Source: a virus
Direction: 5' to 3' (one strand)
Virus record (IMG/VR): IMGVR_UViG_3300045988_150762
Span: 1-28,719 of that record
DNA length: 28,719 nt
Position numbers and translations under genes: made by a program
Shown here: positions 1 to 28,719 of the stretch, in pieces
Position numbering within the stretch: position 1 is the stretch's first letter
How the letters are laid out: each line of letters begins with the position of its first letter
Notes under the pieces: generated by a model
What the model was told of the DNA's origin: nothing
The model's input: only the letters and a program-made list of their open reading frames with translations
Databases searched by the model: none

Positions 1-55
1 TGCCACAGAAAAAAGTTCTGCCTATGCCACAGAAAAAAGTTCTGCCTATGCCACA
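1..55. repeat. Terminal overlap identical to 28665..28719 (circular-assembly signature)
   Basis: Exact 55-nt identity read directly: t + 2 x GCCACAGAAAAAAGTTCTGCCTAT + GCCACA at both ends. Confidence 0.95.
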
Positions 56-577
56 AAGGATAAACAGAACACTAAACAGGAAGAAAAGAACACTAACAGC
101 ACAAAAGAGAAAAAGAAAGTAAACAAAGAAAAAGAGAAAACAGAATTAATTGAGAAAGATATGATTGTTGTAAAAGAAGATAGGGGTGCGGGGGAAGGAG
201 AGAAAACACAGCCACCAAAAAGCAACGCTGTGGAAGTCCGTGCAACGGCTAACGCCTTATGCACTCCACACCCACAAGAGTTAATGGAAAATCGCAAAAA
301 GAAATTCATGCAGGACGTTGCAGCGTTTACAGGACGCTACCCCGCTCAAATGCTAACAGACTTCTTCAACTATTGGACAGAGCCGAACAAAAGCAAAACA
401 AAGATGCGCTTCGAGATTGAGCGAACGTGGTCGATGTCGTTGCGGCTCACACGCTGGGCAATGAATTGCAAGAACGACAAACAACAAAAACAAAACAGTA
501 ATGACACAAGCAGAACAGCCGATTGGGCAAACAGCATTATGCAAGACATGGCAGACTATCATTCGGGAAAACTGTAG
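2..577 (+). CDS. C-terminal part of junction-spanning replication-associated protein (continues 28384..28719; 285 aa in the circle)
   Basis: Frame 2 is open from nt 2 to the TAG at 575-577 and is in phase with the ORF leaving the window end. It has a K/E-rich linker followed by a conserved-looking FFNYWTEPNKSKTKMRFE..TW segment. Confidence 0.7.
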   Translation, partial: ATEKSSAYATEKSSAYATKDKQNTKQEEKNTNSTKEKKKVNKEKEKTELIEKDMIVVKEDRGAGEGEKTQPPKSNAVEVRATANALCTPHPQELMENRKKKFMQDVAAFTGRYPAQMLTDFFNYWTEPNKSKTKMRFEIERTWSMSLRLTRWAMNCKNDKQQKQNSNDTSRTADWANSIMQDMADYHSGKL

Positions 578-1124
578 CGACCCTACGGCCTTACTACGTT
601 TTTTCAGCGTTGACAAAGAACAGAACTACGCCGACGGTGTTAGCAGGGTTGCCAATAGTGTATTCCCGTCACCCCTGGCGATAGAGGCCGAGGCCGTGCG
701 GGCAGGCATAGCGCAGAAAGGTTGGGCAAAGCTTTTCTTTCGTGGGCACATTAAATGCGTGCTTATGGCCAAAGGCTTTGCAATATCCGAGGGCGATGCA
801 ATTAATAACTTCTTTGCAGATAACTTCTGCGCCTCACATGGCCGAGGCTATAAGATTGCTGTTTTCATGATGTTCTTTGCACGCATCAAAGCTGGGGCTT
901 GTGGCAGGAGTTACAGCAAGACAGACCCGACACAGATAGGCGAGGCTTTTGTAAAAGAGTTTATTCCGTGGTATAATGCCAAGTTGGCAGCACTTGGCAC
1001 AGTCAACAACGGAGAGGCAAAGCAAGATGTAAGTCGCTGTTGCACCATGGAGGAGGCCGAGGCCATTCTGGGCACGACTTTTCACAACTTACGCAACTAC
1101 TATACCAGAACGCACAAACAATAA
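501..1124 (+). CDS. Hypothetical early protein
   Basis: 207-aa ORF. The only in-frame ATG before 767 is at 501, so it overlaps the upstream gene by 77 nt. No motif recognised. Confidence 0.5.
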   Translation: MTQAEQPIGQTALCKTWQTIIRENCSDPTALLRFFSVDKEQNYADGVSRVANSVFPSPLAIEAEAVRAGIAQKGWAKLFFRGHIKCVLMAKGFAISEGDAINNFFADNFCASHGRGYKIAVFMMFFARIKAGACGRSYSKTDPTQIGEAFVKEFIPWYNAKLAALGTVNNGEAKQDVSRCCTMEEAEAILGTTFHNLRNYYTRTHKQ

Positions 1125-1251
1125 CGGAAAGGCAAATAAGGGGCAAAACGGACACCAAGGGCGCTTTTTGCTGTCTTTGTGGGCAATTCCACGTTAGCAA
1201 CCAAAACAAGCCGACAGAAACGAAATTTTAAAAACTTAACAAACAATAAAA

Positions 1252-1533
1252 ATGAAAGAATTAAATACTATTGCAGATTACAGAATTGTAGGAATATTAT
1301 CAGACCCTAAGCAGACAGAGAAAACCGTGTATCAGTCTTTTCTTGTTGAATTTGTTCACAGTGGCGGCTTGCATAAGTTGGCAGTGTCGGCCAGCGGTGA
1401 CGATTGTGCCTACATGGCAACGCATATCGGGGACACTATCTTGGGCGTGATAGACATTTATAGCTATCAAGGTAAAGGACAATACGAGGGACGATTGTTC
1501 ACAAATGTACGCTTTAAAGTGCTTCCACAGTAA
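1252..1533 (+). CDS. Hypothetical protein (93 aa)
   Basis: ORF with an A-rich leader (acaataaaaATG), in the + strand gene series. Confidence 0.55.
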   Translation: MKELNTIADYRIVGILSDPKQTEKTVYQSFLVEFVHSGGLHKLAVSASGDDCAYMATHIGDTILGVIDIYSYQGKGQYEGRLFTNVRFKVLPQ

Positions 1534-1537
1534 GGCT

Positions 1538-2197
1538 ATGAGGTATATTGCGGTAAATTGCAAGTTCTCACCGCAGCAGCACAAAAGTCTACAAGACATT
1601 GTTGCTAAATACGGTTTTTCTTCTGTCTATGAGCTATTAAAGTTGCTGGGCGTGACGTTGATACAGTACACGGACAACGCTGTGAGGGCGGAGGGCCAAG
1701 GGGCTTTTGCAGACCTATTCAACCGCGTGTTAAGCAGTGAGAGCCGTCAAGCCCTGAAAAATACAGAGTATGACATCGTAATCGCCATTAACCCGCATAG
1801 TAAATCCGTCCAAGTCCTTAACACATATACGCAAACAGTTTCGGCATCGTCCGTTAGAGTTCTTCGGCTTGTAGTTGATACGTTGTTTCCGTCCCTGGCT
1901 GATAGGTTGCGAAGCGTTTCAGGGTTAGACAACTATGCAAAAGTACTGTGTGACTGTCTTGATGAGTATATAGACATGCTTAACCGTGAGCACATTAAAC
2001 AGAGTAACGACAAGTTAGGAAACAGCGAGAACCAACTGACGGACGCTTCCAGACCGAAGCGAGCCGACAAAAGGAATATTTATACACAAGATGAAAAGAA
2101 GCAGAGACTACACAAGATTGATGAACGCGGCACGATGGCGGAAGCTTCGGGCAAAGTATCTGACAGCGCACCCACTGTGCGAGGAGTGCGAAGCTAA
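1538..2197 (+). CDS. Hypothetical protein
   Basis: The ATG at 1538 lies 5 nt after the upstream stop and is preferred over the 1505 start. The 3' end overlaps the HNH gene start. Confidence 0.5.
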   Translation: MRYIAVNCKFSPQQHKSLQDIVAKYGFSSVYELLKLLGVTLIQYTDNAVRAEGQGAFADLFNRVLSSESRQALKNTEYDIVIAINPHSKSVQVLNTYTQTVSASSVRVLRLVVDTLFPSLADRLRSVSGLDNYAKVLCDCLDEYIDMLNREHIKQSNDKLGNSENQLTDASRPKRADKRNIYTQDEKKQRLHKIDERGTMAEASGKVSDSAPTVRGVRS

Positions 2198-2420
2198 AGG
2201 GCTGGCCGTATGTGCGAGAGAGGTTCACCACCTTACGCCCATAGAGACCGCGACAAACTTCCGCGACATGGAGACGCTTGCGTATGATTACAATAACTTA
2301 CAGGCATTGTGTCACGCTTGCCACGTAGCCCGACATTTAGCAATGCACTCTAAGAGCAGGGCAAGTAACAAGCAGAGACAGGGCAGCATGGTAGAAGCAT
2401 TCAAAAAAAAATTCTTATGA
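2091..2420 (+). CDS. HNH endonuclease (phage packaging-associated type)
   Basis: Motifs CEEC..., EVHHLTP, NNLQALCHACH..H. Small size and position just upstream of the terminase genes. Confidence 0.9.
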   Translation: MKRSRDYTRLMNAARWRKLRAKYLTAHPLCEECEAKGLAVCAREVHHLTPIETATNFRDMETLAYDYNNLQALCHACHVARHLAMHSKSRASNKQRQGSMVEAFKKKFL

Positions 2421-2641
2421 GAATACAAGTAATACTGCAGAGCGGTGTGGGGTGGTCTTGGGACGTGGCTACGGAGCACGAAGCAAAGTCAGAGGCAGCG
2501 AGTATAGCACGCCGATGGAAACAAAACGCCCGTGTGTACATTTATGTTGACGGTGAGTGGGTATTAAAAGGCCGTTGCGTCTATTGTGACATAACGGGTG
2601 AAGCTCCGTACATTGACGCAGACGAGGTCGCCTACCCGTGA
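2417..2641 (+). CDS. Hypothetical protein (74 aa)
   Basis: ATGA start/stop overlap with the HNH gene. No motif recognised. Confidence 0.5.
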   Translation: MRIQVILQSGVGWSWDVATEHEAKSEAASIARRWKQNARVYIYVDGEWVLKGRCVYCDITGEAPYIDADEVAYP

Positions 2642-2677
2642 CCCCTCAACTATGCACCACGGGGGGAGGTCTTTTTT
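2640..2677 (+). terminator. Possible rho-independent terminator
   Basis: GACCcCTC ... GGGaGGTC imperfect stem followed by TTTTTT (2672-2677), directly after the stop at 2639-2641. Confidence 0.4.
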
Positions 2678-2802
2678 AACAGGGGGTAGGGGTTGCGCGA
2701 AATCCACTCCCCAAACTTTCTCCACACGTGAGTTGCGCGTGATATTTATTGTAAATAGTCAATGTAATAATATCTTTATAAAACGAACATAAATAAAAAG
2801 TC

Positions 2803-3042
2803 ATGACACAAGAACAGTATGATAAGGCAAGTGAATTATTAGGAAAAATAGAGAGAATTCAGACGGAACTCACAACACTTGAAGATATCCAACAATATTC
2901 TTATCCTAGTTTTTCTCTCTCCGGCATGAGAGGAAGTACATGTAGCATTCCTCCCGAAATTGAGGAAGATGTCTACGGATTGATAAAAACAGAGTATTGC
3001 AAACAACTTGAAGCATTAAAAAAAGAACTTGAAGAACTGTAA
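2803..3042 (+). CDS. Hypothetical coiled-coil protein (79 aa)
   Basis: ORF with heptad-like E/K/L-rich ends. Confidence 0.5.
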   Translation: MTQEQYDKASELLGKIERIQTELTTLEDIQQYSYPSFSLSGMRGSTCSIPPEIEEDVYGLIKTEYCKQLEALKKELEEL

Positions 3043-3086
3043 CAAAATGAAAAAATTAATTATAAGTATTTCAAAACCGAAAAGCA

Positions 3087-3476
3087 ATGGGAAAGAAGAA
3101 AAATACAAGAAAAAATTGCACTATTGAGGTAGAGAGCCTCATGCGGCGGCAGCATGCCTATAGTGAAGAACTTGCAATACAAGTCGAAATCGTTGGGACA
3201 CAGTTGTGGCTGTACAGACGCATGGCAGCGGAGGCGGAAAAGGCGGACGCCTTTGTCAGTGGTTCGACAGGGCAGAAAGTAATAAATACAATTTTTGAGC
3301 AGCTGCGCAAGTATTCTGATGATTTGCGCAAGGGACTTGCATCGTTGCAGATGAACAAAGACAAGCTAACGGGCAGCGTACTTAAAAAGGAGATAGAGAC
3401 AAAGCGGAAAAACGATATCGATGGATTTGTAAATGACCTTAACGCCCGTTTTTCGGAGGGCAGACGAGAGGAATAG
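3087..3476 (+). CDS. terS: Terminase small subunit candidate (P27-like)
   Basis: 129 aa, immediately upstream of terL and downstream of HNH, which is the usual HNH-terS-terL arrangement. Loose resemblance to the P27-family small terminase pattern. Confidence 0.5.
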   Translation: MGKKKNTRKNCTIEVESLMRRQHAYSEELAIQVEIVGTQLWLYRRMAAEAEKADAFVSGSTGQKVINTIFEQLRKYSDDLRKGLASLQMNKDKLTGSVLKKEIETKRKNDIDGFVNDLNARFSEGRREE

Positions 3477-3480
3477 CGGT

Positions 3481-3648
3481 ATGGCAAAAACGTGTTTGAA
3501 TTGCGTACACTGCTCCACCTGGGTCAAAGATGGGCGGTTATTTTATTACTGCGCCGCACGGAGGTCTAAGACGAAAAGGGCGGACTTCTTGCGTGTGAGG
3601 TGGTCAACCCCTATTTGTGCATTGTATGCAGAGGTTAAAGTAAAGTGA
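3481..3648 (+). CDS. Small Cys-rich protein (55 aa)
   Basis: MAKTCLNCVHC...YYC...IC. The ATG lies 5 nt after the terS stop, and its stop overlaps the terL start region. Confidence 0.4.
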   Translation: MAKTCLNCVHCSTWVKDGRLFYYCAARRSKTKRADFLRVRWSTPICALYAEVKVK

Positions 3649-5354
3649 GAATTATGCAGGAGAGCGACAAACAGAGATTAAGAGAAGCAAAAGAGGCTTG
3701 TATTTGTAGGTTGCGCGGCGTTGACTTTTTGGCGTACGAATATGCAACAAACGAAACAGACCCCCGTATTAGTGAGTATATTCTGGGGTGTATGTCTGAC
3801 ACTGACGGACACAACTTTTTTGAACTTCTTGCGATAGAGCAGTTCTTCAGGAAGTTGGACAAGTACGAGTGGAGGGGGAAAGAGGTGCAGAAGTTCTTTG
3901 CCTTTTACGAGCGTATGAGGTTCAGCGGAGCGAATGGCCGACAGCGTTACAAACTTACTCCTGTACAGTGTTTCCAGTTCGCAAATATTTTCGGGTTTTA
4001 CAGCGACGGAAAACGGCTCACAAAGGACGTACTTCTTTTTGTCCCGCGGAAGTATGGAAAAACAACATCTTGCGCAAGTCTTGCGGTATATGATTTACTT
4101 TTCGGGGACAATAATGCGCAGGCCTACGTTTGCGCCAACGATTTCAATCAAGCGAAGATATGTTTCGATGAAATTAGGCACATTGTAATGGACTTTGACC
4201 CAGGAATGTCAGCCTTTAAAGTCAACCGTGAAAAAATTTTTTGTAAGATGGCAGGGCGCGAGAGTTCCGCAAGCTGCCTGACGAGTTCGGCAAACACAAA
4301 GGACGGACTGAACGCAAGCTTGGTAATATTAGACGAGTACTCACAGGCGAAATCAAGCGAGTTAAGAAACACCCTTATCAGCTCCATGGGCGCAAGGGTG
4401 CAGCCTCTTGTAGTTACAATCACCACAGCAAGCGACAAAATTAACGCCCCTTTTTATGCGGAGTTAGAGGGCGTAAAGCGTGTTTTGCTTGGAGAAGTGG
4501 ACAACGATGCGTTATTTGCTCATTTGTTTATGCCAGACGTTGACGACGAAGAGAGCGACGAGCGTACGTGGCGCAAGGTTCAGCCACATATCGGGGTAAC
4601 TGTACAAAAAGATTATTATTTACAGTACTATAAAAGGGCGCTGACAAATGCCGATGACATGTTGACGTTTCGCACGAAGCTTTTAAACGTGTTCGCCGTA
4701 AATGAGAAGCAGGCATGGTTCAGCCGTGATGAGGCGGAGCGGATATTGAAAGATTTTAAGGTAGAAGATTTTAAAGGCTTGGCTTGTCTGTGCGCTTTTG
4801 ACCTGTCTGTAAAAGATGACTTTTCCGCAGTCTGTTATACTATATATTACAACAAAAATTTTTATTGTGATATTCGCTATTATTTCCCCGAGGGGCAGTT
4901 GGACACGCATCCAAATTCGGAGCTTTACAAAGCGTGGGCGGCTGATGGGTATCTGACTTTGTGCAAAGGTAAATGCATTGACTACAACCAAATTGCAAAC
5001 GACATTCTTAAAGTTGCGAAAACGGTAAAAATAATAGAAATCGGATATGATAACTACAAAGCGGGGGATTTGGCCAGCATTCTGGGCGCCCGAGGCGGTA
5101 AAAGCTATTTGAAAGCATATCCGCAGACATACGGGGCTTTTAATATGCCTGTAGAAGTATTTACAGGCATGGCACTCACAGACCCGCCGCGGGTGTGGTT
5201 GAATAACAACCCTATAAATGTTTTCTGCCTGACTAATGCCATATTGGACGAGGACAGAATGGAGAACAAAAAACCCATTAAGCCCTCGCAGTATAGAAAG
5301 GTAGATGGTGTTATTTGTGTGCTGATGGCATTAGGCATGGCGAAAAAATTATAA
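3645..5354 (+). CDS. terL: Terminase large subunit
   Basis: Walker A PRKYGKTT, Walker B LVILDEY, C-terminal nuclease-like D..S..D segment, ~565 aa. The start is either GTG 3645 or ATG 3654. Confidence 0.95.
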   Translation: MRIMQESDKQRLREAKEACICRLRGVDFLAYEYATNETDPRISEYILGCMSDTDGHNFFELLAIEQFFRKLDKYEWRGKEVQKFFAFYERMRFSGANGRQRYKLTPVQCFQFANIFGFYSDGKRLTKDVLLFVPRKYGKTTSCASLAVYDLLFGDNNAQAYVCANDFNQAKICFDEIRHIVMDFDPGMSAFKVNREKIFCKMAGRESSASCLTSSANTKDGLNASLVILDEYSQAKSSELRNTLISSMGARVQPLVVTITTASDKINAPFYAELEGVKRVLLGEVDNDALFAHLFMPDVDDEESDERTWRKVQPHIGVTVQKDYYLQYYKRALTNADDMLTFRTKLLNVFAVNEKQAWFSRDEAERILKDFKVEDFKGLACLCAFDLSVKDDFSAVCYTIYYNKNFYCDIRYYFPEGQLDTHPNSELYKAWAADGYLTLCKGKCIDYNQIANDILKVAKTVKIIEIGYDNYKAGDLASILGARGGKSYLKAYPQTYGAFNMPVEVFTGMALTDPPRVWLNNNPINVFCLTNAILDEDRMENKKPIKPSQYRKVDGVICVLMALGMAKKL

Positions 5355-5366
5355 ATTTTTTAGTGT

Positions 5367-5401
5367 TTTGTCAGTAAGAAGTAAATAATTTGATATATTT
5401 G
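5367..5401 (+). promoter_or_regulatory. Candidate Bacteroidota promoter for the secreted-protein cassette
   Basis: TTTG (5367-5370) and TATATTTG (5394-5401, matching TAnnTTTG). The 23-nt spacer is longer than the ~19-nt optimum. Confidence 0.4.
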
Positions 5402-5431
5402 CAAAATAAACATTTTAAAACATTGCGTATT

Positions 5432-5836
5432 ATGAAAGAAGTATTGTTAATTTTGTGTTTCTTATTGTTGGGAAGTTCAACAGCTGGGGCGAGGAAGTTT
5501 CACGTTGAAAGTCTTACAACTTATTTGGGCGGCAGCCATTTAATGGATATTACGGCAACGCCGAAGAAGTGGACGGCAGAAGCTAACGAGGAGAACTTCT
5601 CAGTCAGAAATGAAACAGACGAGGTTGTTAATTTTGTATTTCTTGAAGGCAAGACTGAAACGGCGGGGTCTATTGTTCGCAAAGCAACAGAGGTATATTC
5701 AGCGATGAAAAGCACCGTGGAATTAAAGCAACAGACAGACGGAACTCTAATTGTTATTTGCAAGTTTAGCGAGGTTTCAGAATTTATGTATAAGTTAAAG
5801 CCTATAGAATACCATGAAAAACTTTATCATAATTAG
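5432..5836 (+). CDS. Small secreted protein 1 (signal peptide)
   Basis: MKEVLLILCFLLLGSSTAGA N-terminus starting from ATG 5432. Confidence 0.65.
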   Translation: MKEVLLILCFLLLGSSTAGARKFHVESLTTYLGGSHLMDITATPKKWTAEANEENFSVRNETDEVVNFVFLEGKTETAGSIVRKATEVYSAMKSTVELKQQTDGTLIVICKFSEVSEFMYKLKPIEYHEKLYHN

Positions 5837-6251
5837 CTTGCTTTTGTTGGGTGTTGGCACTATGCGAGCGCAAGACATCTACGAGGCCGTTGCCGTAAAG
5901 TTCTCGTTAAATGACAAAGACCGCACGACAGGCAGCGGGGGCAATCTTGTATTTCTTGACAACTGGCAGATACAGTCGGAAAAAGATAAATTTTGCTTTC
6001 TTCATAATGGCTGGAACCGACATTCTATCGAAGTGCTGAAAGACACAAAAAAGAAAGACGGAGATTTTAATATTTTCGTGATGAAGCCCTCATGGGACGC
6101 GTTAACGCCAATTACTGTAAAATTTAATCATGCAAGCTGGAAAATGGTATTATCTTTTCCTATTGGCACCGCTTATTATACGTTTTATTTCTGTCCTGAA
6201 AATTTGGTTGATGAATATAAAGCAGAACTGCAAACAGGTGTAACGAAATGA
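5814..6251 (+). CDS. Small secreted protein 2 (signal peptide)
   Basis: MKNFIIISLLLLGVGTMRA|QD N-terminus. Confidence 0.7.
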   Translation: MKNFIIISLLLLGVGTMRAQDIYEAVAVKFSLNDKDRTTGSGGNLVFLDNWQIQSEKDKFCFLHNGWNRHSIEVLKDTKKKDGDFNIFVMKPSWDALTPITVKFNHASWKMVLSFPIGTAYYTFYFCPENLVDEYKAELQTGVTK

Positions 6252-6754
6252 AAAAACTTTTATCTATATTGTTATATGTGTGCGTGGCTGTATCATTGCA
6301 AGCACAGAAGAAAGTAACCGCAAAACCGCAAAACAAAATAGTATCAGCGGACGAGATAGTGGAGTTCTCTGTCGGTCTTTTGGATAGTAACAAATGGTTC
6401 TTTGAAACGGTAGTCGAAAAGGGGTGGACTGTGACAATGTTAGAAACTCCCAAAAAACAAACGGTTTTCCGACTAAAGAAAGGTGATGCTTTGATATATT
6501 CTTTCGAAGTAAAAAAAGTGTTAGAACATCACGACAATAGCACAATGACAGACTACGAAGAAACCTTTGATTTGGACTGTTACGAAGAACGCTCAAAGAA
6601 AGATGTAGGGGTCTTTTTCGGGGTTAGGAACGGTATTAAAAATATCATGTTTGAACAAGGTGGAGTAATGTACCGTTTTGGCTTCGTCAGTACAGAAAAC
6701 GCTGACGTAGTACGGAAAGCGTATAAAGATTTATATAACAACAACCAGGAATAA
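6248..6754 (+). CDS. Small secreted protein 3 (signal peptide)
   Basis: MKKLLSILLYVCVAVSLQA|QKK N-terminus. ATGA overlap with the upstream gene. Confidence 0.7.
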   Translation: MKKLLSILLYVCVAVSLQAQKKVTAKPQNKIVSADEIVEFSVGLLDSNKWFFETVVEKGWTVTMLETPKKQTVFRLKKGDALIYSFEVKKVLEHHDNSTMTDYEETFDLDCYEERSKKDVGVFFGVRNGIKNIMFEQGGVMYRFGFVSTENADVVRKAYKDLYNNNQE

Positions 6755-6774
6755 TTATTAAAAAATAAAACATT

Positions 6775-6900
6775 ATGAAGAAGAAATTGCCGAGTGTCGC
6801 TACGGCGACAATTCAGTATTTCACGGACGAGGGCAACGTTATTGTTAAAACGTCCGGCGGCTCTGTAGCTCTGTATTTTGATGATATAATGAAACTGTAA
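6775..6900 (+). CDS. Possible 41-aa small ORF
   Basis: ATG 6775 to TAA 6898-6900 (MKKKLPSVATATIQYF...), lying between the cassette and its terminator. Too short for the ORF track. Confidence 0.3.
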   Translation: MKKKLPSVATATIQYFTDEGNVIVKTSGGSVALYFDDIMKL

Positions 6901-6945
6901 CAAAGATATTGCAAGATTATTCTGTAGATTTTAAGTTTTTTTTAG

Positions 6946-6985
6946 GTGCGAACTCTGATTTTTTTTGGGGTTCGCACTTTTTTTT
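6946..6985 (+). terminator. Rho-independent terminator closing the cassette
   Basis: Perfect 8-bp stem GTGCGAAC (6946-6953) / GTTCGCAC (6970-6977) followed by an 8-T run (6978-6985). Confidence 0.7.
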
Positions 6986-7029
6986 GTCTCGTTGTGGTAC
7001 CAGTAACACCATTTACGTAGGTGTTATAT

Positions 7030-8244
7030 ATGGGACTGTTTAAACTTACATTCAGGAAGCGCAAGCGAAGAGAAAGCACTGGGGGCGTAACGTCCTCTAT
7101 CGGCAGCACAGTGCAAAATGCAATCGCAGTAAGCGAGGACACGGCAATGAAATTAAGTGCCGTGTACGCTTGTGTTCGCATATTGTCAGACACGGTAGCG
7201 GGTTTGCCTCTTAAATACAAACGGCGCAATGAAGCAACGGGGACTTATGTGGACTTTACCGAAGCGCCTATGTATTACGCATTAACGGTTAGGCCAAACA
7301 GTCGCATGACTGCGTTTTCTTTCTGGAAGTATGTTGTTGTACAGATGTTATTGCGTGGCAACGCCTACGTACTTATACAGCGAGATTATCAAGACGTTTA
7401 CGGCTTTGTCCTACTCAACTCCGAAACGGTTGCGTACAACAAATACAGCGGTACATACATTGTGGCCGATGCGGTTGCAGGGGTGAACGGCACTTTTACA
7501 GGGGATAAGATACTCCACTTCCGCAACATGAGCGAGGACGGAGGCTATACTGGCGTTAGTACAATAAGTTATGCACGCAAACAACTGTGTATAGATGCGA
7601 CGGCCGAAAACGTAGTATTAGACCGTTTCGGCCGTGGCGGCATAGGTAAATTTGTCTATCGTGACAAAGGCGGCGCTTCTGGCTTCGGGGAGTATGCAGA
7701 TGAAGAATTGAACGCTAACGGCAGGGATATAGAACGGCAATTAATAACCCAAAGCGTTGCTGTTGTTCGGGGTGAGGGTGAGCTTACACAAATGCAGATG
7801 ACAAGCGCCGATATGCAGTTTATCGAGCAACAGAAAATAACCGTTAGAGCAATAGGGCGGTTTTTCGGTGTCCACCCCTCACACCTTTACGAAGATACAA
7901 GTAATTACAAGAGCGTCGATGCGGGTAATATTGCTTTGTATAGCGCTGGAGTGAAGCCGATACTAAATAACATTATTGCGGAACTTTCGGCAAAGCTGCT
8001 TGACGAAACTAATTATTTACGCTATCGCTTTGAGTTCGATATAGATAGCTTGTATATAACAGACGCATTAACGGAGGCCGACTACATAACAAAGCAAATA
8101 GCAAACGGCACAATGACAATTAACGAAGCCCGACAGCGTCGAAATCTCCCGCCAGTAGAGGGCGGAGAAAAAACGCTTGTTAGCACGAATATGGCCGATT
8201 TAAACAGTGAAAAAATAACAAAAAATGAACAAAGTAGAAATTAG
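7030..8244 (+). CDS. Portal protein (HK97 family type)
   Basis: ~400 aa, AVYACVRILSDTVAGLPL motif region, located ahead of the protease and capsid genes. Confidence 0.9.
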   Translation: MGLFKLTFRKRKRRESTGGVTSSIGSTVQNAIAVSEDTAMKLSAVYACVRILSDTVAGLPLKYKRRNEATGTYVDFTEAPMYYALTVRPNSRMTAFSFWKYVVVQMLLRGNAYVLIQRDYQDVYGFVLLNSETVAYNKYSGTYIVADAVAGVNGTFTGDKILHFRNMSEDGGYTGVSTISYARKQLCIDATAENVVLDRFGRGGIGKFVYRDKGGASGFGEYADEELNANGRDIERQLITQSVAVVRGEGELTQMQMTSADMQFIEQQKITVRAIGRFFGVHPSHLYEDTSNYKSVDAGNIALYSAGVKPILNNIIAELSAKLLDETNYLRYRFEFDIDSLYITDALTEADYITKQIANGTMTINEARQRRNLPPVEGGEKTLVSTNMADLNSEKITKNEQSRN

Positions 8245-8842
8245 GACTATTGCAGACAAATACCGGCCGAAGTTGCGGGAGGTGAATGGGCAGTCTACGA
8301 GAATTATAGAGGGTTACGCCGCTGTGTTTAATGTGCTGTCGGAGGTTCTTCTGGATTATGACGAAGATAACTATATTTTCCGCGAAGTAATTAGCCCGTC
8401 CGCAATAACGCAAGAGCGGTTAAAAGGGTATGACATTAAAATGACAATGTTTCACAACCGCGAGAAGCTTCTTGCGCGGTCGAGATATGGGGCGGGGTCT
8501 TTAACTCTGTCCGTAGACGATACAGGGCTGAAATTTAGTGCGGAAATGCCTAACACGGATTTAGGTAACGAGGCGCTGGAGATGGTGAAGCGTGGTGACA
8601 TTGTGGGCGCTTCTTTCGCCTACCTTAACAGCAAAGACGGTGTAACGTGGTCGTATGAGGGAGACGTACCAACCCGCACCGTAAATGACATTATAGACAT
8701 ACAAGACGTAACGCTTGCAATAGACCCCGCATTTAACCAGACAAGCGTCAGTTTGCGGGAGCTGTCGAGACCAGCGGAGCGGCCGACGAAAAGGATAAAG
8801 ATAACCCATTATATAAACGATTTAAAAATAGACGAATTATGA
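8225..8842 (+). CDS. Prohead maturation protease (HK97 / S78 type)
   Basis: EGYAAVFN, MFHNRE..LLAR, D.TGL, GDIVGASFAY pattern. Located between portal and capsid. Confidence 0.9.
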   Translation: MNKVEIRTIADKYRPKLREVNGQSTRIIEGYAAVFNVLSEVLLDYDEDNYIFREVISPSAITQERLKGYDIKMTMFHNREKLLARSRYGAGSLTLSVDDTGLKFSAEMPNTDLGNEALEMVKRGDIVGASFAYLNSKDGVTWSYEGDVPTRTVNDIIDIQDVTLAIDPAFNQTSVSLRELSRPAERPTKRIKITHYINDLKIDEL

Positions 8843-9981
8843 CACTTAAAGAACTACTCGCAAGGCGAGACGAGCTAAACAAGAAGCGAGAGGCAACACG
8901 CACCGAGCTTTACAAAATCAACGACAAAGCAAAGGCCGAAAAACGAGAGTTGACACCAGCTGAAGAAATTCAGTTTAAGGCGCTTCAGCGTGAAATGGTT
9001 TGCATTGATGCAGACAGTAAGGCGAACGAGCAGAGCATCACGGAGGTGCAAAACCAAGTTAGAGAAATCAAGAGCAAGAACGCCAAGTTCCGTGAGTTCT
9101 TGCAGAAAGCGGAGCTAAACAAAGAGTATGTTGTAGAGCGTGAGAACACTACTACGGCGTCAGTGCCTGGCGTTATTACGCAAGAAATTATGCCTATAAT
9201 TGAACCACTTGAAAAAGGTTTGATTTACGACAAGGTCGGCGTGACTGTCAGCAGCGGCGTAGTAGGTCAGATACAATGGCCTTTTGTCGGCGCTGTCGAG
9301 GCCGCTATTGCTGGCGAGGCGGTGAAAGGCACAGAAACGGAGGTTGATATATCCAAGGTAAACACTATCCCCGTACGCTTGACGGTTGGCGCATTCGTGT
9401 CTAATCAGGCAATAAGCCAGAGCACGGGGGATTTGGTGGCAGTTGTTACTAACCAGTTTGTTAAGGGCTTGCAAAGAATAATTAACCGTGTAATGTTCAG
9501 CTTTGCAAAGTACAACACGGGCTTCTTTGGCCCATTCGCTGGCGCAAAGAGTTCGGGCACTTTCGCTGGAGCTGTGCCGACTTACGCCGAACTGCTGAAA
9601 ATGAAAGGCGATGTAGCTAAAGAGGGGTGCGACATGAGTGCATTTTGCTATGTCATGAGCGAGTCCATGAAAGCGCAACTCGAAGCAACACCGAGGGCCG
9701 CAGGTTCGGGCGAAATGATATGCGTAGACGGACGTATAGGCGGTTACCCTGTATTCTGCACGCAGTATGTTAACGAGAATGCAAGCAAGGAAACGGACAC
9801 CGTAGAACACGTTGTTGCGGGTGCTTTCAATTATCTCGCACTAAACCAACACGGCGCCCTCCGTCTTACAATAGAGAGCGACGGACAGGCCGACGGCAAG
9901 AAAATCTGGTTAAACTCCGACTGGTCTATGACTTCTCTGTTTAGTCAGGCGTTCTCCAGCTGGAAGTGTAAGGGAGTTTAG
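8839..9981 (+). CDS. Major capsid protein (HK97 fold family) with N-terminal coiled-coil delta domain
   Basis: 380 aa, with a K/E-rich N-terminal ~100 aa followed by a Gly/Ala-rich body. ATGA coupling to the protease gene. Confidence 0.9.
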   Translation: MTLKELLARRDELNKKREATRTELYKINDKAKAEKRELTPAEEIQFKALQREMVCIDADSKANEQSITEVQNQVREIKSKNAKFREFLQKAELNKEYVVERENTTTASVPGVITQEIMPIIEPLEKGLIYDKVGVTVSSGVVGQIQWPFVGAVEAAIAGEAVKGTETEVDISKVNTIPVRLTVGAFVSNQAISQSTGDLVAVVTNQFVKGLQRIINRVMFSFAKYNTGFFGPFAGAKSSGTFAGAVPTYAELLKMKGDVAKEGCDMSAFCYVMSESMKAQLEATPRAAGSGEMICVDGRIGGYPVFCTQYVNENASKETDTVEHVVAGAFNYLALNQHGALRLTIESDGQADGKKIWLNSDWSMTSLFSQAFSSWKCKGV

Positions 9982-10012
9982 TATTTTATTCTTCTTCATA
10001 AACGTAAGTTTC

Positions 10013-10054
10013 GGGGGTGTGCGTGACGCATTAGACGCACGTACGCCCCTTTTT
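10013..10054 (+). terminator. Terminator/attenuator after the capsid gene
   Basis: 11-bp stem GGGGTGTGCGT (10014-10024) / ACGTACGCCCC (10039-10049) with 2 G-U pairs, then TTTTT (10050-10054). Confidence 0.6.
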
Positions 10055-10063
10055 ATAAAAAAC

Positions 10064-11194
10064 ATGAAAATCGTAGATATAGAACTGGTTAGGGCGCATT
10101 GCAATTCATTGCCCGAGGACGATGTACTTCTGGAACATTATACCGAGGTTGCAGAAGAAATGGTTGTAAGTGAGACGCGCAGGACAGACGAAGAACTTAT
10201 CGCGATGGGTGGTGGTAGTTATCCTACACGCATTAAACAGGCCGTGTTGTTGATTGTCGCTCACTTCTATAAAGTGCGTGAGGCTTCAGGCACGATAAAC
10301 GAGATACTTACCCCGTTCGCTTATGCCGCTTGCGTTAAGCCGTTCCGTAAATTTGCGACGGATTGGAAAAATGAGGATAACGATATGTATAACGGGATTA
10401 TTAAGGGAGAGACGGGGCTGTTTGTAAATCTGGACATTAGCAAAATTGATAACAATCGCCAGCAAAGTATCGGGCTTTCTTTGAAAATACAAGACATTTC
10501 TGGGGCTTCGGCAGAGGCTGACGGGCTTGTAACGGCTTACGATGTGCAAAAGGAGTTGGAGAAGAAGCAGAACACGCTTGTGAGCGGCAAGAACCTGAAA
10601 ACGTTCGGCGGTGAGAGTTTGCTCGGGTCGGGCAACATTGATGCTGTGGCAGACGTTAAAGCGAATGGGGTGTCTATTGTAAAAAACGGTGTAGCTGATT
10701 TTGGCACGATAGTTAAAAGTGTTAAGGTTAATGATACAGATGTTCCTAACCCCGATGGAGTTGTAAATCTGGGTTCTGTCGTTAAAAAGATACAAAATAA
10801 CTATGACGACGTTCCTATTGCTGATGATGGAACCGTGAACCTAAGAATTGGCACTCCTATTGGTAGCATCCTTGTTAATGGGAAAGAATACTTTCCACTA
10901 TCTCCTGGAGGGGAAGTAAATCTTGGAACACTTGGGGACTCGTCTTTTATCAGAGTTGAGGAGGGTGTTATACACATAGGAACAGCTTATTACCCGATAC
11001 AATTAGATTGTAATAATTTAGCGCTTGGAACTTCGCCAGGGGCAGTTAATTTAAATGGAGATGTCTATGTCACGGGCGGAGAACTCGCGTTAGGGTATAC
11101 AGGTGGGGCGATAATGCTATTAACAGCTGATGTGCAAGCAAACGTGCTGCGGATTACATGTGGCGCAAAAAAAGCTGAAATACCTTTAAGTTAA
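10064..11194 (+). CDS. Head-tail connector (gp6/gp15-like) domain fused to a ~270-aa repeat-containing fibre-like domain
   Basis: The N-terminal ~105 aa (VRAHCNSLPEDDVLLEHY..AEEMV...IKQAVLLIVAHFY) fit the connector pattern. There is no stop before a C-terminal region carrying four G-x-VNL repeats. Confidence 0.65.
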   Translation: MKIVDIELVRAHCNSLPEDDVLLEHYTEVAEEMVVSETRRTDEELIAMGGGSYPTRIKQAVLLIVAHFYKVREASGTINEILTPFAYAACVKPFRKFATDWKNEDNDMYNGIIKGETGLFVNLDISKIDNNRQQSIGLSLKIQDISGASAEADGLVTAYDVQKELEKKQNTLVSGKNLKTFGGESLLGSGNIDAVADVKANGVSIVKNGVADFGTIVKSVKVNDTDVPNPDGVVNLGSVVKKIQNNYDDVPIADDGTVNLRIGTPIGSILVNGKEYFPLSPGGEVNLGTLGDSSFIRVEEGVIHIGTAYYPIQLDCNNLALGTSPGAVNLNGDVYVTGGELALGYTGGAIMLLTADVQANVLRITCGAKKAEIPLS

Positions 11195-11206
11195 TATAGT
11201 AAAATT

Positions 11207-12088
11207 ATGGTTAGTATAGTAATAACTGCGTACAACGTAGGAGAATATATTGAGCAGTCTGTTAAGAGCGCACTAAGTCAGAGCCTTAAAGATATTGAAG
11301 TTGTTGTTGTGTTGGATAAACCTACAGACAACACGGCCGATGTCGTTAGAACAATAAAAGACGAACGTCTAAAAATCGTTGAAAATGAAAAAAATATTGG
11401 TGCAGGATTAAGCCGTAGAACTGGCATAGCGCATGCAAAGGGCGATTATATTCTTTTGCTTGATGGTGACGACTGGCTGGAACCCTCTTTTGTAGAAAGC
11501 TTGTATAAAAGGGCGAAAAAAGAAAACGCCGACATTGTCAGCGGTGGCGTAACAATAAGAGAAGATAGTGGCTACTATGAAGTGCAATGCGTTGGCGACA
11601 AGGTATGCGAGGGCTACGAAAAAATAACTAAATATTGGGGGCTGAAAACGGTGTTTATGAATAACCGTCTCATTAGGCACGAACTCTTTGGCAAAGTGCC
11701 TTACTGTCATAGGCGATATATTGAGGACACCCCTACAATTATCCCAATGTTGTGGTATGCTAACAAGGTTGTCTATGTTGATGAAATAGGATATAATTAC
11801 CGTGTCAATCCCAAGTCGCTCACCCACACTGCAGACTGGTTCAAAGAATGGGTGTTCAAGGGGTTGTGCTATTGTGATTTGGTTGAGTTCTTCAACGCTC
11901 ACGACCCTGAATTGTATAAGCATTTGGATATAAGACAATATGCCCGCAATATTTTTGCACAGCTGCGGCTGTCCGTTCTCACGGTTGAAACTGTAAGCCA
12001 ATACCCTAATGAGTTTTGCGAACTGATGATGCGCTTGTCTAATCTCGTAAGCGTTGAGAGCGTGAAATATAAACAGATACAACAATGA
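11207..12088 (+). CDS. Family 2 glycosyltransferase (GT-A fold)
   Basis: VSIVITAYNVGEYIEQSVKS...Q, VVVVLDKPTDNT, and a DGDD (DxD) motif followed by W. This is the classic GT2 N-terminal domain. Confidence 0.9.
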   Translation: MVSIVITAYNVGEYIEQSVKSALSQSLKDIEVVVVLDKPTDNTADVVRTIKDERLKIVENEKNIGAGLSRRTGIAHAKGDYILLLDGDDWLEPSFVESLYKRAKKENADIVSGGVTIREDSGYYEVQCVGDKVCEGYEKITKYWGLKTVFMNNRLIRHELFGKVPYCHRRYIEDTPTIIPMLWYANKVVYVDEIGYNYRVNPKSLTHTADWFKEWVFKGLCYCDLVEFFNAHDPELYKHLDIRQYARNIFAQLRLSVLTVETVSQYPNEFCELMMRLSNLVSVESVKYKQIQQ

Positions 12089-12405
12089 TAAGCGCGGGTA
12101 TATTGACGGAGGTCCTAACGCTACAGCGCAAAGCCTATACACGAAACAAGGCGGGCGAACAGGTGCAGGGCTTTGAGGCATTCTGCACGCTTCGGGCAAA
12201 CGTCAAATTTGCAAAAGGTAGCAGGGCGCTGTTGCAGGGCGAAGTGTGGAGGCCTACGACAATAGTAGTAACATCGCGGAACGTGGCGAGCGGTGAAGAT
12301 ACTTGCCGCCTGATATGGAAAAATAGGGCGTATCTTGTCGATAGCGCAAACGCAGACAGGGTAAACGGGACGTTGACCATTACGGCAACGTTGGAAGATA
12401 ATTAA
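12085..12405 (+). CDS. Head closure / head-tail adaptor protein (SPP1 gp16-like)
   Basis: 106 aa, with the pattern ..LTLQR......AGE.V.G.......RANV....G.. typical of the head-tail joining family. ATGA overlap with the GT2 gene. Confidence 0.65.
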   Translation: MISAGILTEVLTLQRKAYTRNKAGEQVQGFEAFCTLRANVKFAKGSRALLQGEVWRPTTIVVTSRNVASGEDTCRLIWKNRAYLVDSANADRVNGTLTITATLEDN

Positions 12406-12409
12406 ATGC

Positions 12410-12919
12410 ATGAACATCGAAATTAACACAGCAAACATCGAAAAGATGTTGGGAGGTCTTAAACGTTCGGAGCTTACACCAGCTTTCAAAGTGGCTTTTC
12501 GCAAAGCAGCAGGCGTGTTGGCTTCTGCTGTGCGTAATAGGGTCAGGCAAGACTATCCAGGCGGGCGACGTGCTAATAGCGGAGTATTAAGGGGTGTACA
12601 GTATGGCCCACTATATAAGGACGTTAAAATGACGGTGTACAAGTCTGGCGAGGGTGCAAACGTTAGCCTTTTTTCTCGTAGCAAGCCTAATCGGTGGTGC
12701 GTGCTATATTGGCTTAACGATGGAGCGGACAGAACAGGAAGCAAGGCGGCCTACACACGCAAGACGGGCGGCCATGCGCCAGCAGACAGGGGGGCGTTAC
12801 CGAAGCGCGACTTCTTTGCGCAAGCCGTGGGGGGTGCTAAGTCACGAGCGGAGCAGACTCTTGTTAAAGAACTCCCCGACGAAATCGTGAAACAAATCAG
12901 TAAAAATAAAAACTCTTAA
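12410..12919 (+). CDS. HK97 gp10-like neck/tail-completion protein
   Basis: Size and position, plus a C-terminal LPKRDFFAQAV segment resembling that family. Confidence 0.5.
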   Translation: MNIEINTANIEKMLGGLKRSELTPAFKVAFRKAAGVLASAVRNRVRQDYPGGRRANSGVLRGVQYGPLYKDVKMTVYKSGEGANVSLFSRSKPNRWCVLYWLNDGADRTGSKAAYTRKTGGHAPADRGALPKRDFFAQAVGGAKSRAEQTLVKELPDEIVKQISKNKNS

Positions 12920-12931
12920 ACATTTAAAATT

Positions 12932-13423
12932 ATGGCAGAAACACAGAAAACACAGGCAACAAAAGTTAGAGGCAAAGACTTAATGCTGTTTCTTACTGAT
13001 GGCGAGACTACCAAGGCAATAGCGCTTGTTACAAACAGTACTATCAGTATCACGGCAAACACTAACGAGTACAAAACTAAGGACGACACCGAGGACAGTG
13101 CGCCTGAAGTTGAGTCCATATCATGGGAGGCTACCTCTGAAAGTATGTACTCAGTAGAAAAAGGCTTAGACGCACAGTACACGGCCGACAGCCTTATGAA
13201 AATCATGTTGGCAAAGAAACTTATAGGAGTTGCACTTGCGCAGACTTCTGCGGCTGGCACACATATAAGCGTACCCGCAGGCGGCTGGACAGAAAAAGAC
13301 GGGGCATTCCTTATTAGTGGCAAAGCGTTTATCACGTCGTTGGAAGTTACTGCAACTAATGGGGAGTACGCAAGCGTATCTATCACGCTGACAGGCAAGG
13401 GGGCTCTAAATACGTTAGGTTAA
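12932..13423 (+). CDS. Major tail (tube) protein, TP901-1/phi13-like
   Basis: VRGKDLMLFL start, ISWEATSES middle, GKAFITSLEV...ASVSITLTGKGAL end. Lies upstream of the chaperone and tape measure genes. Confidence 0.7.
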   Translation: MAETQKTQATKVRGKDLMLFLTDGETTKAIALVTNSTISITANTNEYKTKDDTEDSAPEVESISWEATSESMYSVEKGLDAQYTADSLMKIMLAKKLIGVALAQTSAAGTHISVPAGGWTEKDGAFLISGKAFITSLEVTATNGEYASVSITLTGKGALNTLG

Positions 13424-13800
13424 TGGAAGTACATGCGTATATCTATACAACCGTGTCGCAAGCAGTTCCGCAGGAGGTGGCAGAAAGGGTCTACCCTATC
13501 TGCGCCCCTGGCGGGACAGACTTGCCATTTATCACATATCATGTAACAGAGCAGAGGGCAGACGGAACCAAGGACACGCGAGAAAGTGACGTTACTGTAG
13601 AAGTGGCGGTTGTCGGTAAGAACCTCATGGCCGCCCATGAGCTGGCCGATGTCATTACGGCAGCTTTGGAAGCGGACGAGGACGAAGCATCACAAAACGG
13701 GCTTGACTTCCCCACGTGGCAAAATACGGCCGAGCTGTACGATATCAATGTAGACGGGTATGTCGTAACCACGGCGGTAAAATATAAACGACTAAGATAA
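13423..13800 (+). CDS. Tail terminator/completion-like protein (DUF3168-like pattern)
   Basis: ERVYPICAPGGTDLPFITYHV segment typical of that family. 125 aa. Confidence 0.45.
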   Translation: MEVHAYIYTTVSQAVPQEVAERVYPICAPGGTDLPFITYHVTEQRADGTKDTRESDVTVEVAVVGKNLMAAHELADVITAALEADEDEASQNGLDFPTWQNTAELYDINVDGYVVTTAVKYKRLR

Positions 13801-13806
13801 AACACG

Positions 13807-14121
13807 ATGAAGATAACATTTAACAAACAAGAGCTTGAATTTCGGTACAACTGGGGGGCGATATACACATACGAAAAAATAACAGACGAGCCGCTGAACG
13901 TAGACAAGAACATGAGCCGACATGTATTGTTATATTCTATTTTGTTGTTCAACAATCAGGGCGTTTTTAGTCTGACGTGGAACGAGTTCATTGCTATCAT
14001 CGAAGATTACTCCGAGCTGAAAGTGTTGACAGACGCACTTGTGAAAGAATTGGAACTCAAAGCGCAGGAGCGCGAAAAGGCAGAGCAGGGAGAGAAAGAA
14101 AAAACAAAAAAAAAGGACTGA
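13807..14121 (+). CDS. Tail assembly chaperone (G-like, 0-frame product)
   Basis: Located directly upstream of the tape measure gene. Acidic C-terminus ending in a slippery A-run. Confidence 0.75.
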   Translation: MKITFNKQELEFRYNWGAIYTYEKITDEPLNVDKNMSRHVLLYSILLFNNQGVFSLTWNEFIAIIEDYSELKVLTDALVKELELKAQEREKAEQGEKEKTKKKD

Positions 14122-14447
14122 CGGCGACAGAGGTGTACAAGCTTGTATGCGGTGAATTTGGGGTTAGCCCTGATTATTTCTTACGCTCCATGGGCTTCGC
14201 GGAGGCTCACGATTTTATAGAGGGCGCACAAAACAGGGCGCGAGATATATGGCAGTGTACGCGAATGCTTATGTATACCAACGTGGCCACCGTTGGCGGA
14301 GCAAAGGGGAAAACCCCAGAGGACATTATGTCTCTACCCTGGGATAAAGGCGACACGCAAGAACAGAAGCTAACGGAAGAACGATTGCAAGAAATTAGGG
14401 CAAGGGCGCAAGCCATGGCCGGCAAACTGAACAAAAAAGATGAGTGA
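13807..14447 (+). CDS. Tail assembly chaperone, -1 frameshift extension product (GT-like)
   Basis: The -1 frame is open from the slip site to 14447 (…KKKGLTATEVYKLV…). ORF 13977..14447 is in exactly the -1 phase relative to 13807. Confidence 0.7.
14109..14115 (+). promoter_or_regulatory. -1 programmed ribosomal frameshift heptamer A_AAA_AAG
   Basis: 0-frame codons are aaa(14110-12) aag(14113-15), 6 nt before the TGA at 14119-21. The downstream frame continues in -1. Confidence 0.75.
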
Positions 14448-16545
14448 CGCTATAGTAAGACTAAGACTTGACGCGGGTAATTATTCGCAAACCCTTAAAA
14501 GTGCCACGCGGGAGCTACAGAACACAGTACGGCAAGTTCGCGAAATGGGGGCTACTTTTGCCGTTACCGACAAAGAAGAAACCAACTTTGCTCAATCTTT
14601 TGCAAAGTTGGCGACTTCGGCAACTTCAACGAAACAGCAGCTAAGGGAAATTACCGCCGCAATAAACGACCTTAAAACGGCTTACGCTGCCATGACAGGG
14701 GAAGAACGTAATTCTCCATTCGGGAAAGGCCTTAAAGACAGTATAGACCAGCTAATAGAGCGTGCAGGAATACTCCGTGACACCATGGCGGACACTACGC
14801 AAGCGATTAATAACGCCGCATCAGATACACGAGGGTTTGACCAGCTTATAGGGGCGGCTAATGTTATGACAGGGGCTTACGGTGTGCTTACCGCTGGTGC
14901 AGAACTCTTTGGTATGTCAACATTGTCTAACAGTGAAGCGATGCGGAAGTTGCAGACCGCCATTGCCCTCTGTTCCAGCGCCCAGACTTTGCAAAATGCA
15001 TTGCAAAAGCAGGGGGCAGTTTATCAGGGCGTTTTGGCGGTGCAGGCACGGGCAAGGGCGCAAGCGGAGGCTCTCGCAACAAGTTCGACAAAAGCGGCTA
15101 CGGTAGCGCAGAAAGCATTTAATCTTGTCGCAAAAGCAAATCCTTATGCGTTGTTGGCAACGGCTATTGTTGCTGTAGGTACGGCCCTGTATGCATTTAC
15201 GCAAAAAAGCAAAGAGGCAAGCAACGCTTCAGGGGGGCTGTCTGAAAAAATAAAGGCACAACAAGCGCTAATAAAAGGTACGGCAGACGCTGCAAGCGGG
15301 AACATTACAGAGTTTGAAAGGCTTAGTATAGAGTGGGCTAACTTGCGCACGGAAGCCCAGCAAAAACAATGGATACACGACAATCAAAGCGCGTTTGAAC
15401 GCTTAGGGCTTAGCGTAAATAGCATTTCTGATGCTTTTGATGTGTTTGTCAGGAATAAAGGCAAATATATTCAGGCAATGACCGAAATTGCCCGCGCTTC
15501 CGCGTATATGGATTTGGCAAAGGCGCAATTTAAAAAAGGCATAGAAAACTCATTAAAAACAACGAAAGCAGCAACAGCAAAAGCAGGGGATAATGTCTAC
15601 ACGCTGTCAGAGGACGAGCAAGCGTTTGTTTTTGGCAACAAAAAATATCATAACACGTATAAACGATACGGGGGCTCTTTTTCTACGCTTACTCCAGCTG
15701 GTGCGCAGGCGTTGTTTAAGCGTAGAAGTAGGAATGCTTTGCGAGCAAAAGACAAACAAACTGAAGATATTAATGCGGTGGGTGAATATTATATCAAAAA
15801 GGCACTCGACAGTGGTAATAAAGCAGAAGAACTTGGGCTAAAGAGCGGGGGAACGTCAAAAACACAAAGGCGTCGTTCTGGTAGTGGGCGCACAGTAGCG
15901 GCCGCAGTGGCAAAGCCGTTGACAGCGGAAGAAAAGGCGGAACTTTGGCGCAAGGCTAACGATGAGATGCAGAAAGGCACGCACGGTCTTTTTAATTCGT
16001 CCCTTAAAGATGCTAACGCTGCTTATAACGAGAACGTGAAGCGCCTATCAGGCAACGGAGCGGAATATTATGCATTTAGAAAGCTTAACGAGCTAACCCC
16101 GACCGAGCTAACCCCGTTTAAGTTCCAGGATAACCAAGGCTACAAGCAGAGCGAAGATTTTAAGCAGCTAAAATTCACGGAGAGCATAACAAAGCTACGT
16201 TCGGGGCTGGACGAGATGTCTAACGGGGTCAGCGCTGGCAGTTCGTTGGTAGATGGTATTAGCAACATTATAACAACGTTAGGCGGGAACTCGGAAGCAC
16301 TAAAAACTCTTACGACAGCTTTGGGCATTGTTTCCGCTGTTATACAGGTCGCTACGACAGCAATAGAGGTCGGGGCAATATTGGGGCTTATTCCGCTGTC
16401 TAATCGTTTTGAGGGCAACGCAGGAGGCTTGCAGGGGCTTATTGCAGATGGCACGATTGGCGGCGGCCAAACACTAACGGCAACAATAAAGGGGGAAGAT
16501 ATATATTTAAGTAATCGAAATTATATAAGGCGAACAGGAAAATAG
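14440..16545 (+). CDS. Tape measure protein
   Basis: 701 aa, Ala/Gln-rich helical sequence with hydrophobic segments, following the G/GT chaperone. Confidence 0.9.
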   Translation: MSDAIVRLRLDAGNYSQTLKSATRELQNTVRQVREMGATFAVTDKEETNFAQSFAKLATSATSTKQQLREITAAINDLKTAYAAMTGEERNSPFGKGLKDSIDQLIERAGILRDTMADTTQAINNAASDTRGFDQLIGAANVMTGAYGVLTAGAELFGMSTLSNSEAMRKLQTAIALCSSAQTLQNALQKQGAVYQGVLAVQARARAQAEALATSSTKAATVAQKAFNLVAKANPYALLATAIVAVGTALYAFTQKSKEASNASGGLSEKIKAQQALIKGTADAASGNITEFERLSIEWANLRTEAQQKQWIHDNQSAFERLGLSVNSISDAFDVFVRNKGKYIQAMTEIARASAYMDLAKAQFKKGIENSLKTTKAATAKAGDNVYTLSEDEQAFVFGNKKYHNTYKRYGGSFSTLTPAGAQALFKRRSRNALRAKDKQTEDINAVGEYYIKKALDSGNKAEELGLKSGGTSKTQRRRSGSGRTVAAAVAKPLTAEEKAELWRKANDEMQKGTHGLFNSSLKDANAAYNENVKRLSGNGAEYYAFRKLNELTPTELTPFKFQDNQGYKQSEDFKQLKFTESITKLRSGLDEMSNGVSAGSSLVDGISNIITTLGGNSEALKTLTTALGIVSAVIQVATTAIEVGAILGLIPLSNRFEGNAGGLQGLIADGTIGGGQTLTATIKGEDIYLSNRNYIRRTGK

Positions 16546-16551
16546 AACGGC

Positions 16552-18810
16552 ATGGCACAAGACACAAGTAACGTTAAATATCTTGCGAAGTTTGCAGGAG
16601 CGGACGGGGCGCAGAGGGAGTTTCAAATAATAGACAACTCTGGCGAATGGGTAACGCAACAGATAGTTCTTACTGCTCTGTCGCTGGACGAGGATAACAG
16701 CGAAGAAATCTTTGAACCTATGCGCATTTGGTCTGGGAGCGTGTCTTTCTATTCTGACGGTATAACCTTAGAGGACTTGACGCCTCAAACATCGCAGAGC
16801 CTTATAGTTAAAATCGTTCGGGGTGAAGAAACGGAATTTATAGGGTATCTGCAGGGCGAGTCGCTATCGCAGTCATACGGCCAGCACGGTGAGGTATTAT
16901 CTTTTACGGTTGCCAGTCGTCTGTCTGTCGGGTCGGGACTTGAATACAAAGAGGAGCTAAGCTGTTCGGCGGACAATATACTAACATTAGGGCAACTGCT
17001 GTATGATTGTCTAAAGCAATGCGGGGCAGAAGATACTGATGCTATATATTTGTGTGATAGCGTGCTTCTTACTGCGGAGGCGGGTAGCCCGTGGAAGTTG
17101 TTCGCCGCTGTTGTAGATAGGTATAGATTTTACAAAGAGAATAACGATAAGACTATAAACGAGGACTACACGAAAGACGATGTTTACACTATAGTAGCAG
17201 AGATATTGCGACCGTTCGGCCTGATGATGCACGAACAGGGAGCGAACTTTGTTATTACTCACACAAATATAAGCACCTCAACAACGTATCGCATGTTGTT
17301 TATTTCGCAACTGAAAGACATCACAGAAGCGAATACTACAGGCGAAACAAATACCCCTATGACTGTCCACTTCGTTGACGGGTCTGTACTGTATGGCACA
17401 GACCAGAGAGCGGACTACTATCGAGGCTCTAAGAAGTTCCGTGTTACTCTTAATCTGGGCTTGCAGGAGGTTGACGTGTTTAAAAATTTGTTGGATTTTG
17501 AACTATATACGCGCAACACTTCGGCCTATCGTTTTTGGGGCGAGAGAAACGACACTGAAGCCCCTGTAGTCTCTATATCATATTTTGACCCAATTAACAC
17601 AAAATATAGCAATGTGCGCTGTTACCCGTACAGGCTACAGGAGGACGCAGGCTCAAGCGAGGGTGTTCGCTTTGTTCAGGCAGAGGACTTATCTACGTGG
17701 ACAGACGACCAGCGGCCAGGGTGTACCCCGATTGCATTCCGCGGAGTTCTGAACCCACGCAAACCTCGCACACCTTTTGAACCGACACCAGAGGACACAG
17801 ACTGGCAGAAAGGGTTCATTGTTAACCCCTCACAATATCAGCGCCCAGCTTCGTCACACAAGAACGAAGTCTATGTTGCCGGGTTGCCGTTAATATCAGT
17901 AACAACGCAAAAGGGCTTCCTCTTATATGAGGGTAAGTTTGTTTTGTCTATGTCTGTTGCTCACCACAGGTATCCAACAGACGGAGGAGCAAAGCAGACG
18001 AACCCCAGTAAGGACGCTTTTTTTCTTGGGCAGAGGTTTTCTATAGGAACTATGTATTATGGAAACGCTGACGACGGGTTAGGGTCTGTGACCTGGGGGC
18101 CAACTAATAACATAATAGCTTTGTATATTACAGGAGGGAGCGGTGGCGATGCACAACTGGAAGATGATGTAATGCTCTCGCACCCCGACACGCCTAAGTG
18201 GTTTTTCCCTGGCGTTTTTGCGCTTCCGTACCATGCGGGAGAACGCAAGCTAATGCGCGGAAAAATAAATTGGGGGCTATATCTTGGGGGGCCTTTTCTC
18301 AATCCTGACGACCCTAACAACCCAGAAGCCCCAAAAAGTATCGTTTTCCCATTAAAAACGGCAGGCGTAATTCTGTCGGGGCTGTCTTTGTCTTATGACG
18401 GCCAAAGGGATAAACCTTTTCTTGACACAAAGAATAAAGACACACGAGACTACTACAAAAACAGCGACAACGGCTTCGACGGAGAAGAAAAGCGTGTAAC
18501 TACGTTGTTCGGGTCATACGCCGAGGGGGGCGGCAGTGCGCTGTCTAATATGTTTTACAACAATGAGCCTATCACAACAATATATAACGGAGTTAGCGAC
18601 ATCATAATTGAAGAAGCCTTAGTTCAGCAGCTTAAAAAATATTATGACAGAATTTGCGAAATTAGGACAATTACAATAAAAGACGAAGCTACGAAGTATT
18701 ATGCGGGAGATATTATTGCGATGGAGGACGGGGAATTCCTTACACTTGCCGTGTCGGTTGACTACCTGAACGGCGTTCGCAAGCTTACAGTAACGAAAAT
18801 CATAACATAA
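16552..18810 (+). CDS. Tail tip / baseplate protein (Dit/Tal-like role, putative receptor binding)
   Basis: 752 aa and the only large gene between the tape measure and the lysis region. No specific motif recognised. Confidence 0.55.
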   Translation: MAQDTSNVKYLAKFAGADGAQREFQIIDNSGEWVTQQIVLTALSLDEDNSEEIFEPMRIWSGSVSFYSDGITLEDLTPQTSQSLIVKIVRGEETEFIGYLQGESLSQSYGQHGEVLSFTVASRLSVGSGLEYKEELSCSADNILTLGQLLYDCLKQCGAEDTDAIYLCDSVLLTAEAGSPWKLFAAVVDRYRFYKENNDKTINEDYTKDDVYTIVAEILRPFGLMMHEQGANFVITHTNISTSTTYRMLFISQLKDITEANTTGETNTPMTVHFVDGSVLYGTDQRADYYRGSKKFRVTLNLGLQEVDVFKNLLDFELYTRNTSAYRFWGERNDTEAPVVSISYFDPINTKYSNVRCYPYRLQEDAGSSEGVRFVQAEDLSTWTDDQRPGCTPIAFRGVLNPRKPRTPFEPTPEDTDWQKGFIVNPSQYQRPASSHKNEVYVAGLPLISVTTQKGFLLYEGKFVLSMSVAHHRYPTDGGAKQTNPSKDAFFLGQRFSIGTMYYGNADDGLGSVTWGPTNNIIALYITGGSGGDAQLEDDVMLSHPDTPKWFFPGVFALPYHAGERKLMRGKINWGLYLGGPFLNPDDPNNPEAPKSIVFPLKTAGVILSGLSLSYDGQRDKPFLDTKNKDTRDYYKNSDNGFDGEEKRVTTLFGSYAEGGGSALSNMFYNNEPITTIYNGVSDIIIEEALVQQLKKYYDRICEIRTITIKDEATKYYAGDIIAMEDGEFLTLAVSVDYLNGVRKLTVTKIIT

Positions 18811-18814
18811 CAAC

Positions 18815-19069
18815 ATGAAAAAAATAGACAATACAATAGACCGCACATTAAAACGGTTTGCGGAGATACCAAAAGACAAGTATATGCACGTATGTATATC
18901 AAGCGCACTTACAGCAGTGTTCGGGCTGTTTCTCCCGTTTGTTCCGCTGCTTGCGGTAATGACGATTATCTACCTGTACAAGGGGGTAAGAGACGCACAG
19001 GGCAGAGGCTGTGCAGAATGGGGAGACCTGATTGCGGATTATATAGGCTTTTTGATTGGTGTAATATAA
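18815..19069 (+). CDS. Small membrane protein (84 aa)
   Basis: Hydrophobic spans ISSALTAVFGLFLPFVPLLAVMTIIYLY and LIADYIGFLIGVI. Confidence 0.5.
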   Translation: MKKIDNTIDRTLKRFAEIPKDKYMHVCISSALTAVFGLFLPFVPLLAVMTIIYLYKGVRDAQGRGCAEWGDLIADYIGFLIGVI

Positions 19070-19080
19070 AATAAATTGTT

Positions 19081-19497
19081 ATGTATGTAAAAGGACGTGA
19101 TTTGTTATTGTATCGGTACGTTGGCAATCAATATGTACCAATCGCAAGTTGTCAGGCGTGCAGCTTGCAAATAAAAAACGATGCCGTGGAGCGGCTGCCC
19201 GAGGGAGAATGGGCGTGGCGTGAATATATCCCAACAAAAAACGCGTGGGGTATTAGTGCAAGCGGCTTGATTGACCTTACAACATACGGTTTGTTTGAAC
19301 TGCTGAATACTCGTGTTGTTATAGTGGTGTCGCATGTGTTACGGGCAGCGGACGACACGGCAAGCGTAGACCCCGCAAAGGCGTATTACCGCAAAGGCAC
19401 GGCAATAATAACAAGTTTGTCGGAGGAGAGCAGCTACGACGGCAAAGCGTCTTGGAATGTACAACTACAAGGTACGGGAAAACTAACGACAATTTAA
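19081..19497 (+). CDS. Second tail-tube-like protein (paralogue of 12932..13423)
   Basis: Alignable by eye to the tube protein: VKGRDLLLY vs VRGKDLMLF, NAWGISASG vs ISWEATSES, KGTAIITSLSEE...NVQLQGTGKL vs GKAFITSLEV...SITLTGKGAL. Confidence 0.55.
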   Translation: MYVKGRDLLLYRYVGNQYVPIASCQACSLQIKNDAVERLPEGEWAWREYIPTKNAWGISASGLIDLTTYGLFELLNTRVVIVVSHVLRAADDTASVDPAKAYYRKGTAIITSLSEESSYDGKASWNVQLQGTGKLTTI

Positions 19498-19522
19498 ATA
19501 CAAATTAAATACAAAAATAATT

Positions 19523-19768
19523 ATGGAGCAAAAATGGAAAGAACTAAGCTATAAGGATAAGTTGTCTTATATCTTATGCGTTAGCGCATTTGTTTTGAGC
19601 GCGGTGTTATTGATAATTGGCATATTAATCCCGCCCGCCGGCGAGATACACGCAAGCGTAATAACGTCTACGGGTATGTTACTTGCGTTTGTTGGGTCTG
19701 TACTTGGAATTAGTCAACACTACAACACGCAACTAAACAAACTTAAATACGAGCTACAAGGAAAATGA
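19523..19768 (+). CDS. Holin candidate (two TM segments)
   Basis: 81 aa, TM1 LSYILCVSAFVLSAVLLIIGILI, TM2 GMLLAFVGSVLGI, charged C-terminus. ATGA overlap with the endolysin gene. Confidence 0.6.
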   Translation: MEQKWKELSYKDKLSYILCVSAFVLSAVLLIIGILIPPAGEIHASVITSTGMLLAFVGSVLGISQHYNTQLNKLKYELQGK

Positions 19769-20235
19769 AAACGAAGATAATAAAACACGAAATTAGTCCA
19801 CGCTTGCCCTATACCCGCAGAAGCATAACAAAACAAATTGTTGTGCATTGTACAGCAACAAGAGAGGGGCGAGATTTTACTGTAGAGGACATAAACAGGT
19901 GGCACAAGAACCGAAACTGGAATTGTATCGGCTACCACTTTGTTGTATACAGAGATGGCACGGTACATGAGGGGCGGCCGATTTGGGCTGTAGGGTCGCA
20001 TGTAAGAGGCTACAACAATACAAGCGTAGGTGTCTGTTATGTGGGCGGCATGACGGCAGACGGCAGCACTATTAAAGACACACGGACAGACGCACAAAAG
20101 GAGGCTTTAAGGGTGCTTCTGCAAGATATAAAAACGTTGTACCCTGACGCGCAAATTTTGGGGCATAGGGATTTGGCGGCGAAGCATTGTCCATGTTTTG
20201 ACGCTTATAACGAGTATAAAGATATACGAGCATGA
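19765..20235 (+). CDS. N-acetylmuramoyl-L-alanine amidase endolysin (Amidase_2/PGRP type)
   Basis: IVVHCTAT, IGYHFVV..DG, GSHVRGYN..S.GVCYVGG, GHRDL....CPCFD motifs. Confidence 0.92.
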   Translation: MKTKIIKHEISPRLPYTRRSITKQIVVHCTATREGRDFTVEDINRWHKNRNWNCIGYHFVVYRDGTVHEGRPIWAVGSHVRGYNNTSVGVCYVGGMTADGSTIKDTRTDAQKEALRVLLQDIKTLYPDAQILGHRDLAAKHCPCFDAYNEYKDIRA

Positions 20236-20597
20236 GGGGTATTTTTTTGTTTATTGTTTTGGGGCTGTGGCTGTCCTCATGCAAAACAAATGAGGTTGTA
20301 AAAGTTGTGCCTGATGTGCATTACAAAGACCAAATACAATTACAGCATGATAGCGTACATGTCCATGATAGCGTATTTAGTACTATTTACGTCCGTGGTG
20401 ACACTGTTTTTTCCGAGAGGTACAAATATAAGTACAAAATAAAATACCGCCTAAAATACGACACTGTAAGCGTAAGAGATAGTATTCCCTACCCTGTTGA
20501 GGTTGTAAAATACAGAACAAAGAAAAACGCGTTGCCGTGGTGGTTGTTAAGTGTTATGTTCGTCGTGTTGTCCATAGTGCTGTGCCGACGGTCATAA
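20232..20597 (+). CDS. Unimolecular spanin candidate (lipobox plus C-terminal TM)
   Basis: N-terminal FIVLGLWLSSC lipobox and C-terminal WWLLSVMFVVLSIVLC TM helix. ATGA overlap with the endolysin gene. Confidence 0.5.
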   Translation: MRGIFLFIVLGLWLSSCKTNEVVKVVPDVHYKDQIQLQHDSVHVHDSVFSTIYVRGDTVFSERYKYKYKIKYRLKYDTVSVRDSIPYPVEVVKYRTKKNALPWWLLSVMFVVLSIVLCRRS

Positions 20598-20605
20598 ATA
20601 CAAAA

Positions 20606-20647
20606 ATATGCTTGATAGTTGCGAATGACTAACAAGCATATTTTTTT
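20606..20647 (+). terminator. Rho-independent terminator at the end of the late operon
   Basis: ATATGCTTG (20606-20614) / CAAGCATAT stem followed by a T-run through 20647. Confidence 0.75.
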
Positions 20648-20677
20648 GAAGAAAGTGCTAAAAACTTGATAAACAAC

Positions 20678-20708
20678 TTTGTTATTTCAAGATAAAATAG
20701 TACTTTTG
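20678..20708 (+). promoter_or_regulatory. Consensus Bacteroidota promoter (TTTG-19nt-TACTTTTG)
   Basis: TTTG at 20678-20681, an exact 19-nt spacer, and TACTTTTG at 20701-20708. Confidence 0.6.
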
Positions 20709-20763
20709 TATTGCGTTCAAAGAGGAACGAAAAACTACATTATTAACATTAAAACTCAAAACA

Positions 20764-20859
20764 ATGAAGATTAAAATTGAATTCTTCTCGTTTAAATTCG
20801 GGTTGCTTGCTGATTTTTCCTTATTCCGCTGGACAAAAGAGGCTAACCGCAAAAAGTAA
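20764..20859 (+). CDS. Possible 31-aa small ORF in a short promoter-to-terminator unit
   Basis: ATG 20764 to TAA 20857-59 (MKIKIEFFSFKFGLLADFSLFRWTKEANRKK). Coding status is uncertain. Confidence 0.25.
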   Translation: MKIKIEFFSFKFGLLADFSLFRWTKEANRKK

Positions 20860-20872
20860 ACGGTGAAAACCC

Positions 20873-20916
20873 AAAAGGGGCGGAGGCGAACAAAAGTAAC
20901 CTCCAAACCTTTTTTA
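20873..20916. terminator. Terminator-like hairpin with flanking A and T tracts
   Basis: AAAAGG..GGAGG (20882-86) ... CCTCC (20900-04)..CCTTTT nested stems, with a T-run at 20910-20915. Confidence 0.45.
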
Positions 20917-20967
20917 ATCTTATTGTAATGAGTTTGTCGCAAAATTACTAATTATATTTAAACCACG

Positions 20968-21162
20968 ATGAAGAAAGATGAGAAAAAAACATGGGGGGGC
21001 GCAAGACAAGGCGCAGGACGCAAGAAGAAAGATAACAAAGTGTTGCAGGTGTATATGAGCGAAACAGACATGTTAAGGCTAAAAGCACTTTCTAAAGCGC
21101 ACAAAATGCCAGTAGGCGAATACATTAGCAACGTTCTTCTGCCTTTAGTGGAAGAAAATTAA
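20968..21162 (+). CDS. Small DNA-binding protein, ribbon-helix-helix-like (regulator or directionality-factor candidate)
   Basis: N-terminal WGGARQGAGRKKK motif followed by a short strand-helix-helix-like region. 64 aa, directly upstream of the att-like region and int. Confidence 0.45.
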   Translation: MKKDEKKTWGGARQGAGRKKKDNKVLQVYMSETDMLRLKALSKAHKMPVGEYISNVLLPLVEEN

Positions 21163-21184
21163 ACGATAGTTTTATTATCTGTAG

Positions 21185-21226
21185 AGGCTTGGCAGTCTGT
21201 TTCTAATTTGCCGAGCCTTATTTTTT
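21185..21226 (+). terminator. Rho-independent terminator
   Basis: 10-bp stem AGGCTTGGCA (21185-94) / TGCCGAGCCT (21209-18) with one G-U pair, followed by TATTTTTT. Confidence 0.7.
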
Positions 21227-21636
21227 ACGTTTAAGTAAAAAAGGTGTAAAGATTTAGGGTTCTGTTTTTCCTTTGGTTTTGTGACGTGTACATTACAATA
21301 ACGTACTCGGAACGTGTTTTCTTTCGTTGCGTCAATTTTTTACACTGAATTTACACCCTGCAAAGGGTAAATTATTATCTAACTTGCTACTTTTCAATAG
21401 GTTACACAACGCTTTTTCTGGGGTTGTTTTTCCGCTTCGAGTACCCCAAAAGGTAAATTTTGAGGGTGCAAAGCAAAGAAAATCAGCAAGTTAGGGAGGT
21501 AGGGAAATTTTTCAATTTTTCGGGATTTTTCGGATTTTTACCCCTTTTTTCGGGGTTTTACCCCCTTTTTACCCTGTAAAAATGAATATTTTGAAGTATA
21601 TTTGCCATTGGCTAACAATTTTAAAATATTAAGACG
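21227..21636. repeat. Non-coding att-like region with multiple TTTACCC / TTTACAC motif copies (candidate attP arm sites)
   Basis: 410 nt without an ORF next to int. TTTTACCCC occurs twice, TTTTACCCTG once and TTTACACCCTG once, and inverted copies occur as AGGGTAAATT, AAGGTAAATT and GGTGTAAAG. TTTTCGGGA/TTTTCGGA direct repeats are also present. Confidence 0.5.
21597..21604 (+). promoter_or_regulatory. Candidate -7 box (TATATTTG) for int
   Basis: TAnnTTTG match 33 nt upstream of ATG 21637. No good -33 element. Confidence 0.35.
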
Positions 21637-22839
21637 ATGAAAAAAGAAAGAAAATTTGCATCGGAGGGGCTAATGGGCGGAGACGCAACAGACAACCCCA
21701 AATTAATGTACAGGGCATTAGAGAACGGAAAATTAAGCCTTTTTCTCGTTTATTACTATGGGTACAAAAAAGTAAAAGACGAAAAGACGGGGGCGGAGAA
21801 GATAAAGCACTTCCGAAAAAAAGAGACACTGAAATTATATGTTTTCGCTGACCCTATCAATACGGAGGAAAGACAATATAATAAAAAAGTTCTCATGCTT
21901 GCTAAAAAAATACGGTTTGAGCGAGAACAGGAACTGCTTGAAAATCGGGAGGGCTACAGATTGCAAAGTGACTTCAAAATAAATTTTTTCGATTATTTTC
22001 AGCACTATGTGGACGAGTGGAGAACGGAGAAGTCTCCGCGGCCGTTGAGGCTTGCGTTGAAGCTGTTCAGAGAATTTATCGGCGGTTCTGTCAGATACTG
22101 CCAATTTGAGGGCAATCTTGAACCTAACCAGATTACCCCCGAAATGATTAGGGATTTTACGAGGTTCTTGCAAGATAACTGTATAGGGACGGGGGCGGCT
22201 ACACACTACAAACGTTTTCGGAAAGTCATAAACTATGCCGTGGATAACGGTGTTATAAAGAAAAATCCATGCGAAAAGATTACAGTAAGAGAGGGACAGC
22301 AGAAAATGAAAGACTTTTTGTCGGCTGATGAGGTGCGGACGTTAGCGAAAACACATTATTTGGGTGAGAACCCTGTTATAAGGAGGGCGTTTTTGTTTTC
22401 CTGCCTTACGGGGTTAAGGTGGTGCGATGTCTGCGCCCTGACGTATGACAATATAGACTACGCTAACAACGTTTTTAGGTTTGTACAGATGAAAACGGAC
22501 AAAGAAATGACCATGCCATTGAATGACACGCTTCTGGGGTTAATAGAAGAACCACACACAGCACAACCCAGCAAGGAGAAAGTTTTCCCCCTGCCAAGCT
22601 TCACAATGTGCCTGAAAGCGTTGAGGCATTGGACGGCAAAGGCACGTATACACAAGCATATAACGTGGCACTGTGCCAGGCACTCGTTTGCTACACAATT
22701 AATATCTAATGGCGTTCATGAGCTTACTGCAGCCAGACTGTTAGGACATAGCAGCCTTAAATATATAGGGGTATACGCGCGAATGCTTGACGAGGACAAG
22801 CGCAAGGCACTGAACACCCTGCCCACGTTAGAACTATAA
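21637..22839 (+). CDS. int: Tyrosine recombinase / phage integrase (Bacteroidetes type)
   Basis: LTGLRWCDV (Arg), HCARHSFAT (H-x-x-R-H), LLGHSSL, and YIGVYARM (catalytic Tyr region). N-terminal LFLVYYYGY arm-binding-like segment. Confidence 0.95.
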   Translation: MKKERKFASEGLMGGDATDNPKLMYRALENGKLSLFLVYYYGYKKVKDEKTGAEKIKHFRKKETLKLYVFADPINTEERQYNKKVLMLAKKIRFEREQELLENREGYRLQSDFKINFFDYFQHYVDEWRTEKSPRPLRLALKLFREFIGGSVRYCQFEGNLEPNQITPEMIRDFTRFLQDNCIGTGAATHYKRFRKVINYAVDNGVIKKNPCEKITVREGQQKMKDFLSADEVRTLAKTHYLGENPVIRRAFLFSCLTGLRWCDVCALTYDNIDYANNVFRFVQMKTDKEMTMPLNDTLLGLIEEPHTAQPSKEKVFPLPSFTMCLKALRHWTAKARIHKHITWHCARHSFATQLISNGVHELTAARLLGHSSLKYIGVYARMLDEDKRKALNTLPTLEL

Positions 22840-22914
22840 AACAATGCTGACATTAATATAACAGGGGACGGCCACAAAGGGTCGCCCCCGTCTTTGTTAT
22901 TATAGGGTGCTTCT

Positions 22915-23334
22915 TTATAATAGGCAGTCCGCAACGGTGCTTGTTACAGAGTTCTCACTTCCGCTTGTTATGTTTCCTCTATTCTGGGTAATGTTATACA
23001 CATAGATGGGGCGTGCGTTTCGCAAAATTAAGCGACGATTTTCGGCACGCAGTTCCCTTTCTCGTTTTTCAGCGTTCAACCGCTTTTCTGTCTGTCTTTT
23101 CACTTCGTCTTTTAACAGGCTGACAGAATAAACTGCCTTTGCAAGCGTTCTGTTTGTCTTTTCTATTAGTTCGTCCTTTTCTCTGGTAAAAAATTTAAGT
23201 GCATCTTCAAAATTTATTACCATTTTCGTTTGTCCGTTCTGAACATCGGGCATGTCCATAAAATTAAACTCGAACACTTCTTTTTGTTCTTCTTCGTTCC
23301 CTCTTGGGGTTTTCGGGCCGGGATCATCTTTCAT
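22915..23334 (-). CDS. Hypothetical coiled-coil protein co-oriented downstream of the repressor (lysogeny-expressed candidate)
   Basis: 139-aa ORF 79 nt downstream of the repressor gene on the - strand. It shares a 22-aa NITQN.GNI...STV segment with the repressor. Confidence 0.6.
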   Translation of the reverse strand: MKDDPGPKTPRGNEEEQKEVFEFNFMDMPDVQNGQTKMVINFEDALKFFTREKDELIEKTNRTLAKAVYSVSLLKDEVKRQTEKRLNAEKRERELRAENRRLILRNARPIYVYNITQNRGNITSGSENSVTSTVADCLL

Positions 23335-23413
23335 AAGTACGGTTTTAATATGTGATTAATAATATTATTTGCATGGGCAGGGGGTGCAATCCTGCTCCCG
23401 TGTGCTCATGCTG

Positions 23414-23791
23414 TTATTTCCCTTTGAGTAGTGCTATAATTTCGTCTTTGTCCCTTAAACGTTCTTCTAACGTTCTGATTAGTTTTTCTTTATCGTCGAG
23501 CGCTTCTTTAAGGCGTGCAACTTCTGCCGCCAGCACTGTACTTTCTCCACGCTGCACTGTGCTTTTTATGTTGTTGCTATTTCCGTTTGCGATATTCCCG
23601 CTATTCTGGGTAATGTTTACAGGCGAGGGGGCGCCCATTAGCTCGCCTAATATTAGGCTTTTTGATTGCGGAATATTCTTTCCGTACTCCCAGTTTTGTA
23701 TGGTTTTAGGGTCTACACCTATCATTTCCGCAAGCTGTTTTTGCGTTAAGCCCAATTTTTTTCTAATATTTTTAATATCTAAAGCATTCAT
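23414..23791 (-). CDS. XRE-family HTH repressor (CI-like) with C-terminal coiled coil
   Basis: IKNIRKKLGLTQKQLAEMIGVDPKTIQNWEYGKNIP is a textbook HTH_3 motif. The gene is divergent from the early operon. Confidence 0.85.
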   Translation of the reverse strand: MNALDIKNIRKKLGLTQKQLAEMIGVDPKTIQNWEYGKNIPQSKSLILGELMGAPSPVNITQNSGNIANGNSNNIKSTVQRGESTVLAAEVARLKEALDDKEKLIRTLEERLRDKDEIIALLKGK

Positions 23792-23823
23792 AATTAGCTA
23801 TTTATTTGTTGTTAATATTTTTA

Positions 23824-23943
23824 ACGGAATATTTCCACGTAATTTCTATTGTCAAACACGGAAAATTCCGTACTTTTGCATTGTAATTTAAAAACAAAAG
23901 CAAATACAAATACAAAAGTAACAATTTTAAAATAAATAACAAA
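23824..23943. promoter_or_regulatory. Immunity switch: operator-like dyads plus two opposed consensus promoters
   Basis: O1 is ACGGAAtatTTCCaCGT (23824-40) and O2 is ACGGAAaaTTCCGT (23858-71). The + promoter is ATTG (23848-51)-19nt-TACTTTTG (23871-78). The - promoter is TTTG (complement of 23940-43)-19nt-TACTTTTG (complement of 23913-20). Confidence 0.55.
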
Positions 23944-23946
23944 ACA

Positions 23947-24330
23947 ATGAAAACGGAAATTGTATTTTTTGAATTAAACCGACATAAGAGAGCAATTCGC
24001 CAGTACGCAGAAGTTATAGCCGCCCTTGCTCCACGCTCATCACACGCATACGTGATGGCAATTGACAAAAACAACGAACCTTTATGGGTGGTACAAGCTG
24101 GTGACCAACATGCGGCGATGGCAATCAGCTGGAAAGGCGTTCGCATGGTTGTGGCCCAATCGCTCGACAAAGAACACGTGTATATACGGGTATATCTTGC
24201 CTCACAAAAACAAATGGCCGAATACATGCGCGAATGCGTGAAAGCAAGAAGAAACGGAGCTGAATTCATCATTGCAGAGAATAACACGCAGAATAACACA
24301 CAATATCACGTATCAGACGGAAAAATATAG
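23947..24330 (+). CDS. Hypothetical first early protein (127 aa)
   Basis: First ORF of the rightward early operon. No HTH recognised. Confidence 0.55.
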   Translation: MKTEIVFFELNRHKRAIRQYAEVIAALAPRSSHAYVMAIDKNNEPLWVVQAGDQHAAMAISWKGVRMVVAQSLDKEHVYIRVYLASQKQMAEYMRECVKARRNGAEFIIAENNTQNNTQYHVSDGKI

Positions 24331-24353
24331 AAACAGACATAAACAACAAAACA

Positions 24354-24485
24354 ATGAAAAACAAAGTCTATTCATTTTACAGCTTGAAAAATAGAACGTT
24401 CATTCAAGTAATCGCAAAAAACAAAAAGCACGTGAAATTATATGCAAAAAAACACTTAATGAAAATCTACAATTATATGAAATAA
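24354..24485 (+). CDS. Possible 43-aa basic small ORF
   Basis: ATG 24354 to TAA 24483-85 (MKNKVYSFYSLKNRTFIQVIAKNKKH...), filling an otherwise empty gap. Confidence 0.3.
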   Translation: MKNKVYSFYSLKNRTFIQVIAKNKKHVKLYAKKHLMKIYNYMK

Positions 24486-24580
24486 CTATACTGCGCACTG
24501 CTAACAGTCAACAACAGAGCATCGAAAAGACCTATCCAGAAATATTCTAATGTAATATAAAAACAGACAAAGGCAAAACA

Positions 24581-24910
24581 ATGACAGCTATAAAACTGAC
24601 ACAAGCAGATATTGACGCTATAGCCAACGCCGTTGCAAAGAGGGTGTTTAGCGCAAAATTGGCGGAGGAAAAAGAATTCCTCACCCCCGCCGAGGCTGCC
24701 CAATTTTTGCAGAGGCCGTTAAGCGCTATCTACAAAATGACGAGTGCAAAGATTTTGCCGTACTATAAGGCGGGAGGGTTACGTTTCAGGCGGACAGAGT
24801 TAGAGAACTGGGCACGTAGTCGTAGAGTAATGACCAATAAAGAGTTAGACAGGCAGACGGACACGGAAGCGGCTTTGTATTGTATGAACAAGAAAAATAA
24901 AAGGGTTTAG
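24581..24910 (+). CDS. Excisionase-family / MerR-like HTH DNA-binding protein (Xis/AlpA-like)
   Basis: FLTPAEAAQFLQRPLSAIYKMTSAKILPYYKAGGLRFRRTELENW fits the HTH_17 pattern. Confidence 0.75.
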   Translation: MTAIKLTQADIDAIANAVAKRVFSAKLAEEKEFLTPAEAAQFLQRPLSAIYKMTSAKILPYYKAGGLRFRRTELENWARSRRVMTNKELDRQTDTEAALYCMNKKNKRV

Positions 24911-24917
24911 GACCCTG

Positions 24918-24962
24918 GGCGGCGCGTCTGCACCGAATAGTCATTCGTGCCGCCTTTTTTTT
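24918..24962 (+). terminator. Terminator-like hairpin, repeat unit 1
   Basis: GGCGGCG...(CGAAT agtc ATTCG)...TGCCGCC followed by 8 T. Confidence 0.5.
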
Positions 24963-25024
24963 AGAAAACATTAAAGTCTAACAAATAAAAAAAAGAAGAA
25001 AAATATCGAAGGTTTAGGACCCTG

Positions 25025-25068
25025 GGCGGCGCGTCTGCACCGAATAGTCATTCGTGCCGCCATTTTTT
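25025..25068 (+). terminator. Terminator-like hairpin, repeat unit 2
   Basis: Same hairpin as unit 1, followed by A plus 6 T. Confidence 0.5.
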
Positions 25069-25130
25069 AGAAAACATTAAAGTCTAACAAATAAAAAAAA
25101 GAAGAAAAATATCGAAGGTTTAGGACCCTG

Positions 25131-25174
25131 GGCGGCGCGTCTGCACCGAATAGTCATTCGTGCCGCCATTTTTT
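25131..25174 (+). terminator. Terminator-like hairpin, repeat unit 3
   Basis: Same hairpin as unit 1, followed by A plus 6 T. Confidence 0.5.
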
Positions 25175-25289
25175 AGAAAACATTAAAGTTTAACAAATAA
25201 AAATTACAAGAAAAATGATTAAAAAAGCAGACGCATTTGTATGTATTAATACAGTTATAATAATGCAATTTGCCTGTCTGTATGCAATT

Positions 25290-25321
25290 TGAACAAGAAA
25301 CAAAAAAGTAAACACTATGAA
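25290..25321 (+). repeat. Direct repeat copy 1 flanking the hexapeptide-repeat gene
   Basis: TGAACAAGAAACAAAAAAGTAAACACTATGAA, matching 26006-26041 apart from a 5-nt indel. Confidence 0.85.
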
Positions 25322-26024
25322 AAAGTATAAACTAACAGATGAAACAATGCTATTTCGTGGCAGAACTCTGCATCGTATTGTTGCACTCCGTGATTTTAAC
25401 GACGTTAAAAAAGGTGACAAGGGCGGTTGGATAGAAAAAGAGGAAAATCTATCGCAGGAGGGTGAATGTTGGGTCTTTGACAATGCGCAAGTCTATGACA
25501 ATGCGCAAATCTTTGGCAATGCGCGGGTCTTTTACAGCGCAAAAGTCTTTGACAATGCGCAAGTCTATGGCAGCGCGCAAGTCTATGACAATGCGCAAAT
25601 CTTTGGCAATGCGCGGGTCTTTTACAGCGCAAAAGTCTTTGACAATGCGCAAGTCTATGGCAGCGCGCAAGTCTATGACAATGCGCAAATCTTTGGCAAT
25701 GCGCGGGTCTTTTACAGCGCAAAAGTCTTTGACAATGCGCAAATCTTTGGCAATGCGCGGGTCTTTGGCAATGCAATAGCCGGTGGTGATGCAGAAATAT
25801 CTAATAAAGCAGACTACATCGTTTTCAAAAATTGGTGGTCATCTGGAAGGTACTTTACGTGGACTCGAAGCAACAATATGTGGTCAGTTGGTTGCTTTTA
25901 TGGCACTGGAGATGAGCTAATAAAAAAGGCTTATGAAGACAGCGAGGACAAAGGTAAACATTACGAGGAGATTGTGGAGTATGTTAATAAGTGTGTTCTG
26001 AAAAATGAACAAGAAACAAAGTAA
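25317..26024 (+). CDS. Hexapeptide-repeat (left-handed beta-helix-like) protein with conserved N- and C-terminal domains, function unknown
   Basis: ~19 consecutive hexads (VFDNAQ, VYDNAQ, IFGNAR, VFYSAK, VYGSAQ...). The N-terminus is LHRIVALRDFNDVKKGDKGGWIEKEENLSQEG and the C-terminus is WSVGCFYGTGDELIKKAYE. Confidence 0.8.
   Translation: MKKYKLTDETMLFRGRTLHRIVALRDFNDVKKGDKGGWIEKEENLSQEGECWVFDNAQVYDNAQIFGNARVFYSAKVFDNAQVYGSAQVYDNAQIFGNARVFYSAKVFDNAQVYGSAQVYDNAQIFGNARVFYSAKVFDNAQIFGNARVFGNAIAGGDAEISNKADYIVFKNWWSSGRYFTWTRSNNMWSVGCFYGTGDELIKKAYEDSEDKGKHYEEIVEYVNKCVLKNEQETK
25473..25775 (+). repeat. Perfect 90-bp tandem repeats (about 2.8 copies) on an 18-bp sub-period, inside the CDS
   Basis: GTCTATGACAATGCGCAAATC recurs at 25491, 25581 and 25671, with the intervening sequence identical. 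Confidence 0.95.
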
Positions 26025-26041
26025 AAAGTAAACACTATGAA
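26006..26041 (+). repeat. Direct repeat copy 2 flanking the hexapeptide-repeat gene
   Basis: TGAACAAGAAACAAAGTAAAAAGTAAACACTATGAA. It covers the end of the upstream CDS and the start codon of the next gene. Confidence 0.85.
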
Positions 26042-26258
26042 GAATTTTGCAACTACGAGACAGGAGAACGAAACATTTATTAAGTTGAGCGTATTGTTAA
26101 TACCCTCTTTTGTGTTGGTGTGTGCTGACAGTATAACAGCATGGGTAGCGGCTATTATTTGGGGCGCTGCGGCCTACAAAATAGCCAGAAAGTGGAACAG
26201 CAAGGCCGCCAGACGTTTGGCGCGTCTGCGTAGCGTTAGACGGTTGTTAGAAGATTAG
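26037..26258 (+). CDS. Small membrane protein (73 aa) with Arg-rich tail
   Basis: Hydrophobic LSVLLIPSFVLVCADSITAWVAAIIWGAAAY followed by KWNSKAARRLARLRSVRRLL. Confidence 0.6.
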   Translation: MKNFATTRQENETFIKLSVLLIPSFVLVCADSITAWVAAIIWGAAAYKIARKWNSKAARRLARLRSVRRLLED

Positions 26259-26323
26259 AACATTTTGTTTGTTGTTAATATATTATTTTAAGATTGTTAA
26301 GCTGGTGTCGTGATGACACCTGA

Positions 26324-26421
26324 TGCGGCGAGCATTCGCAGTGGCGAACGGGCTACATTCATTAAGGTTAAATTTTTTCATCGTTAAACTTTTTTTTGGG
26401 GTTCGAGTCCCCACGTCGCAC
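26324..26421 (+). ncRNA. tRNA-like element (acceptor stem plus T-arm, no canonical anticodon arm)
   Basis: The 7-bp acceptor pairing is TGCGGCG (26324-30) / CGTCGCA (26414-20). The T-arm is TGGGG-TTCGAGT-CCCCA (26397-26413). A D-like hairpin TTCG-CAGTGG-CGAA is present. The middle ~45 nt is A/T-rich with a GTTAAAyTTTTTT direct repeat. Confidence 0.45.
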
Positions 26422-26435
26422 TAAAGGTTAAAGAC

Positions 26436-27296
26436 ATGGCAGAATATAAGCAGCTGAATATCTTCGGAGAGCTTGAAGATATTGACATGGAGAAAAAAGG
26501 CAAGAGGGCAAAGACCTTTGAGGATTACGAGGGCTTTGTTAAGAAGTTCGAGGTGAAAAAGACCACGGACGATTGCTATACCCCGCCAACGCTTTACGAA
26601 ATAGTAAAAGATTGGACGGTGAAGCGGTTCGGGCAGAATGGGGCAAAAATAATTCGCCCCTTTAAGCCTGGGGGCGAATTCATAAACGAGGACTACAGCG
26701 GGGACTGTGTTGTAATTGACAATCCGCCTTTCTCCATACTTAAAAAAATATGTGATTTTTATAACGCACGCGGTATTAGGTTCTTTTTGTTCTGTCCTGG
26801 GTTGACATCTATATACAAGGGTTGTACTTATGTGGCGGTTAATGCTAAAATTACTTACGAGAACGGGGCAAATGTAAACACGTGCTTTGTAACTAATCTT
26901 GCAGGCGACCTCATTGCCATGACGGCGCCAGATTTGAGCAAGTCTTTGAATGTCGAAAACAAACGCTTGATGAAGCAGGGCAAGAAAGATGTTTCTAAAC
27001 TTGCATTTCCGCCTCAAGTGCTGCGTGCTTTTGATTTGCAGAGGCTTGCAAAGTGTGGGGTACATTATGAGGTGAGAGCATCGGAGGGGGCTGTACGTTC
27101 TAAGGTATGCGATTATGACGCTTTTGGGAGCTCTGTTCTGTTGAGCGATGAGGCTACAGTAAAACGTATTAAGGCGGAGGAAGATGCAACACGGGCGGAA
27201 TTCGAGGAGATACGCGCAGAAAAAACGATGTTGCAGCTATCGCAGACAGATATGAATATTATTAACTCATTAAATAAAAATACGAAACATGATTGA
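26436..27296 (+). CDS. Putative N6-adenine DNA methyltransferase (phage Dam-like, orphan)
   Basis: VVIDNPPFS (motif IV D/N-PP-F/Y) preceded by TTDDCYTPPTLYE. No restriction partner is present in the genome. Confidence 0.55.
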   Translation: MAEYKQLNIFGELEDIDMEKKGKRAKTFEDYEGFVKKFEVKKTTDDCYTPPTLYEIVKDWTVKRFGQNGAKIIRPFKPGGEFINEDYSGDCVVIDNPPFSILKKICDFYNARGIRFFLFCPGLTSIYKGCTYVAVNAKITYENGANVNTCFVTNLAGDLIAMTAPDLSKSLNVENKRLMKQGKKDVSKLAFPPQVLRAFDLQRLAKCGVHYEVRASEGAVRSKVCDYDAFGSSVLLSDEATVKRIKAEEDATRAEFEEIRAEKTMLQLSQTDMNIINSLNKNTKHD

Positions 27297-27534
27297 AACT
27301 GCAAAAACAAGACTTGAGACAAGGATGCTAAAAGAAGTACGGGGCAAACTTGAAGATGCAAAGAAACTGTTATCTATCTTGTACGATAACGCATGTGAGG
27401 TTGGCGATGTCTTAAACGAAAATAAGACTCTACCCCAAGAAGCAAAAGACAAACAAATGGCGCTTGTAGATTTATATACGACGGCAAGAGAAGCTGTAGA
27501 AGAGGCCGTCGGCTATGTAGATGATATACTCTAA
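27289..27534 (+). CDS. Hypothetical protein (81 aa)
   Basis: ORF overlapping the upstream stop. Helical, acidic. Confidence 0.5.
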   Translation: MIETAKTRLETRMLKEVRGKLEDAKKLLSILYDNACEVGDVLNENKTLPQEAKDKQMALVDLYTTAREAVEEAVGYVDDIL

Positions 27535-27551
27535 TTGTAAAAAATTAAGGC

Positions 27552-27776
27552 ATGACGGCAAAGGAAAGAAAAAAACTTATAGCGGAGCGTAACGAAAAAA
27601 TTATAAAACGATACGCAGAGCTAAAAAAGCAGGGGGCGGGCATTACAGAGGCGTGCAACAGTATAAAAGCCCTTTATGGCTTGGGCAGTGCTGACGCCGT
27701 GCGGGTGATACTTGTTAAGGCGGGCGCCCATACACCACGCAAATATGTAACAATTGAAAAGCAGATAACTTTATAA
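27552..27776 (+). CDS. Hypothetical protein (74 aa), possible small HTH
   Basis: ORF; the GAGITEACNSIKALYGLGSADAVRVIL segment looks helix-turn-helix-like. Confidence 0.45.
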   Translation: MTAKERKKLIAERNEKIIKRYAELKKQGAGITEACNSIKALYGLGSADAVRVILVKAGAHTPRKYVTIEKQITL

Positions 27777-27788
27777 CAATCTAACAAA

Positions 27789-28013
27789 ATGAAGAATATT
27801 TTTAAAAAGATTGCAGAGGCCTGTAGGCACGCACAGCAAAAGGAACTACAAACGAAAGCTATAGACCGCATTAGAATAGAGTTCTGGGAGGGCGAAATGG
27901 TTTTAGCCATTGATGGCATAATAGTTCGCGGCATACGCGCATCAGACGTTAATGGCTGGGTCAAGGCGTTGGAGGACACAAGACGGCTATACATCGAAAC
28001 GCGCACGAAATGA
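27789..28013 (+). CDS. Hypothetical protein (74 aa)
   Basis: ORF with ATGA overlap to the next gene. Confidence 0.5.
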   Translation: MKNIFKKIAEACRHAQQKELQTKAIDRIRIEFWEGEMVLAIDGIIVRGIRASDVNGWVKALEDTRRLYIETRTK

Positions 28014-28372
28014 AGCAGGAAGAGCACAACATTCAAGTGGCTTGCGTTCGTTGGTTTAGAATACAATACTCTGCCCTCTCTGCACTTCTGTTTGCCGTGC
28101 CAAACGGTGGCAGACGTGACAGGGTGACGGGGGCAAAGCTCAAAGCCGAGGGCGCATTGGCGGGAGTGGCGGACATGCTTCTTCTTTGTCCGTCCTCACG
28201 CTACCACGGTTTGTGCATAGAATTTAAAACGCAGACAGGCAGACAAAGCGAGGCGCAGAAAACTTTTCAGCGCAAAGTAGAGGGTGCGGGGTATGCCTAT
28301 TGTGTAGTGCGTTCTATAGGTGATTTTATAAATGTCGTTGCGGCTTATTTCCGTGGGGAGGCTATCGGCTGA
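28010..28372 (+). CDS. VRR-NUC domain nuclease
   Basis: EEHNIQVACVRW, VPNGG.R, GVADMLL, IEFKT..G..S..Q pattern (PD-(D/E)xK core). Confidence 0.85.
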   Translation: MKQEEHNIQVACVRWFRIQYSALSALLFAVPNGGRRDRVTGAKLKAEGALAGVADMLLLCPSSRYHGLCIEFKTQTGRQSEAQKTFQRKVEGAGYAYCVVRSIGDFINVVAAYFRGEAIG

Positions 28373-28383
28373 AAGGAGGGCGC

Positions 28384-28719
28384 ATGGTAAGAGATAAATT
28401 CACGTTCTATGCCGACTGGGTAGAGGCGTTGCGCATTCTACCGCCAGAGGATTTCAAGGCCGCTTTTATGGCAATGGCAGAGCTGGCATTATATGATAAA
28501 GCGCCGCAAGATACGTTACAAGGTTTTTCCGCTGTGGTGTACTCTATGGCCGAGCGTCAGCTTGTCAGCAACGCAAAGCGGTATGACGGAGCACAAAAGG
28601 GAGGTGTGTCTAAAGCGCTAAGGCAATGCCACCATGGCAATGGCACAGAAAAAAGTTCTGCCTATGCCACAGAAAAAAGTTCTGCCTATGCCACAGAAAA
28701 AAGTTCTGCCTATGCCACA
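28384..28719 (+). CDS. N-terminal part of junction-spanning replication-associated protein (continues at 2..577)
   Basis: AGGAGG lies 4 nt upstream of ATG 28384. MVRDKFTFYADWVEALRILPPEDFKAAFMAMAELALYD resembles an N-terminal domain I recall from Bacteroidota phage/plasmid replication-module proteins. There is no stop before the window end. Confidence 0.7.
   Translation, partial: MVRDKFTFYADWVEALRILPPEDFKAAFMAMAELALYDKAPQDTLQGFSAVVYSMAERQLVSNAKRYDGAQKGGVSKALRQCHHGNGTEKSSAYATEKSSAYATEKSSAYAT
28642..28719 (+). repeat. 24-bp tandem repeat, 3 units plus 6 nt, coding (G/A)TEKSSAY
   Basis: GGCACAGAAAAAAGTTCTGCCTAT followed by 2 x GCCACAGAAAAAAGTTCTGCCTAT and GCCACA. The last two units are also seen at 2-55. 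Confidence 0.95.

Follow-up and report, generated by a model that had tools for sequence, protein, structure and literature searches.

The window analysed here, a 28,719-nt stretch of viral DNA, belongs to an HK97-like Bacteroidales siphovirus that is temperate, since it carries an integrase gene (21637-22839); no tRNA gene was found in it. Within its head-tail region it encodes a family-2 glycosyltransferase (GT) directly downstream of a fibre-like gene end. Many unrelated gut viruses also have this enzyme next to fibre genes, an arrangement which suggests that such viruses may glycosylate their own fibres. For the window itself, the best reading of the sequence, which we hold tentatively and with slightly less than even confidence, is that the GT acts at a late stage of infection and adds sugar to the fibre in the cytoplasm. 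The argument refers to the following features:

10064..10390, + strand: head-tail adaptor core (Ad1, gp6/gp15-like), the N-terminal ~110 residues of a fusion protein, assigned from profile matches
10391..11194, + strand: fibre-like C-terminal extension, fused in frame to the adaptor, assigned from repeats and mosaic divergence
11153..11191, + strand: codons for the 13-residue C-terminal tail of the fibre, ITCGAKKAEIPLS, delimited by invariant residues
11168..11218, + strand: fibre/GT junction, made up of the last fibre codons, TAA, the 12-nt spacer TATAGTAAAATT and the GT start, delimited by nucleotide conservation
11207..12088, + strand: soluble GT-A / family-2 glycosyltransferase, assigned from the PF00535 match, an AF2 model with Foldseek, and homologues
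11462-11473, + strand: DxD motif of the GT (D86-G-D88-D89), invariant in the family alignment
11723-11728, + strand: E173-D174 pair of the GT, invariant in the family alignment
12085..12405, + strand: head-closure protein (Hc1), assigned from Pfam Phage_HCP (E=9.4e-13) and phrog_25

The enzyme and its operon

The GT gene (11207..12088, +) starts with ATG and encodes 293 amino acids. The original prediction had called its product a family-2 glycosyltransferase, and this is borne out by the quoted motifs, IVITAYNVGEYIEQ, LDKPTDNT and LLDGDDW, and by a match to the Pfam family Glycos_transf_2 (PF00535; E=7.7e-34, 117.5 bits, residues 3-162). The match extends over positions 1-165 of the 168-position profile, is far beyond chance, and exceeds the gathering threshold of 23.3 bits that defines membership. 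Further Pfam matches are to Glyco_tranf_2_3 and Glyco_tranf_2_2. In an alignment of 39 family members, reaching down to 47% identity, R70, D86, G87, D88, D89, E173 and D174 are invariant. The AF2 model (pLDDT 93.8, pTM 0.91) has a GT-A Rossmann-like fold, and Foldseek matched it with probability 1.00 to many solved GT2 enzymes, the top matches being CgT (5hea), TarS, TarP and RmlT with TM scores of about 0.7. The gene evolves under purifying selection, with a dN/dS of 0.10-0.17 relative to sibling phages, like the structural genes; compared with the more distant GT of the contig L111, dN is 0.11 and dS is saturated. The enzyme thus appears catalytically intact. It is predicted to be soluble and acidic (pI 5.9, no transmembrane segment, maximum 19-residue Kyte-Doolittle mean of 0.91), as is its whole family (median pI 5.4, likewise without transmembrane segment), and these properties are more in keeping with a protein as acceptor than with a membrane, DNA or a polyanion.

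Coordinates and profile matches also confirm that the GT sits between a connector and a head-closure gene. The adaptor-fibre gene ends at 11194, leaving a gap of 12 nt to the GT ATG, and the GT stop codon (12086-12088) overlaps the ATG at 12085 as ATGA, read directly from the sequence. Gene spacing in the block around the GT ranges from -20 to +82 nt. No Bacteroides-type promoter (TAnnTTTG) was found within about 850 nt upstream of the GT, nor any terminator flanking it. Given this tight packing and the lack of promoter and terminator, late co-expression with the virion genes would be the simplest reading. The earlier claim that the gene "must" be co-expressed late is thus plausible, but its wording turns an inference into a demonstration. 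A promoter candidate, TACCTTTA at 11181 in the conserved stretch around the junction, is conceivable but was set aside; it is one mismatch away from the Bacteroides -7 box, but lacks its conserved final G.

The fibre extension and its junction with the GT gene

The gene upstream of the GT encodes a fusion protein. Its adaptor profile matches (phrog_40 Ad1, E=1.3e-14; Pfam Phage_connect_1, E=3.8e-5; TIGR01560, E=2e-8) are confined to the N-terminal ~120 residues. Because every adaptor homologue begins with MKIVDIEL, the true start is probably the ATG at 10064 (376 aa) and not the GTG at 10019. The C-terminal extension is organised as a conserved linker (KKQxTLVSGKNxKTFGGESLLGSG), a mosaic variable part from ~10640 to ~11150 and a conserved tail, and it contains VNLG-type repeats. 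It has no match in Pfam or the PDB. PDB sequence searches with the adaptor-fibre, the L004 fibre, the c2 fibre and the c3 protein likewise returned nothing useful, and the AF2 model of the adaptor-fibre was unusable (pLDDT 34). We therefore call the extension fibre-like on the strength of its sequence repeats, composition and mosaic behaviour.

Five further sibling contigs (L115-L119), which stem from different samples, keep the order capsid, adaptor-fibre, GT, head-closure. Identity among siblings is 96-97% for the GT, 92-94% for the adaptor core and 95-99% elsewhere, whereas the fibre extension spans 39-90% (90%, 52% and 39%, with indels) and has a dS of about 1 versus 0.1-0.3 in its flanks. 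The last 13 fibre residues are invariant. The comparison thus points to a fibre that is hypervariable among siblings, apart from its 13-residue tail and a near-identical junction. One more sibling (L120) has a different fibre end, diverging from 10642 onwards, and the gene that follows is not a GT, although this contig stops 79 nt past the fibre gene and a GT may lie further downstream.

The tail follows the pattern I-(T/S)-C-x-x-K-x-A-E-I-x-L-S in all variants, with I379, C381, K384, A386, E387, I388, L390 and S391 (counted from the start at 10019) invariant in eight sequences including the L111 fibre. Its ITCG codons show synonymous differences between variants, which point to selection acting on the tail peptide. 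The L111 contig encodes a stand-alone fibre of 413 aa that ends in the same tail and is followed by the 12-nt spacer and a GT, all within an unrelated tail-fibre context whose neighbouring genes are different. The junction (11168..11218) is nearly identical in nucleotide sequence in the window, three siblings and L111, whereas directly 3' of it, within the GT gene, about one position in three is different in L111. Candidate roles for such a conserved junction are translation initiation or coupling, or that of a recombination joint.

The window lineage was seen only in Logan and ENA assemblies. A megablast of positions 7000-20000 against deposited phages gave no match, nor did tblastn searches of phages with the fibre extension and the L004 fibre-like protein, and no relatives turned up when IMG/VR and JGI metagenomes were scanned for the adaptor-fibre (P0130).

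Genomic contexts of the GT family

The family of the GT has more than 400 full-length members and is nearly confined to phages of Bacteroidales, crAss-like ones among them. In the original prediction, the location inside the structural operon was taken as a sign that virion proteins are modified, and a check of synteny in related phages was suggested. By itself this location is not diagnostic, since the position is kept in the siblings L115-L119 but not in the wider family: one GT with 83% identity closes a tail-fibre cluster, a 66%-identical GT lies in the tail region in a phage with directly adjoining adaptor and head-closure genes, and other members are located just before lysis genes or in crAss-like phages. 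What seems to recur across these contexts, instead of the head-tail module, is a fibre-like neighbour gene. Most independent contexts have the GT flanked by fibre-like genes, as classified partly by motif and partly by eye. Among 75 family loci, which are not phylogenetically independent, 42% of the proteins encoded immediately upstream contain at least two fibre-repeat motifs, versus 0.45% in the background. In addition, the members of one fibre family, which has an INKIKVG-type N-terminus, are always encoded one or two genes away from a GT.

A Pfam scan of 114 neighbouring proteins from 22 representative loci, which covered the other context types, identified domains typical of fibres, spikes and lysis (Adeno_shaft, Peptidase_S74, Beta_helix, Gp5_trimer_C, holin, amidase). 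Two phages in all carry a gene resembling polypeptide GalNAc-transferases (GT27-like): it overlaps the GT start in the crAss-like L001 and lies near the GT in L113/L114. Integrases within 10 kb of a family GT are rare. Two observations on the fibres did not withstand closer inspection. A shared tail "L.IT..GK....L", noticed by eye in the fibres of L006, L037 and L060, was not recovered by a leave-out HMM built from the window lineage and L111 (E>1), which matched L004 weakly (E=0.008). An adenovirus-type triple beta-spiral shaft, suspected in small chromosomal ORFs and crAss-like fibres, was matched by none of ten individually tested candidates; the Pfam Adeno_shaft match concerns one of the 114 neighbours and is a resemblance only.

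The GT is also found in about 27 Bacteroidales genomes (mostly Bacteroidaceae), in chromosomal islets of 2-4 genes with no virion genes within 10 kb. These islets are flanked by nagB, GH43, pheT, yebC, gcvP and peptidase genes, and small fibre-like ORFs are present in them too, including members of the INKIKVG family. Their lack of virion genes implies that the enzyme also does something outside the virion context. In the underlying scan, which comprised one genome for each of 185,579 species, all family-level matches fell into phage-like contigs or such islets, and none into a polysaccharide locus. A restriction of homologues to host polysaccharide loci, which the original prediction had named as evidence against it, is thus not what we observe.

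Candidate acceptors and known systems

In the mechanism that we favour, the GT would be an active, soluble, cytoplasmic GT-A (GT2) enzyme and the downstream half of a horizontally mobile cassette of fibre end and GT. This cassette would have come to lie between the adaptor core and the head-closure gene, with its fibre part fused in frame to the adaptor, and up to twelve copies of the fused fibre might project from the neck. Transcribed and translated with the late structural genes, the GT would use a nucleotide sugar (DxD/Mn-dependent) for the cytoplasmic O-glycosylation of the new fibre, or of a different virion protein, ahead of assembly or in its course. A conserved part of the fibre, either the linker or the invariant C-terminal tail, may be the recognition or acceptor region, leaving the middle free to vary. 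The adjacent fibre-like extension had indeed been put forward as the substrate, and it has gained comparative support from the L111 junction, the flanking fibres and the two GalNAc-transferase-like neighbours; the chromosomal islets without virion genes weigh on the other side. They count against glycosylation of the fibre, as does the fact that we found no initiating GT of the phage's own in the window. Two further points count against it: similarity to GT2 enzymes says nothing firm about the acceptor, and known seroconversion genes can also adjoin fibre or receptor-binding genes, as gtrABC adjoins the tailspike gene in P22 and oac adjoins gene 14 in Sf6.

The main rival, serious although we consider it unlikely, is that the GT modifies a host surface glycan and thereby masks the receptor. 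The sugar would be added cytoplasmically to a lipid-linked capsule, LPS or O-glycan precursor, blocking superinfection or the re-adsorption of progeny to debris, and the enzyme would travel with fibres since receptor-binding and receptor-modifying functions are exchanged together. The temperate lifestyle of the phage, the occurrence of copies outside any prophage in Bacteroidales genomes and the kinship in fold to cell-wall polymer decorators (the prophage-encoded TarP, as well as TarS and RmlT) are all in line with this, and capsule modification has been proposed for a Gratiaviridae GT (PMC8008677). The nearest NCBIfam models are polysaccharide GTs, and the N-terminal half carries the PHROG label "GtrB-like O-antigen conversion", which covers only residues 2-124. 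GtrB of the GtrABC O-antigen seroconversion system has the GT2 catalytic domain in common with our enzyme, the likeness being that of the N-terminal 115-125 residues, but it possesses C-terminal transmembrane helices and acts with the partners GtrA and GtrC. We rejected this identity for the GT, an acidic, soluble protein without transmembrane segment whose gene lies inside the putative late operon; no GtrA flippase or GtrC partner family was found among the window ORFs covered by the Pfam scan (all but a few shorter than 90 aa). Host glycan modification in general is further disfavoured by the lack of a promoter for expression in the lysogen, by the absence of family-level homologues from polysaccharide loci and by the polypeptide-GalNAc-transferase-like partners in two phages. 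Siblings have also exchanged the variable part of the fibre, which presumably binds the receptor, yet keep a constant GT, and this argues against matched specificities. Moreover, crAss-like phages carry members of the family and are not known to lysogenise, so lysogen seroconversion would not apply there.

It is less probable still, and in our view quite doubtful, that the target is something else, such as a cytoplasmic phage or host protein or a small molecule, and that the linkage to fibres reflects the ends of fibre genes being a usual insertion site for accessory genes. Accessory genes do often insert at module boundaries, and a second insertion site of this type lies at 5390-6754 in the window; a GT2 sequence does not reveal its acceptor, and the chromosomal islets represent use of the GT outside the virion context. 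Against this, the junction of fibre tail, spacer and GT is conserved at the nucleotide level across unrelated contexts, the positional enrichment of fibre-repeat proteins is strong, and the INKIKVG fibre family occurs only beside the GT, even in islets.

Glycosylation of phage DNA (5hmC, 5hmU) as a protection against restriction is very improbable. GT-A-fold phage DNA glycosyltransferases acting on 5hmC have TarP as their best PDB match and share R...DxD...ED motifs (bioRxiv 10.1101/2023.12.21.572611), and the GT resembles them in its fold, in having TarP among the nearest solved structures and in these generic motifs. Those enzymes are encoded next to 5mYOX/TET, thymidylate-synthase-like or methyltransferase genes, whereas we found no TET/5mYOX, thymidylate-synthase-like or C5-methyltransferase gene in the 28.7-kb window or among the 114 neighbours in the stretches fetched for the 22 loci, the sole methylase being one N6/N4 methylase. 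The GT is moreover acidic, its neighbours are fibre and lysis genes and not replication genes, and the chromosomal copies come without base-modification genes. Finally, an inert, recently captured passenger gene is barely conceivable: a dip in GC content (0.39-0.43 across 10800-11800 versus 0.45-0.51 in the flanks) is compatible with a foreign origin, but the purifying selection, the catalytic residues invariant down to 47% identity, the retention in five further sibling contigs from different samples and the size of the family all contradict inertness.

Returning to fibre glycosylation, a wider version of it may be considered, which we regard as possible but would sooner doubt than affirm. 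Unrelated morphotypes of gut Bacteroidales phages, crAss-like ones included, might glycosylate their fibres by means of an exchanged fibre and GT cassette, some with a polypeptide-GalNAc-transferase-like initiator as in mucin-type O-glycosylation, and a reduced cassette of mini-fibre and GT might have been domesticated in the chromosomes of a Bacteroidaceae clade. Glycosylation of virions by phage enzymes has, to our knowledge, been shown so far only for mycobacteriophages, and among viruses of eukaryotes for giant viruses. If gut phages including crAss-like phages glycosylate their fibres, host binding, adherence to mucus, survival of proteases and immune recognition could all change, and the compact, portable pair of fibre and enzyme could become a tool for engineering glycosylated virions. 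The window would be a clean test case, with one enzyme, one adjoining candidate substrate and natural siblings that differ only in the fibre. If the host receptor is masked instead, the GT would represent a new type of soluble, late-expressed, phage-borne surface-modifying enzyme in Bacteroidales.

As reported by Freeman et al. (2023, Cell Host Microbe, cited in PMC12363180), capsid and tail-tube proteins of the mycobacteriophages Che8, Corndog and Myrna receive glycans from GTs that the phages themselves encode. These systems, as described there, resemble our proposal in that cytoplasmic phage GTs are expressed with the structural genes and target virion proteins; they differ in having Actinomycetota hosts and capsid or tail-tube substrates, whereas here the host is a member of the Bacteroidota and the linked partner is a fibre. 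The best match among solved enzymes is CgT (5hea), the C-terminal GT2 domain of dGT1, which acts on the serine-rich-repeat glycoprotein Fap1. It is the best match both in sequence (E=2.7e-19, residues 1-208) and in fold (TM 0.70-0.74 along the entire length, with the helical C-terminal part included). CgT is soluble, works in the cytoplasm and has a protein-linked glycan as its acceptor. Identity is only 21%, and CgT extends an existing glycan as part of a streptococcal multi-enzyme pathway of which the window has no equivalent.

The wall-teichoic-acid GTs TarP, TarS and RmlT (6h1j, 5tz8, 8bz4) share the GT-A domain and a C-terminal helical region with the GT (TM 0.6-0.7; for TarP TM 0.59-0.71, E about 1e-15). 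TarP is a prophage-encoded soluble GT2 enzyme that alters what phages and antibodies see. Expressed from the prophage, it uses, like TarS and RmlT, poly-ribitol-phosphate as acceptor, whereas the acidic pI of our GT argues against a polyanionic acceptor; moreover, neither poly-ribitol-phosphate nor wall teichoic acid is known from Bacteroidota. A precedent in genomic placement is a GT encoded between the portal and capsid genes of Gratiaviridae, for which the capsule modification mentioned above was proposed (Benler et al., 2021, PMC8008677). It, too, is embedded among the structural genes of a gut phage that infects Bacteroides, so such a placement has been noticed before, but its companions are a HipA-like kinase and an AAA ATPase and not a fibre.

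Gene order and nature of the glycosyltransferase

The glycosyltransferase (GT) gene is found in a long block of genes on one strand:

Gene order in the window
3087, +, small terminase
3645-5354, +, large terminase
5390-6754, +, three small lipoprotein-like ORFs
7030-8244, +, portal
between portal and capsid, +, prohead protease
8839-9981, +, major capsid protein
10064-11194, +, 376-aa adaptor-fibre protein (N-terminal ~120 residues: head-tail adaptor)
11207-12088, +, GT (293 aa)
12085-12405, +, head-closure protein
then, +, tail tube, tail completion, chaperones, tape measure, 752-aa distal tail protein
then, +, lysis cassette with amidase
21637-22839, +, tyrosine integrase

As originally predicted, the ORF is a member of family 2 (GT2): it matches Pfam Glycos_transf_2 (E=7.7e-34, 117.5 bits, cut-off 23.3) and contains the motifs ITAYN, DKPTDNT and DGDD. 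It begins after a gap of 12 nt and overlaps the next gene as ATGA, both also as predicted. The adaptor gene probably starts at 10064, which corrects an earlier reading. Between 7030 and 20597, neighbouring genes are separated by -20 to +82 nt. On the + strand, the closest TAnnTTTG motifs upstream of the GT lie at 10348 and, further off, at 7647, and no terminator-like sites flank the gene. Late co-transcription would be the simplest reading of this arrangement. Based on the hosts of relatives, the lipoprotein-like signal sequences and the style of the promoter motifs, we infer a Bacteroidales host.

The predicted structure of the GT is confident (pLDDT 93.8). Among solved structures it most resembles, over its full length (TM ~0.7), CgT (5hea), an enzyme that lengthens the glycan of a serine-rich glycoprotein from streptococci, and the wall-teichoic-acid glycosyltransferases TarS, TarP and RmlT. 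Among predicted viral structures, a 277-aa "GtrB"-annotated protein of the crAss-like phage cr130_1 comes closest (TM 0.80-0.84). A PHROG GtrB label also covers the N-terminal half of the GT. Yet the protein has no transmembrane segment and, like its relatives, is acidic (median pI 5.4, range 4.7-6.3), and is therefore not a GtrB-type membrane enzyme. Tests for membership of the GtrB-type, DNA-modifying and capsule-locus enzyme classes were each negative.

Over 400 homologues of full length (280-320 aa) came from a database search, and in an alignment of 39 members, down to 47% identity, the DxD, the ED pair and about 50 more positions are invariant, the C-terminal half included. Versus sibling phages, the dN/dS of the GT is 0.10-0.17, the same range as for the capsid, portal and tube genes; versus an 83%-identical homologue, dN is 0.11 and dS is saturated. 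Such conservation argues for a working enzyme rather than an inert passenger.

A putative fibre-glycosyltransferase cassette

Five further contigs from other samples (L115-L119) share 95-99% protein identity with the window in portal, protease, capsid, GT, head-closure and tube, and keep the order capsid, adaptor-fibre, GT, head-closure. The adaptor core of the fusion protein is 92-94% identical in siblings; its C-terminal extension reaches only 90%, 52% or 39%, with large indels and dS ~1, and its last 13 residues (ITCGxKKAEIPLS) are invariant. In L111, the locus of the 83%-identical GT, a 413-aa stand-alone fibre ends in this same tail, followed by the identical 12-nt spacer and then the GT. 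The ~50 nt at 11168-11218 (last fibre codons, stop, spacer and GT start) are near-identical across diverged phages, L111 included, where the GT differs at about one third of positions just downstream. We consider this junction a candidate cis element. Its sequence includes TACCTTTA, which differs at one position from the Bacteroides -7 promoter box, so that transcription may start there. Another sibling, L120, follows the window at 93-95% DNA identity until position 10642, beyond which it carries a different fibre end and a next ORF that is neither a GT nor a head-closure gene, the downstream view being short as the contig ends 79 nt later. Taken together, these comparisons suggest that the GT and the distal end of the fibre are exchanged together as a single cassette, spliced here onto the adaptor. 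The position held by the GT is usually occupied by a fibre-specific accessory gene.

Two other regions also vary between siblings. The tape measure (14440-16545) is a second fast-changing structural gene, with 70-76% identity among siblings that are 95-99% identical in neighbouring genes. The three small ORFs in tandem at 5390-6754, whose products have lipoprotein-like signal sequences, are replaced in L117 and L120 by a single gene of 256-258 aa, which points to a second mosaic site for accessory genes. A Bacteroides-type -7 box (TATATTTG) precedes them at 5394, with TTTG 27 nt upstream of the box, and they are possibly expressed on their own.

Distribution and neighbours of the family

The survey covers 80 loci assigned to the family by a score of >300 bits against its profile, whereas the best score below this level is 197; ±6-10 kb were inspected around each. 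They fall into ~18 kinds of neighbourhood, among them the window lineage, other HK97-like siphoviruses, 50-65-kb IMG/VR phages (GT between two fibre-like genes, then a PI-PLC-X-like gene, holin and endolysin), crAss-like phages (portal phrog_6547, Crass_capsid), contigs of 150-160 kb and several others. In the siphovirus L004 (GT 66% identical), adaptor and head-closure are directly adjacent and the GT lies in the tail region; in L111 it closes a tail-fibre-like cluster. The head-tail joining position, originally presented as telling, is therefore peculiar to the window lineage. Integrases seldom occur within 10 kb of the GT, and none of the family-level homologues sits in a bacterial polysaccharide locus.

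Fibre genes recur beside the GT. Among the 75 family loci then collected, which are not independent, 31 of 73 proteins immediately upstream (42%) have two or more fibre-repeat motifs (xLxxGxGL / NLGTG type), against 0.45% of proteins more than two genes away. The pattern is present in the window, the IMG/VR and crAss-like groups, two further loci (L037, L060) and chromosomal islets. By a partly by-eye classification, a fibre-like gene lies within two genes of the GT in at least 14 of 18 context types. A protein family with the N-terminus M..INKIKVG...Y.I.P is represented in five of the context types, in each case at a distance of one or two genes from the GT, and is absent from the rest of the fetched DNA. 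Pfam matches among 114 neighbours from 22 representative loci comprise fibre, spike and lysis domains (Adeno_shaft, Peptidase_S74, Beta_helix, Hexapep, Gp5_trimer_C, Phage_tail_C, holin, amidases). An apparent C-terminal tail shared by three other fibres (L006, L037, L060) failed a statistical test.

Approximately 27 metagenome-assembled genomes of Bacteroidales (mostly Bacteroidaceae), from a collection with one genome per species, carry the GT in a 2-4-gene islet (L054-L089, e.g. L054 9406-10861, L061 9040-10819) that adjoins nagB and is surrounded by housekeeping genes (GH43, pheT, yebC, gcvP, a peptidase); phage genes are absent from the 10 kb around it. The islets consist of a 93-aa ORF, an 81-113-aa ORF of the INKIKVG family with a fibre-like N-terminus (M..INKIRIG..Y.I.P), the GT and, in some cases, a 197-aa PI-PLC-X-like gene, every ORF being intact at ~50% identity.

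Possible targets of the enzyme

We tentatively favour the idea, already put forward in the original prediction, that the GT glycosylates a virion protein, namely the fibre. Several observations speak for it: the cassette behaviour, a GT that stays the same when the variable fibre part is exchanged, the invariant residues at the fibre tail, GT27-like partners, a soluble, acidic enzyme with a CgT-like fold, the presence of the family in crAss-like phages, and the lack of a lysogenic promoter. The strongest hint of a protein target comes from the partners. In the crAss-like locus L001, a gene (7168-8001) whose stop overlaps the GT start matches polypeptide N-acetylgalactosaminyltransferases (PDB 6s22, E=7.9e-6) over the DxH and the conserved Gal/GalNAc-T motif, and no other kind of protein significantly in the PDB. 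L113 (10067-11020) and L114 (9139-10092) encode a homologue of it (290 bits) as the third gene downstream of the GT, beyond a fibre-like and a beta-helix gene. Enzymes of this family have no known role other than initiating O-glycans on proteins, so that the pathway may act on a protein.

Two observations speak against fibre glycosylation: known seroconversion genes likewise sit beside receptor-binding genes, and the islets indicate that the GT works without a virion, although the islet GT retains small fibre-like partners. Modification of a host glycan is a less probable but serious alternative. Some other target appears improbable. DNA modification is very doubtful, as no TET/JBP, thymidylate-synthase-like or C5-methyltransferase domain was found by Pfam among the 114 neighbours from 22 loci, and inert capture is barely credible given the dN/dS of 0.10-0.17 and the invariant catalytic motifs.

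Fibre glycosylation would follow the mechanism demonstrated in mycobacteriophages (Freeman et al., 2023, as cited in PMC12363180). For Bacteroides phages, a GT placed within the structural module was already noted in Gratiaviridae and read as capsule masking (PMC8008677). Our literature searches found no report of a fibre-linked GT cassette, or of virion glycosylation in Bacteroidales or crAss-like phages.

Other genes near family members deserve mention. A 152-kb contig (L003, 4125-9946) carries in a row a GT11-domain protein, sulfate-activation genes (one for a GTP_EFTU plus PAPS_reduct protein, one for an APS kinase), the family GT and another GT2, an arrangement pointing to synthesis of a sulfated glycan by phage-encoded enzymes. 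A 188-210-aa protein starting MILGTHNS is encoded by the first or second gene downstream of the GT in the IMG/VR group, L056 and some islets (L013 2004-2567, L056 10825-11421, L061 10226-10819); it has no PDB sequence match, and is probably the neighbour that matched Pfam PI-PLC-X (E=2.2e-6) in a pooled scan. Upstream of a distantly related GT in cr130_1 (L121, 5955-6977), a gene has several in-frame stops in the standard bacterial code, consistent with stop-codon reassignment; its translation, stops aside, looks coiled-coil and fibre-like. In the window, the distal tail protein is directly followed by an 84-aa protein (18815-19069) whose strongly hydrophobic stretch probably forms two membrane helices; it has no family match, and its homologues adjoin the GT in L111, L004/L005 and L001. 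Finally, a 235-aa protein with YdcK-type beta-solenoid repeats (25317-26024; Pfam E=1.1e-19, phrog_7964 E=9e-93) is encoded in the early region, beyond the integrase.

Follow-up and report, generated by a model that had tools for sequence, protein, structure and literature searches.

A conserved tRNA-mimic RNA element ahead of a putative methyltransferase gene in a mosaic early region of a Bacteroides-type temperate phage

Layout of the early region

The window analyzed here is the complete 28,719-nucleotide stretch of the IMG/VR virus record IMGVR_UViG_3300045988_150762, which derives from a temperate phage of the Bacteroides type. The region of interest spans about 1.5 kb within the rightward lytic operon, 3′ of a divergent cI-like repressor gene and with the integrase gene adjoining, in agreement with the early, post-switch position assigned to it in a first-pass annotation. 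That annotation named four unusual elements in a row, namely tandem hairpin units, a hexapeptide-repeat gene, a membrane peptide and a tRNA-like RNA, and all four were found at their annotated coordinates (Table 1). Relatives used for comparison are referred to by locus numbers (L003 and so on).

Table 1. Features of the region and their coordinates in the window.
Feature	Position	Strand	Basis or remark
attP core	21432..21447	+	identical to 3′ end of host tRNA-Leu(UAA) gene; ~190 nt upstream of integrase gene
Xis-like HTH_17 gene, 109 aa	24581..24910	+	Pfam HTH_17 6e-12; TIGR01764 excisionase-family domain
Tandem array, 106/107-bp unit x3.1	24890..25216	+	TRF, 95% matches; repeat search; unit printout
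Terminator-like hairpin copies 1/2/3	24917-24954, 25024-25061, 25130-25167	+	spacing 107 and 106 bp
~42-nt direct repeats bracketing the YdcK-like gene	left 25283-25324, right 25999-26044	+	repeat search
YdcK-family left-handed beta-helix (hexapeptide-like) gene, 235 aa	25317..26024	+	ORF; Pfam, PHROG, NCBIfam, PDB matches
90-bp tandem repeat (30 aa, five beta-helix coils) x3.2 in YdcK-like gene	25485..25774	+	TRF, 96% matches
Small membrane-protein gene, 73 aa	26037..26258	+	ORF; hydrophobic core, basic C-terminal tail
Bacteroidota-type promoter-like motif TTTG-N17/21-TAAGATTG	26264..26296	+	pattern scan, consensus match only
P0 hairpin GGTGTC-GTGAT-GACACC	26304..26320	+	folding; ends 3 nt before acceptor stem
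tRNA-like element, 98 nt	26324..26421	+	conservation, structural scan, covariation, covariance model
Acceptor stem, 7 bp	26324-26330 with 26414-26420	+	part of tRNA-like element
D-like arm, G9-C10 paired with G29-C30 around 5-bp hairpin, tetraloop AGUG	hairpin 26335-26348	+	part of tRNA-like element
Invariant GGGC	26350-26353	+	part of tRNA-like element
AU-rich variable region, motif UUUUUUCAUCGUUAAAC	motif 26373-26389	+	part of tRNA-like element
T arm UGGGG-UUCGAGU-CCCCA, loop UUCGAGU	26397-26413	+	part of tRNA-like element
Discriminator C, no CCA after	26421	+	part of tRNA-like element
Putative N6-adenine DNA methyltransferase gene, 286 aa	26436..27296	+	PHROG 21498 8.8e-68, unknown-function family

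A triplicated hairpin follows the Xis-like gene

The Xis-like gene is also found in relatives at the same length, and its final ~20 nucleotides belong to the first unit of the tandem array. As annotated, three units of about 107 bp each carry a hairpin; AAGAAAAAT is present at every unit boundary, and the hairpin arms GGGCGGCGCG...CGTGCCGCC recur in all three copies. Set against the criteria for an intrinsic terminator, the hairpin has a GC-rich stem of ~10 bp, a partly paired loop of 19 nucleotides and, in the window, a U-tract (T8 after copy 1, AT6 after copies 2 and 3) that is absent in L003, L008 and L009. A simple terminator scan did not call it because the loop is long. One 106-bp unit folds with −29.8 kcal/mol (z = −3.6 relative to shuffles). 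A single copy, conserved in sequence, is present in five relatives (L003, L007, L008, L009 and L010), and the triplication was found in this genome alone among the relatives compared. The array thus appears to be a recent triplication of a conserved post-Xis hairpin by slippage at AAGAAAAAT.

In Bacteroides prophages, UG27-type reverse-transcriptase ncRNA arrays consist of structurally similar hairpin RNAs adjoining a reverse transcriptase and accessory ORFs (bioRxiv 10.64898/2026.09.22.753630); those hairpins are diverse in sequence, whereas the three units described here are near-identical and the relatives carry a single copy. No ORF resembling a reverse transcriptase was seen in the window, of which ten proteins were covered by the family-library scan.

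A YdcK-like gene occupies a swappable accessory slot

The hexapeptide protein matches Pfam PF18836 B_solenoid_ydck (1.1e-19, 69 bits for a cut-off of 30), PHROG 7964 (9e-93, a family of unknown function), the YdcK structure 2f9c in the PDB (3.8e-27) and NCBIfam YdcK_fam (1.8e-33), the last with 115.8 bits, which is under the equivalog cut-off of 350. These matches place it in the YdcK family at the domain level only. With 235 residues, the phage protein is shorter than chromosomal YdcK (326-334 residues), from which it also differs by a C-terminal domain of the phage type and by a 30-aa block that was amplified recently. It is matched by 94 GenBank phage records, with identities of ~47-55% over the Streptococcus phage matches listed and 52.7% to Sfi19 orf229, and the gene belongs to a common phage accessory family to which no function has been assigned.

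The 90-bp repeat is superimposed on an 18-bp period; in the L005 homologue, the coils have diverged and no perfect repeats are present. The annotated architecture of a gene with internal 90-bp repeats, bracketed by direct repeats, holds; the internal repeat units show 96% matches, and the bracketing copies span ~42 nucleotides. The 14-mer GAACAAGAAACAAA occurs exactly twice, in these bracketing copies. The left copy reads ...EQETKK-stop followed by a leader and ATGAA, and the right copy includes the gene's own C-terminal codons NEQETK-stop. The right junction is identical in L005, which also has a YdcK-like gene.

This genome was also assembled a second time (ENA scaffold_978); that assembly is interrupted within the 106-bp array, and its hexapeptide gene has one 90-bp unit fewer and encodes 205 residues. 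The repeat copy numbers are therefore assembly-dependent or polymorphic, hence unreliable, and such numbers should not be taken at face value in short-read metagenome assemblies. The recent rearrangement that the first-pass annotation deduced from the repeats is borne out.

The slot between the Xis-like and small membrane-protein genes is filled by one of three kinds of gene, YdcK-type (as here and in L005), Bro-N or Bro-N/ANT, and the gene order in L003 and L005-L010 is Xis, one of these three, the 74-aa peptide, the tRNA-like element and the methyltransferase-like gene. Judging from this comparison, the place 3′ of the Xis-like gene is a swappable accessory-gene slot. The region does contain an accessory ("moron") slot. 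Apart from the tRNA-like element, the region is ordinary, but it documents a hot slot for YdcK-like, Bro-N or ANT genes in this phage group. The membrane peptide, likewise present as annotated, has intact 74-aa orthologues in six relatives (L003, L005, L007, L008, L009 and L010). Its codon differences among relatives are synonymous and nonsynonymous in about equal number, the replacements are conservative, and its gene is kept beside the tRNA-like element in close relatives. No match to the peptide was found in Pfam, PHROG, NCBIfam or INPHARED.

The four elements were originally grouped as one RNA-plus-protein module with a possible joint role in anti-defence or host takeover. They do adjoin one another in an accessory position of the early operon, and the membrane peptide, the tRNA-like element and the methyltransferase-like gene are kept together in close relatives. 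However, the comparison of relatives that the annotation had proposed finds the elements occurring independently in unrelated contexts: (i) Bro-N or Bro-N/ANT genes take the place of the hexapeptide gene in most relatives, whereas those three features stay; (ii) the hairpin is single-copy among relatives; (iii) many unrelated phages, with Streptococcus, Liberibacter, Bacillus and Vibrio among their hosts, encode YdcK-family proteins as well; and (iv) a paralogue of the tRNA-like element accompanies Bro-N/ANT, another gene, in a different phage backbone. No pointer to an anti-defence role emerged, and no known defence-related family was matched in the libraries searched, PADLOC not being among them. 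These comparisons largely refute the joint reading already, and we consider it very improbable. The region is instead a mosaic of a conserved post-Xis hairpin, a variable accessory slot, a conserved small membrane-protein gene and a conserved tRNA-mimic RNA.

The tRNA-like element is a conserved, covarying RNA

The element, annotated as a 98-nt RNA ending 14 nucleotides before the next start codon, has precisely this extent and proved to be a real structured RNA. It is conserved in all relatives, including L012, in which the methyltransferase is just 61% identical. A covariance model of the family (R1) finds it with 60.7 bits (E 6.7e-13) as the sole copy in the window. The fold energy of the stretch is unremarkable (z = −1.2, no better than shuffles), and the support for the element comes from comparison with relatives, not from thermodynamics.

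In an alignment that was built to fit the structure and that comprises three independent lineages only (the A type, L012 and the B type), pairing in the acceptor, T-arm and D-like helices is retained in 97.6% of cells, and 11 of the 18 pairs display compensatory changes in which both sides differ. Control registers slid by 1-3 columns gave 0-2 such pairs and 36-59% pairing, and none of 500 shuffles reached the observed value. The three helices were recovered independently by RNAalifold, which added the pairs G9-C30 and C10-G29. Eleven G-U cells are compatible with the plus strand only, and the T stem of L005 carries a compensated insertion of one base pair. As read from the alignment, the compensatory changes, the compensated insertion and the G-U pairs specific to one strand show that selection acts on the fold of the RNA and not on the sequence of the DNA. 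Insertions and deletions in the element are not multiples of three, and it is therefore not coding; gene callers put a spurious 33-aa ORF across it.

The T-arm identity positions G53, U54, U55, C56, R57, A58 and C61 are invariant, as are the GGTTCGA..CC columns over 12 sequences, and the T stem covaries. The acceptor and T stems together form a stack that in most copies measures 12 bp, composed of 7+5 in the A type and of 6+6 in the B type. This ruler is only approximate, since the stack measures 13 bp (7+6) in L005 and 11 bp (6+5) plus a terminal A-A mismatch in L012. The middle region of the element is AU-rich, variable and 31-88 nucleotides long, and L003 has a 16-17-nt deletion within it. 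This region contains a semi-conserved motif, UUCAUYGUYA, which a role as a processing signal alone would leave unaccounted for. The leaders 3′ of the element are A-rich and variable in sequence; in close relatives, the paired regions of the element are far less variable.

The element differs from known tRNA-like RNAs

ARAGORN with default settings reported no tRNA genes in the window or in the relatives, and Rfam returned no tRNA-family match at E <= 10, even with a 146-nt query; tRNA finders and Rfam thus overlook this class of elements, which is absent from the catalogues searched (Rfam, ARAGORN). With relaxed settings, ARAGORN placed the same boundaries and assigned an anticodon that differs by member (Lys, Ala, Thr, Asn or Cys). 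Compared to a canonical tRNA, the element has the T arm (a 5-bp stem, a T54-Psi55-C56-R57-A58 loop and the closing G53-C61 pair) and a 7-bp acceptor stem stacked on the T stem. It lacks an anticodon arm with a 5-bp stem, a 7-nt loop and a consistent anticodon, and it lacks U8 and a D arm with a 4-bp stem, an 8-11-nt loop and G18 G19. The D arm is replaced by A8 followed by two outer pairs (G9-C30 and C10-G29) that enclose a 5-bp hairpin capped by an RGNG tetraloop, and the invariant GG is located in the internal loop. The element retains the tRNA parts that are read by RNase P and RNase Z (the acceptor/T stack, the T loop and a D-like arm with an invariant GG) and has no usable anticodon arm and no CCA.

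Four known identities were considered and rejected. A decoding tRNA is incompatible with the blank default ARAGORN result, the inconsistent anticodons and the deletion in the middle of the L003 copy. A tmRNA is contradicted by the absence of tmRNA genes from the ARAGORN output and by a length of 98 nucleotides, which is too short; the Rfam tmRNA_permuted model scores 8 bits, compared to a gathering score of 47. Like the tRNA-like domain of tmRNA, the element combines an acceptor stem with a T arm and presents GG in a reduced D region, but it has neither a tag-peptide reading frame nor pseudoknots, and the CCA-proximal alanine identity pair of tmRNA is absent (there is no G3-U70, and a wobble pair at 5-68 is not conserved). 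YrlA and the other bacterial Y RNAs are tRNA mimics bound by Rsr/Ro60. Both YrlA and the element imitate tRNA in its acceptor and in its T and D arms; the RNA ends sit in the acceptor stem in the element, whereas in YrlA they reportedly lie in the Ro-binding stem, with the acceptor-like stem closed. This difference, together with the lack of an Rfam match, rejects a Y RNA, and no Rsr/Ro60 (TROVE) match was found among the ten neighboring proteins scanned. Finally, a phage attachment site is excluded by the position of the attP core beside int and by the junction at tRNA-Leu(UAA): in the integrated relative L007, the tRNA-Leu gene at 414-501 is followed by phage sequence. The element has a complete acceptor stem and is not a 3′ tRNA fragment of the kind found in attP copies.

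A paralogue accompanies Bro-N/ANT genes in other backbones

A B-type paralogue of the element lies 5′ of the Bro-N/ANT gene in L003, L008 and L009, and B-type copies are also present in a different phage backbone (L207/L218, L217 and L219). In L219, the Bro-N gene diverges past its first six codons and the element is nearly identical. As L007 and L010 have the same ANT gene without a B element, the latter is dispensable for at least this gene. All copies of the family end 14-28 nucleotides ahead of an ATG, with no terminator in between and no CCA.

The family is rare. A structural scan that covered ~1.9 Mb of fetched loci picked up nothing but family members and, in GC-rich genomes, a few sequences shaped like tRNAs, and pattern scans of three large collections yielded only four further copies. 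The surroundings of 80 distant methyltransferase homologues and the Bacteroides phage Bacuni_F1 yielded no copy. In the distant relatives L077 and L082, genuine tRNA genes lie shortly 5′ of the homologous methyltransferase gene.

These genuine tRNA genes, the degenerate anticodon arm and the location of the element at mosaic boundaries, where the B element and the first codons are common to different backbones and Bro-N variants, would all suit an element with no RNA function, either a tRNA pseudogene in decay or a conserved linker of DNA, whose only role is to offer homology for recombination between phage modules. The compensatory changes in three helices, the compensated insertion and the strand-specific G-U pairs argue against such an origin, as does a leader that in close relatives is far more variable than the paired regions, and we give it a slim chance.

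The element may act as a processed 5′ leader

The methyltransferase-like protein encoded downstream has invariant TTDDCYTPP and DNPPFS motifs; among its homologues, one bears the name DNA N-6-adenine-methyltransferase and some carry a fused ParB domain, and no sequence match was found in Pfam, NCBIfam or the PDB. Directly 5′ of the element lies the promoter-like motif, one of only ten such matches on the plus strand of the window. A hairpin at the P0 position is also present in L012 (GCGTT-GTGA-AACGC) and ahead of the L207-type B element (GCCA-GCGA-TGGC), whereas the B elements of L003, L008 and L009 lack it.

We tentatively propose that the element is a portable tRNA-mimic 5′ leader cleaved by RNase P and RNase Z, a reading to which we give slightly less than an even chance. 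The element would be co-transcribed with the downstream gene, possibly from the promoter-like motif, and would be cut by RNase P at its 5′ side and by RNase Z past the discriminator. The freed mRNA would begin with a short, A-rich and unstructured leader of 14-28 nucleotides, so that expression and stability of the downstream gene would be uncoupled from the upstream transcript and its terminators, and a tRNA-like RNA of ~98 nucleotides would be released as a by-product. The paralogue would serve Bro-N/ANT genes as a portable 5′-leader cassette and travel with them between phage backbones. RNase P measures the stack of the T and acceptor stems and clamps the tRNA elbow (PMC4919913). In the proposed reading, the element would recruit the tRNA-cutting enzymes of the host.

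The promoter-like motif is also compatible with a trans-acting tRNA-mimic small RNA of ~98 nucleotides, either released from the transcript or transcribed separately. As a decoy or sponge, this RNA would occupy a host factor with affinity for the elbow or acceptor of tRNA (a defence nuclease that targets tRNAs, the CCA-adding enzyme, an enzyme of tRNA modification and the E site of the ribosome are candidates), and its closeness to a start codon would be incidental. The conserved T loop, invariant GG and acceptor/T stack recall the tmRNA and YrlA mimics, the single-stranded UUCAUYGUYA motif could be a binding site, and gain or loss of the element can occur without that of the gene downstream (L007 and L010 compared to L008 and L009). 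However, there is no terminator or other 3′-end signal between the element and the ORF; the distance to the start codon is short and fixed in all copies, for two paralogue types and unrelated genes; and the variable, deletable anticodon-arm region argues against a decoy for an anticodon nuclease. We regard a small RNA as unlikely.

The same promoter-like motif would set the transcription start at about the P0 hairpin, which is consistent with a passive structural leader that stays uncleaved, shields the mRNA 5′ end and could insulate the A-rich initiation region from upstream pairing. Translation initiation in Bacteroidota does not use a Shine-Dalgarno sequence, and for this reason insulation of the initiation region matters there. 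The combination of a conserved element and variable A-rich leaders 3′ of it also fits such a leader. Nevertheless, any stable hairpin would do for this purpose, and there would be no need for all T-loop identity positions and a stack of tRNA length, which makes a passive leader, in our view, decidedly unlikely.

Processing of tRNA-like folds within longer transcripts has precedents to which the proposed cleaved leader can be compared. The mascRNA and menRNA are tRNA-like RNAs at the 3′ ends of MALAT1 and MEN-beta that are cut out by RNase P and RNase Z. Further cases of tRNAs within transcripts are provided by the tufB operon and by mitochondrial tRNA punctuation, and species 1 and species 2 of phage T4 are tRNA-like stable RNAs of unknown function that are processed together with tRNAs. 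The T4 species are located within a tRNA gene cluster, whereas the element is immediately 5′ of protein start codons. Like mascRNA and menRNA, the element is a tRNA-shaped module in a longer transcript without a functional anticodon, with processing known for the former and proposed for the latter. However, mascRNA is eukaryotic, nuclear, located at the 3′ end of a lncRNA and ~58 nucleotides long, whereas the phage element lies in the 5′ leader of protein-coding genes, spans 80-138 nucleotides and is distinguished by its D-like arm and by an insert rich in AU. The sole similarity to mascRNA in Rfam is a match of its model to the T arm of the element with 14.4 bits, compared to a gathering score of 42.5. 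Processing of MALAT1-derived mascRNA by RNase P is documented (PMC8457004), as is that of the E. coli secG-leuU mRNA-tRNA co-transcript, in which a tRNA fold inside a polycistronic transcript lets RNase P part coding from non-coding RNA (PMC2241853), as proposed for the element. The secG-leuU tRNA is a genuine decoding tRNA, whereas the element has no consistent anticodon and is missed by tRNA detectors.

In its broadest form, the cleaved-leader proposal would mean that temperate phages of Bacteroidota carry undescribed, portable tRNA-mimic 5′-leader cassettes (an acceptor/T minihelix with an elbow and no anticodon arm), a phage analogue of mascRNA processing or mitochondrial tRNA punctuation. 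These cassettes would exploit RNase P and RNase Z of the host to excise accessory or early mRNAs from longer transcripts and would move with the served gene between genes and backbones, a possibility that we lean somewhat against. If the element is a signal for RNase P and RNase Z, it would exemplify how a phage can use tRNA mimicry in the maturation of its mRNAs, and it would provide a compact, transferable expression-control part for Bacteroides, where the rules of 5′ UTRs are poorly understood.

A mosaic accessory slot in a temperate phage genome

The window represents a temperate phage genome of ~28.7 kb that encodes a tyrosine integrase whose Arm-DNA-bind_5 and SAM_5 domains are of Bacteroidota style, a cI-like HTH repressor, and a rightward operon that runs through the region analyzed here into replication and packaging genes. 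Considering (i) the large terminase, which shares 47% identity with its counterparts in Bacteroides uniformis phages F1, F2 and F4, (ii) the integration of a relative at a tRNA-Leu(UAA) gene, and (iii) the attP core, which is the same sequence as the 3′ end of this host gene, the host is likely a member of the Bacteroidales. The 20-bp repeats TTTTTCGGnnTTTTACCCC located between the attP core and the integrase gene are probably arm-type integrase sites, and a small ORF (MKKDEKKTWGGARQGAGRKKKDNKVLQVYMSETDMLRLKALSKAHKMPVGEYISNVLLPLVEEN) lies in the extended non-coding region that precedes attP; its product, judged by eye, looks like a ribbon-helix-helix type protein. As an identical 24-bp unit, TGCCACAGAAAAAAGTTCTGCCTA, is repeated in tandem at both ends of the window, we take the contig to be a circular genome that was cut within a non-coding array of at least five copies; this array could consist of iterons, or mark a site of packaging or replication.

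Features of the phage genome (window coordinates)
Feature	Position	Remark
24-bp tandem array, left end	1-55	2.3 copies
Small ORF	20969-21163 (+)	ribbon-helix-helix-like by eye
attP core	21432-21447	at the tRNA-Leu junction
20-bp repeats	21507-21570	probable arm-type sites
Tyrosine integrase gene	21637-22839	
cI-like repressor gene	23414-23791	leftward
Rightward operon	from 23947	
106-bp tandem units	24890-25216	3.1 copies (TRF); hairpins start at 24917, 25024 and 25130
Candidate remnant of a YdcK-like gene	25213-25316	rejected beyond its terminal ~42 nt
YdcK-like gene	25317-26024	235 aa
90-bp repeats	25485-25774	3.2 copies (TRF)
Promoter-like motif	26264-26296	Bacteroidota type
P0 hairpin	26304-26320	GNRA-like
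33-aa ORF	26323-26424 (+)	rejected as coding
tRNA-like element	26324-26421 (+)	ends 14 nt ahead of the next ATG
UUCAUYGUYA(AAC) motif	26373-26389	within the element
Methyltransferase-like gene	from 26436	286 aa
24-bp tandem array, right end	28640-28719	3.3 copies

The first-pass annotation had described four elements in a row at 24904-26435 (tandem hairpin units, a hexapeptide-repeat gene, a 73-aa membrane peptide and a tRNA-like RNA) and had proposed that they form one module, possibly with an anti-defence function. All four are present as described, together with the 286-aa ORF that follows. Homologues of the 286-aa methyltransferase-like protein led us to six further phage genomes (84–92% identity) and to a more distant one, L012 (61% identity). 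Their common gene order is an Xis-like gene, a hairpin, a variable gene, a gene for a 74-aa peptide, a gap of ~175 nt and the methyltransferase-like gene. The variable position is occupied by a YdcK-like gene in the window and in L005, by a gene for a 113-aa Bro-N protein in L003, and by a gene for a 266–280-aa Bro-N/ANT antirepressor-type protein in L007, L008, L009, L010 and L012. This comparison presents the region, very probably, as a mosaic in which an accessory slot lies beside a conserved RNA; a single four-part module is not supported, and neither is an anti-defence role of the block. Nothing useful came from comparing 23900-28700 with GenBank phages by megablast, from scanning IMG/VR for exact 23-mers and 37-mers, or from IMG/VR scans seeded with the methyltransferase-like or the Xis-like protein alone.

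Recent amplification of the hairpin and of the YdcK-like gene

Each 106-bp unit contains a hairpin (fold-energy z = −3.6 for a single unit). All five relatives whose sequence includes this post-Xis hairpin have one copy of it, which makes the array a local triplication. The sequence AAGAAAAAT is found at every unit boundary and also ends the Xis-like gene, a pattern that fits slippage or unequal crossing-over. A UG27-like ncRNA array is unsupported: the units are near-identical, relatives have one copy, and no RT-like ORF was apparent in the window, ten of whose proteins were compared with family libraries. In relative L009 (~1165-1250), the post-Xis hairpin is separated from a second copy type of the tRNA-like element by a further hairpin, which is GC-rich, ~73 bp long and has a T-run. 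A 13-bp direct duplication, AAAAAGCTTAGGA, flanks this insert, suggesting a small insertion or duplication.

By homology, the 235-aa hexapeptide protein is a YdcK-family beta-solenoid: it matches Pfam PF18836 above the cut-off, PDB entry 2f9c (3.8e-27), PHROG 7964 (9e-93; function unknown) and, below the equivalog cut-off, NCBIfam YdcK_fam. Its gene is a promiscuous accessory one, with matches in 94 GenBank phage records that include phages of Streptococcus, Liberibacter, Bacteroides, Bacillus and Vibrio; orf229 of Streptococcus thermophilus phage Sfi19 is ~53% identical. The homologue in L005 has diverged coils in place of the perfect 90-bp repeats of the window, which points to a recent amplification and, together with the triplicated hairpin, bears out the earlier suggestion of recent rearrangement.

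An independent assembly of the same genome, ENA scaffold_978, is circularly permuted. It breaks inside the 106-bp array and has one 90-bp unit fewer; both repeats themselves are real, but the number of copies of each is unreliable. Its YdcK-like gene (361-978) encodes 205 aa, and the difference may be either a repeat collapse or a true polymorphism. The gene is bracketed by direct repeats of about 42 nt each, which include its own last codons and leader, and the left one resembles the 3′ end of a similar gene that came before. Homology of a longer remnant is convincing for the terminal ~42 nt only, its alignment score (96 versus 63 ± 6 for shuffles) being repeat-driven.

The 73-aa peptide is kept as 74 aa in six relatives, with an intact frame and conservative replacements. 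Codon differences are split about evenly between synonymous and nonsynonymous, and the peptide has a profile consistent with a genuine small membrane protein under moderate constraint. It has no match in the family or phage databases searched.

A conserved tRNA-like RNA upstream of unrelated genes

The tRNA-like element precedes the methyltransferase-like gene in every relative (A type, with L012 counted as a lineage of its own). In the distant L012, all three helices differ in sequence from those of the window yet stay complementary (acceptor, UGCGGCG/CGUCGCA in the window and AGGGUG/CACCCU in L012; D-like stem, UUCGC/GCGAA and CCCAC/GUGGG; T stem, GGGG/CCCC and GAGG/CCUC). In a 12-sequence alignment whose structural register was built to fit the structure, standard pairs fill 97.6% of cells, and both sides have changed in 11 of the 18 pairs, a covariation that comes from three independent lineages only. 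Registers slid by 1–3 columns retain 36–59% pairing and 0–2 such pairs, and none of 500 shuffles reached the observed score. RNAalifold independently recovers all three helices and finds two more pairs, G9-C30 and C10-G29; these close the D-like arm, with an invariant GG inside. The canonical T-arm identity positions are all invariant, a one-pair insertion in the L005 T stem is compensated, and the G-U cells (n = 11) are compatible with the + strand only. A functional RNA fold is probable, although the fold energy of the element is unremarkable (z = −1.2).

The anticodon-arm region is AU-rich and varies from 31 to 88 nt, with a 16–17-nt deletion in L003, and single-sequence folding gives it a different structure in each lineage. 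The motif UUCAUYGUYA(AAC) is semi-conserved in this otherwise variable middle, recurring in the A type, in L012 and in the B type described below; the three-helix model leaves it unexplained. Default ARAGORN finds 0 tRNAs and 0 tmRNAs in the window. Under relaxed settings it returns the boundaries given here, with a different anticodon in each member. Rfam reports nothing for the element at gathering thresholds, and a 146-nt query at E ≤ 10 gives a single match, that of the T arm to the mascRNA model (14.4 bits). These results rule out a genuine tRNA or tmRNA; tested against the defining features of YrlA and of attP, the element likewise matched neither, attP lying at the tRNA-Leu junction. 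The overlapping 33-aa ORF, which is among the public gene calls of L003 (4895-4996), is ruled out as coding: its indels do not come in multiples of three, and the changes are compensatory. The comparison shows the element to be a conserved structured RNA of the + strand; it retains the acceptor/T minihelix, together with D and T parts arranged like a tRNA elbow, and has no decodable anticodon.

L003, L008 and L009 have a paralogue (B type) that follows the post-Xis hairpin and precedes the Bro-N/ANT gene; copies of it also precede Bro-N/ANT genes in phages of another backbone (L207/L218, L217 and L219). L219 has another variant of the Bro-N domain, but its element, its leader and the first six codons have hardly changed. 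In L007 and L010, no B element accompanies the ANT gene. A functional tie to the methyltransferase family is rejected, because the paralogue goes with Bro-N/ANT genes and because the element is absent from 80 IMG/VR loci that encode distant methyltransferase homologues (38–54% identity over the best aligned segment). A covariance model recovers exactly one copy from the window and no copy from those loci or from Bacteroides phage Bacuni_F1. Comparative analysis shows an element that sits directly upstream of the start codons of unrelated genes and moves as a cassette. A recombination linker or a pseudogene is one rival explanation of the element; the compensatory changes in the helices speak against it.

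The matches listed by a pattern scan of GTDB genomes were in GC-rich, non-Bacteroidota genomes, and a stricter structural scan found no member of the family among these matches; a long-gap pattern scan of IMG/VR gave nothing useful. In GC-rich phages, tRNA-shaped genes lie just 5′ of distant methyltransferase-like homologues (L070, ~259-404; L077, ~2794-2929), called by ARAGORN in intron mode only, with a 49-nt insertion. Ordinary tRNA-Met and tRNA-Trp genes also lie upstream of the methyltransferase-like homologue in L082 and L077.

A possible processing signal in phage 5′ leaders

RNase P measures the T-stem/acceptor stack and clamps the elbow (PMC4919913). This stack is 12 bp long in most copies of the element (7 + 5 in the A type, 6 + 6 in the B type), the deviations being L005 (7 + 6) and L012 (6 + 5 plus a terminal A-A mismatch). 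CCA is encoded in none of the copies. As the features kept are those read by RNase P, and RNase Z acts on CCA-less precursors, we tentatively favor a cis-acting processing signal: RNase P and RNase Z would act on the element within a longer transcript, freeing a downstream mRNA with a short, A-rich leader. Each copy ends 14–28 nt upstream of a start codon with no terminator between. Rival explanations are a passive 5′ stabilizer and a trans-acting mimic or decoy, besides the linker or pseudogene named above. Just 5′ of the element are P0, a small hairpin found in three lineages, and a promoter-like motif whose pattern has ten matches in total on the window's + strand. Both fit the processing interpretation and do not prove it.

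The proposed processing would be analogous to that of mascRNA in MALAT1 by RNase P (PMC8457004) and of mRNA-tRNA co-transcripts such as secG-leuU (PMC2241853). In its proposed working, the element comes closest to tRNA punctuation and mascRNA, but it lies in the 5′ leader of phage genes. No description of such an element was found in Rfam 15 or in our literature searches.

The rest of the region is ordinary. Its terminator-like hairpin is duplicated, its YdcK-like gene is a common accessory gene that has recently amplified an internal part, and its small membrane protein is unclassified. The tRNA-like element is credible as a new structured RNA family whose mechanism we infer; it is new as a family, and its kind, tRNA mimicry, is already known.

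Follow-up and report, generated by a model that had tools for sequence, protein, structure and literature searches.

A near-invariant stem-loop cassette, triplicated in tandem in the early operon of a temperate phage, is probably an intrinsic terminator

Behind an excisionase-family gene of a temperate phage, a GC-rich hairpin followed by a T-run is present three times in tandem, which raises the question of what such a stack does and how it arose. The locus lies in IMG/VR virus record IMGVR_UViG_3300045988_150762, which was analyzed over its entire length of 28,719 nt (subsequently designated the window). At ~28.7 kb, the window represents the genome of a temperate phage in full or nearly so. 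Both of its ends share one 24-bp repeat array, which codes in frame within a DUF6291-like ORF crossing the junction; as repeat array and ORF span both ends, the sequence is circular or circularly permuted. The host is probably a member of the Bacteroidota, as judged from the promoter motifs, the domain set of the integrase and the BACON-domain neighbours seen in integrated relatives. When GTDB genomes were searched with the integrase, merely matches of 23-45% identity in unrelated taxa were retrieved. The locus is framed by the following features.

21637-22839: integrase carrying Arm-DNA-bind_5 and SAM_5 domains
23414-23791, minus strand: HTH_3 repressor-like gene
23871-23878, plus strand: candidate early-operon promoter, -7 element TACTTTTG, fitting the Bacteroidota consensus TAnnTTTG (PMC7366714)
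23920, minus strand: divergent -7 promoter motif TACTTTTG of the Bacteroidota type
24581-24910, plus strand: excisionase-family HTH_17 gene, 109 aa (Pfam HTH_17, 6e-12; phrog_66 excisionase/regulator; TIGR01764 'excise')
25215-25292, plus strand: truncated gene remnant, a 25-codon ORF (25212-25261 matches the 5' end of a gene in contig L017)
25317-26024, plus strand: YdcK-type beta-solenoid gene (Pfam B_solenoid_ydck; NF040481)

The HTH_17 protein scores 30.4 bits with the TIGR01764 'excise' model, as compared to a cut-off of 28.8. The early operon runs rightward through the genes for a 127-aa protein, a 43-aa protein and HTH_17, then through the array, the YdcK gene and a 73-aa gene, beyond which a 286-aa gene, small genes, a VRR-NUC gene and the DUF6291-like gene follow. 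Searches for a family assignment of the upstream 127-aa and 43-aa proteins yielded none. PADLOC returned no match for five proteins neighbouring the array, and no defence or toxin protein lies beside it. The motif at 23871 is the last one before the array: no plus-strand TAnnTTTG motif occurs from 23879 to the end of the window, and the array lies ~1 kb downstream of the sole plus-strand motif of the early region. The motif is absent from both strands of the array units and also from single-copy versions of the cassette, and unit-specific promoters were therefore rejected. All statements on promoters refer to this one 8-nt consensus, which was taken from PMC7366714. An attP site at the array was also considered and rejected, since attP is expected beside the integrase, where host genes abut in contigs L004 and L010.

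Within the array, the following elements could be delineated.

24888-25216, plus strand: tandem array of three 106-nt units and a closing 11-nt junction repeat (Tandem Repeats Finder, unit alignment)
24918-24962, plus strand: unit 1, 37-nt hairpin (24918-24954) followed by T8 (24955-24962); fold of -19.7 kcal/mol
25025-25068, plus strand: unit 2, 37-nt hairpin (25025-25061) followed by A and T6
25131-25174, plus strand: unit 3, 37-nt hairpin (25131-25167) followed by A and T6
24888-24898 and 25206-25216, plus strand: 11-nt junction microhomology ACAAGAAAAAT; 24994-25004 and 25100-25110, plus strand: the same as AGAAGAAAAAT (sequence, short BLAST hits)

Tandem Repeats Finder assigned positions 24890-25216 to a repeat with a period of 106, 3.1 copies, 95% matches and a score of 582. 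The 37-nt core GGCGGCGCGTCTGCACCGAATAGTCATTCGTGCCGCC is present in exactly three copies in the window (starting at 24918, 25025 and 25131); permitting 3 mismatches added no further copy, and shuffled sequence contained none. These results bear out the initial annotation, which had placed three tandem units at 24904, 25011 and 25117 with periods of 107 and 106 bp. Its claim that unit 1 starts on the stop codon of the Xis-like gene requires correction, as this codon (24908-24910) lies four nt inside unit 1 and is part of its head; at most 10 nt separate the stop codon from the start of the array. The natural register is three times 106 nt, with the sequence A[C/G]AAGAAAAAT at every boundary (24888, 24994, 25100 and 25206). 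Alignment of units 1 and 2 revealed identity of hairpin and tail and differences in T-run and head, while units 2 and 3 are distinguished by a single C/T difference (25089/25195) up to the point where the tail of unit 3 diverges. The T-runs comprise 8, 6 and 6 residues and start at 24955, 25063 and 25169 on the gene-sense strand. The stretches between the hairpins are themselves identical, which points to duplication of whole units.

On the plus strand, the minimum-energy fold of the hairpin is a 9-bp G/C-rich stem (GGCGGCGCG/CGUGCCGCC), above which a 2x2 internal loop and then a short apical stem with a bulge follow. The energy of this fold amounts to -19.7 kcal/mol and reaches -21.8 kcal/mol when one extra closing pair is included (z = -3.5 vs shuffles). 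The initial annotation had drawn a 7-bp stem, a 9-nt bulge and a 5-bp stem; this pairing attains -13.4 kcal/mol and is ~6-10 kcal/mol worse in every variant, so the 9-bp fold replaces it. Seven G-C pairs and one or two G.U pairs form the stem, and the hairpin including the apical stem ranges from -18 to -20 kcal/mol across variants. The commonest variant among relatives has G.U at two stem pairs, and owing to these the plus-sense hairpin is 5-6 kcal/mol more stable than its minus-sense counterpart (-18.3 vs -12.6 kcal/mol). In the centroid structure of the whole array (350 nt), three independent hairpins are formed.

By definition, intrinsic terminators carry a U-rich tract of ~7-9 nt directly after the hairpin (PMC3993855), and Rho-independent terminators are in use in Bacteroides (PMC7366714). 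The array units share this anatomy: a GC-rich RNA hairpin is followed by U8 in unit 1, by A plus U6 in units 2 and 3 and by U5-U7 in relatives. In units 2 and 3 and in some relatives, the tract is thus near the short limit. The position at a gene end and the co-orientation also agree, since hairpin 1 begins 8 nt past the HTH_17 stop codon. Scanning the entire 28.7 kb for hairpins with a T-run returned ~6 comparably strong candidates on the plus strand, three of which are the array units. A simple sigma-70 and terminator scan missed the array hairpins because of their internal loop. Just 5' of the main hairpin, a small G/C hairpin can be drawn in most contexts from differing sequences (GGGU/ACCC, GGGG/CCUC, AGAG/CUCU, GGGC/GCUC); it comprises 3-4 bp only and was not recovered by RNAalifold. 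When the entire window was scanned against Rfam with a threshold of E=5, the array had no match; the sole match elsewhere is an unrelated chance match to the L20 leader at 6897. A search for tRNA and tmRNA genes found none, and BLAST of positions 24300-25400 against GenBank phages in 'distant' mode produced no match.

The copy number in related phages was assessed using the HTH_17 protein, which falls into one 90% cluster of 32 sequences. About 25 contigs encoding members of this cluster were examined (L003-L015 and L030-L037), and in all of them a single hairpin follows the HTH_17 gene in a gap of 72-78 nt. Here, the hairpin is succeeded by T5-T7 and an A-rich leader of ~25 nt, which extends up to the next ATG; the gene starting there is usually of the Bro-N/ANT antirepressor type. 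One TAnnTTTG motif precedes the hairpin of the relatives by ~820 nt, and most of them have no further one within the 4 kb that follow. The presence of one hairpin in ~25 relatives indicates that the triplication is specific to the lineage of the window. Solely one further sequence has the three-unit state, namely ENA scaffold ERZ28576245:scaffold_978, which represents the same strain as the window (99.9-100% identity). In other collections, an exact hairpin search of IMG/VR and a degenerate hairpin pattern run on GTDB representative genomes gave no match, searches of IMG/VR with the HTH_17 protein and the 286-aa protein gave no related loci, and a scan of IMG/VR for 17-nt half-sites found chance matches within genes and contig L021 only.

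Since the data behind the array are short-read metagenome assemblies, the count of three might reflect a repeat that was collapsed or mis-expanded during assembly. In fact, the ENA scaffold is a circular permutation that is broken exactly within the array: one of its ends lies behind unit 1, and the other opens within a unit tail, to which two more units are attached. Moreover, both three-unit assemblies stem from one strain and hence do not provide independent biological replicates. However, three distinguishable unit variants (T8 with C, AT6 with C, AT6 with T) are each present in both assemblies, and the combination of A at 25062 with C at 25089 is unique to unit 2, which requires that at least three units exist. 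An error in copy number is possible in one direction, an under-count, because short-read assemblies could hide further copies of unit 2; the copy number is accordingly to be read as at least 3. We therefore regard an artefactual three-unit count as very unlikely.

Outside the HTH_17 cluster, scanning with the degenerate pattern located the hairpin 3' of an 89-aa MutS_I-domain gene in contigs L017, L019 (= L021) and L020, and later in L043-L045. In L016 it follows a remnant of the MutS_I-domain gene and in L018 it immediately precedes a YdcK homologue; the L018 and L020 sites both belong to contig OJNH01000355.1. The carriers of these other contexts are distant from the window, as their integrases are 23% and their YdcK proteins 49% identical to those of the window, and at the nucleotide level L019 and L016 resemble the window in the cassette alone. 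Nevertheless, the hairpin is 34-37/37 identical everywhere. The identical 37-mer occurs in seven contexts, whose flanking genes are about 75-85% identical or unrelated. For L019 and L020, with flanking genes ~85% identical, the chance of an identical 37-mer at an 85% background is 0.85^37, i.e. ~0.002 by our own arithmetic. Variation is restricted to a stem C/U facing G, which is the sole variable position of the otherwise almost invariant stem, to the apical loop region YGRR and to two singletons. Each of the ~30 hairpin instances points in the direction of its flanking genes and has retained the T-run, although the flanks differ. Judged from these comparisons, the hairpin is a conserved cassette common to several phages and located at module breakpoints. 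That internal loop, bulge and most loop bases do not vary may point to recognition of the specific sequence or to frequent gene conversion; a plain terminator needs stem and U-tract only, so that invariant unpaired bases are not required by such a model.

The breakpoints themselves can be read from pairwise comparisons. Homology of the window with L010 or L030 ends at 24967-24970, just past the T-run of unit 1, and resumes at 26025, at the end of the YdcK gene. This delimits an exchanged segment (24968-26024), in place of which the relatives carry the Bro-N/ANT gene. L019 and L020 differ by a 356-nt gene indel starting ~40 nt past the hairpin, with the additional gene in L019, and in L016 an 87-nt cassette alone has been kept while genes were lost on both sides. 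The heads of units 2 and 3 (AAAAATATCGAAGGTTTAGGA) show 4-5 differences to the HTH_17 gene end (AAAAATAAAAGGGTTTAGGA) and are identical at 21/21 positions to the cassette head in L017, L019 and L021. Hence, the proposal that the array is a threefold duplication of the 3' end of the HTH_17 gene holds in part: units were duplicated, but the heads of units 2 and 3 match those of another phage group. At the other end, window positions 25212-25261 share 49/50 nt with the 5' end of a gene encoding 152 aa; in L017 this gene lies immediately before the YdcK homologue, and the window keeps a 25-codon stump of it. An 18-nt direct repeat (AAAAAGTAAACACTATGA) is found on both sides of the YdcK gene (25303-25320 and 26023-26040). 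Together with the 11-nt repeats at the unit junctions, these features suggest that the region took shape as cassette copies recombined and ends were joined at short homologies. The Bro-N/ANT downstream module would have been exchanged for the YdcK module via recombination at the cassette, and unequal recombination or slippage, with A[C/G]AAGAAAAAT serving as short direct repeats, would then have multiplied the cassette and its A-rich leader of ~55 nt into a tandem array of at least three copies. That the units are almost identical suggests a recent duplication. Most likely, the triple state is thus a lineage-specific rearrangement scar and the array a recent duplication at a gene-swapping hotspot; we saw no evidence that the number three itself is under selection.

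Concerning function, an intrinsic terminator or attenuator is best supported in view of anatomy, strand bias, position and orientation of the hairpin. We consider it probable that the unit is such a cassette, acting in the sense RNA of the early operon and amplified at the module swap. In the normal state, one highly conserved hairpin with its U-tract immediately past the excisionase-family gene would partly stop transcription coming from the early promoter at ~23871, and the downstream early genes of the relatives would depend on read-through past the hairpin. As the gap between hairpin and next gene in the relatives is too small for a promoter and no further motif follows, a leaky or regulated stop is more plausible than an absolute one. 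Three terminators in series would act as a tighter stop or as an insulator ahead of the module gained in the swap, through multiplicative loss of read-through. Termination in vivo is what we infer from the shape of the hairpin, and a greater strength of the three copies is likewise presumed. The U-tracts of units 2 and 3 speak against the terminator reading, since A plus six U is weaker. Furthermore, three strong terminators would be costly if the replication genes need read-through from one promoter; the stack would then have to be leaky or overridden, or a promoter that escaped recognition would be located in 25217-25316. Of the three functions put forward in the initial annotation, a triple transcriptional insulator fits best, owing to terminator anatomy and position, but it describes a scar of one lineage and not a conserved device.

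Alternatively, the hairpin could be a sequence-specific RNA signal beyond a terminator, i.e. the target of an antiterminator, a processing nuclease or an RNA-binding protein. A phage or host factor would in this case control whether transcription proceeds beyond the promoter-proximal genes into the remaining early operon, similar to lambda N at tR1, and triplication would multiply the control point. The 37-mer is near-invariant including its unpaired bases, in non-homologous contexts of diverged phages, and the cassette of L016 even survived the loss of the genes on both of its sides. In addition, neither the window nor the relatives have a second canonical promoter motif downstream, so that the replication genes need read-through, although this argument depends on a single 8-nt consensus. 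However, no candidate partner protein common to all carriers was found and the upstream 127-aa and 43-aa proteins are without family assignment. The invariance could also result from mosaic exchange or gene conversion, as segments of 75-98% identity are common to these phages. On balance, we judge a recognition signal of this kind unlikely. Equally doubtful appears a composite, in which the hairpin is a dedicated attenuator of a group of temperate Bacteroidota phages that a factor has to recognise before the early operon can continue, and at the same time portable homology for the exchange of early modules, with the array being a shuffling intermediate. The cassette would in this case correspond to the PeSL cassettes of T4 without their promoter. 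Production of stable small RNAs is more improbable still. Such RNAs, derived from the 3'-UTR or processed, would act in trans or as decoys, with the array increasing the amount made. Terminator hairpins are a common 3' end of sRNAs that derive from 3'-UTRs, and in Bacteroides, sRNAs with a Rho-independent terminator at their end have been described (PMC7366714); the mini-hairpin that can be drawn upstream of the main hairpin in most contexts also counts in favour. Yet, it has just 3-4 bp and escaped RNAalifold, the relatives have one copy, the A-rich tail is not conserved outside the lineage of the window, and units 2 and 3 would be transcribed only via read-through of unit 1. Without a TAnnTTTG motif on either strand of the units and without an Rfam match, the earlier idea of three identical small RNAs finds little to build on.

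An element acting at the DNA level, i.e. phased protein-binding sites, origin iterons, or a partition or recombination site, is highly improbable in our estimate. Its appeal lies in the period of 106 bp, which is close to 10 helical turns, in the dyad symmetry of the hairpin and in the adjacent gene for an excisionase-family DNA-binding protein. However, strict gene-sense orientation and the obligatory T-run fit a function in RNA, and the G.U pairs turn into mismatches on the opposite strand. All relatives have a single copy. As multiplicity and phasing are not conserved in ~25 related contigs, we rejected an iteron origin or partition site, and with it the phased binding sites that the initial annotation had envisaged.

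Returning to the preferred terminator reading, the array is a neat representative of an element type that is already known, and not a new kind of system. If this reading is true, the locus would be a clean natural example of phage regulatory punctuation that was duplicated and reused during module exchange, and the cassette a compact, probably strong terminator part for Bacteroidota, which is useful and unsurprising. Of wider interest is a near-invariant hairpin at breakpoints of gene flux in several otherwise diverged gut phages. To our knowledge, little is known of how temperate Bacteroidota phages control their early genes and recombine their modules, and a hairpin that is specifically recognised would provide a tractable entry to both.

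Stacked tandem terminators are familiar from rrnB T1-T2 and from the serial tR terminators of lambda. The array resembles intrinsic terminators in its GC-rich RNA hairpin with an immediate U-tract, placed just past a stop codon and co-oriented with the operon, and it resembles tandem terminators in that serial copies would multiply the efficiency of termination. In contrast to the latter, its copies are near-identical duplicates including the 55-nt spacer and not independent terminators. For an intrinsic terminator, the hairpin is unusually long (37 nt), contains an internal loop and a bulge, and is retained nucleotide by nucleotide in intergenic contexts that are unrelated to each other. The early terminator tR1 of the lambda type is under antitermination control. 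Like tR1, the array is located past the first regulatory genes of a rightward early operon and before the replication genes, and the genes downstream appear to require read-through; this resemblance is positional only, as no N-, Q- or put-like component was identified and no nut-like site is defined for the cassette. ToxI-like arrays and CRISPR-like mini-arrays in phages are likewise tandem direct repeats that bear hairpins and precede a protein gene. Unlike these, the units of the array measure 106 nt and have identical 'spacers', the relatives are single-copy, and the YdcK beta-solenoid encoded downstream has no PADLOC or toxin match. A type III toxin-antitoxin array was rejected because this protein is not of the ToxN/AbiQ type and PADLOC found no match, and a CRISPR array or solitary repeat unit because the 'spacers' are identical rather than unique.

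The closest described system is an intrinsic terminator with regard to the molecular part, and with regard to behaviour at the genome level it is the PeSL (promoter-early stem-loop) cassette. PeSLs are mobile regulatory cassettes of T4-type phages (Arbiol et al. 2010, PMC2839356; Comeau et al. 2014, PMC4122927). They are conserved terminator stem-loops at sites where modules shuffle and number ~50 per genome (PMC2839356, PMC4122927). The array cassette differs from them in that it has no promoter component (no TAnnTTTG) and is therefore not a composite of promoter and stem-loop. It is present in 1-3 copies per genome rather than ~50, and instead of many intergenic sites it occupies one site in the window and its relatives and two in OJNH01000355.1. 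Moreover, its carriers are temperate phages of siphovirus size with probable Bacteroidota hosts and not T4-like myoviruses, and mini-circles are not shown for it. What it has in common with PeSLs is a conserved intergenic stem-loop terminator that recurs in different gene contexts of a plastic early or accessory region, where it plausibly supplies homology for modular shuffling. As with PeSLs, it sits exactly at the breakpoints of insertions, deletions and replacements between related phages, i.e. at 24967 and 26025 in the window, at 4144-4501 in L019 and on both sides of the cassette in L016.

The 178-nt gap preceding the gene for the 286-aa protein in the window harbors a tRNA-like structured element, which also occurs in phages of the second, diverged group that carries the same hairpin cassette (L017, L019, L043 and L045) and in L010, a relative of the window with a single-copy hairpin.

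Locations of the tRNA-like element
Window, 26304-26422, plus strand: tRNA-like element
L017, 7754-7890, minus strand: tRNA-like element
L019, 4934-5070: tRNA-like element
L043, 3246-3382: tRNA-like element
L045, 3551-3687: tRNA-like element
L010, 5458-5594: tRNA-like element

In the window, the acceptor-like helix comprises 7 bp (26324-26330 paired with 26414-26420) and the T-arm contains the exact motif GGTTCGAGTCC (26400-26410), while a small GUGA-type hairpin, a D-like hairpin and an A/U-rich insert of ~45 nt complete the element. Neither ARAGORN nor Rfam recognized it at 26304-26422. The element is built in the same way in the second phage group, where the first hairpin, the D-like and T stems and the acceptor helix all show compensatory changes.

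Further upstream, the YdcK β-solenoid gene (25317-26024) contains internal tandem repeats of 18 bp and 90 bp at 25473-25774. The encoded protein has 235 aa in the window vs 205 aa in a second, otherwise identical assembly of the same strain (ENA scaffold ERZ28576245:scaffold_978), which corresponds to one 90-bp repeat fewer; the difference reflects either copy-number variation or assembly collapse. On both sides of the gene we found an 18-nt direct repeat, AAAAAGTAAACACTATGA (25303-25320 and 26023-26040), comprising leader and start codon, and this flanking arrangement suggests insertion or exchange of the YdcK gene by short homology at gene leaders. In L017, the YdcK homologue is preceded by a full 152-aa gene, the 5' end of which is identical in 49 of 50 nt to a 25-codon gene stump at window positions 25215-25292. 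The stump, what is left of this gene in the window, is a deletion scar.

Divergent TACTTTTG motifs, which match the Bacteroidota -7 consensus TAnnTTTG, are located in the interval that separates the early operon from the repressor-like gene (23871-23878, plus strand; 23913-23920, minus strand), and the region resembles a lysis-lysogeny switch. A palindromic hairpin at 20572-20648, TATGCTTG.TAGT...ACTA.CAAGCATA, is accompanied by T-runs on each strand and looks like a bidirectional terminator closing the late or lysis block.

A 24-bp tandem repeat at positions 1-55 and 28640-28719 forms a single array across both window ends. It encodes at least 5 copies of ATEKSSAY within a DUF6291-like ORF of ~300 aa, which runs from 28384 to 577 across the junction, and because the end repeats thus form one array in a junction-spanning ORF, the window represents a circular or circularly permuted genome. 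In the second assembly, an N gap occupies the position of the array. By analogy with lambda O, an origin could possibly be embedded in this repeat-containing, initiator-like gene.

In the second phage group, a gene for an 89-aa stand-alone MutS_I-domain protein lies directly upstream of the hairpin cassette.

MutS_I-domain gene next to the cassette
L017, L019 (3770-4039), L020 and L043-L047: MutS_I-domain (PF01624) gene

Beside the phage integrase gene of L019, an 18-nt stretch (1341-1358, minus strand) matches the 3' end of tmRNA, and may represent an attP core for integration into ssrA.

What the first reader, a model, noticed from the sequence alone, without database searches (positions are those of the whole stretch)
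26303..26435. Non-canonical 98-nt tRNA-like element immediately upstream of the methyltransferase gene
TGGGG-TTCGAGT-CCCCA is a textbook T-arm. It is followed by CGTCGCA, which pairs over 7 bp (one G-U) with TGCGGCG 84 nt upstream, in correct tRNA geometry.

A 4-bp D-like hairpin is present, with loop CAGTGG, but it is offset by two extra nucleotides. The region where the anticodon and variable arms should be is about 45 nt of A/T-rich sequence containing a GTTAAAyTTTTTT direct repeat and no anticodon stem. No CCA is encoded. A perfect 6-bp hairpin (GGTGTC/GACACC, 26303-26320) sits just upstream, and the element ends 14 nt before ATG 26436.

Possible interpretations are:
- an RNase P / RNase Z processing signal for the downstream mRNA
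- a tRNA mimic or decoy
- a degenerate or disrupted phage tRNA
- a captured tRNA-derived att sequence
Basis: partly seen in the sequence, partly recalled or inferred. Interest (0 to 1): 0.65.

Follow-up and report, generated by a model that had tools for sequence, protein, structure and literature searches.

The report
Anticodon-less tRNA-like RNA in phage leaders
The sequence just upstream of the phage DNA-methyltransferase gene is a real, evolutionarily conserved folded RNA that copies the top half of a tRNA but has no anticodon arm. It belongs to a small undescribed family found in front of early genes of related temperate phages, where it most likely acts as a cutting signal for the host's tRNA-processing enzymes.

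Summary
Window 26324-26421 (+) has a 7-bp acceptor-like stem, a canonical T-arm (TGGGG-TTCGAGT-CCCCA), a D-like hairpin and a 48-nt U-rich middle with no anticodon stem. A hairpin lies just upstream at 26304-26320.

ARAGORN and Rfam do not call it.

Comparative data show it is a selected RNA structure:
- It is conserved upstream of the same methyltransferase gene in seven related phage contigs.
- One of these is a diverged lineage (L007) in which every helix, including the upstream hairpin, is kept through compensatory changes.
- A paralogous copy, "e2", has the same architecture. It lies directly upstream of Bro-N/ANT antirepressor genes in seven contigs with differing surroundings.
- On the e1+e2 alignment, 96.9% of cells pair and 9 of 16 pairs show double changes.

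The middle segment varies from about 31 to 88 nt. The first acceptor pair is not conserved.

It is not a host tRNA 3' end (0 hits in 185,579 genomes), not the attP and not a decaying tRNA gene.

Best explanation, inferred rather than shown: a leader-embedded tRNA mimic cut by RNase P and a 3' tRNA-processing nuclease. This would mature the downstream mRNA and possibly release a small RNA. A C4-like antisense role was tested and is not statistically supported.

This is a new variant of a known kind.

The parts
26264..26296 (+). Possible Bacteroidota-type promoter: TTTG, a 17-21 nt spacer, then TAAGATTG. This is one mismatch from TAnnTTTG. It would place a transcription start at about 26300-26304.
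   Evidence: The relaxed pattern matches here. That relaxed match is not significant on its own, since 13 of 100 shuffles reach as many matches. The exact consensus is enriched in the window, with 5 sites against 1.56 expected. The stretch is nearly invariant in 7 relatives. This part is inference.
26304..26320 (+). Hairpin 3 nt upstream of the tRNA-like element: GGTGTC, loop GTGAT, GACACC.
   Evidence: It is kept in L007 as GCGTT/AACGC with loop GTGA. Two pairs carry double changes, and G-C alternates with G-U at the closing pair.
26324..26330 (+). 5' strand of the acceptor-like stem (TGCGGCG). Pairs 2-7 (26325-26330) are the conserved ones.
   Evidence: Four of 7 pairs have compensatory changes across e1, the L007 e1 and e2. 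Pair 1 is unpaired in 5 of 12 sequences.
26331..26334 (+). Linker AGCA. Together with G26330 it forms the GAGCA motif, invariant but for one GAGTA in L006 e2.
   Evidence: Alignments A4, A7 and A8. RNAalifold pairs AGC with GCU at 26352-26354. These pairs never vary in e1, so that helix is untested.
26335..26348 (+). D-like hairpin: TTCG, loop CAGTGG, CGAA. Loop consensus is C-R-G-N-G-G.
   Evidence: 100% of cells pair and 3 of 4 pairs have double changes. The stem is CCCA/TGGG in L007 and ACCG/CGGT in e2.
26349..26396 (+). Variable U-rich middle that replaces the anticodon and variable arms. It starts with the conserved GGGC and ends in a T-run. It contains the semi-conserved motif TTTTTTCATCGTT (26373-26385).
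   Evidence: Length by the same boundaries is 48 nt here, 31 nt in L002 (about 17 nt lost between the GTTAAA repeats), 88 nt in L007 and 44-51 nt in e2. No conserved pairing was found in it.
26397..26413 (+). T-arm: a 5-bp stem and the 7-nt loop TTCGAGT.
   Evidence: The stem is TGAGG/CCTCA in L007 and the 6-bp GGAGGG/CCCTCC in e2. L003 and L004 gained one G and one C together. The only Rfam similarity is to the T-arm part of other models.
26414..26421 (+). 3' strand of the acceptor-like stem (CGTCGCA) plus C26421. The dinucleotide A26420-C26421 is invariant in all 15 copies. No CCA is encoded.
26422..26435 (+). Short A-rich spacer between the element and the start codon. It has no Shine-Dalgarno sequence and no terminator.
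   Evidence: Read from the sequence. No terminator-like site lies between the element and the ATG.
26436..27296 (+). Downstream gene: a 286-aa phage DNA N6-adenine methyltransferase-like protein (phrog_21498), first gene of the replication-side operon.
   Evidence: One homologue is named DNA N-6-adenine-methyltransferase by its source.

Best explanation
The element is a structured RNA on the + strand. It is made as part of the 5' leader of the methyltransferase operon and copies the acceptor/T-arm half of a tRNA.

Its anatomy is:
- a continuous acceptor plus T stack of about 11-12 bp;
- a canonical UUCGAGU T-loop;
- a short D-like hairpin;
- a floppy U-rich linker of variable length in place of the anticodon and variable arms.

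This is exactly the part of a tRNA that RNase P, RNase Z-type 3' nucleases and the CCA-adding enzyme recognise. The most likely working is therefore as follows. The host tRNA-maturation machinery cuts the primary transcript on both sides of the element, at about 26324/26325 and just after 26420/26421. That removes the 5' hairpin leader and frees the downstream mRNA with a leader of only about 14 nt. It also releases a tRNA-like RNA of about 97 nt.

The paralogue e2 would do the same in front of antirepressor (Bro-N/ANT) genes.

Shown here: the structure, its selection, its family, its fixed position 14-31 nt upstream of a start codon, and its strand. Inferred: transcription from the nearby promoter-like site, cleavage by RNase P and RNase Z, and any effect on expression.
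For: Structure and selection:
- The element is conserved upstream of the same gene in L002-L006, L009 and L011, whose methyltransferases are 84-92% identical.
- L007, whose methyltransferase is 61% identical, keeps all four helices through double changes. On alignment A5, 98.3% of cells pair and 8 pairs carry double changes. No shuffle of 500 reaches this, and the slid controls give 34-66%.
- A covariance model built from e1 alone finds the paralogue e2 at E 1e-8 to 1e-10 in loci outside the training set.
- On e1+e2, 96.9% of cells pair and 9 of 16 pairs are compensatory.
- RNAalifold recovers the same helices independently on an unfitted MAFFT alignment.

Strand: the G-U pairs would be C.A on the other strand, and the T-loop reads UUCGAGU only on the + strand.

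Context:
- There is no terminator between the element and the ATG.
- The element is always 14-31 nt from a start codon.
- e2 and the 5' part of ant move together as one mosaic block between otherwise different phages.

Established knowledge, not tested here: acceptor/T-arm minihelices are sufficient substrates for bacterial RNase P and RNase Z. Phage leader RNAs such as P1/P7 C4 are matured by RNase P (PMC5320573).
Against: - No RNA-end data are available, so cleavage is untested.
- The length of the acceptor+T stack varies (11, 12 or 13 bp), and the first pair is not conserved, so the exact cut site is uncertain.
- The D-like hairpin may close into a tetraloop. In that case the conserved GG would not be free to form a tRNA-like elbow.
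- e2 is absent from some close relatives that still carry ant (L005, L009), so it is dispensable for that gene.
- A pure processing signal does not explain the semi-conserved UUUCAUYGUU motif in the middle.
- The promoter assignment rests on a one-mismatch consensus match.
Confidence: 0.55

Rival explanations
1. It is a trans- or cis-acting antisense regulator on a tRNA scaffold, analogous to C4 of P1/P7 or CI of P4. After RNase P processing, the exposed U-rich middle (UUUUUUCAUCGUU) would pair with A-rich, AUG-containing translation start regions of phage genes such as integrase, the first early gene or ant, and block their translation.
For: - The window middle has a perfect 12-nt complement to the integrase start region at 21634-21645.
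- e1 of L005, L009 and L011 has 11 nt complementary to the start region of the first early gene next to the cI-like repressor. e2 of L234 and L230 has 14-15 nt complementary to the start regions of the homologous gene and its neighbour.
- e2 lies directly upstream of ant, as c4 does in P1 (PMC5320573).
- The motif is shared by e1, the L007 e1 and one e2 type.
Against: - Shuffled middles reach equal or better complementarity in most loci. In the window, 194 of 300 shuffles do so, and only 4 of the 13 elements tested had fewer than 12 of 200 shuffles reach the observed score.
- Many genes here start with AUGAAAA after an A-rich leader, so any U-rich stretch with CAU finds start regions.
- The motif is deleted in L002 e1, and the CAU is lost in the L006-type e2.
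- The best targets are not orthologous between phages.
Confidence: 0.15
2. It is a cis-acting leader element that works without tRNA-type processing. Possibilities are a stabilising 5' structure, a scaffold presenting a U-rich binding site for ribosomal protein S1 to drive Shine-Dalgarno-independent initiation, or a put-like RNA that modifies RNA polymerase to read through terminators.
For: - Its position is fixed 14-31 nt upstream of start codons that lack a Shine-Dalgarno sequence.
- The U-rich single-stranded segment is always present.
- e2 sits just after a terminator-like hairpin.
- Two paralogous copies in front of early genes recall putL and putR of HK022 (from my own knowledge).
Against: - The invariant tRNA-type T-loop and the acceptor/T stack of tRNA length are hard to explain unless a tRNA-recognising factor is involved.
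- No known antiterminator or enhancer family matches.
Confidence: 0.15
3. It is a tRNA mimic that titrates or recruits a host or phage factor that binds the tRNA acceptor/T-arm. Candidates are the CCA-adding enzyme, a modification enzyme, an acceptor-targeting toxin or defence nuclease, or an aminoacyl-tRNA synthetase.
For: - The element keeps the acceptor/T half and drops the anticodon half in all 15 copies.
- If the mature RNA starts at G26325, the window type reads G1-C72, G3.U70 with an A as discriminator. This resembles the alanine identity set. That reading comes from the sequence and my own knowledge.
Against: - The G.U is replaced by G-C in L006, in L007 and in all e2 copies, so alanine identity is not conserved.
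- No partner protein gene is consistently adjacent.
- No padloc or defence evidence was sought or found.
Confidence: 0.1
4. It is a non-functional relic: a decayed phage tRNA gene or a tRNA-derived attachment-site fragment.
For: ARAGORN and Rfam do not call a tRNA, and there is no anticodon stem.
Against: - Compensatory changes occur in all helices across three lineages.
- Two paralogues share the same derived architecture.
- The T-arm plus acceptor 22-mer has 0 matches in 185,579 genomes and the 24-mer 0 matches in IMG/VR.
- The integrase, with its repeat-rich upstream region, is at 21160-22839, about 4.7 kb away.
Confidence: 0.03

Closest known systems
Canonical bacterial/phage tRNA (Rfam RF00005)
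   Same: A 7-bp acceptor-like stem stacked on a 5-bp T-stem, the T-loop UUCGAGU, a hairpin with a conserved GG where the D-arm lies, and a length not far from a class II tRNA.
   Different: No anticodon stem-loop in any of 15 copies. There is a 4-nt linker instead of 2 nt, and the D-like stem may be a 5-bp tetraloop hairpin. The middle is of variable length (31-88 nt). No CCA is encoded. ARAGORN and the tRNA covariance model do not detect it.
mascRNA / MEN-beta tRNA-like structures (RF01684), and similar tRNA-like punctuation such as plant mitochondrial t-elements and MHV68 TMERs
   Same: A tRNA-like fold embedded in a longer transcript, serving as an RNase P/RNase Z cleavage signal rather than as a decoder. 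The only Rfam similarity found is to this family's T-arm (14-17.5 bits).
   Different: Those are eukaryotic or organellar, sit at 3' ends or between genes, and keep a small anticodon-like arm. Scores here are far below the gathering threshold of 42.5 bits. Processing is not shown here.
C4 antisense RNA of phages P1/P7 (RF01695) and CI RNA of P4
   Same: A small structured RNA encoded in the leader of a temperate-phage early or immunity operon, co-transcribed with the genes downstream. C4 lies upstream of the antirepressor gene ant, as e2 does. C4 is matured by RNase P (PMC5320573).
   Different: There is no sequence or covariance-model similarity. C4 has three stem-loops with antisense loops and no tRNA-type T-loop. 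Antisense complementarity here is not better than chance. The host phylum differs.
tRNA-like domain of tmRNA (RF00023)
   Same: An acceptor stem plus T-arm with no anticodon arm, and a reduced D region.
   Different: This element is about 100 nt instead of 260-400 nt. It has no pseudoknots and no conserved tag reading frame. The G.U is not conserved. The Rfam hit covers the T-arm only (9 bits against a threshold of 47).
Bacterial Y RNA YrlA tRNA-like module (PMC4201824)
   Same: A bacterial or phage non-coding RNA that mimics the tRNA T-arm, D-arm and acceptor.
   Different: YrlA continues into a Ro/Rsr-binding helix and is encoded next to rsr. No Rsr gene and no such helix are present here, and there is no Rfam hit.

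Membership tests
tRNA (RF00005) | Detected by tRNA gene finders or the covariance model | tested here: not met
   ARAGORN finds 0 genes in the window and in L001-L011. Rfam gives no tRNA hit even at E<=10. The only tRNA-clan hit is tRNA-Sec at 13.1 bits against a threshold of 47, in L007.
tRNA (RF00005) | Anticodon stem-loop between the D-arm and the T-arm | tested here: not met
   No conserved pairing in the 31-88 nt middle in any of 15 copies.
tRNA (RF00005) | Acceptor stem stacked on a T-arm with a T-loop of type UUCRANN | tested here: met
   The stack is 11-13 bp and the loop is UUCGAGU or UUCGACC.
tRNA (RF00005) | 3' CCA (encoded or added) and aminoacylation | not testable with these tools
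   CCA is not encoded. The invariant 'AC' follows the stem.
tmRNA (RF00023 and its two-piece variants) | Covariance-model match, a tag reading frame, and G3.U70 | tested here: not met
   There is only a 17-nt T-arm match of 9.2 bits. A possible frame, GCU...UAA, in the window is not kept in L007 or L002 (read). The G.U is replaced by G-C in 6 of 12 copies.
C4 antisense RNA (RF01695) | Covariance-model match to the C4 fold | tested here: not met
   No hit at E<=10.
C4 antisense RNA (RF01695) | Loops complementary to the ribosome-binding region of the regulated operon | tested here: inconclusive
   Complements of 11-15 nt to start regions exist. They are not above the shuffled controls in most loci.
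C4 antisense RNA (RF01695) | 5' end made by RNase P | not testable with these tools
   This needs RNA-end mapping or an in-vitro cleavage assay.
mascRNA-menRNA (RF01684) | Covariance-model score at or above the gathering threshold | tested here: not met
   14.4 and 17.5 bits against 42.5.
Phage attP / tRNA-derived att core | Identity with the 3' end of a host tRNA gene, and adjacency to the integrase | tested here: not met
   0 matches of the 22-mer in 185,579 species genomes. The integrase is at 21637-22839, and the repeats upstream of it are at 21526-21570.
YrlA / bacterial Y RNA | A Ro/Rsr-binding helix and a neighbouring rsr gene | tested here: not met
   No Rfam hit. No Ro-like protein was seen among the roughly 20 window ORFs I scanned.

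The most novel reading that the evidence does not exclude
Temperate phages of (probably) Bacteroidota carry a family of RNase P-matured small RNAs built on an anticodon-less tRNA scaffold. The replaced anticodon region (UUUUCAUYGUU) would act as an anti-start-site sequence that shuts off integrase, early-gene or antirepressor translation. That would make it a C4-like immunity or timing RNA, invented independently in a phylum that lacks Hfq and Shine-Dalgarno-led initiation.
Probability: 0.12. Interest if true: 0.8.

Novelty: new variant of a known kind. Interest (0 to 1): 0.6.

Why it matters
If the inferred processing is real, these phages use the host's tRNA-maturation enzymes to punctuate and mature early mRNAs for an orphan DNA methyltransferase operon and for antirepressor genes. 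That kind of control is known from eukaryotic long non-coding RNAs, organelles and a few proteobacterial phages, but not from gut Bacteroidota phages.

The family is small and well defined. It has natural compensatory variants, so it is directly testable. It also offers a minimal natural model of what RNase P and RNase Z need from a substrate. Finally, it marks a class of elements that standard tRNA and ncRNA annotation misses.

Tried and rejected
1. Host tRNA or att origin. Exact scans with the T-arm plus acceptor found nothing in IMG/VR (24-mer) or in GTDB species genomes (22-mer).

A stricter version with a TTTT anchor worked on metagenomes and gave 3 true e2 copies out of 11 hits.

3. A T-loop variant (UUCAA) scan of IMG/VR gave 2 hits, neither real.

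4. None of the 80 loci of more distant methyltransferase homologues (38-54% identity) carries the element by either covariance model.

5. Antisense targets. Complementarity to start regions was found but is not above shuffled controls. A full RNAduplex scan timed out.

6. A small protein on the minus strand. The ORF MKKFNLNE... in the window is frameshifted in L005 and L011 and stops after 4 codons in L007. This is my reading of the sequences, and the ORF is rejected.

7. tmRNA-like tag frame. It is not conserved.

8. Replication origin at the A/T-rich middle. This is unlikely, because an iteron array lies elsewhere, at the window ends and inside the DUF6291-like gene of relatives.

9. A promoter inside the middle. 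No Bacteroides-type consensus is present there.

10. Cultured phages. No blastn match for either element in 50,697 GenBank phage records.

11. Host identification. Cluster look-up returned no names. Bacteroidota is inferred from three things: the integrase domain set (Arm-DNA-bind_5 and Phage_int_SAM_5), enrichment of the TTTG...TAnnTTTG promoter consensus, and leaders without a Shine-Dalgarno sequence.

Full report
**Observation**

- A 7-bp acceptor-like stem pairs 26324-26330 with 26414-26420. One pair is G-U.
- The T-arm is textbook: TGGGG, TTCGAGT, CCCCA (26397-26413).
- The D-like hairpin has a 4-bp stem and the loop CAGTGG (26335-26348).
- The middle is 48 nt, A/T-rich, and carries the GTTAAA-T-run direct repeat.
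- No CCA is encoded.
- The upstream hairpin is at 26304-26320.
- The ATG is at 26436.

ARAGORN finds no tRNA or tmRNA in the window. Rfam finds nothing at gathering thresholds. At E<=10 it reports only a 17-nt T-arm match to mascRNA, at 14.4 bits.

From this one sequence alone the case is modest. The fold z-score is -2.1. T-arm plus 7/7 acceptor geometry appears in 9.5% of shuffled windows, and in 0.5% if the D-like hairpin is also required.

**Surroundings**

The window is a complete temperate siphovirus-type genome of about 28.7 kb. Evidence for that:

- The same 24-nt repeat array sits at both ends, so it is a circle opened inside iterons.
- It encodes a large terminase, portal, capsid and connector.
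- It encodes a tyrosine integrase with Arm-DNA-bind_5 and Phage_int_SAM_5 domains at 21637-22839.
- It encodes a cI-like HTH_3 repressor on the minus strand at 23414-23791.

A rightward early operon follows the repressor: an MKTEI... gene, an HTH_17 gene, a YdcK-repeat gene and a 73-aa gene. The element comes next. After it lie a 286-aa protein (phrog_21498), small ORFs and a VRR-NUC gene. One homologue of the 286-aa protein is named DNA N6-adenine methyltransferase by its source.

The Bacteroides promoter consensus TTTG-N17-23-TAnnTTTG is enriched in the window, with 5 sites against 1.56 expected. A one-mismatch version ends at 26296, 8 nt before the hairpin. A Bacteroidota host is inferred from these features, not shown.

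**Comparative evidence for a selected structure**

The methyltransferase has close homologues (84-92% identity) on seven other contigs and one at 61%.

In the close relatives the intergenic element is almost invariant in the stems, and the changes it does show respect pairing:

- T to C turns the G.U into G-C in L006.
- U-A alternates with U.G in the D-like stem.
- L003 and L004 gained one G and one C together, lengthening the T-stem.

The middle is the variable part. L002 has lost about 17 nt between the two GTTAAA repeats.

In the 61% lineage (L007) every helix has a different sequence but is maintained:

| Helix | Window | L007 |
|---|---|---|
| Upstream hairpin | GGTGTC/GACACC | GCGTT/AACGC |
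| Acceptor | GCGGCG/CGTCGC | AGGGTG/CACCCT |
| D-like stem | TTCG/CGAA | CCCA/TGGG |
| T-stem | TGGGG/CCCCA | TGAGG/CCTCA |

Blastn sees no homology between L007 and the window group in this stretch, although the flanking genes align at about 69-73%.

Counting on the MAFFT alignment A5 gives 98.3% of cells paired and 8 pairs with double changes. No shuffle of 500 reaches this. The slid controls give 34-66%. RNAalifold recovers the same helices on its own. It also proposes closing the D-like loop by a C-G pair and adding an AGC/GCU helix. Those extra pairs never vary, so they remain untested.

**A paralogous copy, e2**

A simple geometry scan found a second element with the same architecture in L002, L006 and L011. 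It lies between the terminator-like hairpin after the HTH_17 gene and a Bro-N/ANT antirepressor gene. Its parts are:

- acceptor GGCGTG/CACGCC;
- linker AGCA;
- D-like ACCG-CAGWGG-CGGT;
- GGGC, an A/T-rich middle and a T-run;
- T-arm GGAGGG-TTCGAGT-CCCTCC;
- the trailing 'AC'.

A covariance model built only from e1 (R1) finds these copies at E 1e-8 to 1e-10. Gapped-pattern scans plus the model added e2 copies from IMG/VR (L222) and from metagenomes (L230, L231, L234).

In L231 and L234 e2 again sits 25-31 nt upstream of a Bro-N/ANT gene. Homology with L006 covers only e2 (from about 40 nt upstream of it in L231 and L222) together with the first ~350 nt of ant in L222, L230 and L231. In L234 it reaches just past the ant start codon. 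So e2 and the 5' end of ant move as one mosaic block.

On the model-guided alignment of e1+e2, 96.9% of cells pair and 9 of 16 pairs have compensatory changes. The slid controls give 31-61%.

Several features are shared by all 15 copies or nearly so:

- The first acceptor pair (U26324-A26420) is unpaired in 5 of 12 sequences. The conserved stack is therefore 6 acceptor pairs plus 5-6 T-stem pairs.
- 'AC' after the stem is invariant.
- GAGCA is invariant but for one GAGTA.
- The loop C-R-G-N-G-G, GGGC and UUCGA are invariant.

G-U pairs and the T-loop place the RNA on the + strand.

A second model from all 15 copies (R2) found no further members. It was run against 97 sources, including 80 loci of more distant methyltransferase homologues. 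Neither element has a match in GenBank phages. The window itself has only e1. Where relatives carry e2, it has three tandem 106-nt copies of the terminator-hairpin unit.

**What it is not**

- *Host tRNA 3' end or att core.* The 22-mer has 0 matches in 185,579 species genomes and the 24-mer 0 in IMG/VR. The probable attP, with arm-type repeats, lies next to the integrase.
- *Decaying tRNA gene.* Three lineages maintain the same anticodon-less design through compensatory change.
- *tmRNA, Y RNA, C4 or any other Rfam family*.
- *Coding on the minus strand.* This is my reading of the sequences. The ORF is frameshifted in L005 and L011 and stops after four codons in L007.
- *The replication origin.* This is unlikely, because the iterons lie elsewhere.

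**Mechanism**

The conserved part is the part of a tRNA that RNase P, RNase Z-type nucleases and the CCA-adding enzyme read: the stacked acceptor and T helices, the T-loop, and perhaps an elbow contact through the conserved GG. The part needed for decoding is absent.

The element is always co-oriented with a start codon and lies 14-31 nt upstream of it, with no intervening terminator.

My best explanation is therefore a leader-embedded tRNA mimic that recruits host tRNA-processing enzymes. They would cut the early transcript on both sides. This would remove the 5' hairpin leader, leave a short-leader mRNA for the methyltransferase operon (or for ant, in the case of e2), and release a tRNA-like RNA of about 97 nt. 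I put confidence in the processing model at 0.55 and in the structure itself at above 0.9. The cleavage steps rest on established substrate rules for these enzymes and on precedents such as the RNase P-matured C4 RNA of P1/P7 (PMC5320573). They are not shown here.

**The antisense idea**

The middle carries a semi-conserved UUUCAUYGUU motif. In the window, TTTTTTCATCGT (26373-26384) is perfectly complementary to the integrase start region at 21634-21645. In other loci, e1 or e2 has 11-15 nt of complementarity to start regions of the first early genes.

This recalls C4, which is encoded upstream of ant and masks ribosome-binding sites. However:

- shuffled middles do as well in most loci, with 194 of 300 shuffles in the window;
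- the motif is missing in L002 e1, and its CAU is lost in one e2 type;
- A-rich AUGAAAA starts are common in these genomes.

I keep this as a rival at about 0.15. Further rivals are a processing-independent leader function (stability, S1-type enhancer or put-like antitermination) and a decoy for an acceptor-binding factor. The alanine-like G3.U70 of the window type is not conserved.

**Comparison and novelty**

The element works most like tRNA-like punctuation signals (mascRNA/MEN-beta, organellar t-elements) and like RNase P-matured phage leader RNAs (C4, CI). It fails the membership tests of each of those families and of tRNA and tmRNA. It is best filed as an undescribed family of anticodon-less tRNA-like leader RNAs in a narrow group of temperate phages, which makes it a new variant of a known kind.

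I score interest at 0.6. The structure is real, has a distinct architecture and is missed by annotation. It sits in front of biologically interesting genes and is readily testable. Its function remains inferred, and the family seen so far is small.

Noticed in passing
window 24890-25216: There are 3.1 tandem copies of a 106-nt unit. Each carries the GC-rich terminator-like hairpin (GGGCGGCGCG...CGTGCCGCC plus a T-run) that follows the HTH_17 gene in all relatives. Relatives L002, L006 and L011 carry the paralogous tRNA-like element e2 at this position instead.
   Followed up: partly
window 1-55 and 28640-28719: The same 24-nt repeat (TGCCACAGAAAAAAGTTCTGCCTA) is at both window ends, so the window is a circular genome opened inside an iteron-like array. 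In relatives the array lies inside the DUF6291-like gene (for example L002:5448-5519), which is the probable replication origin.
   Followed up: partly
window 21526-21570 (within the intergenic stretch 21160-21636): 20-nt repeats (TTTTTCGGxxTTTTACCCCC) lie just upstream of the integrase gene. They are probably arm-type integrase binding sites of the attP region.
   Followed up: no
window 21613-21628 and 23919-23934: The same 16-mer, TAACAATTTTAAAATA, lies 8-12 nt upstream of both the integrase start and the first early-gene start. At 23913-23943 it coincides with an exact Bacteroides-type promoter consensus on the minus strand. It may be a shared operator or promoter module.
   Followed up: no
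window 25473-25774: 18-nt and 90-nt tandem repeats lie inside the 235-aa gene. They are coding repeats of a YdcK-type beta-solenoid protein. This gene occupies the slot where relatives have Bro-N/ANT.
   Followed up: no
L047:1020-1129 and 1183-1246; L056:1183-1246; L069:259-400; L075:732-797 and 1294-1428; L084:287-354; L091:970-1035: Other ARAGORN-negative tRNA-like sequences lie upstream of distant homologues of the same methyltransferase in IMG/VR phages. They have a T-arm and a 7-bp acceptor, often with an encoded CCA. Some have canonical D and anticodon arms plus a ~65-nt insert before the T-arm, and some lack a D or anticodon arm. The covariance models R1 and R2 do not match them, so they are a separate phenomenon.
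   Followed up: partly
window 26037-26258 and L007:~1015-1190: The small gene just upstream of e1 encodes a protein of about 73 aa whose C-terminal half (a hydrophobic stretch, then a basic tail) is recognisably conserved in the L007 lineage, where no gene was called. The order small gene, e1, methyltransferase is syntenic in both lineages.
   Followed up: no
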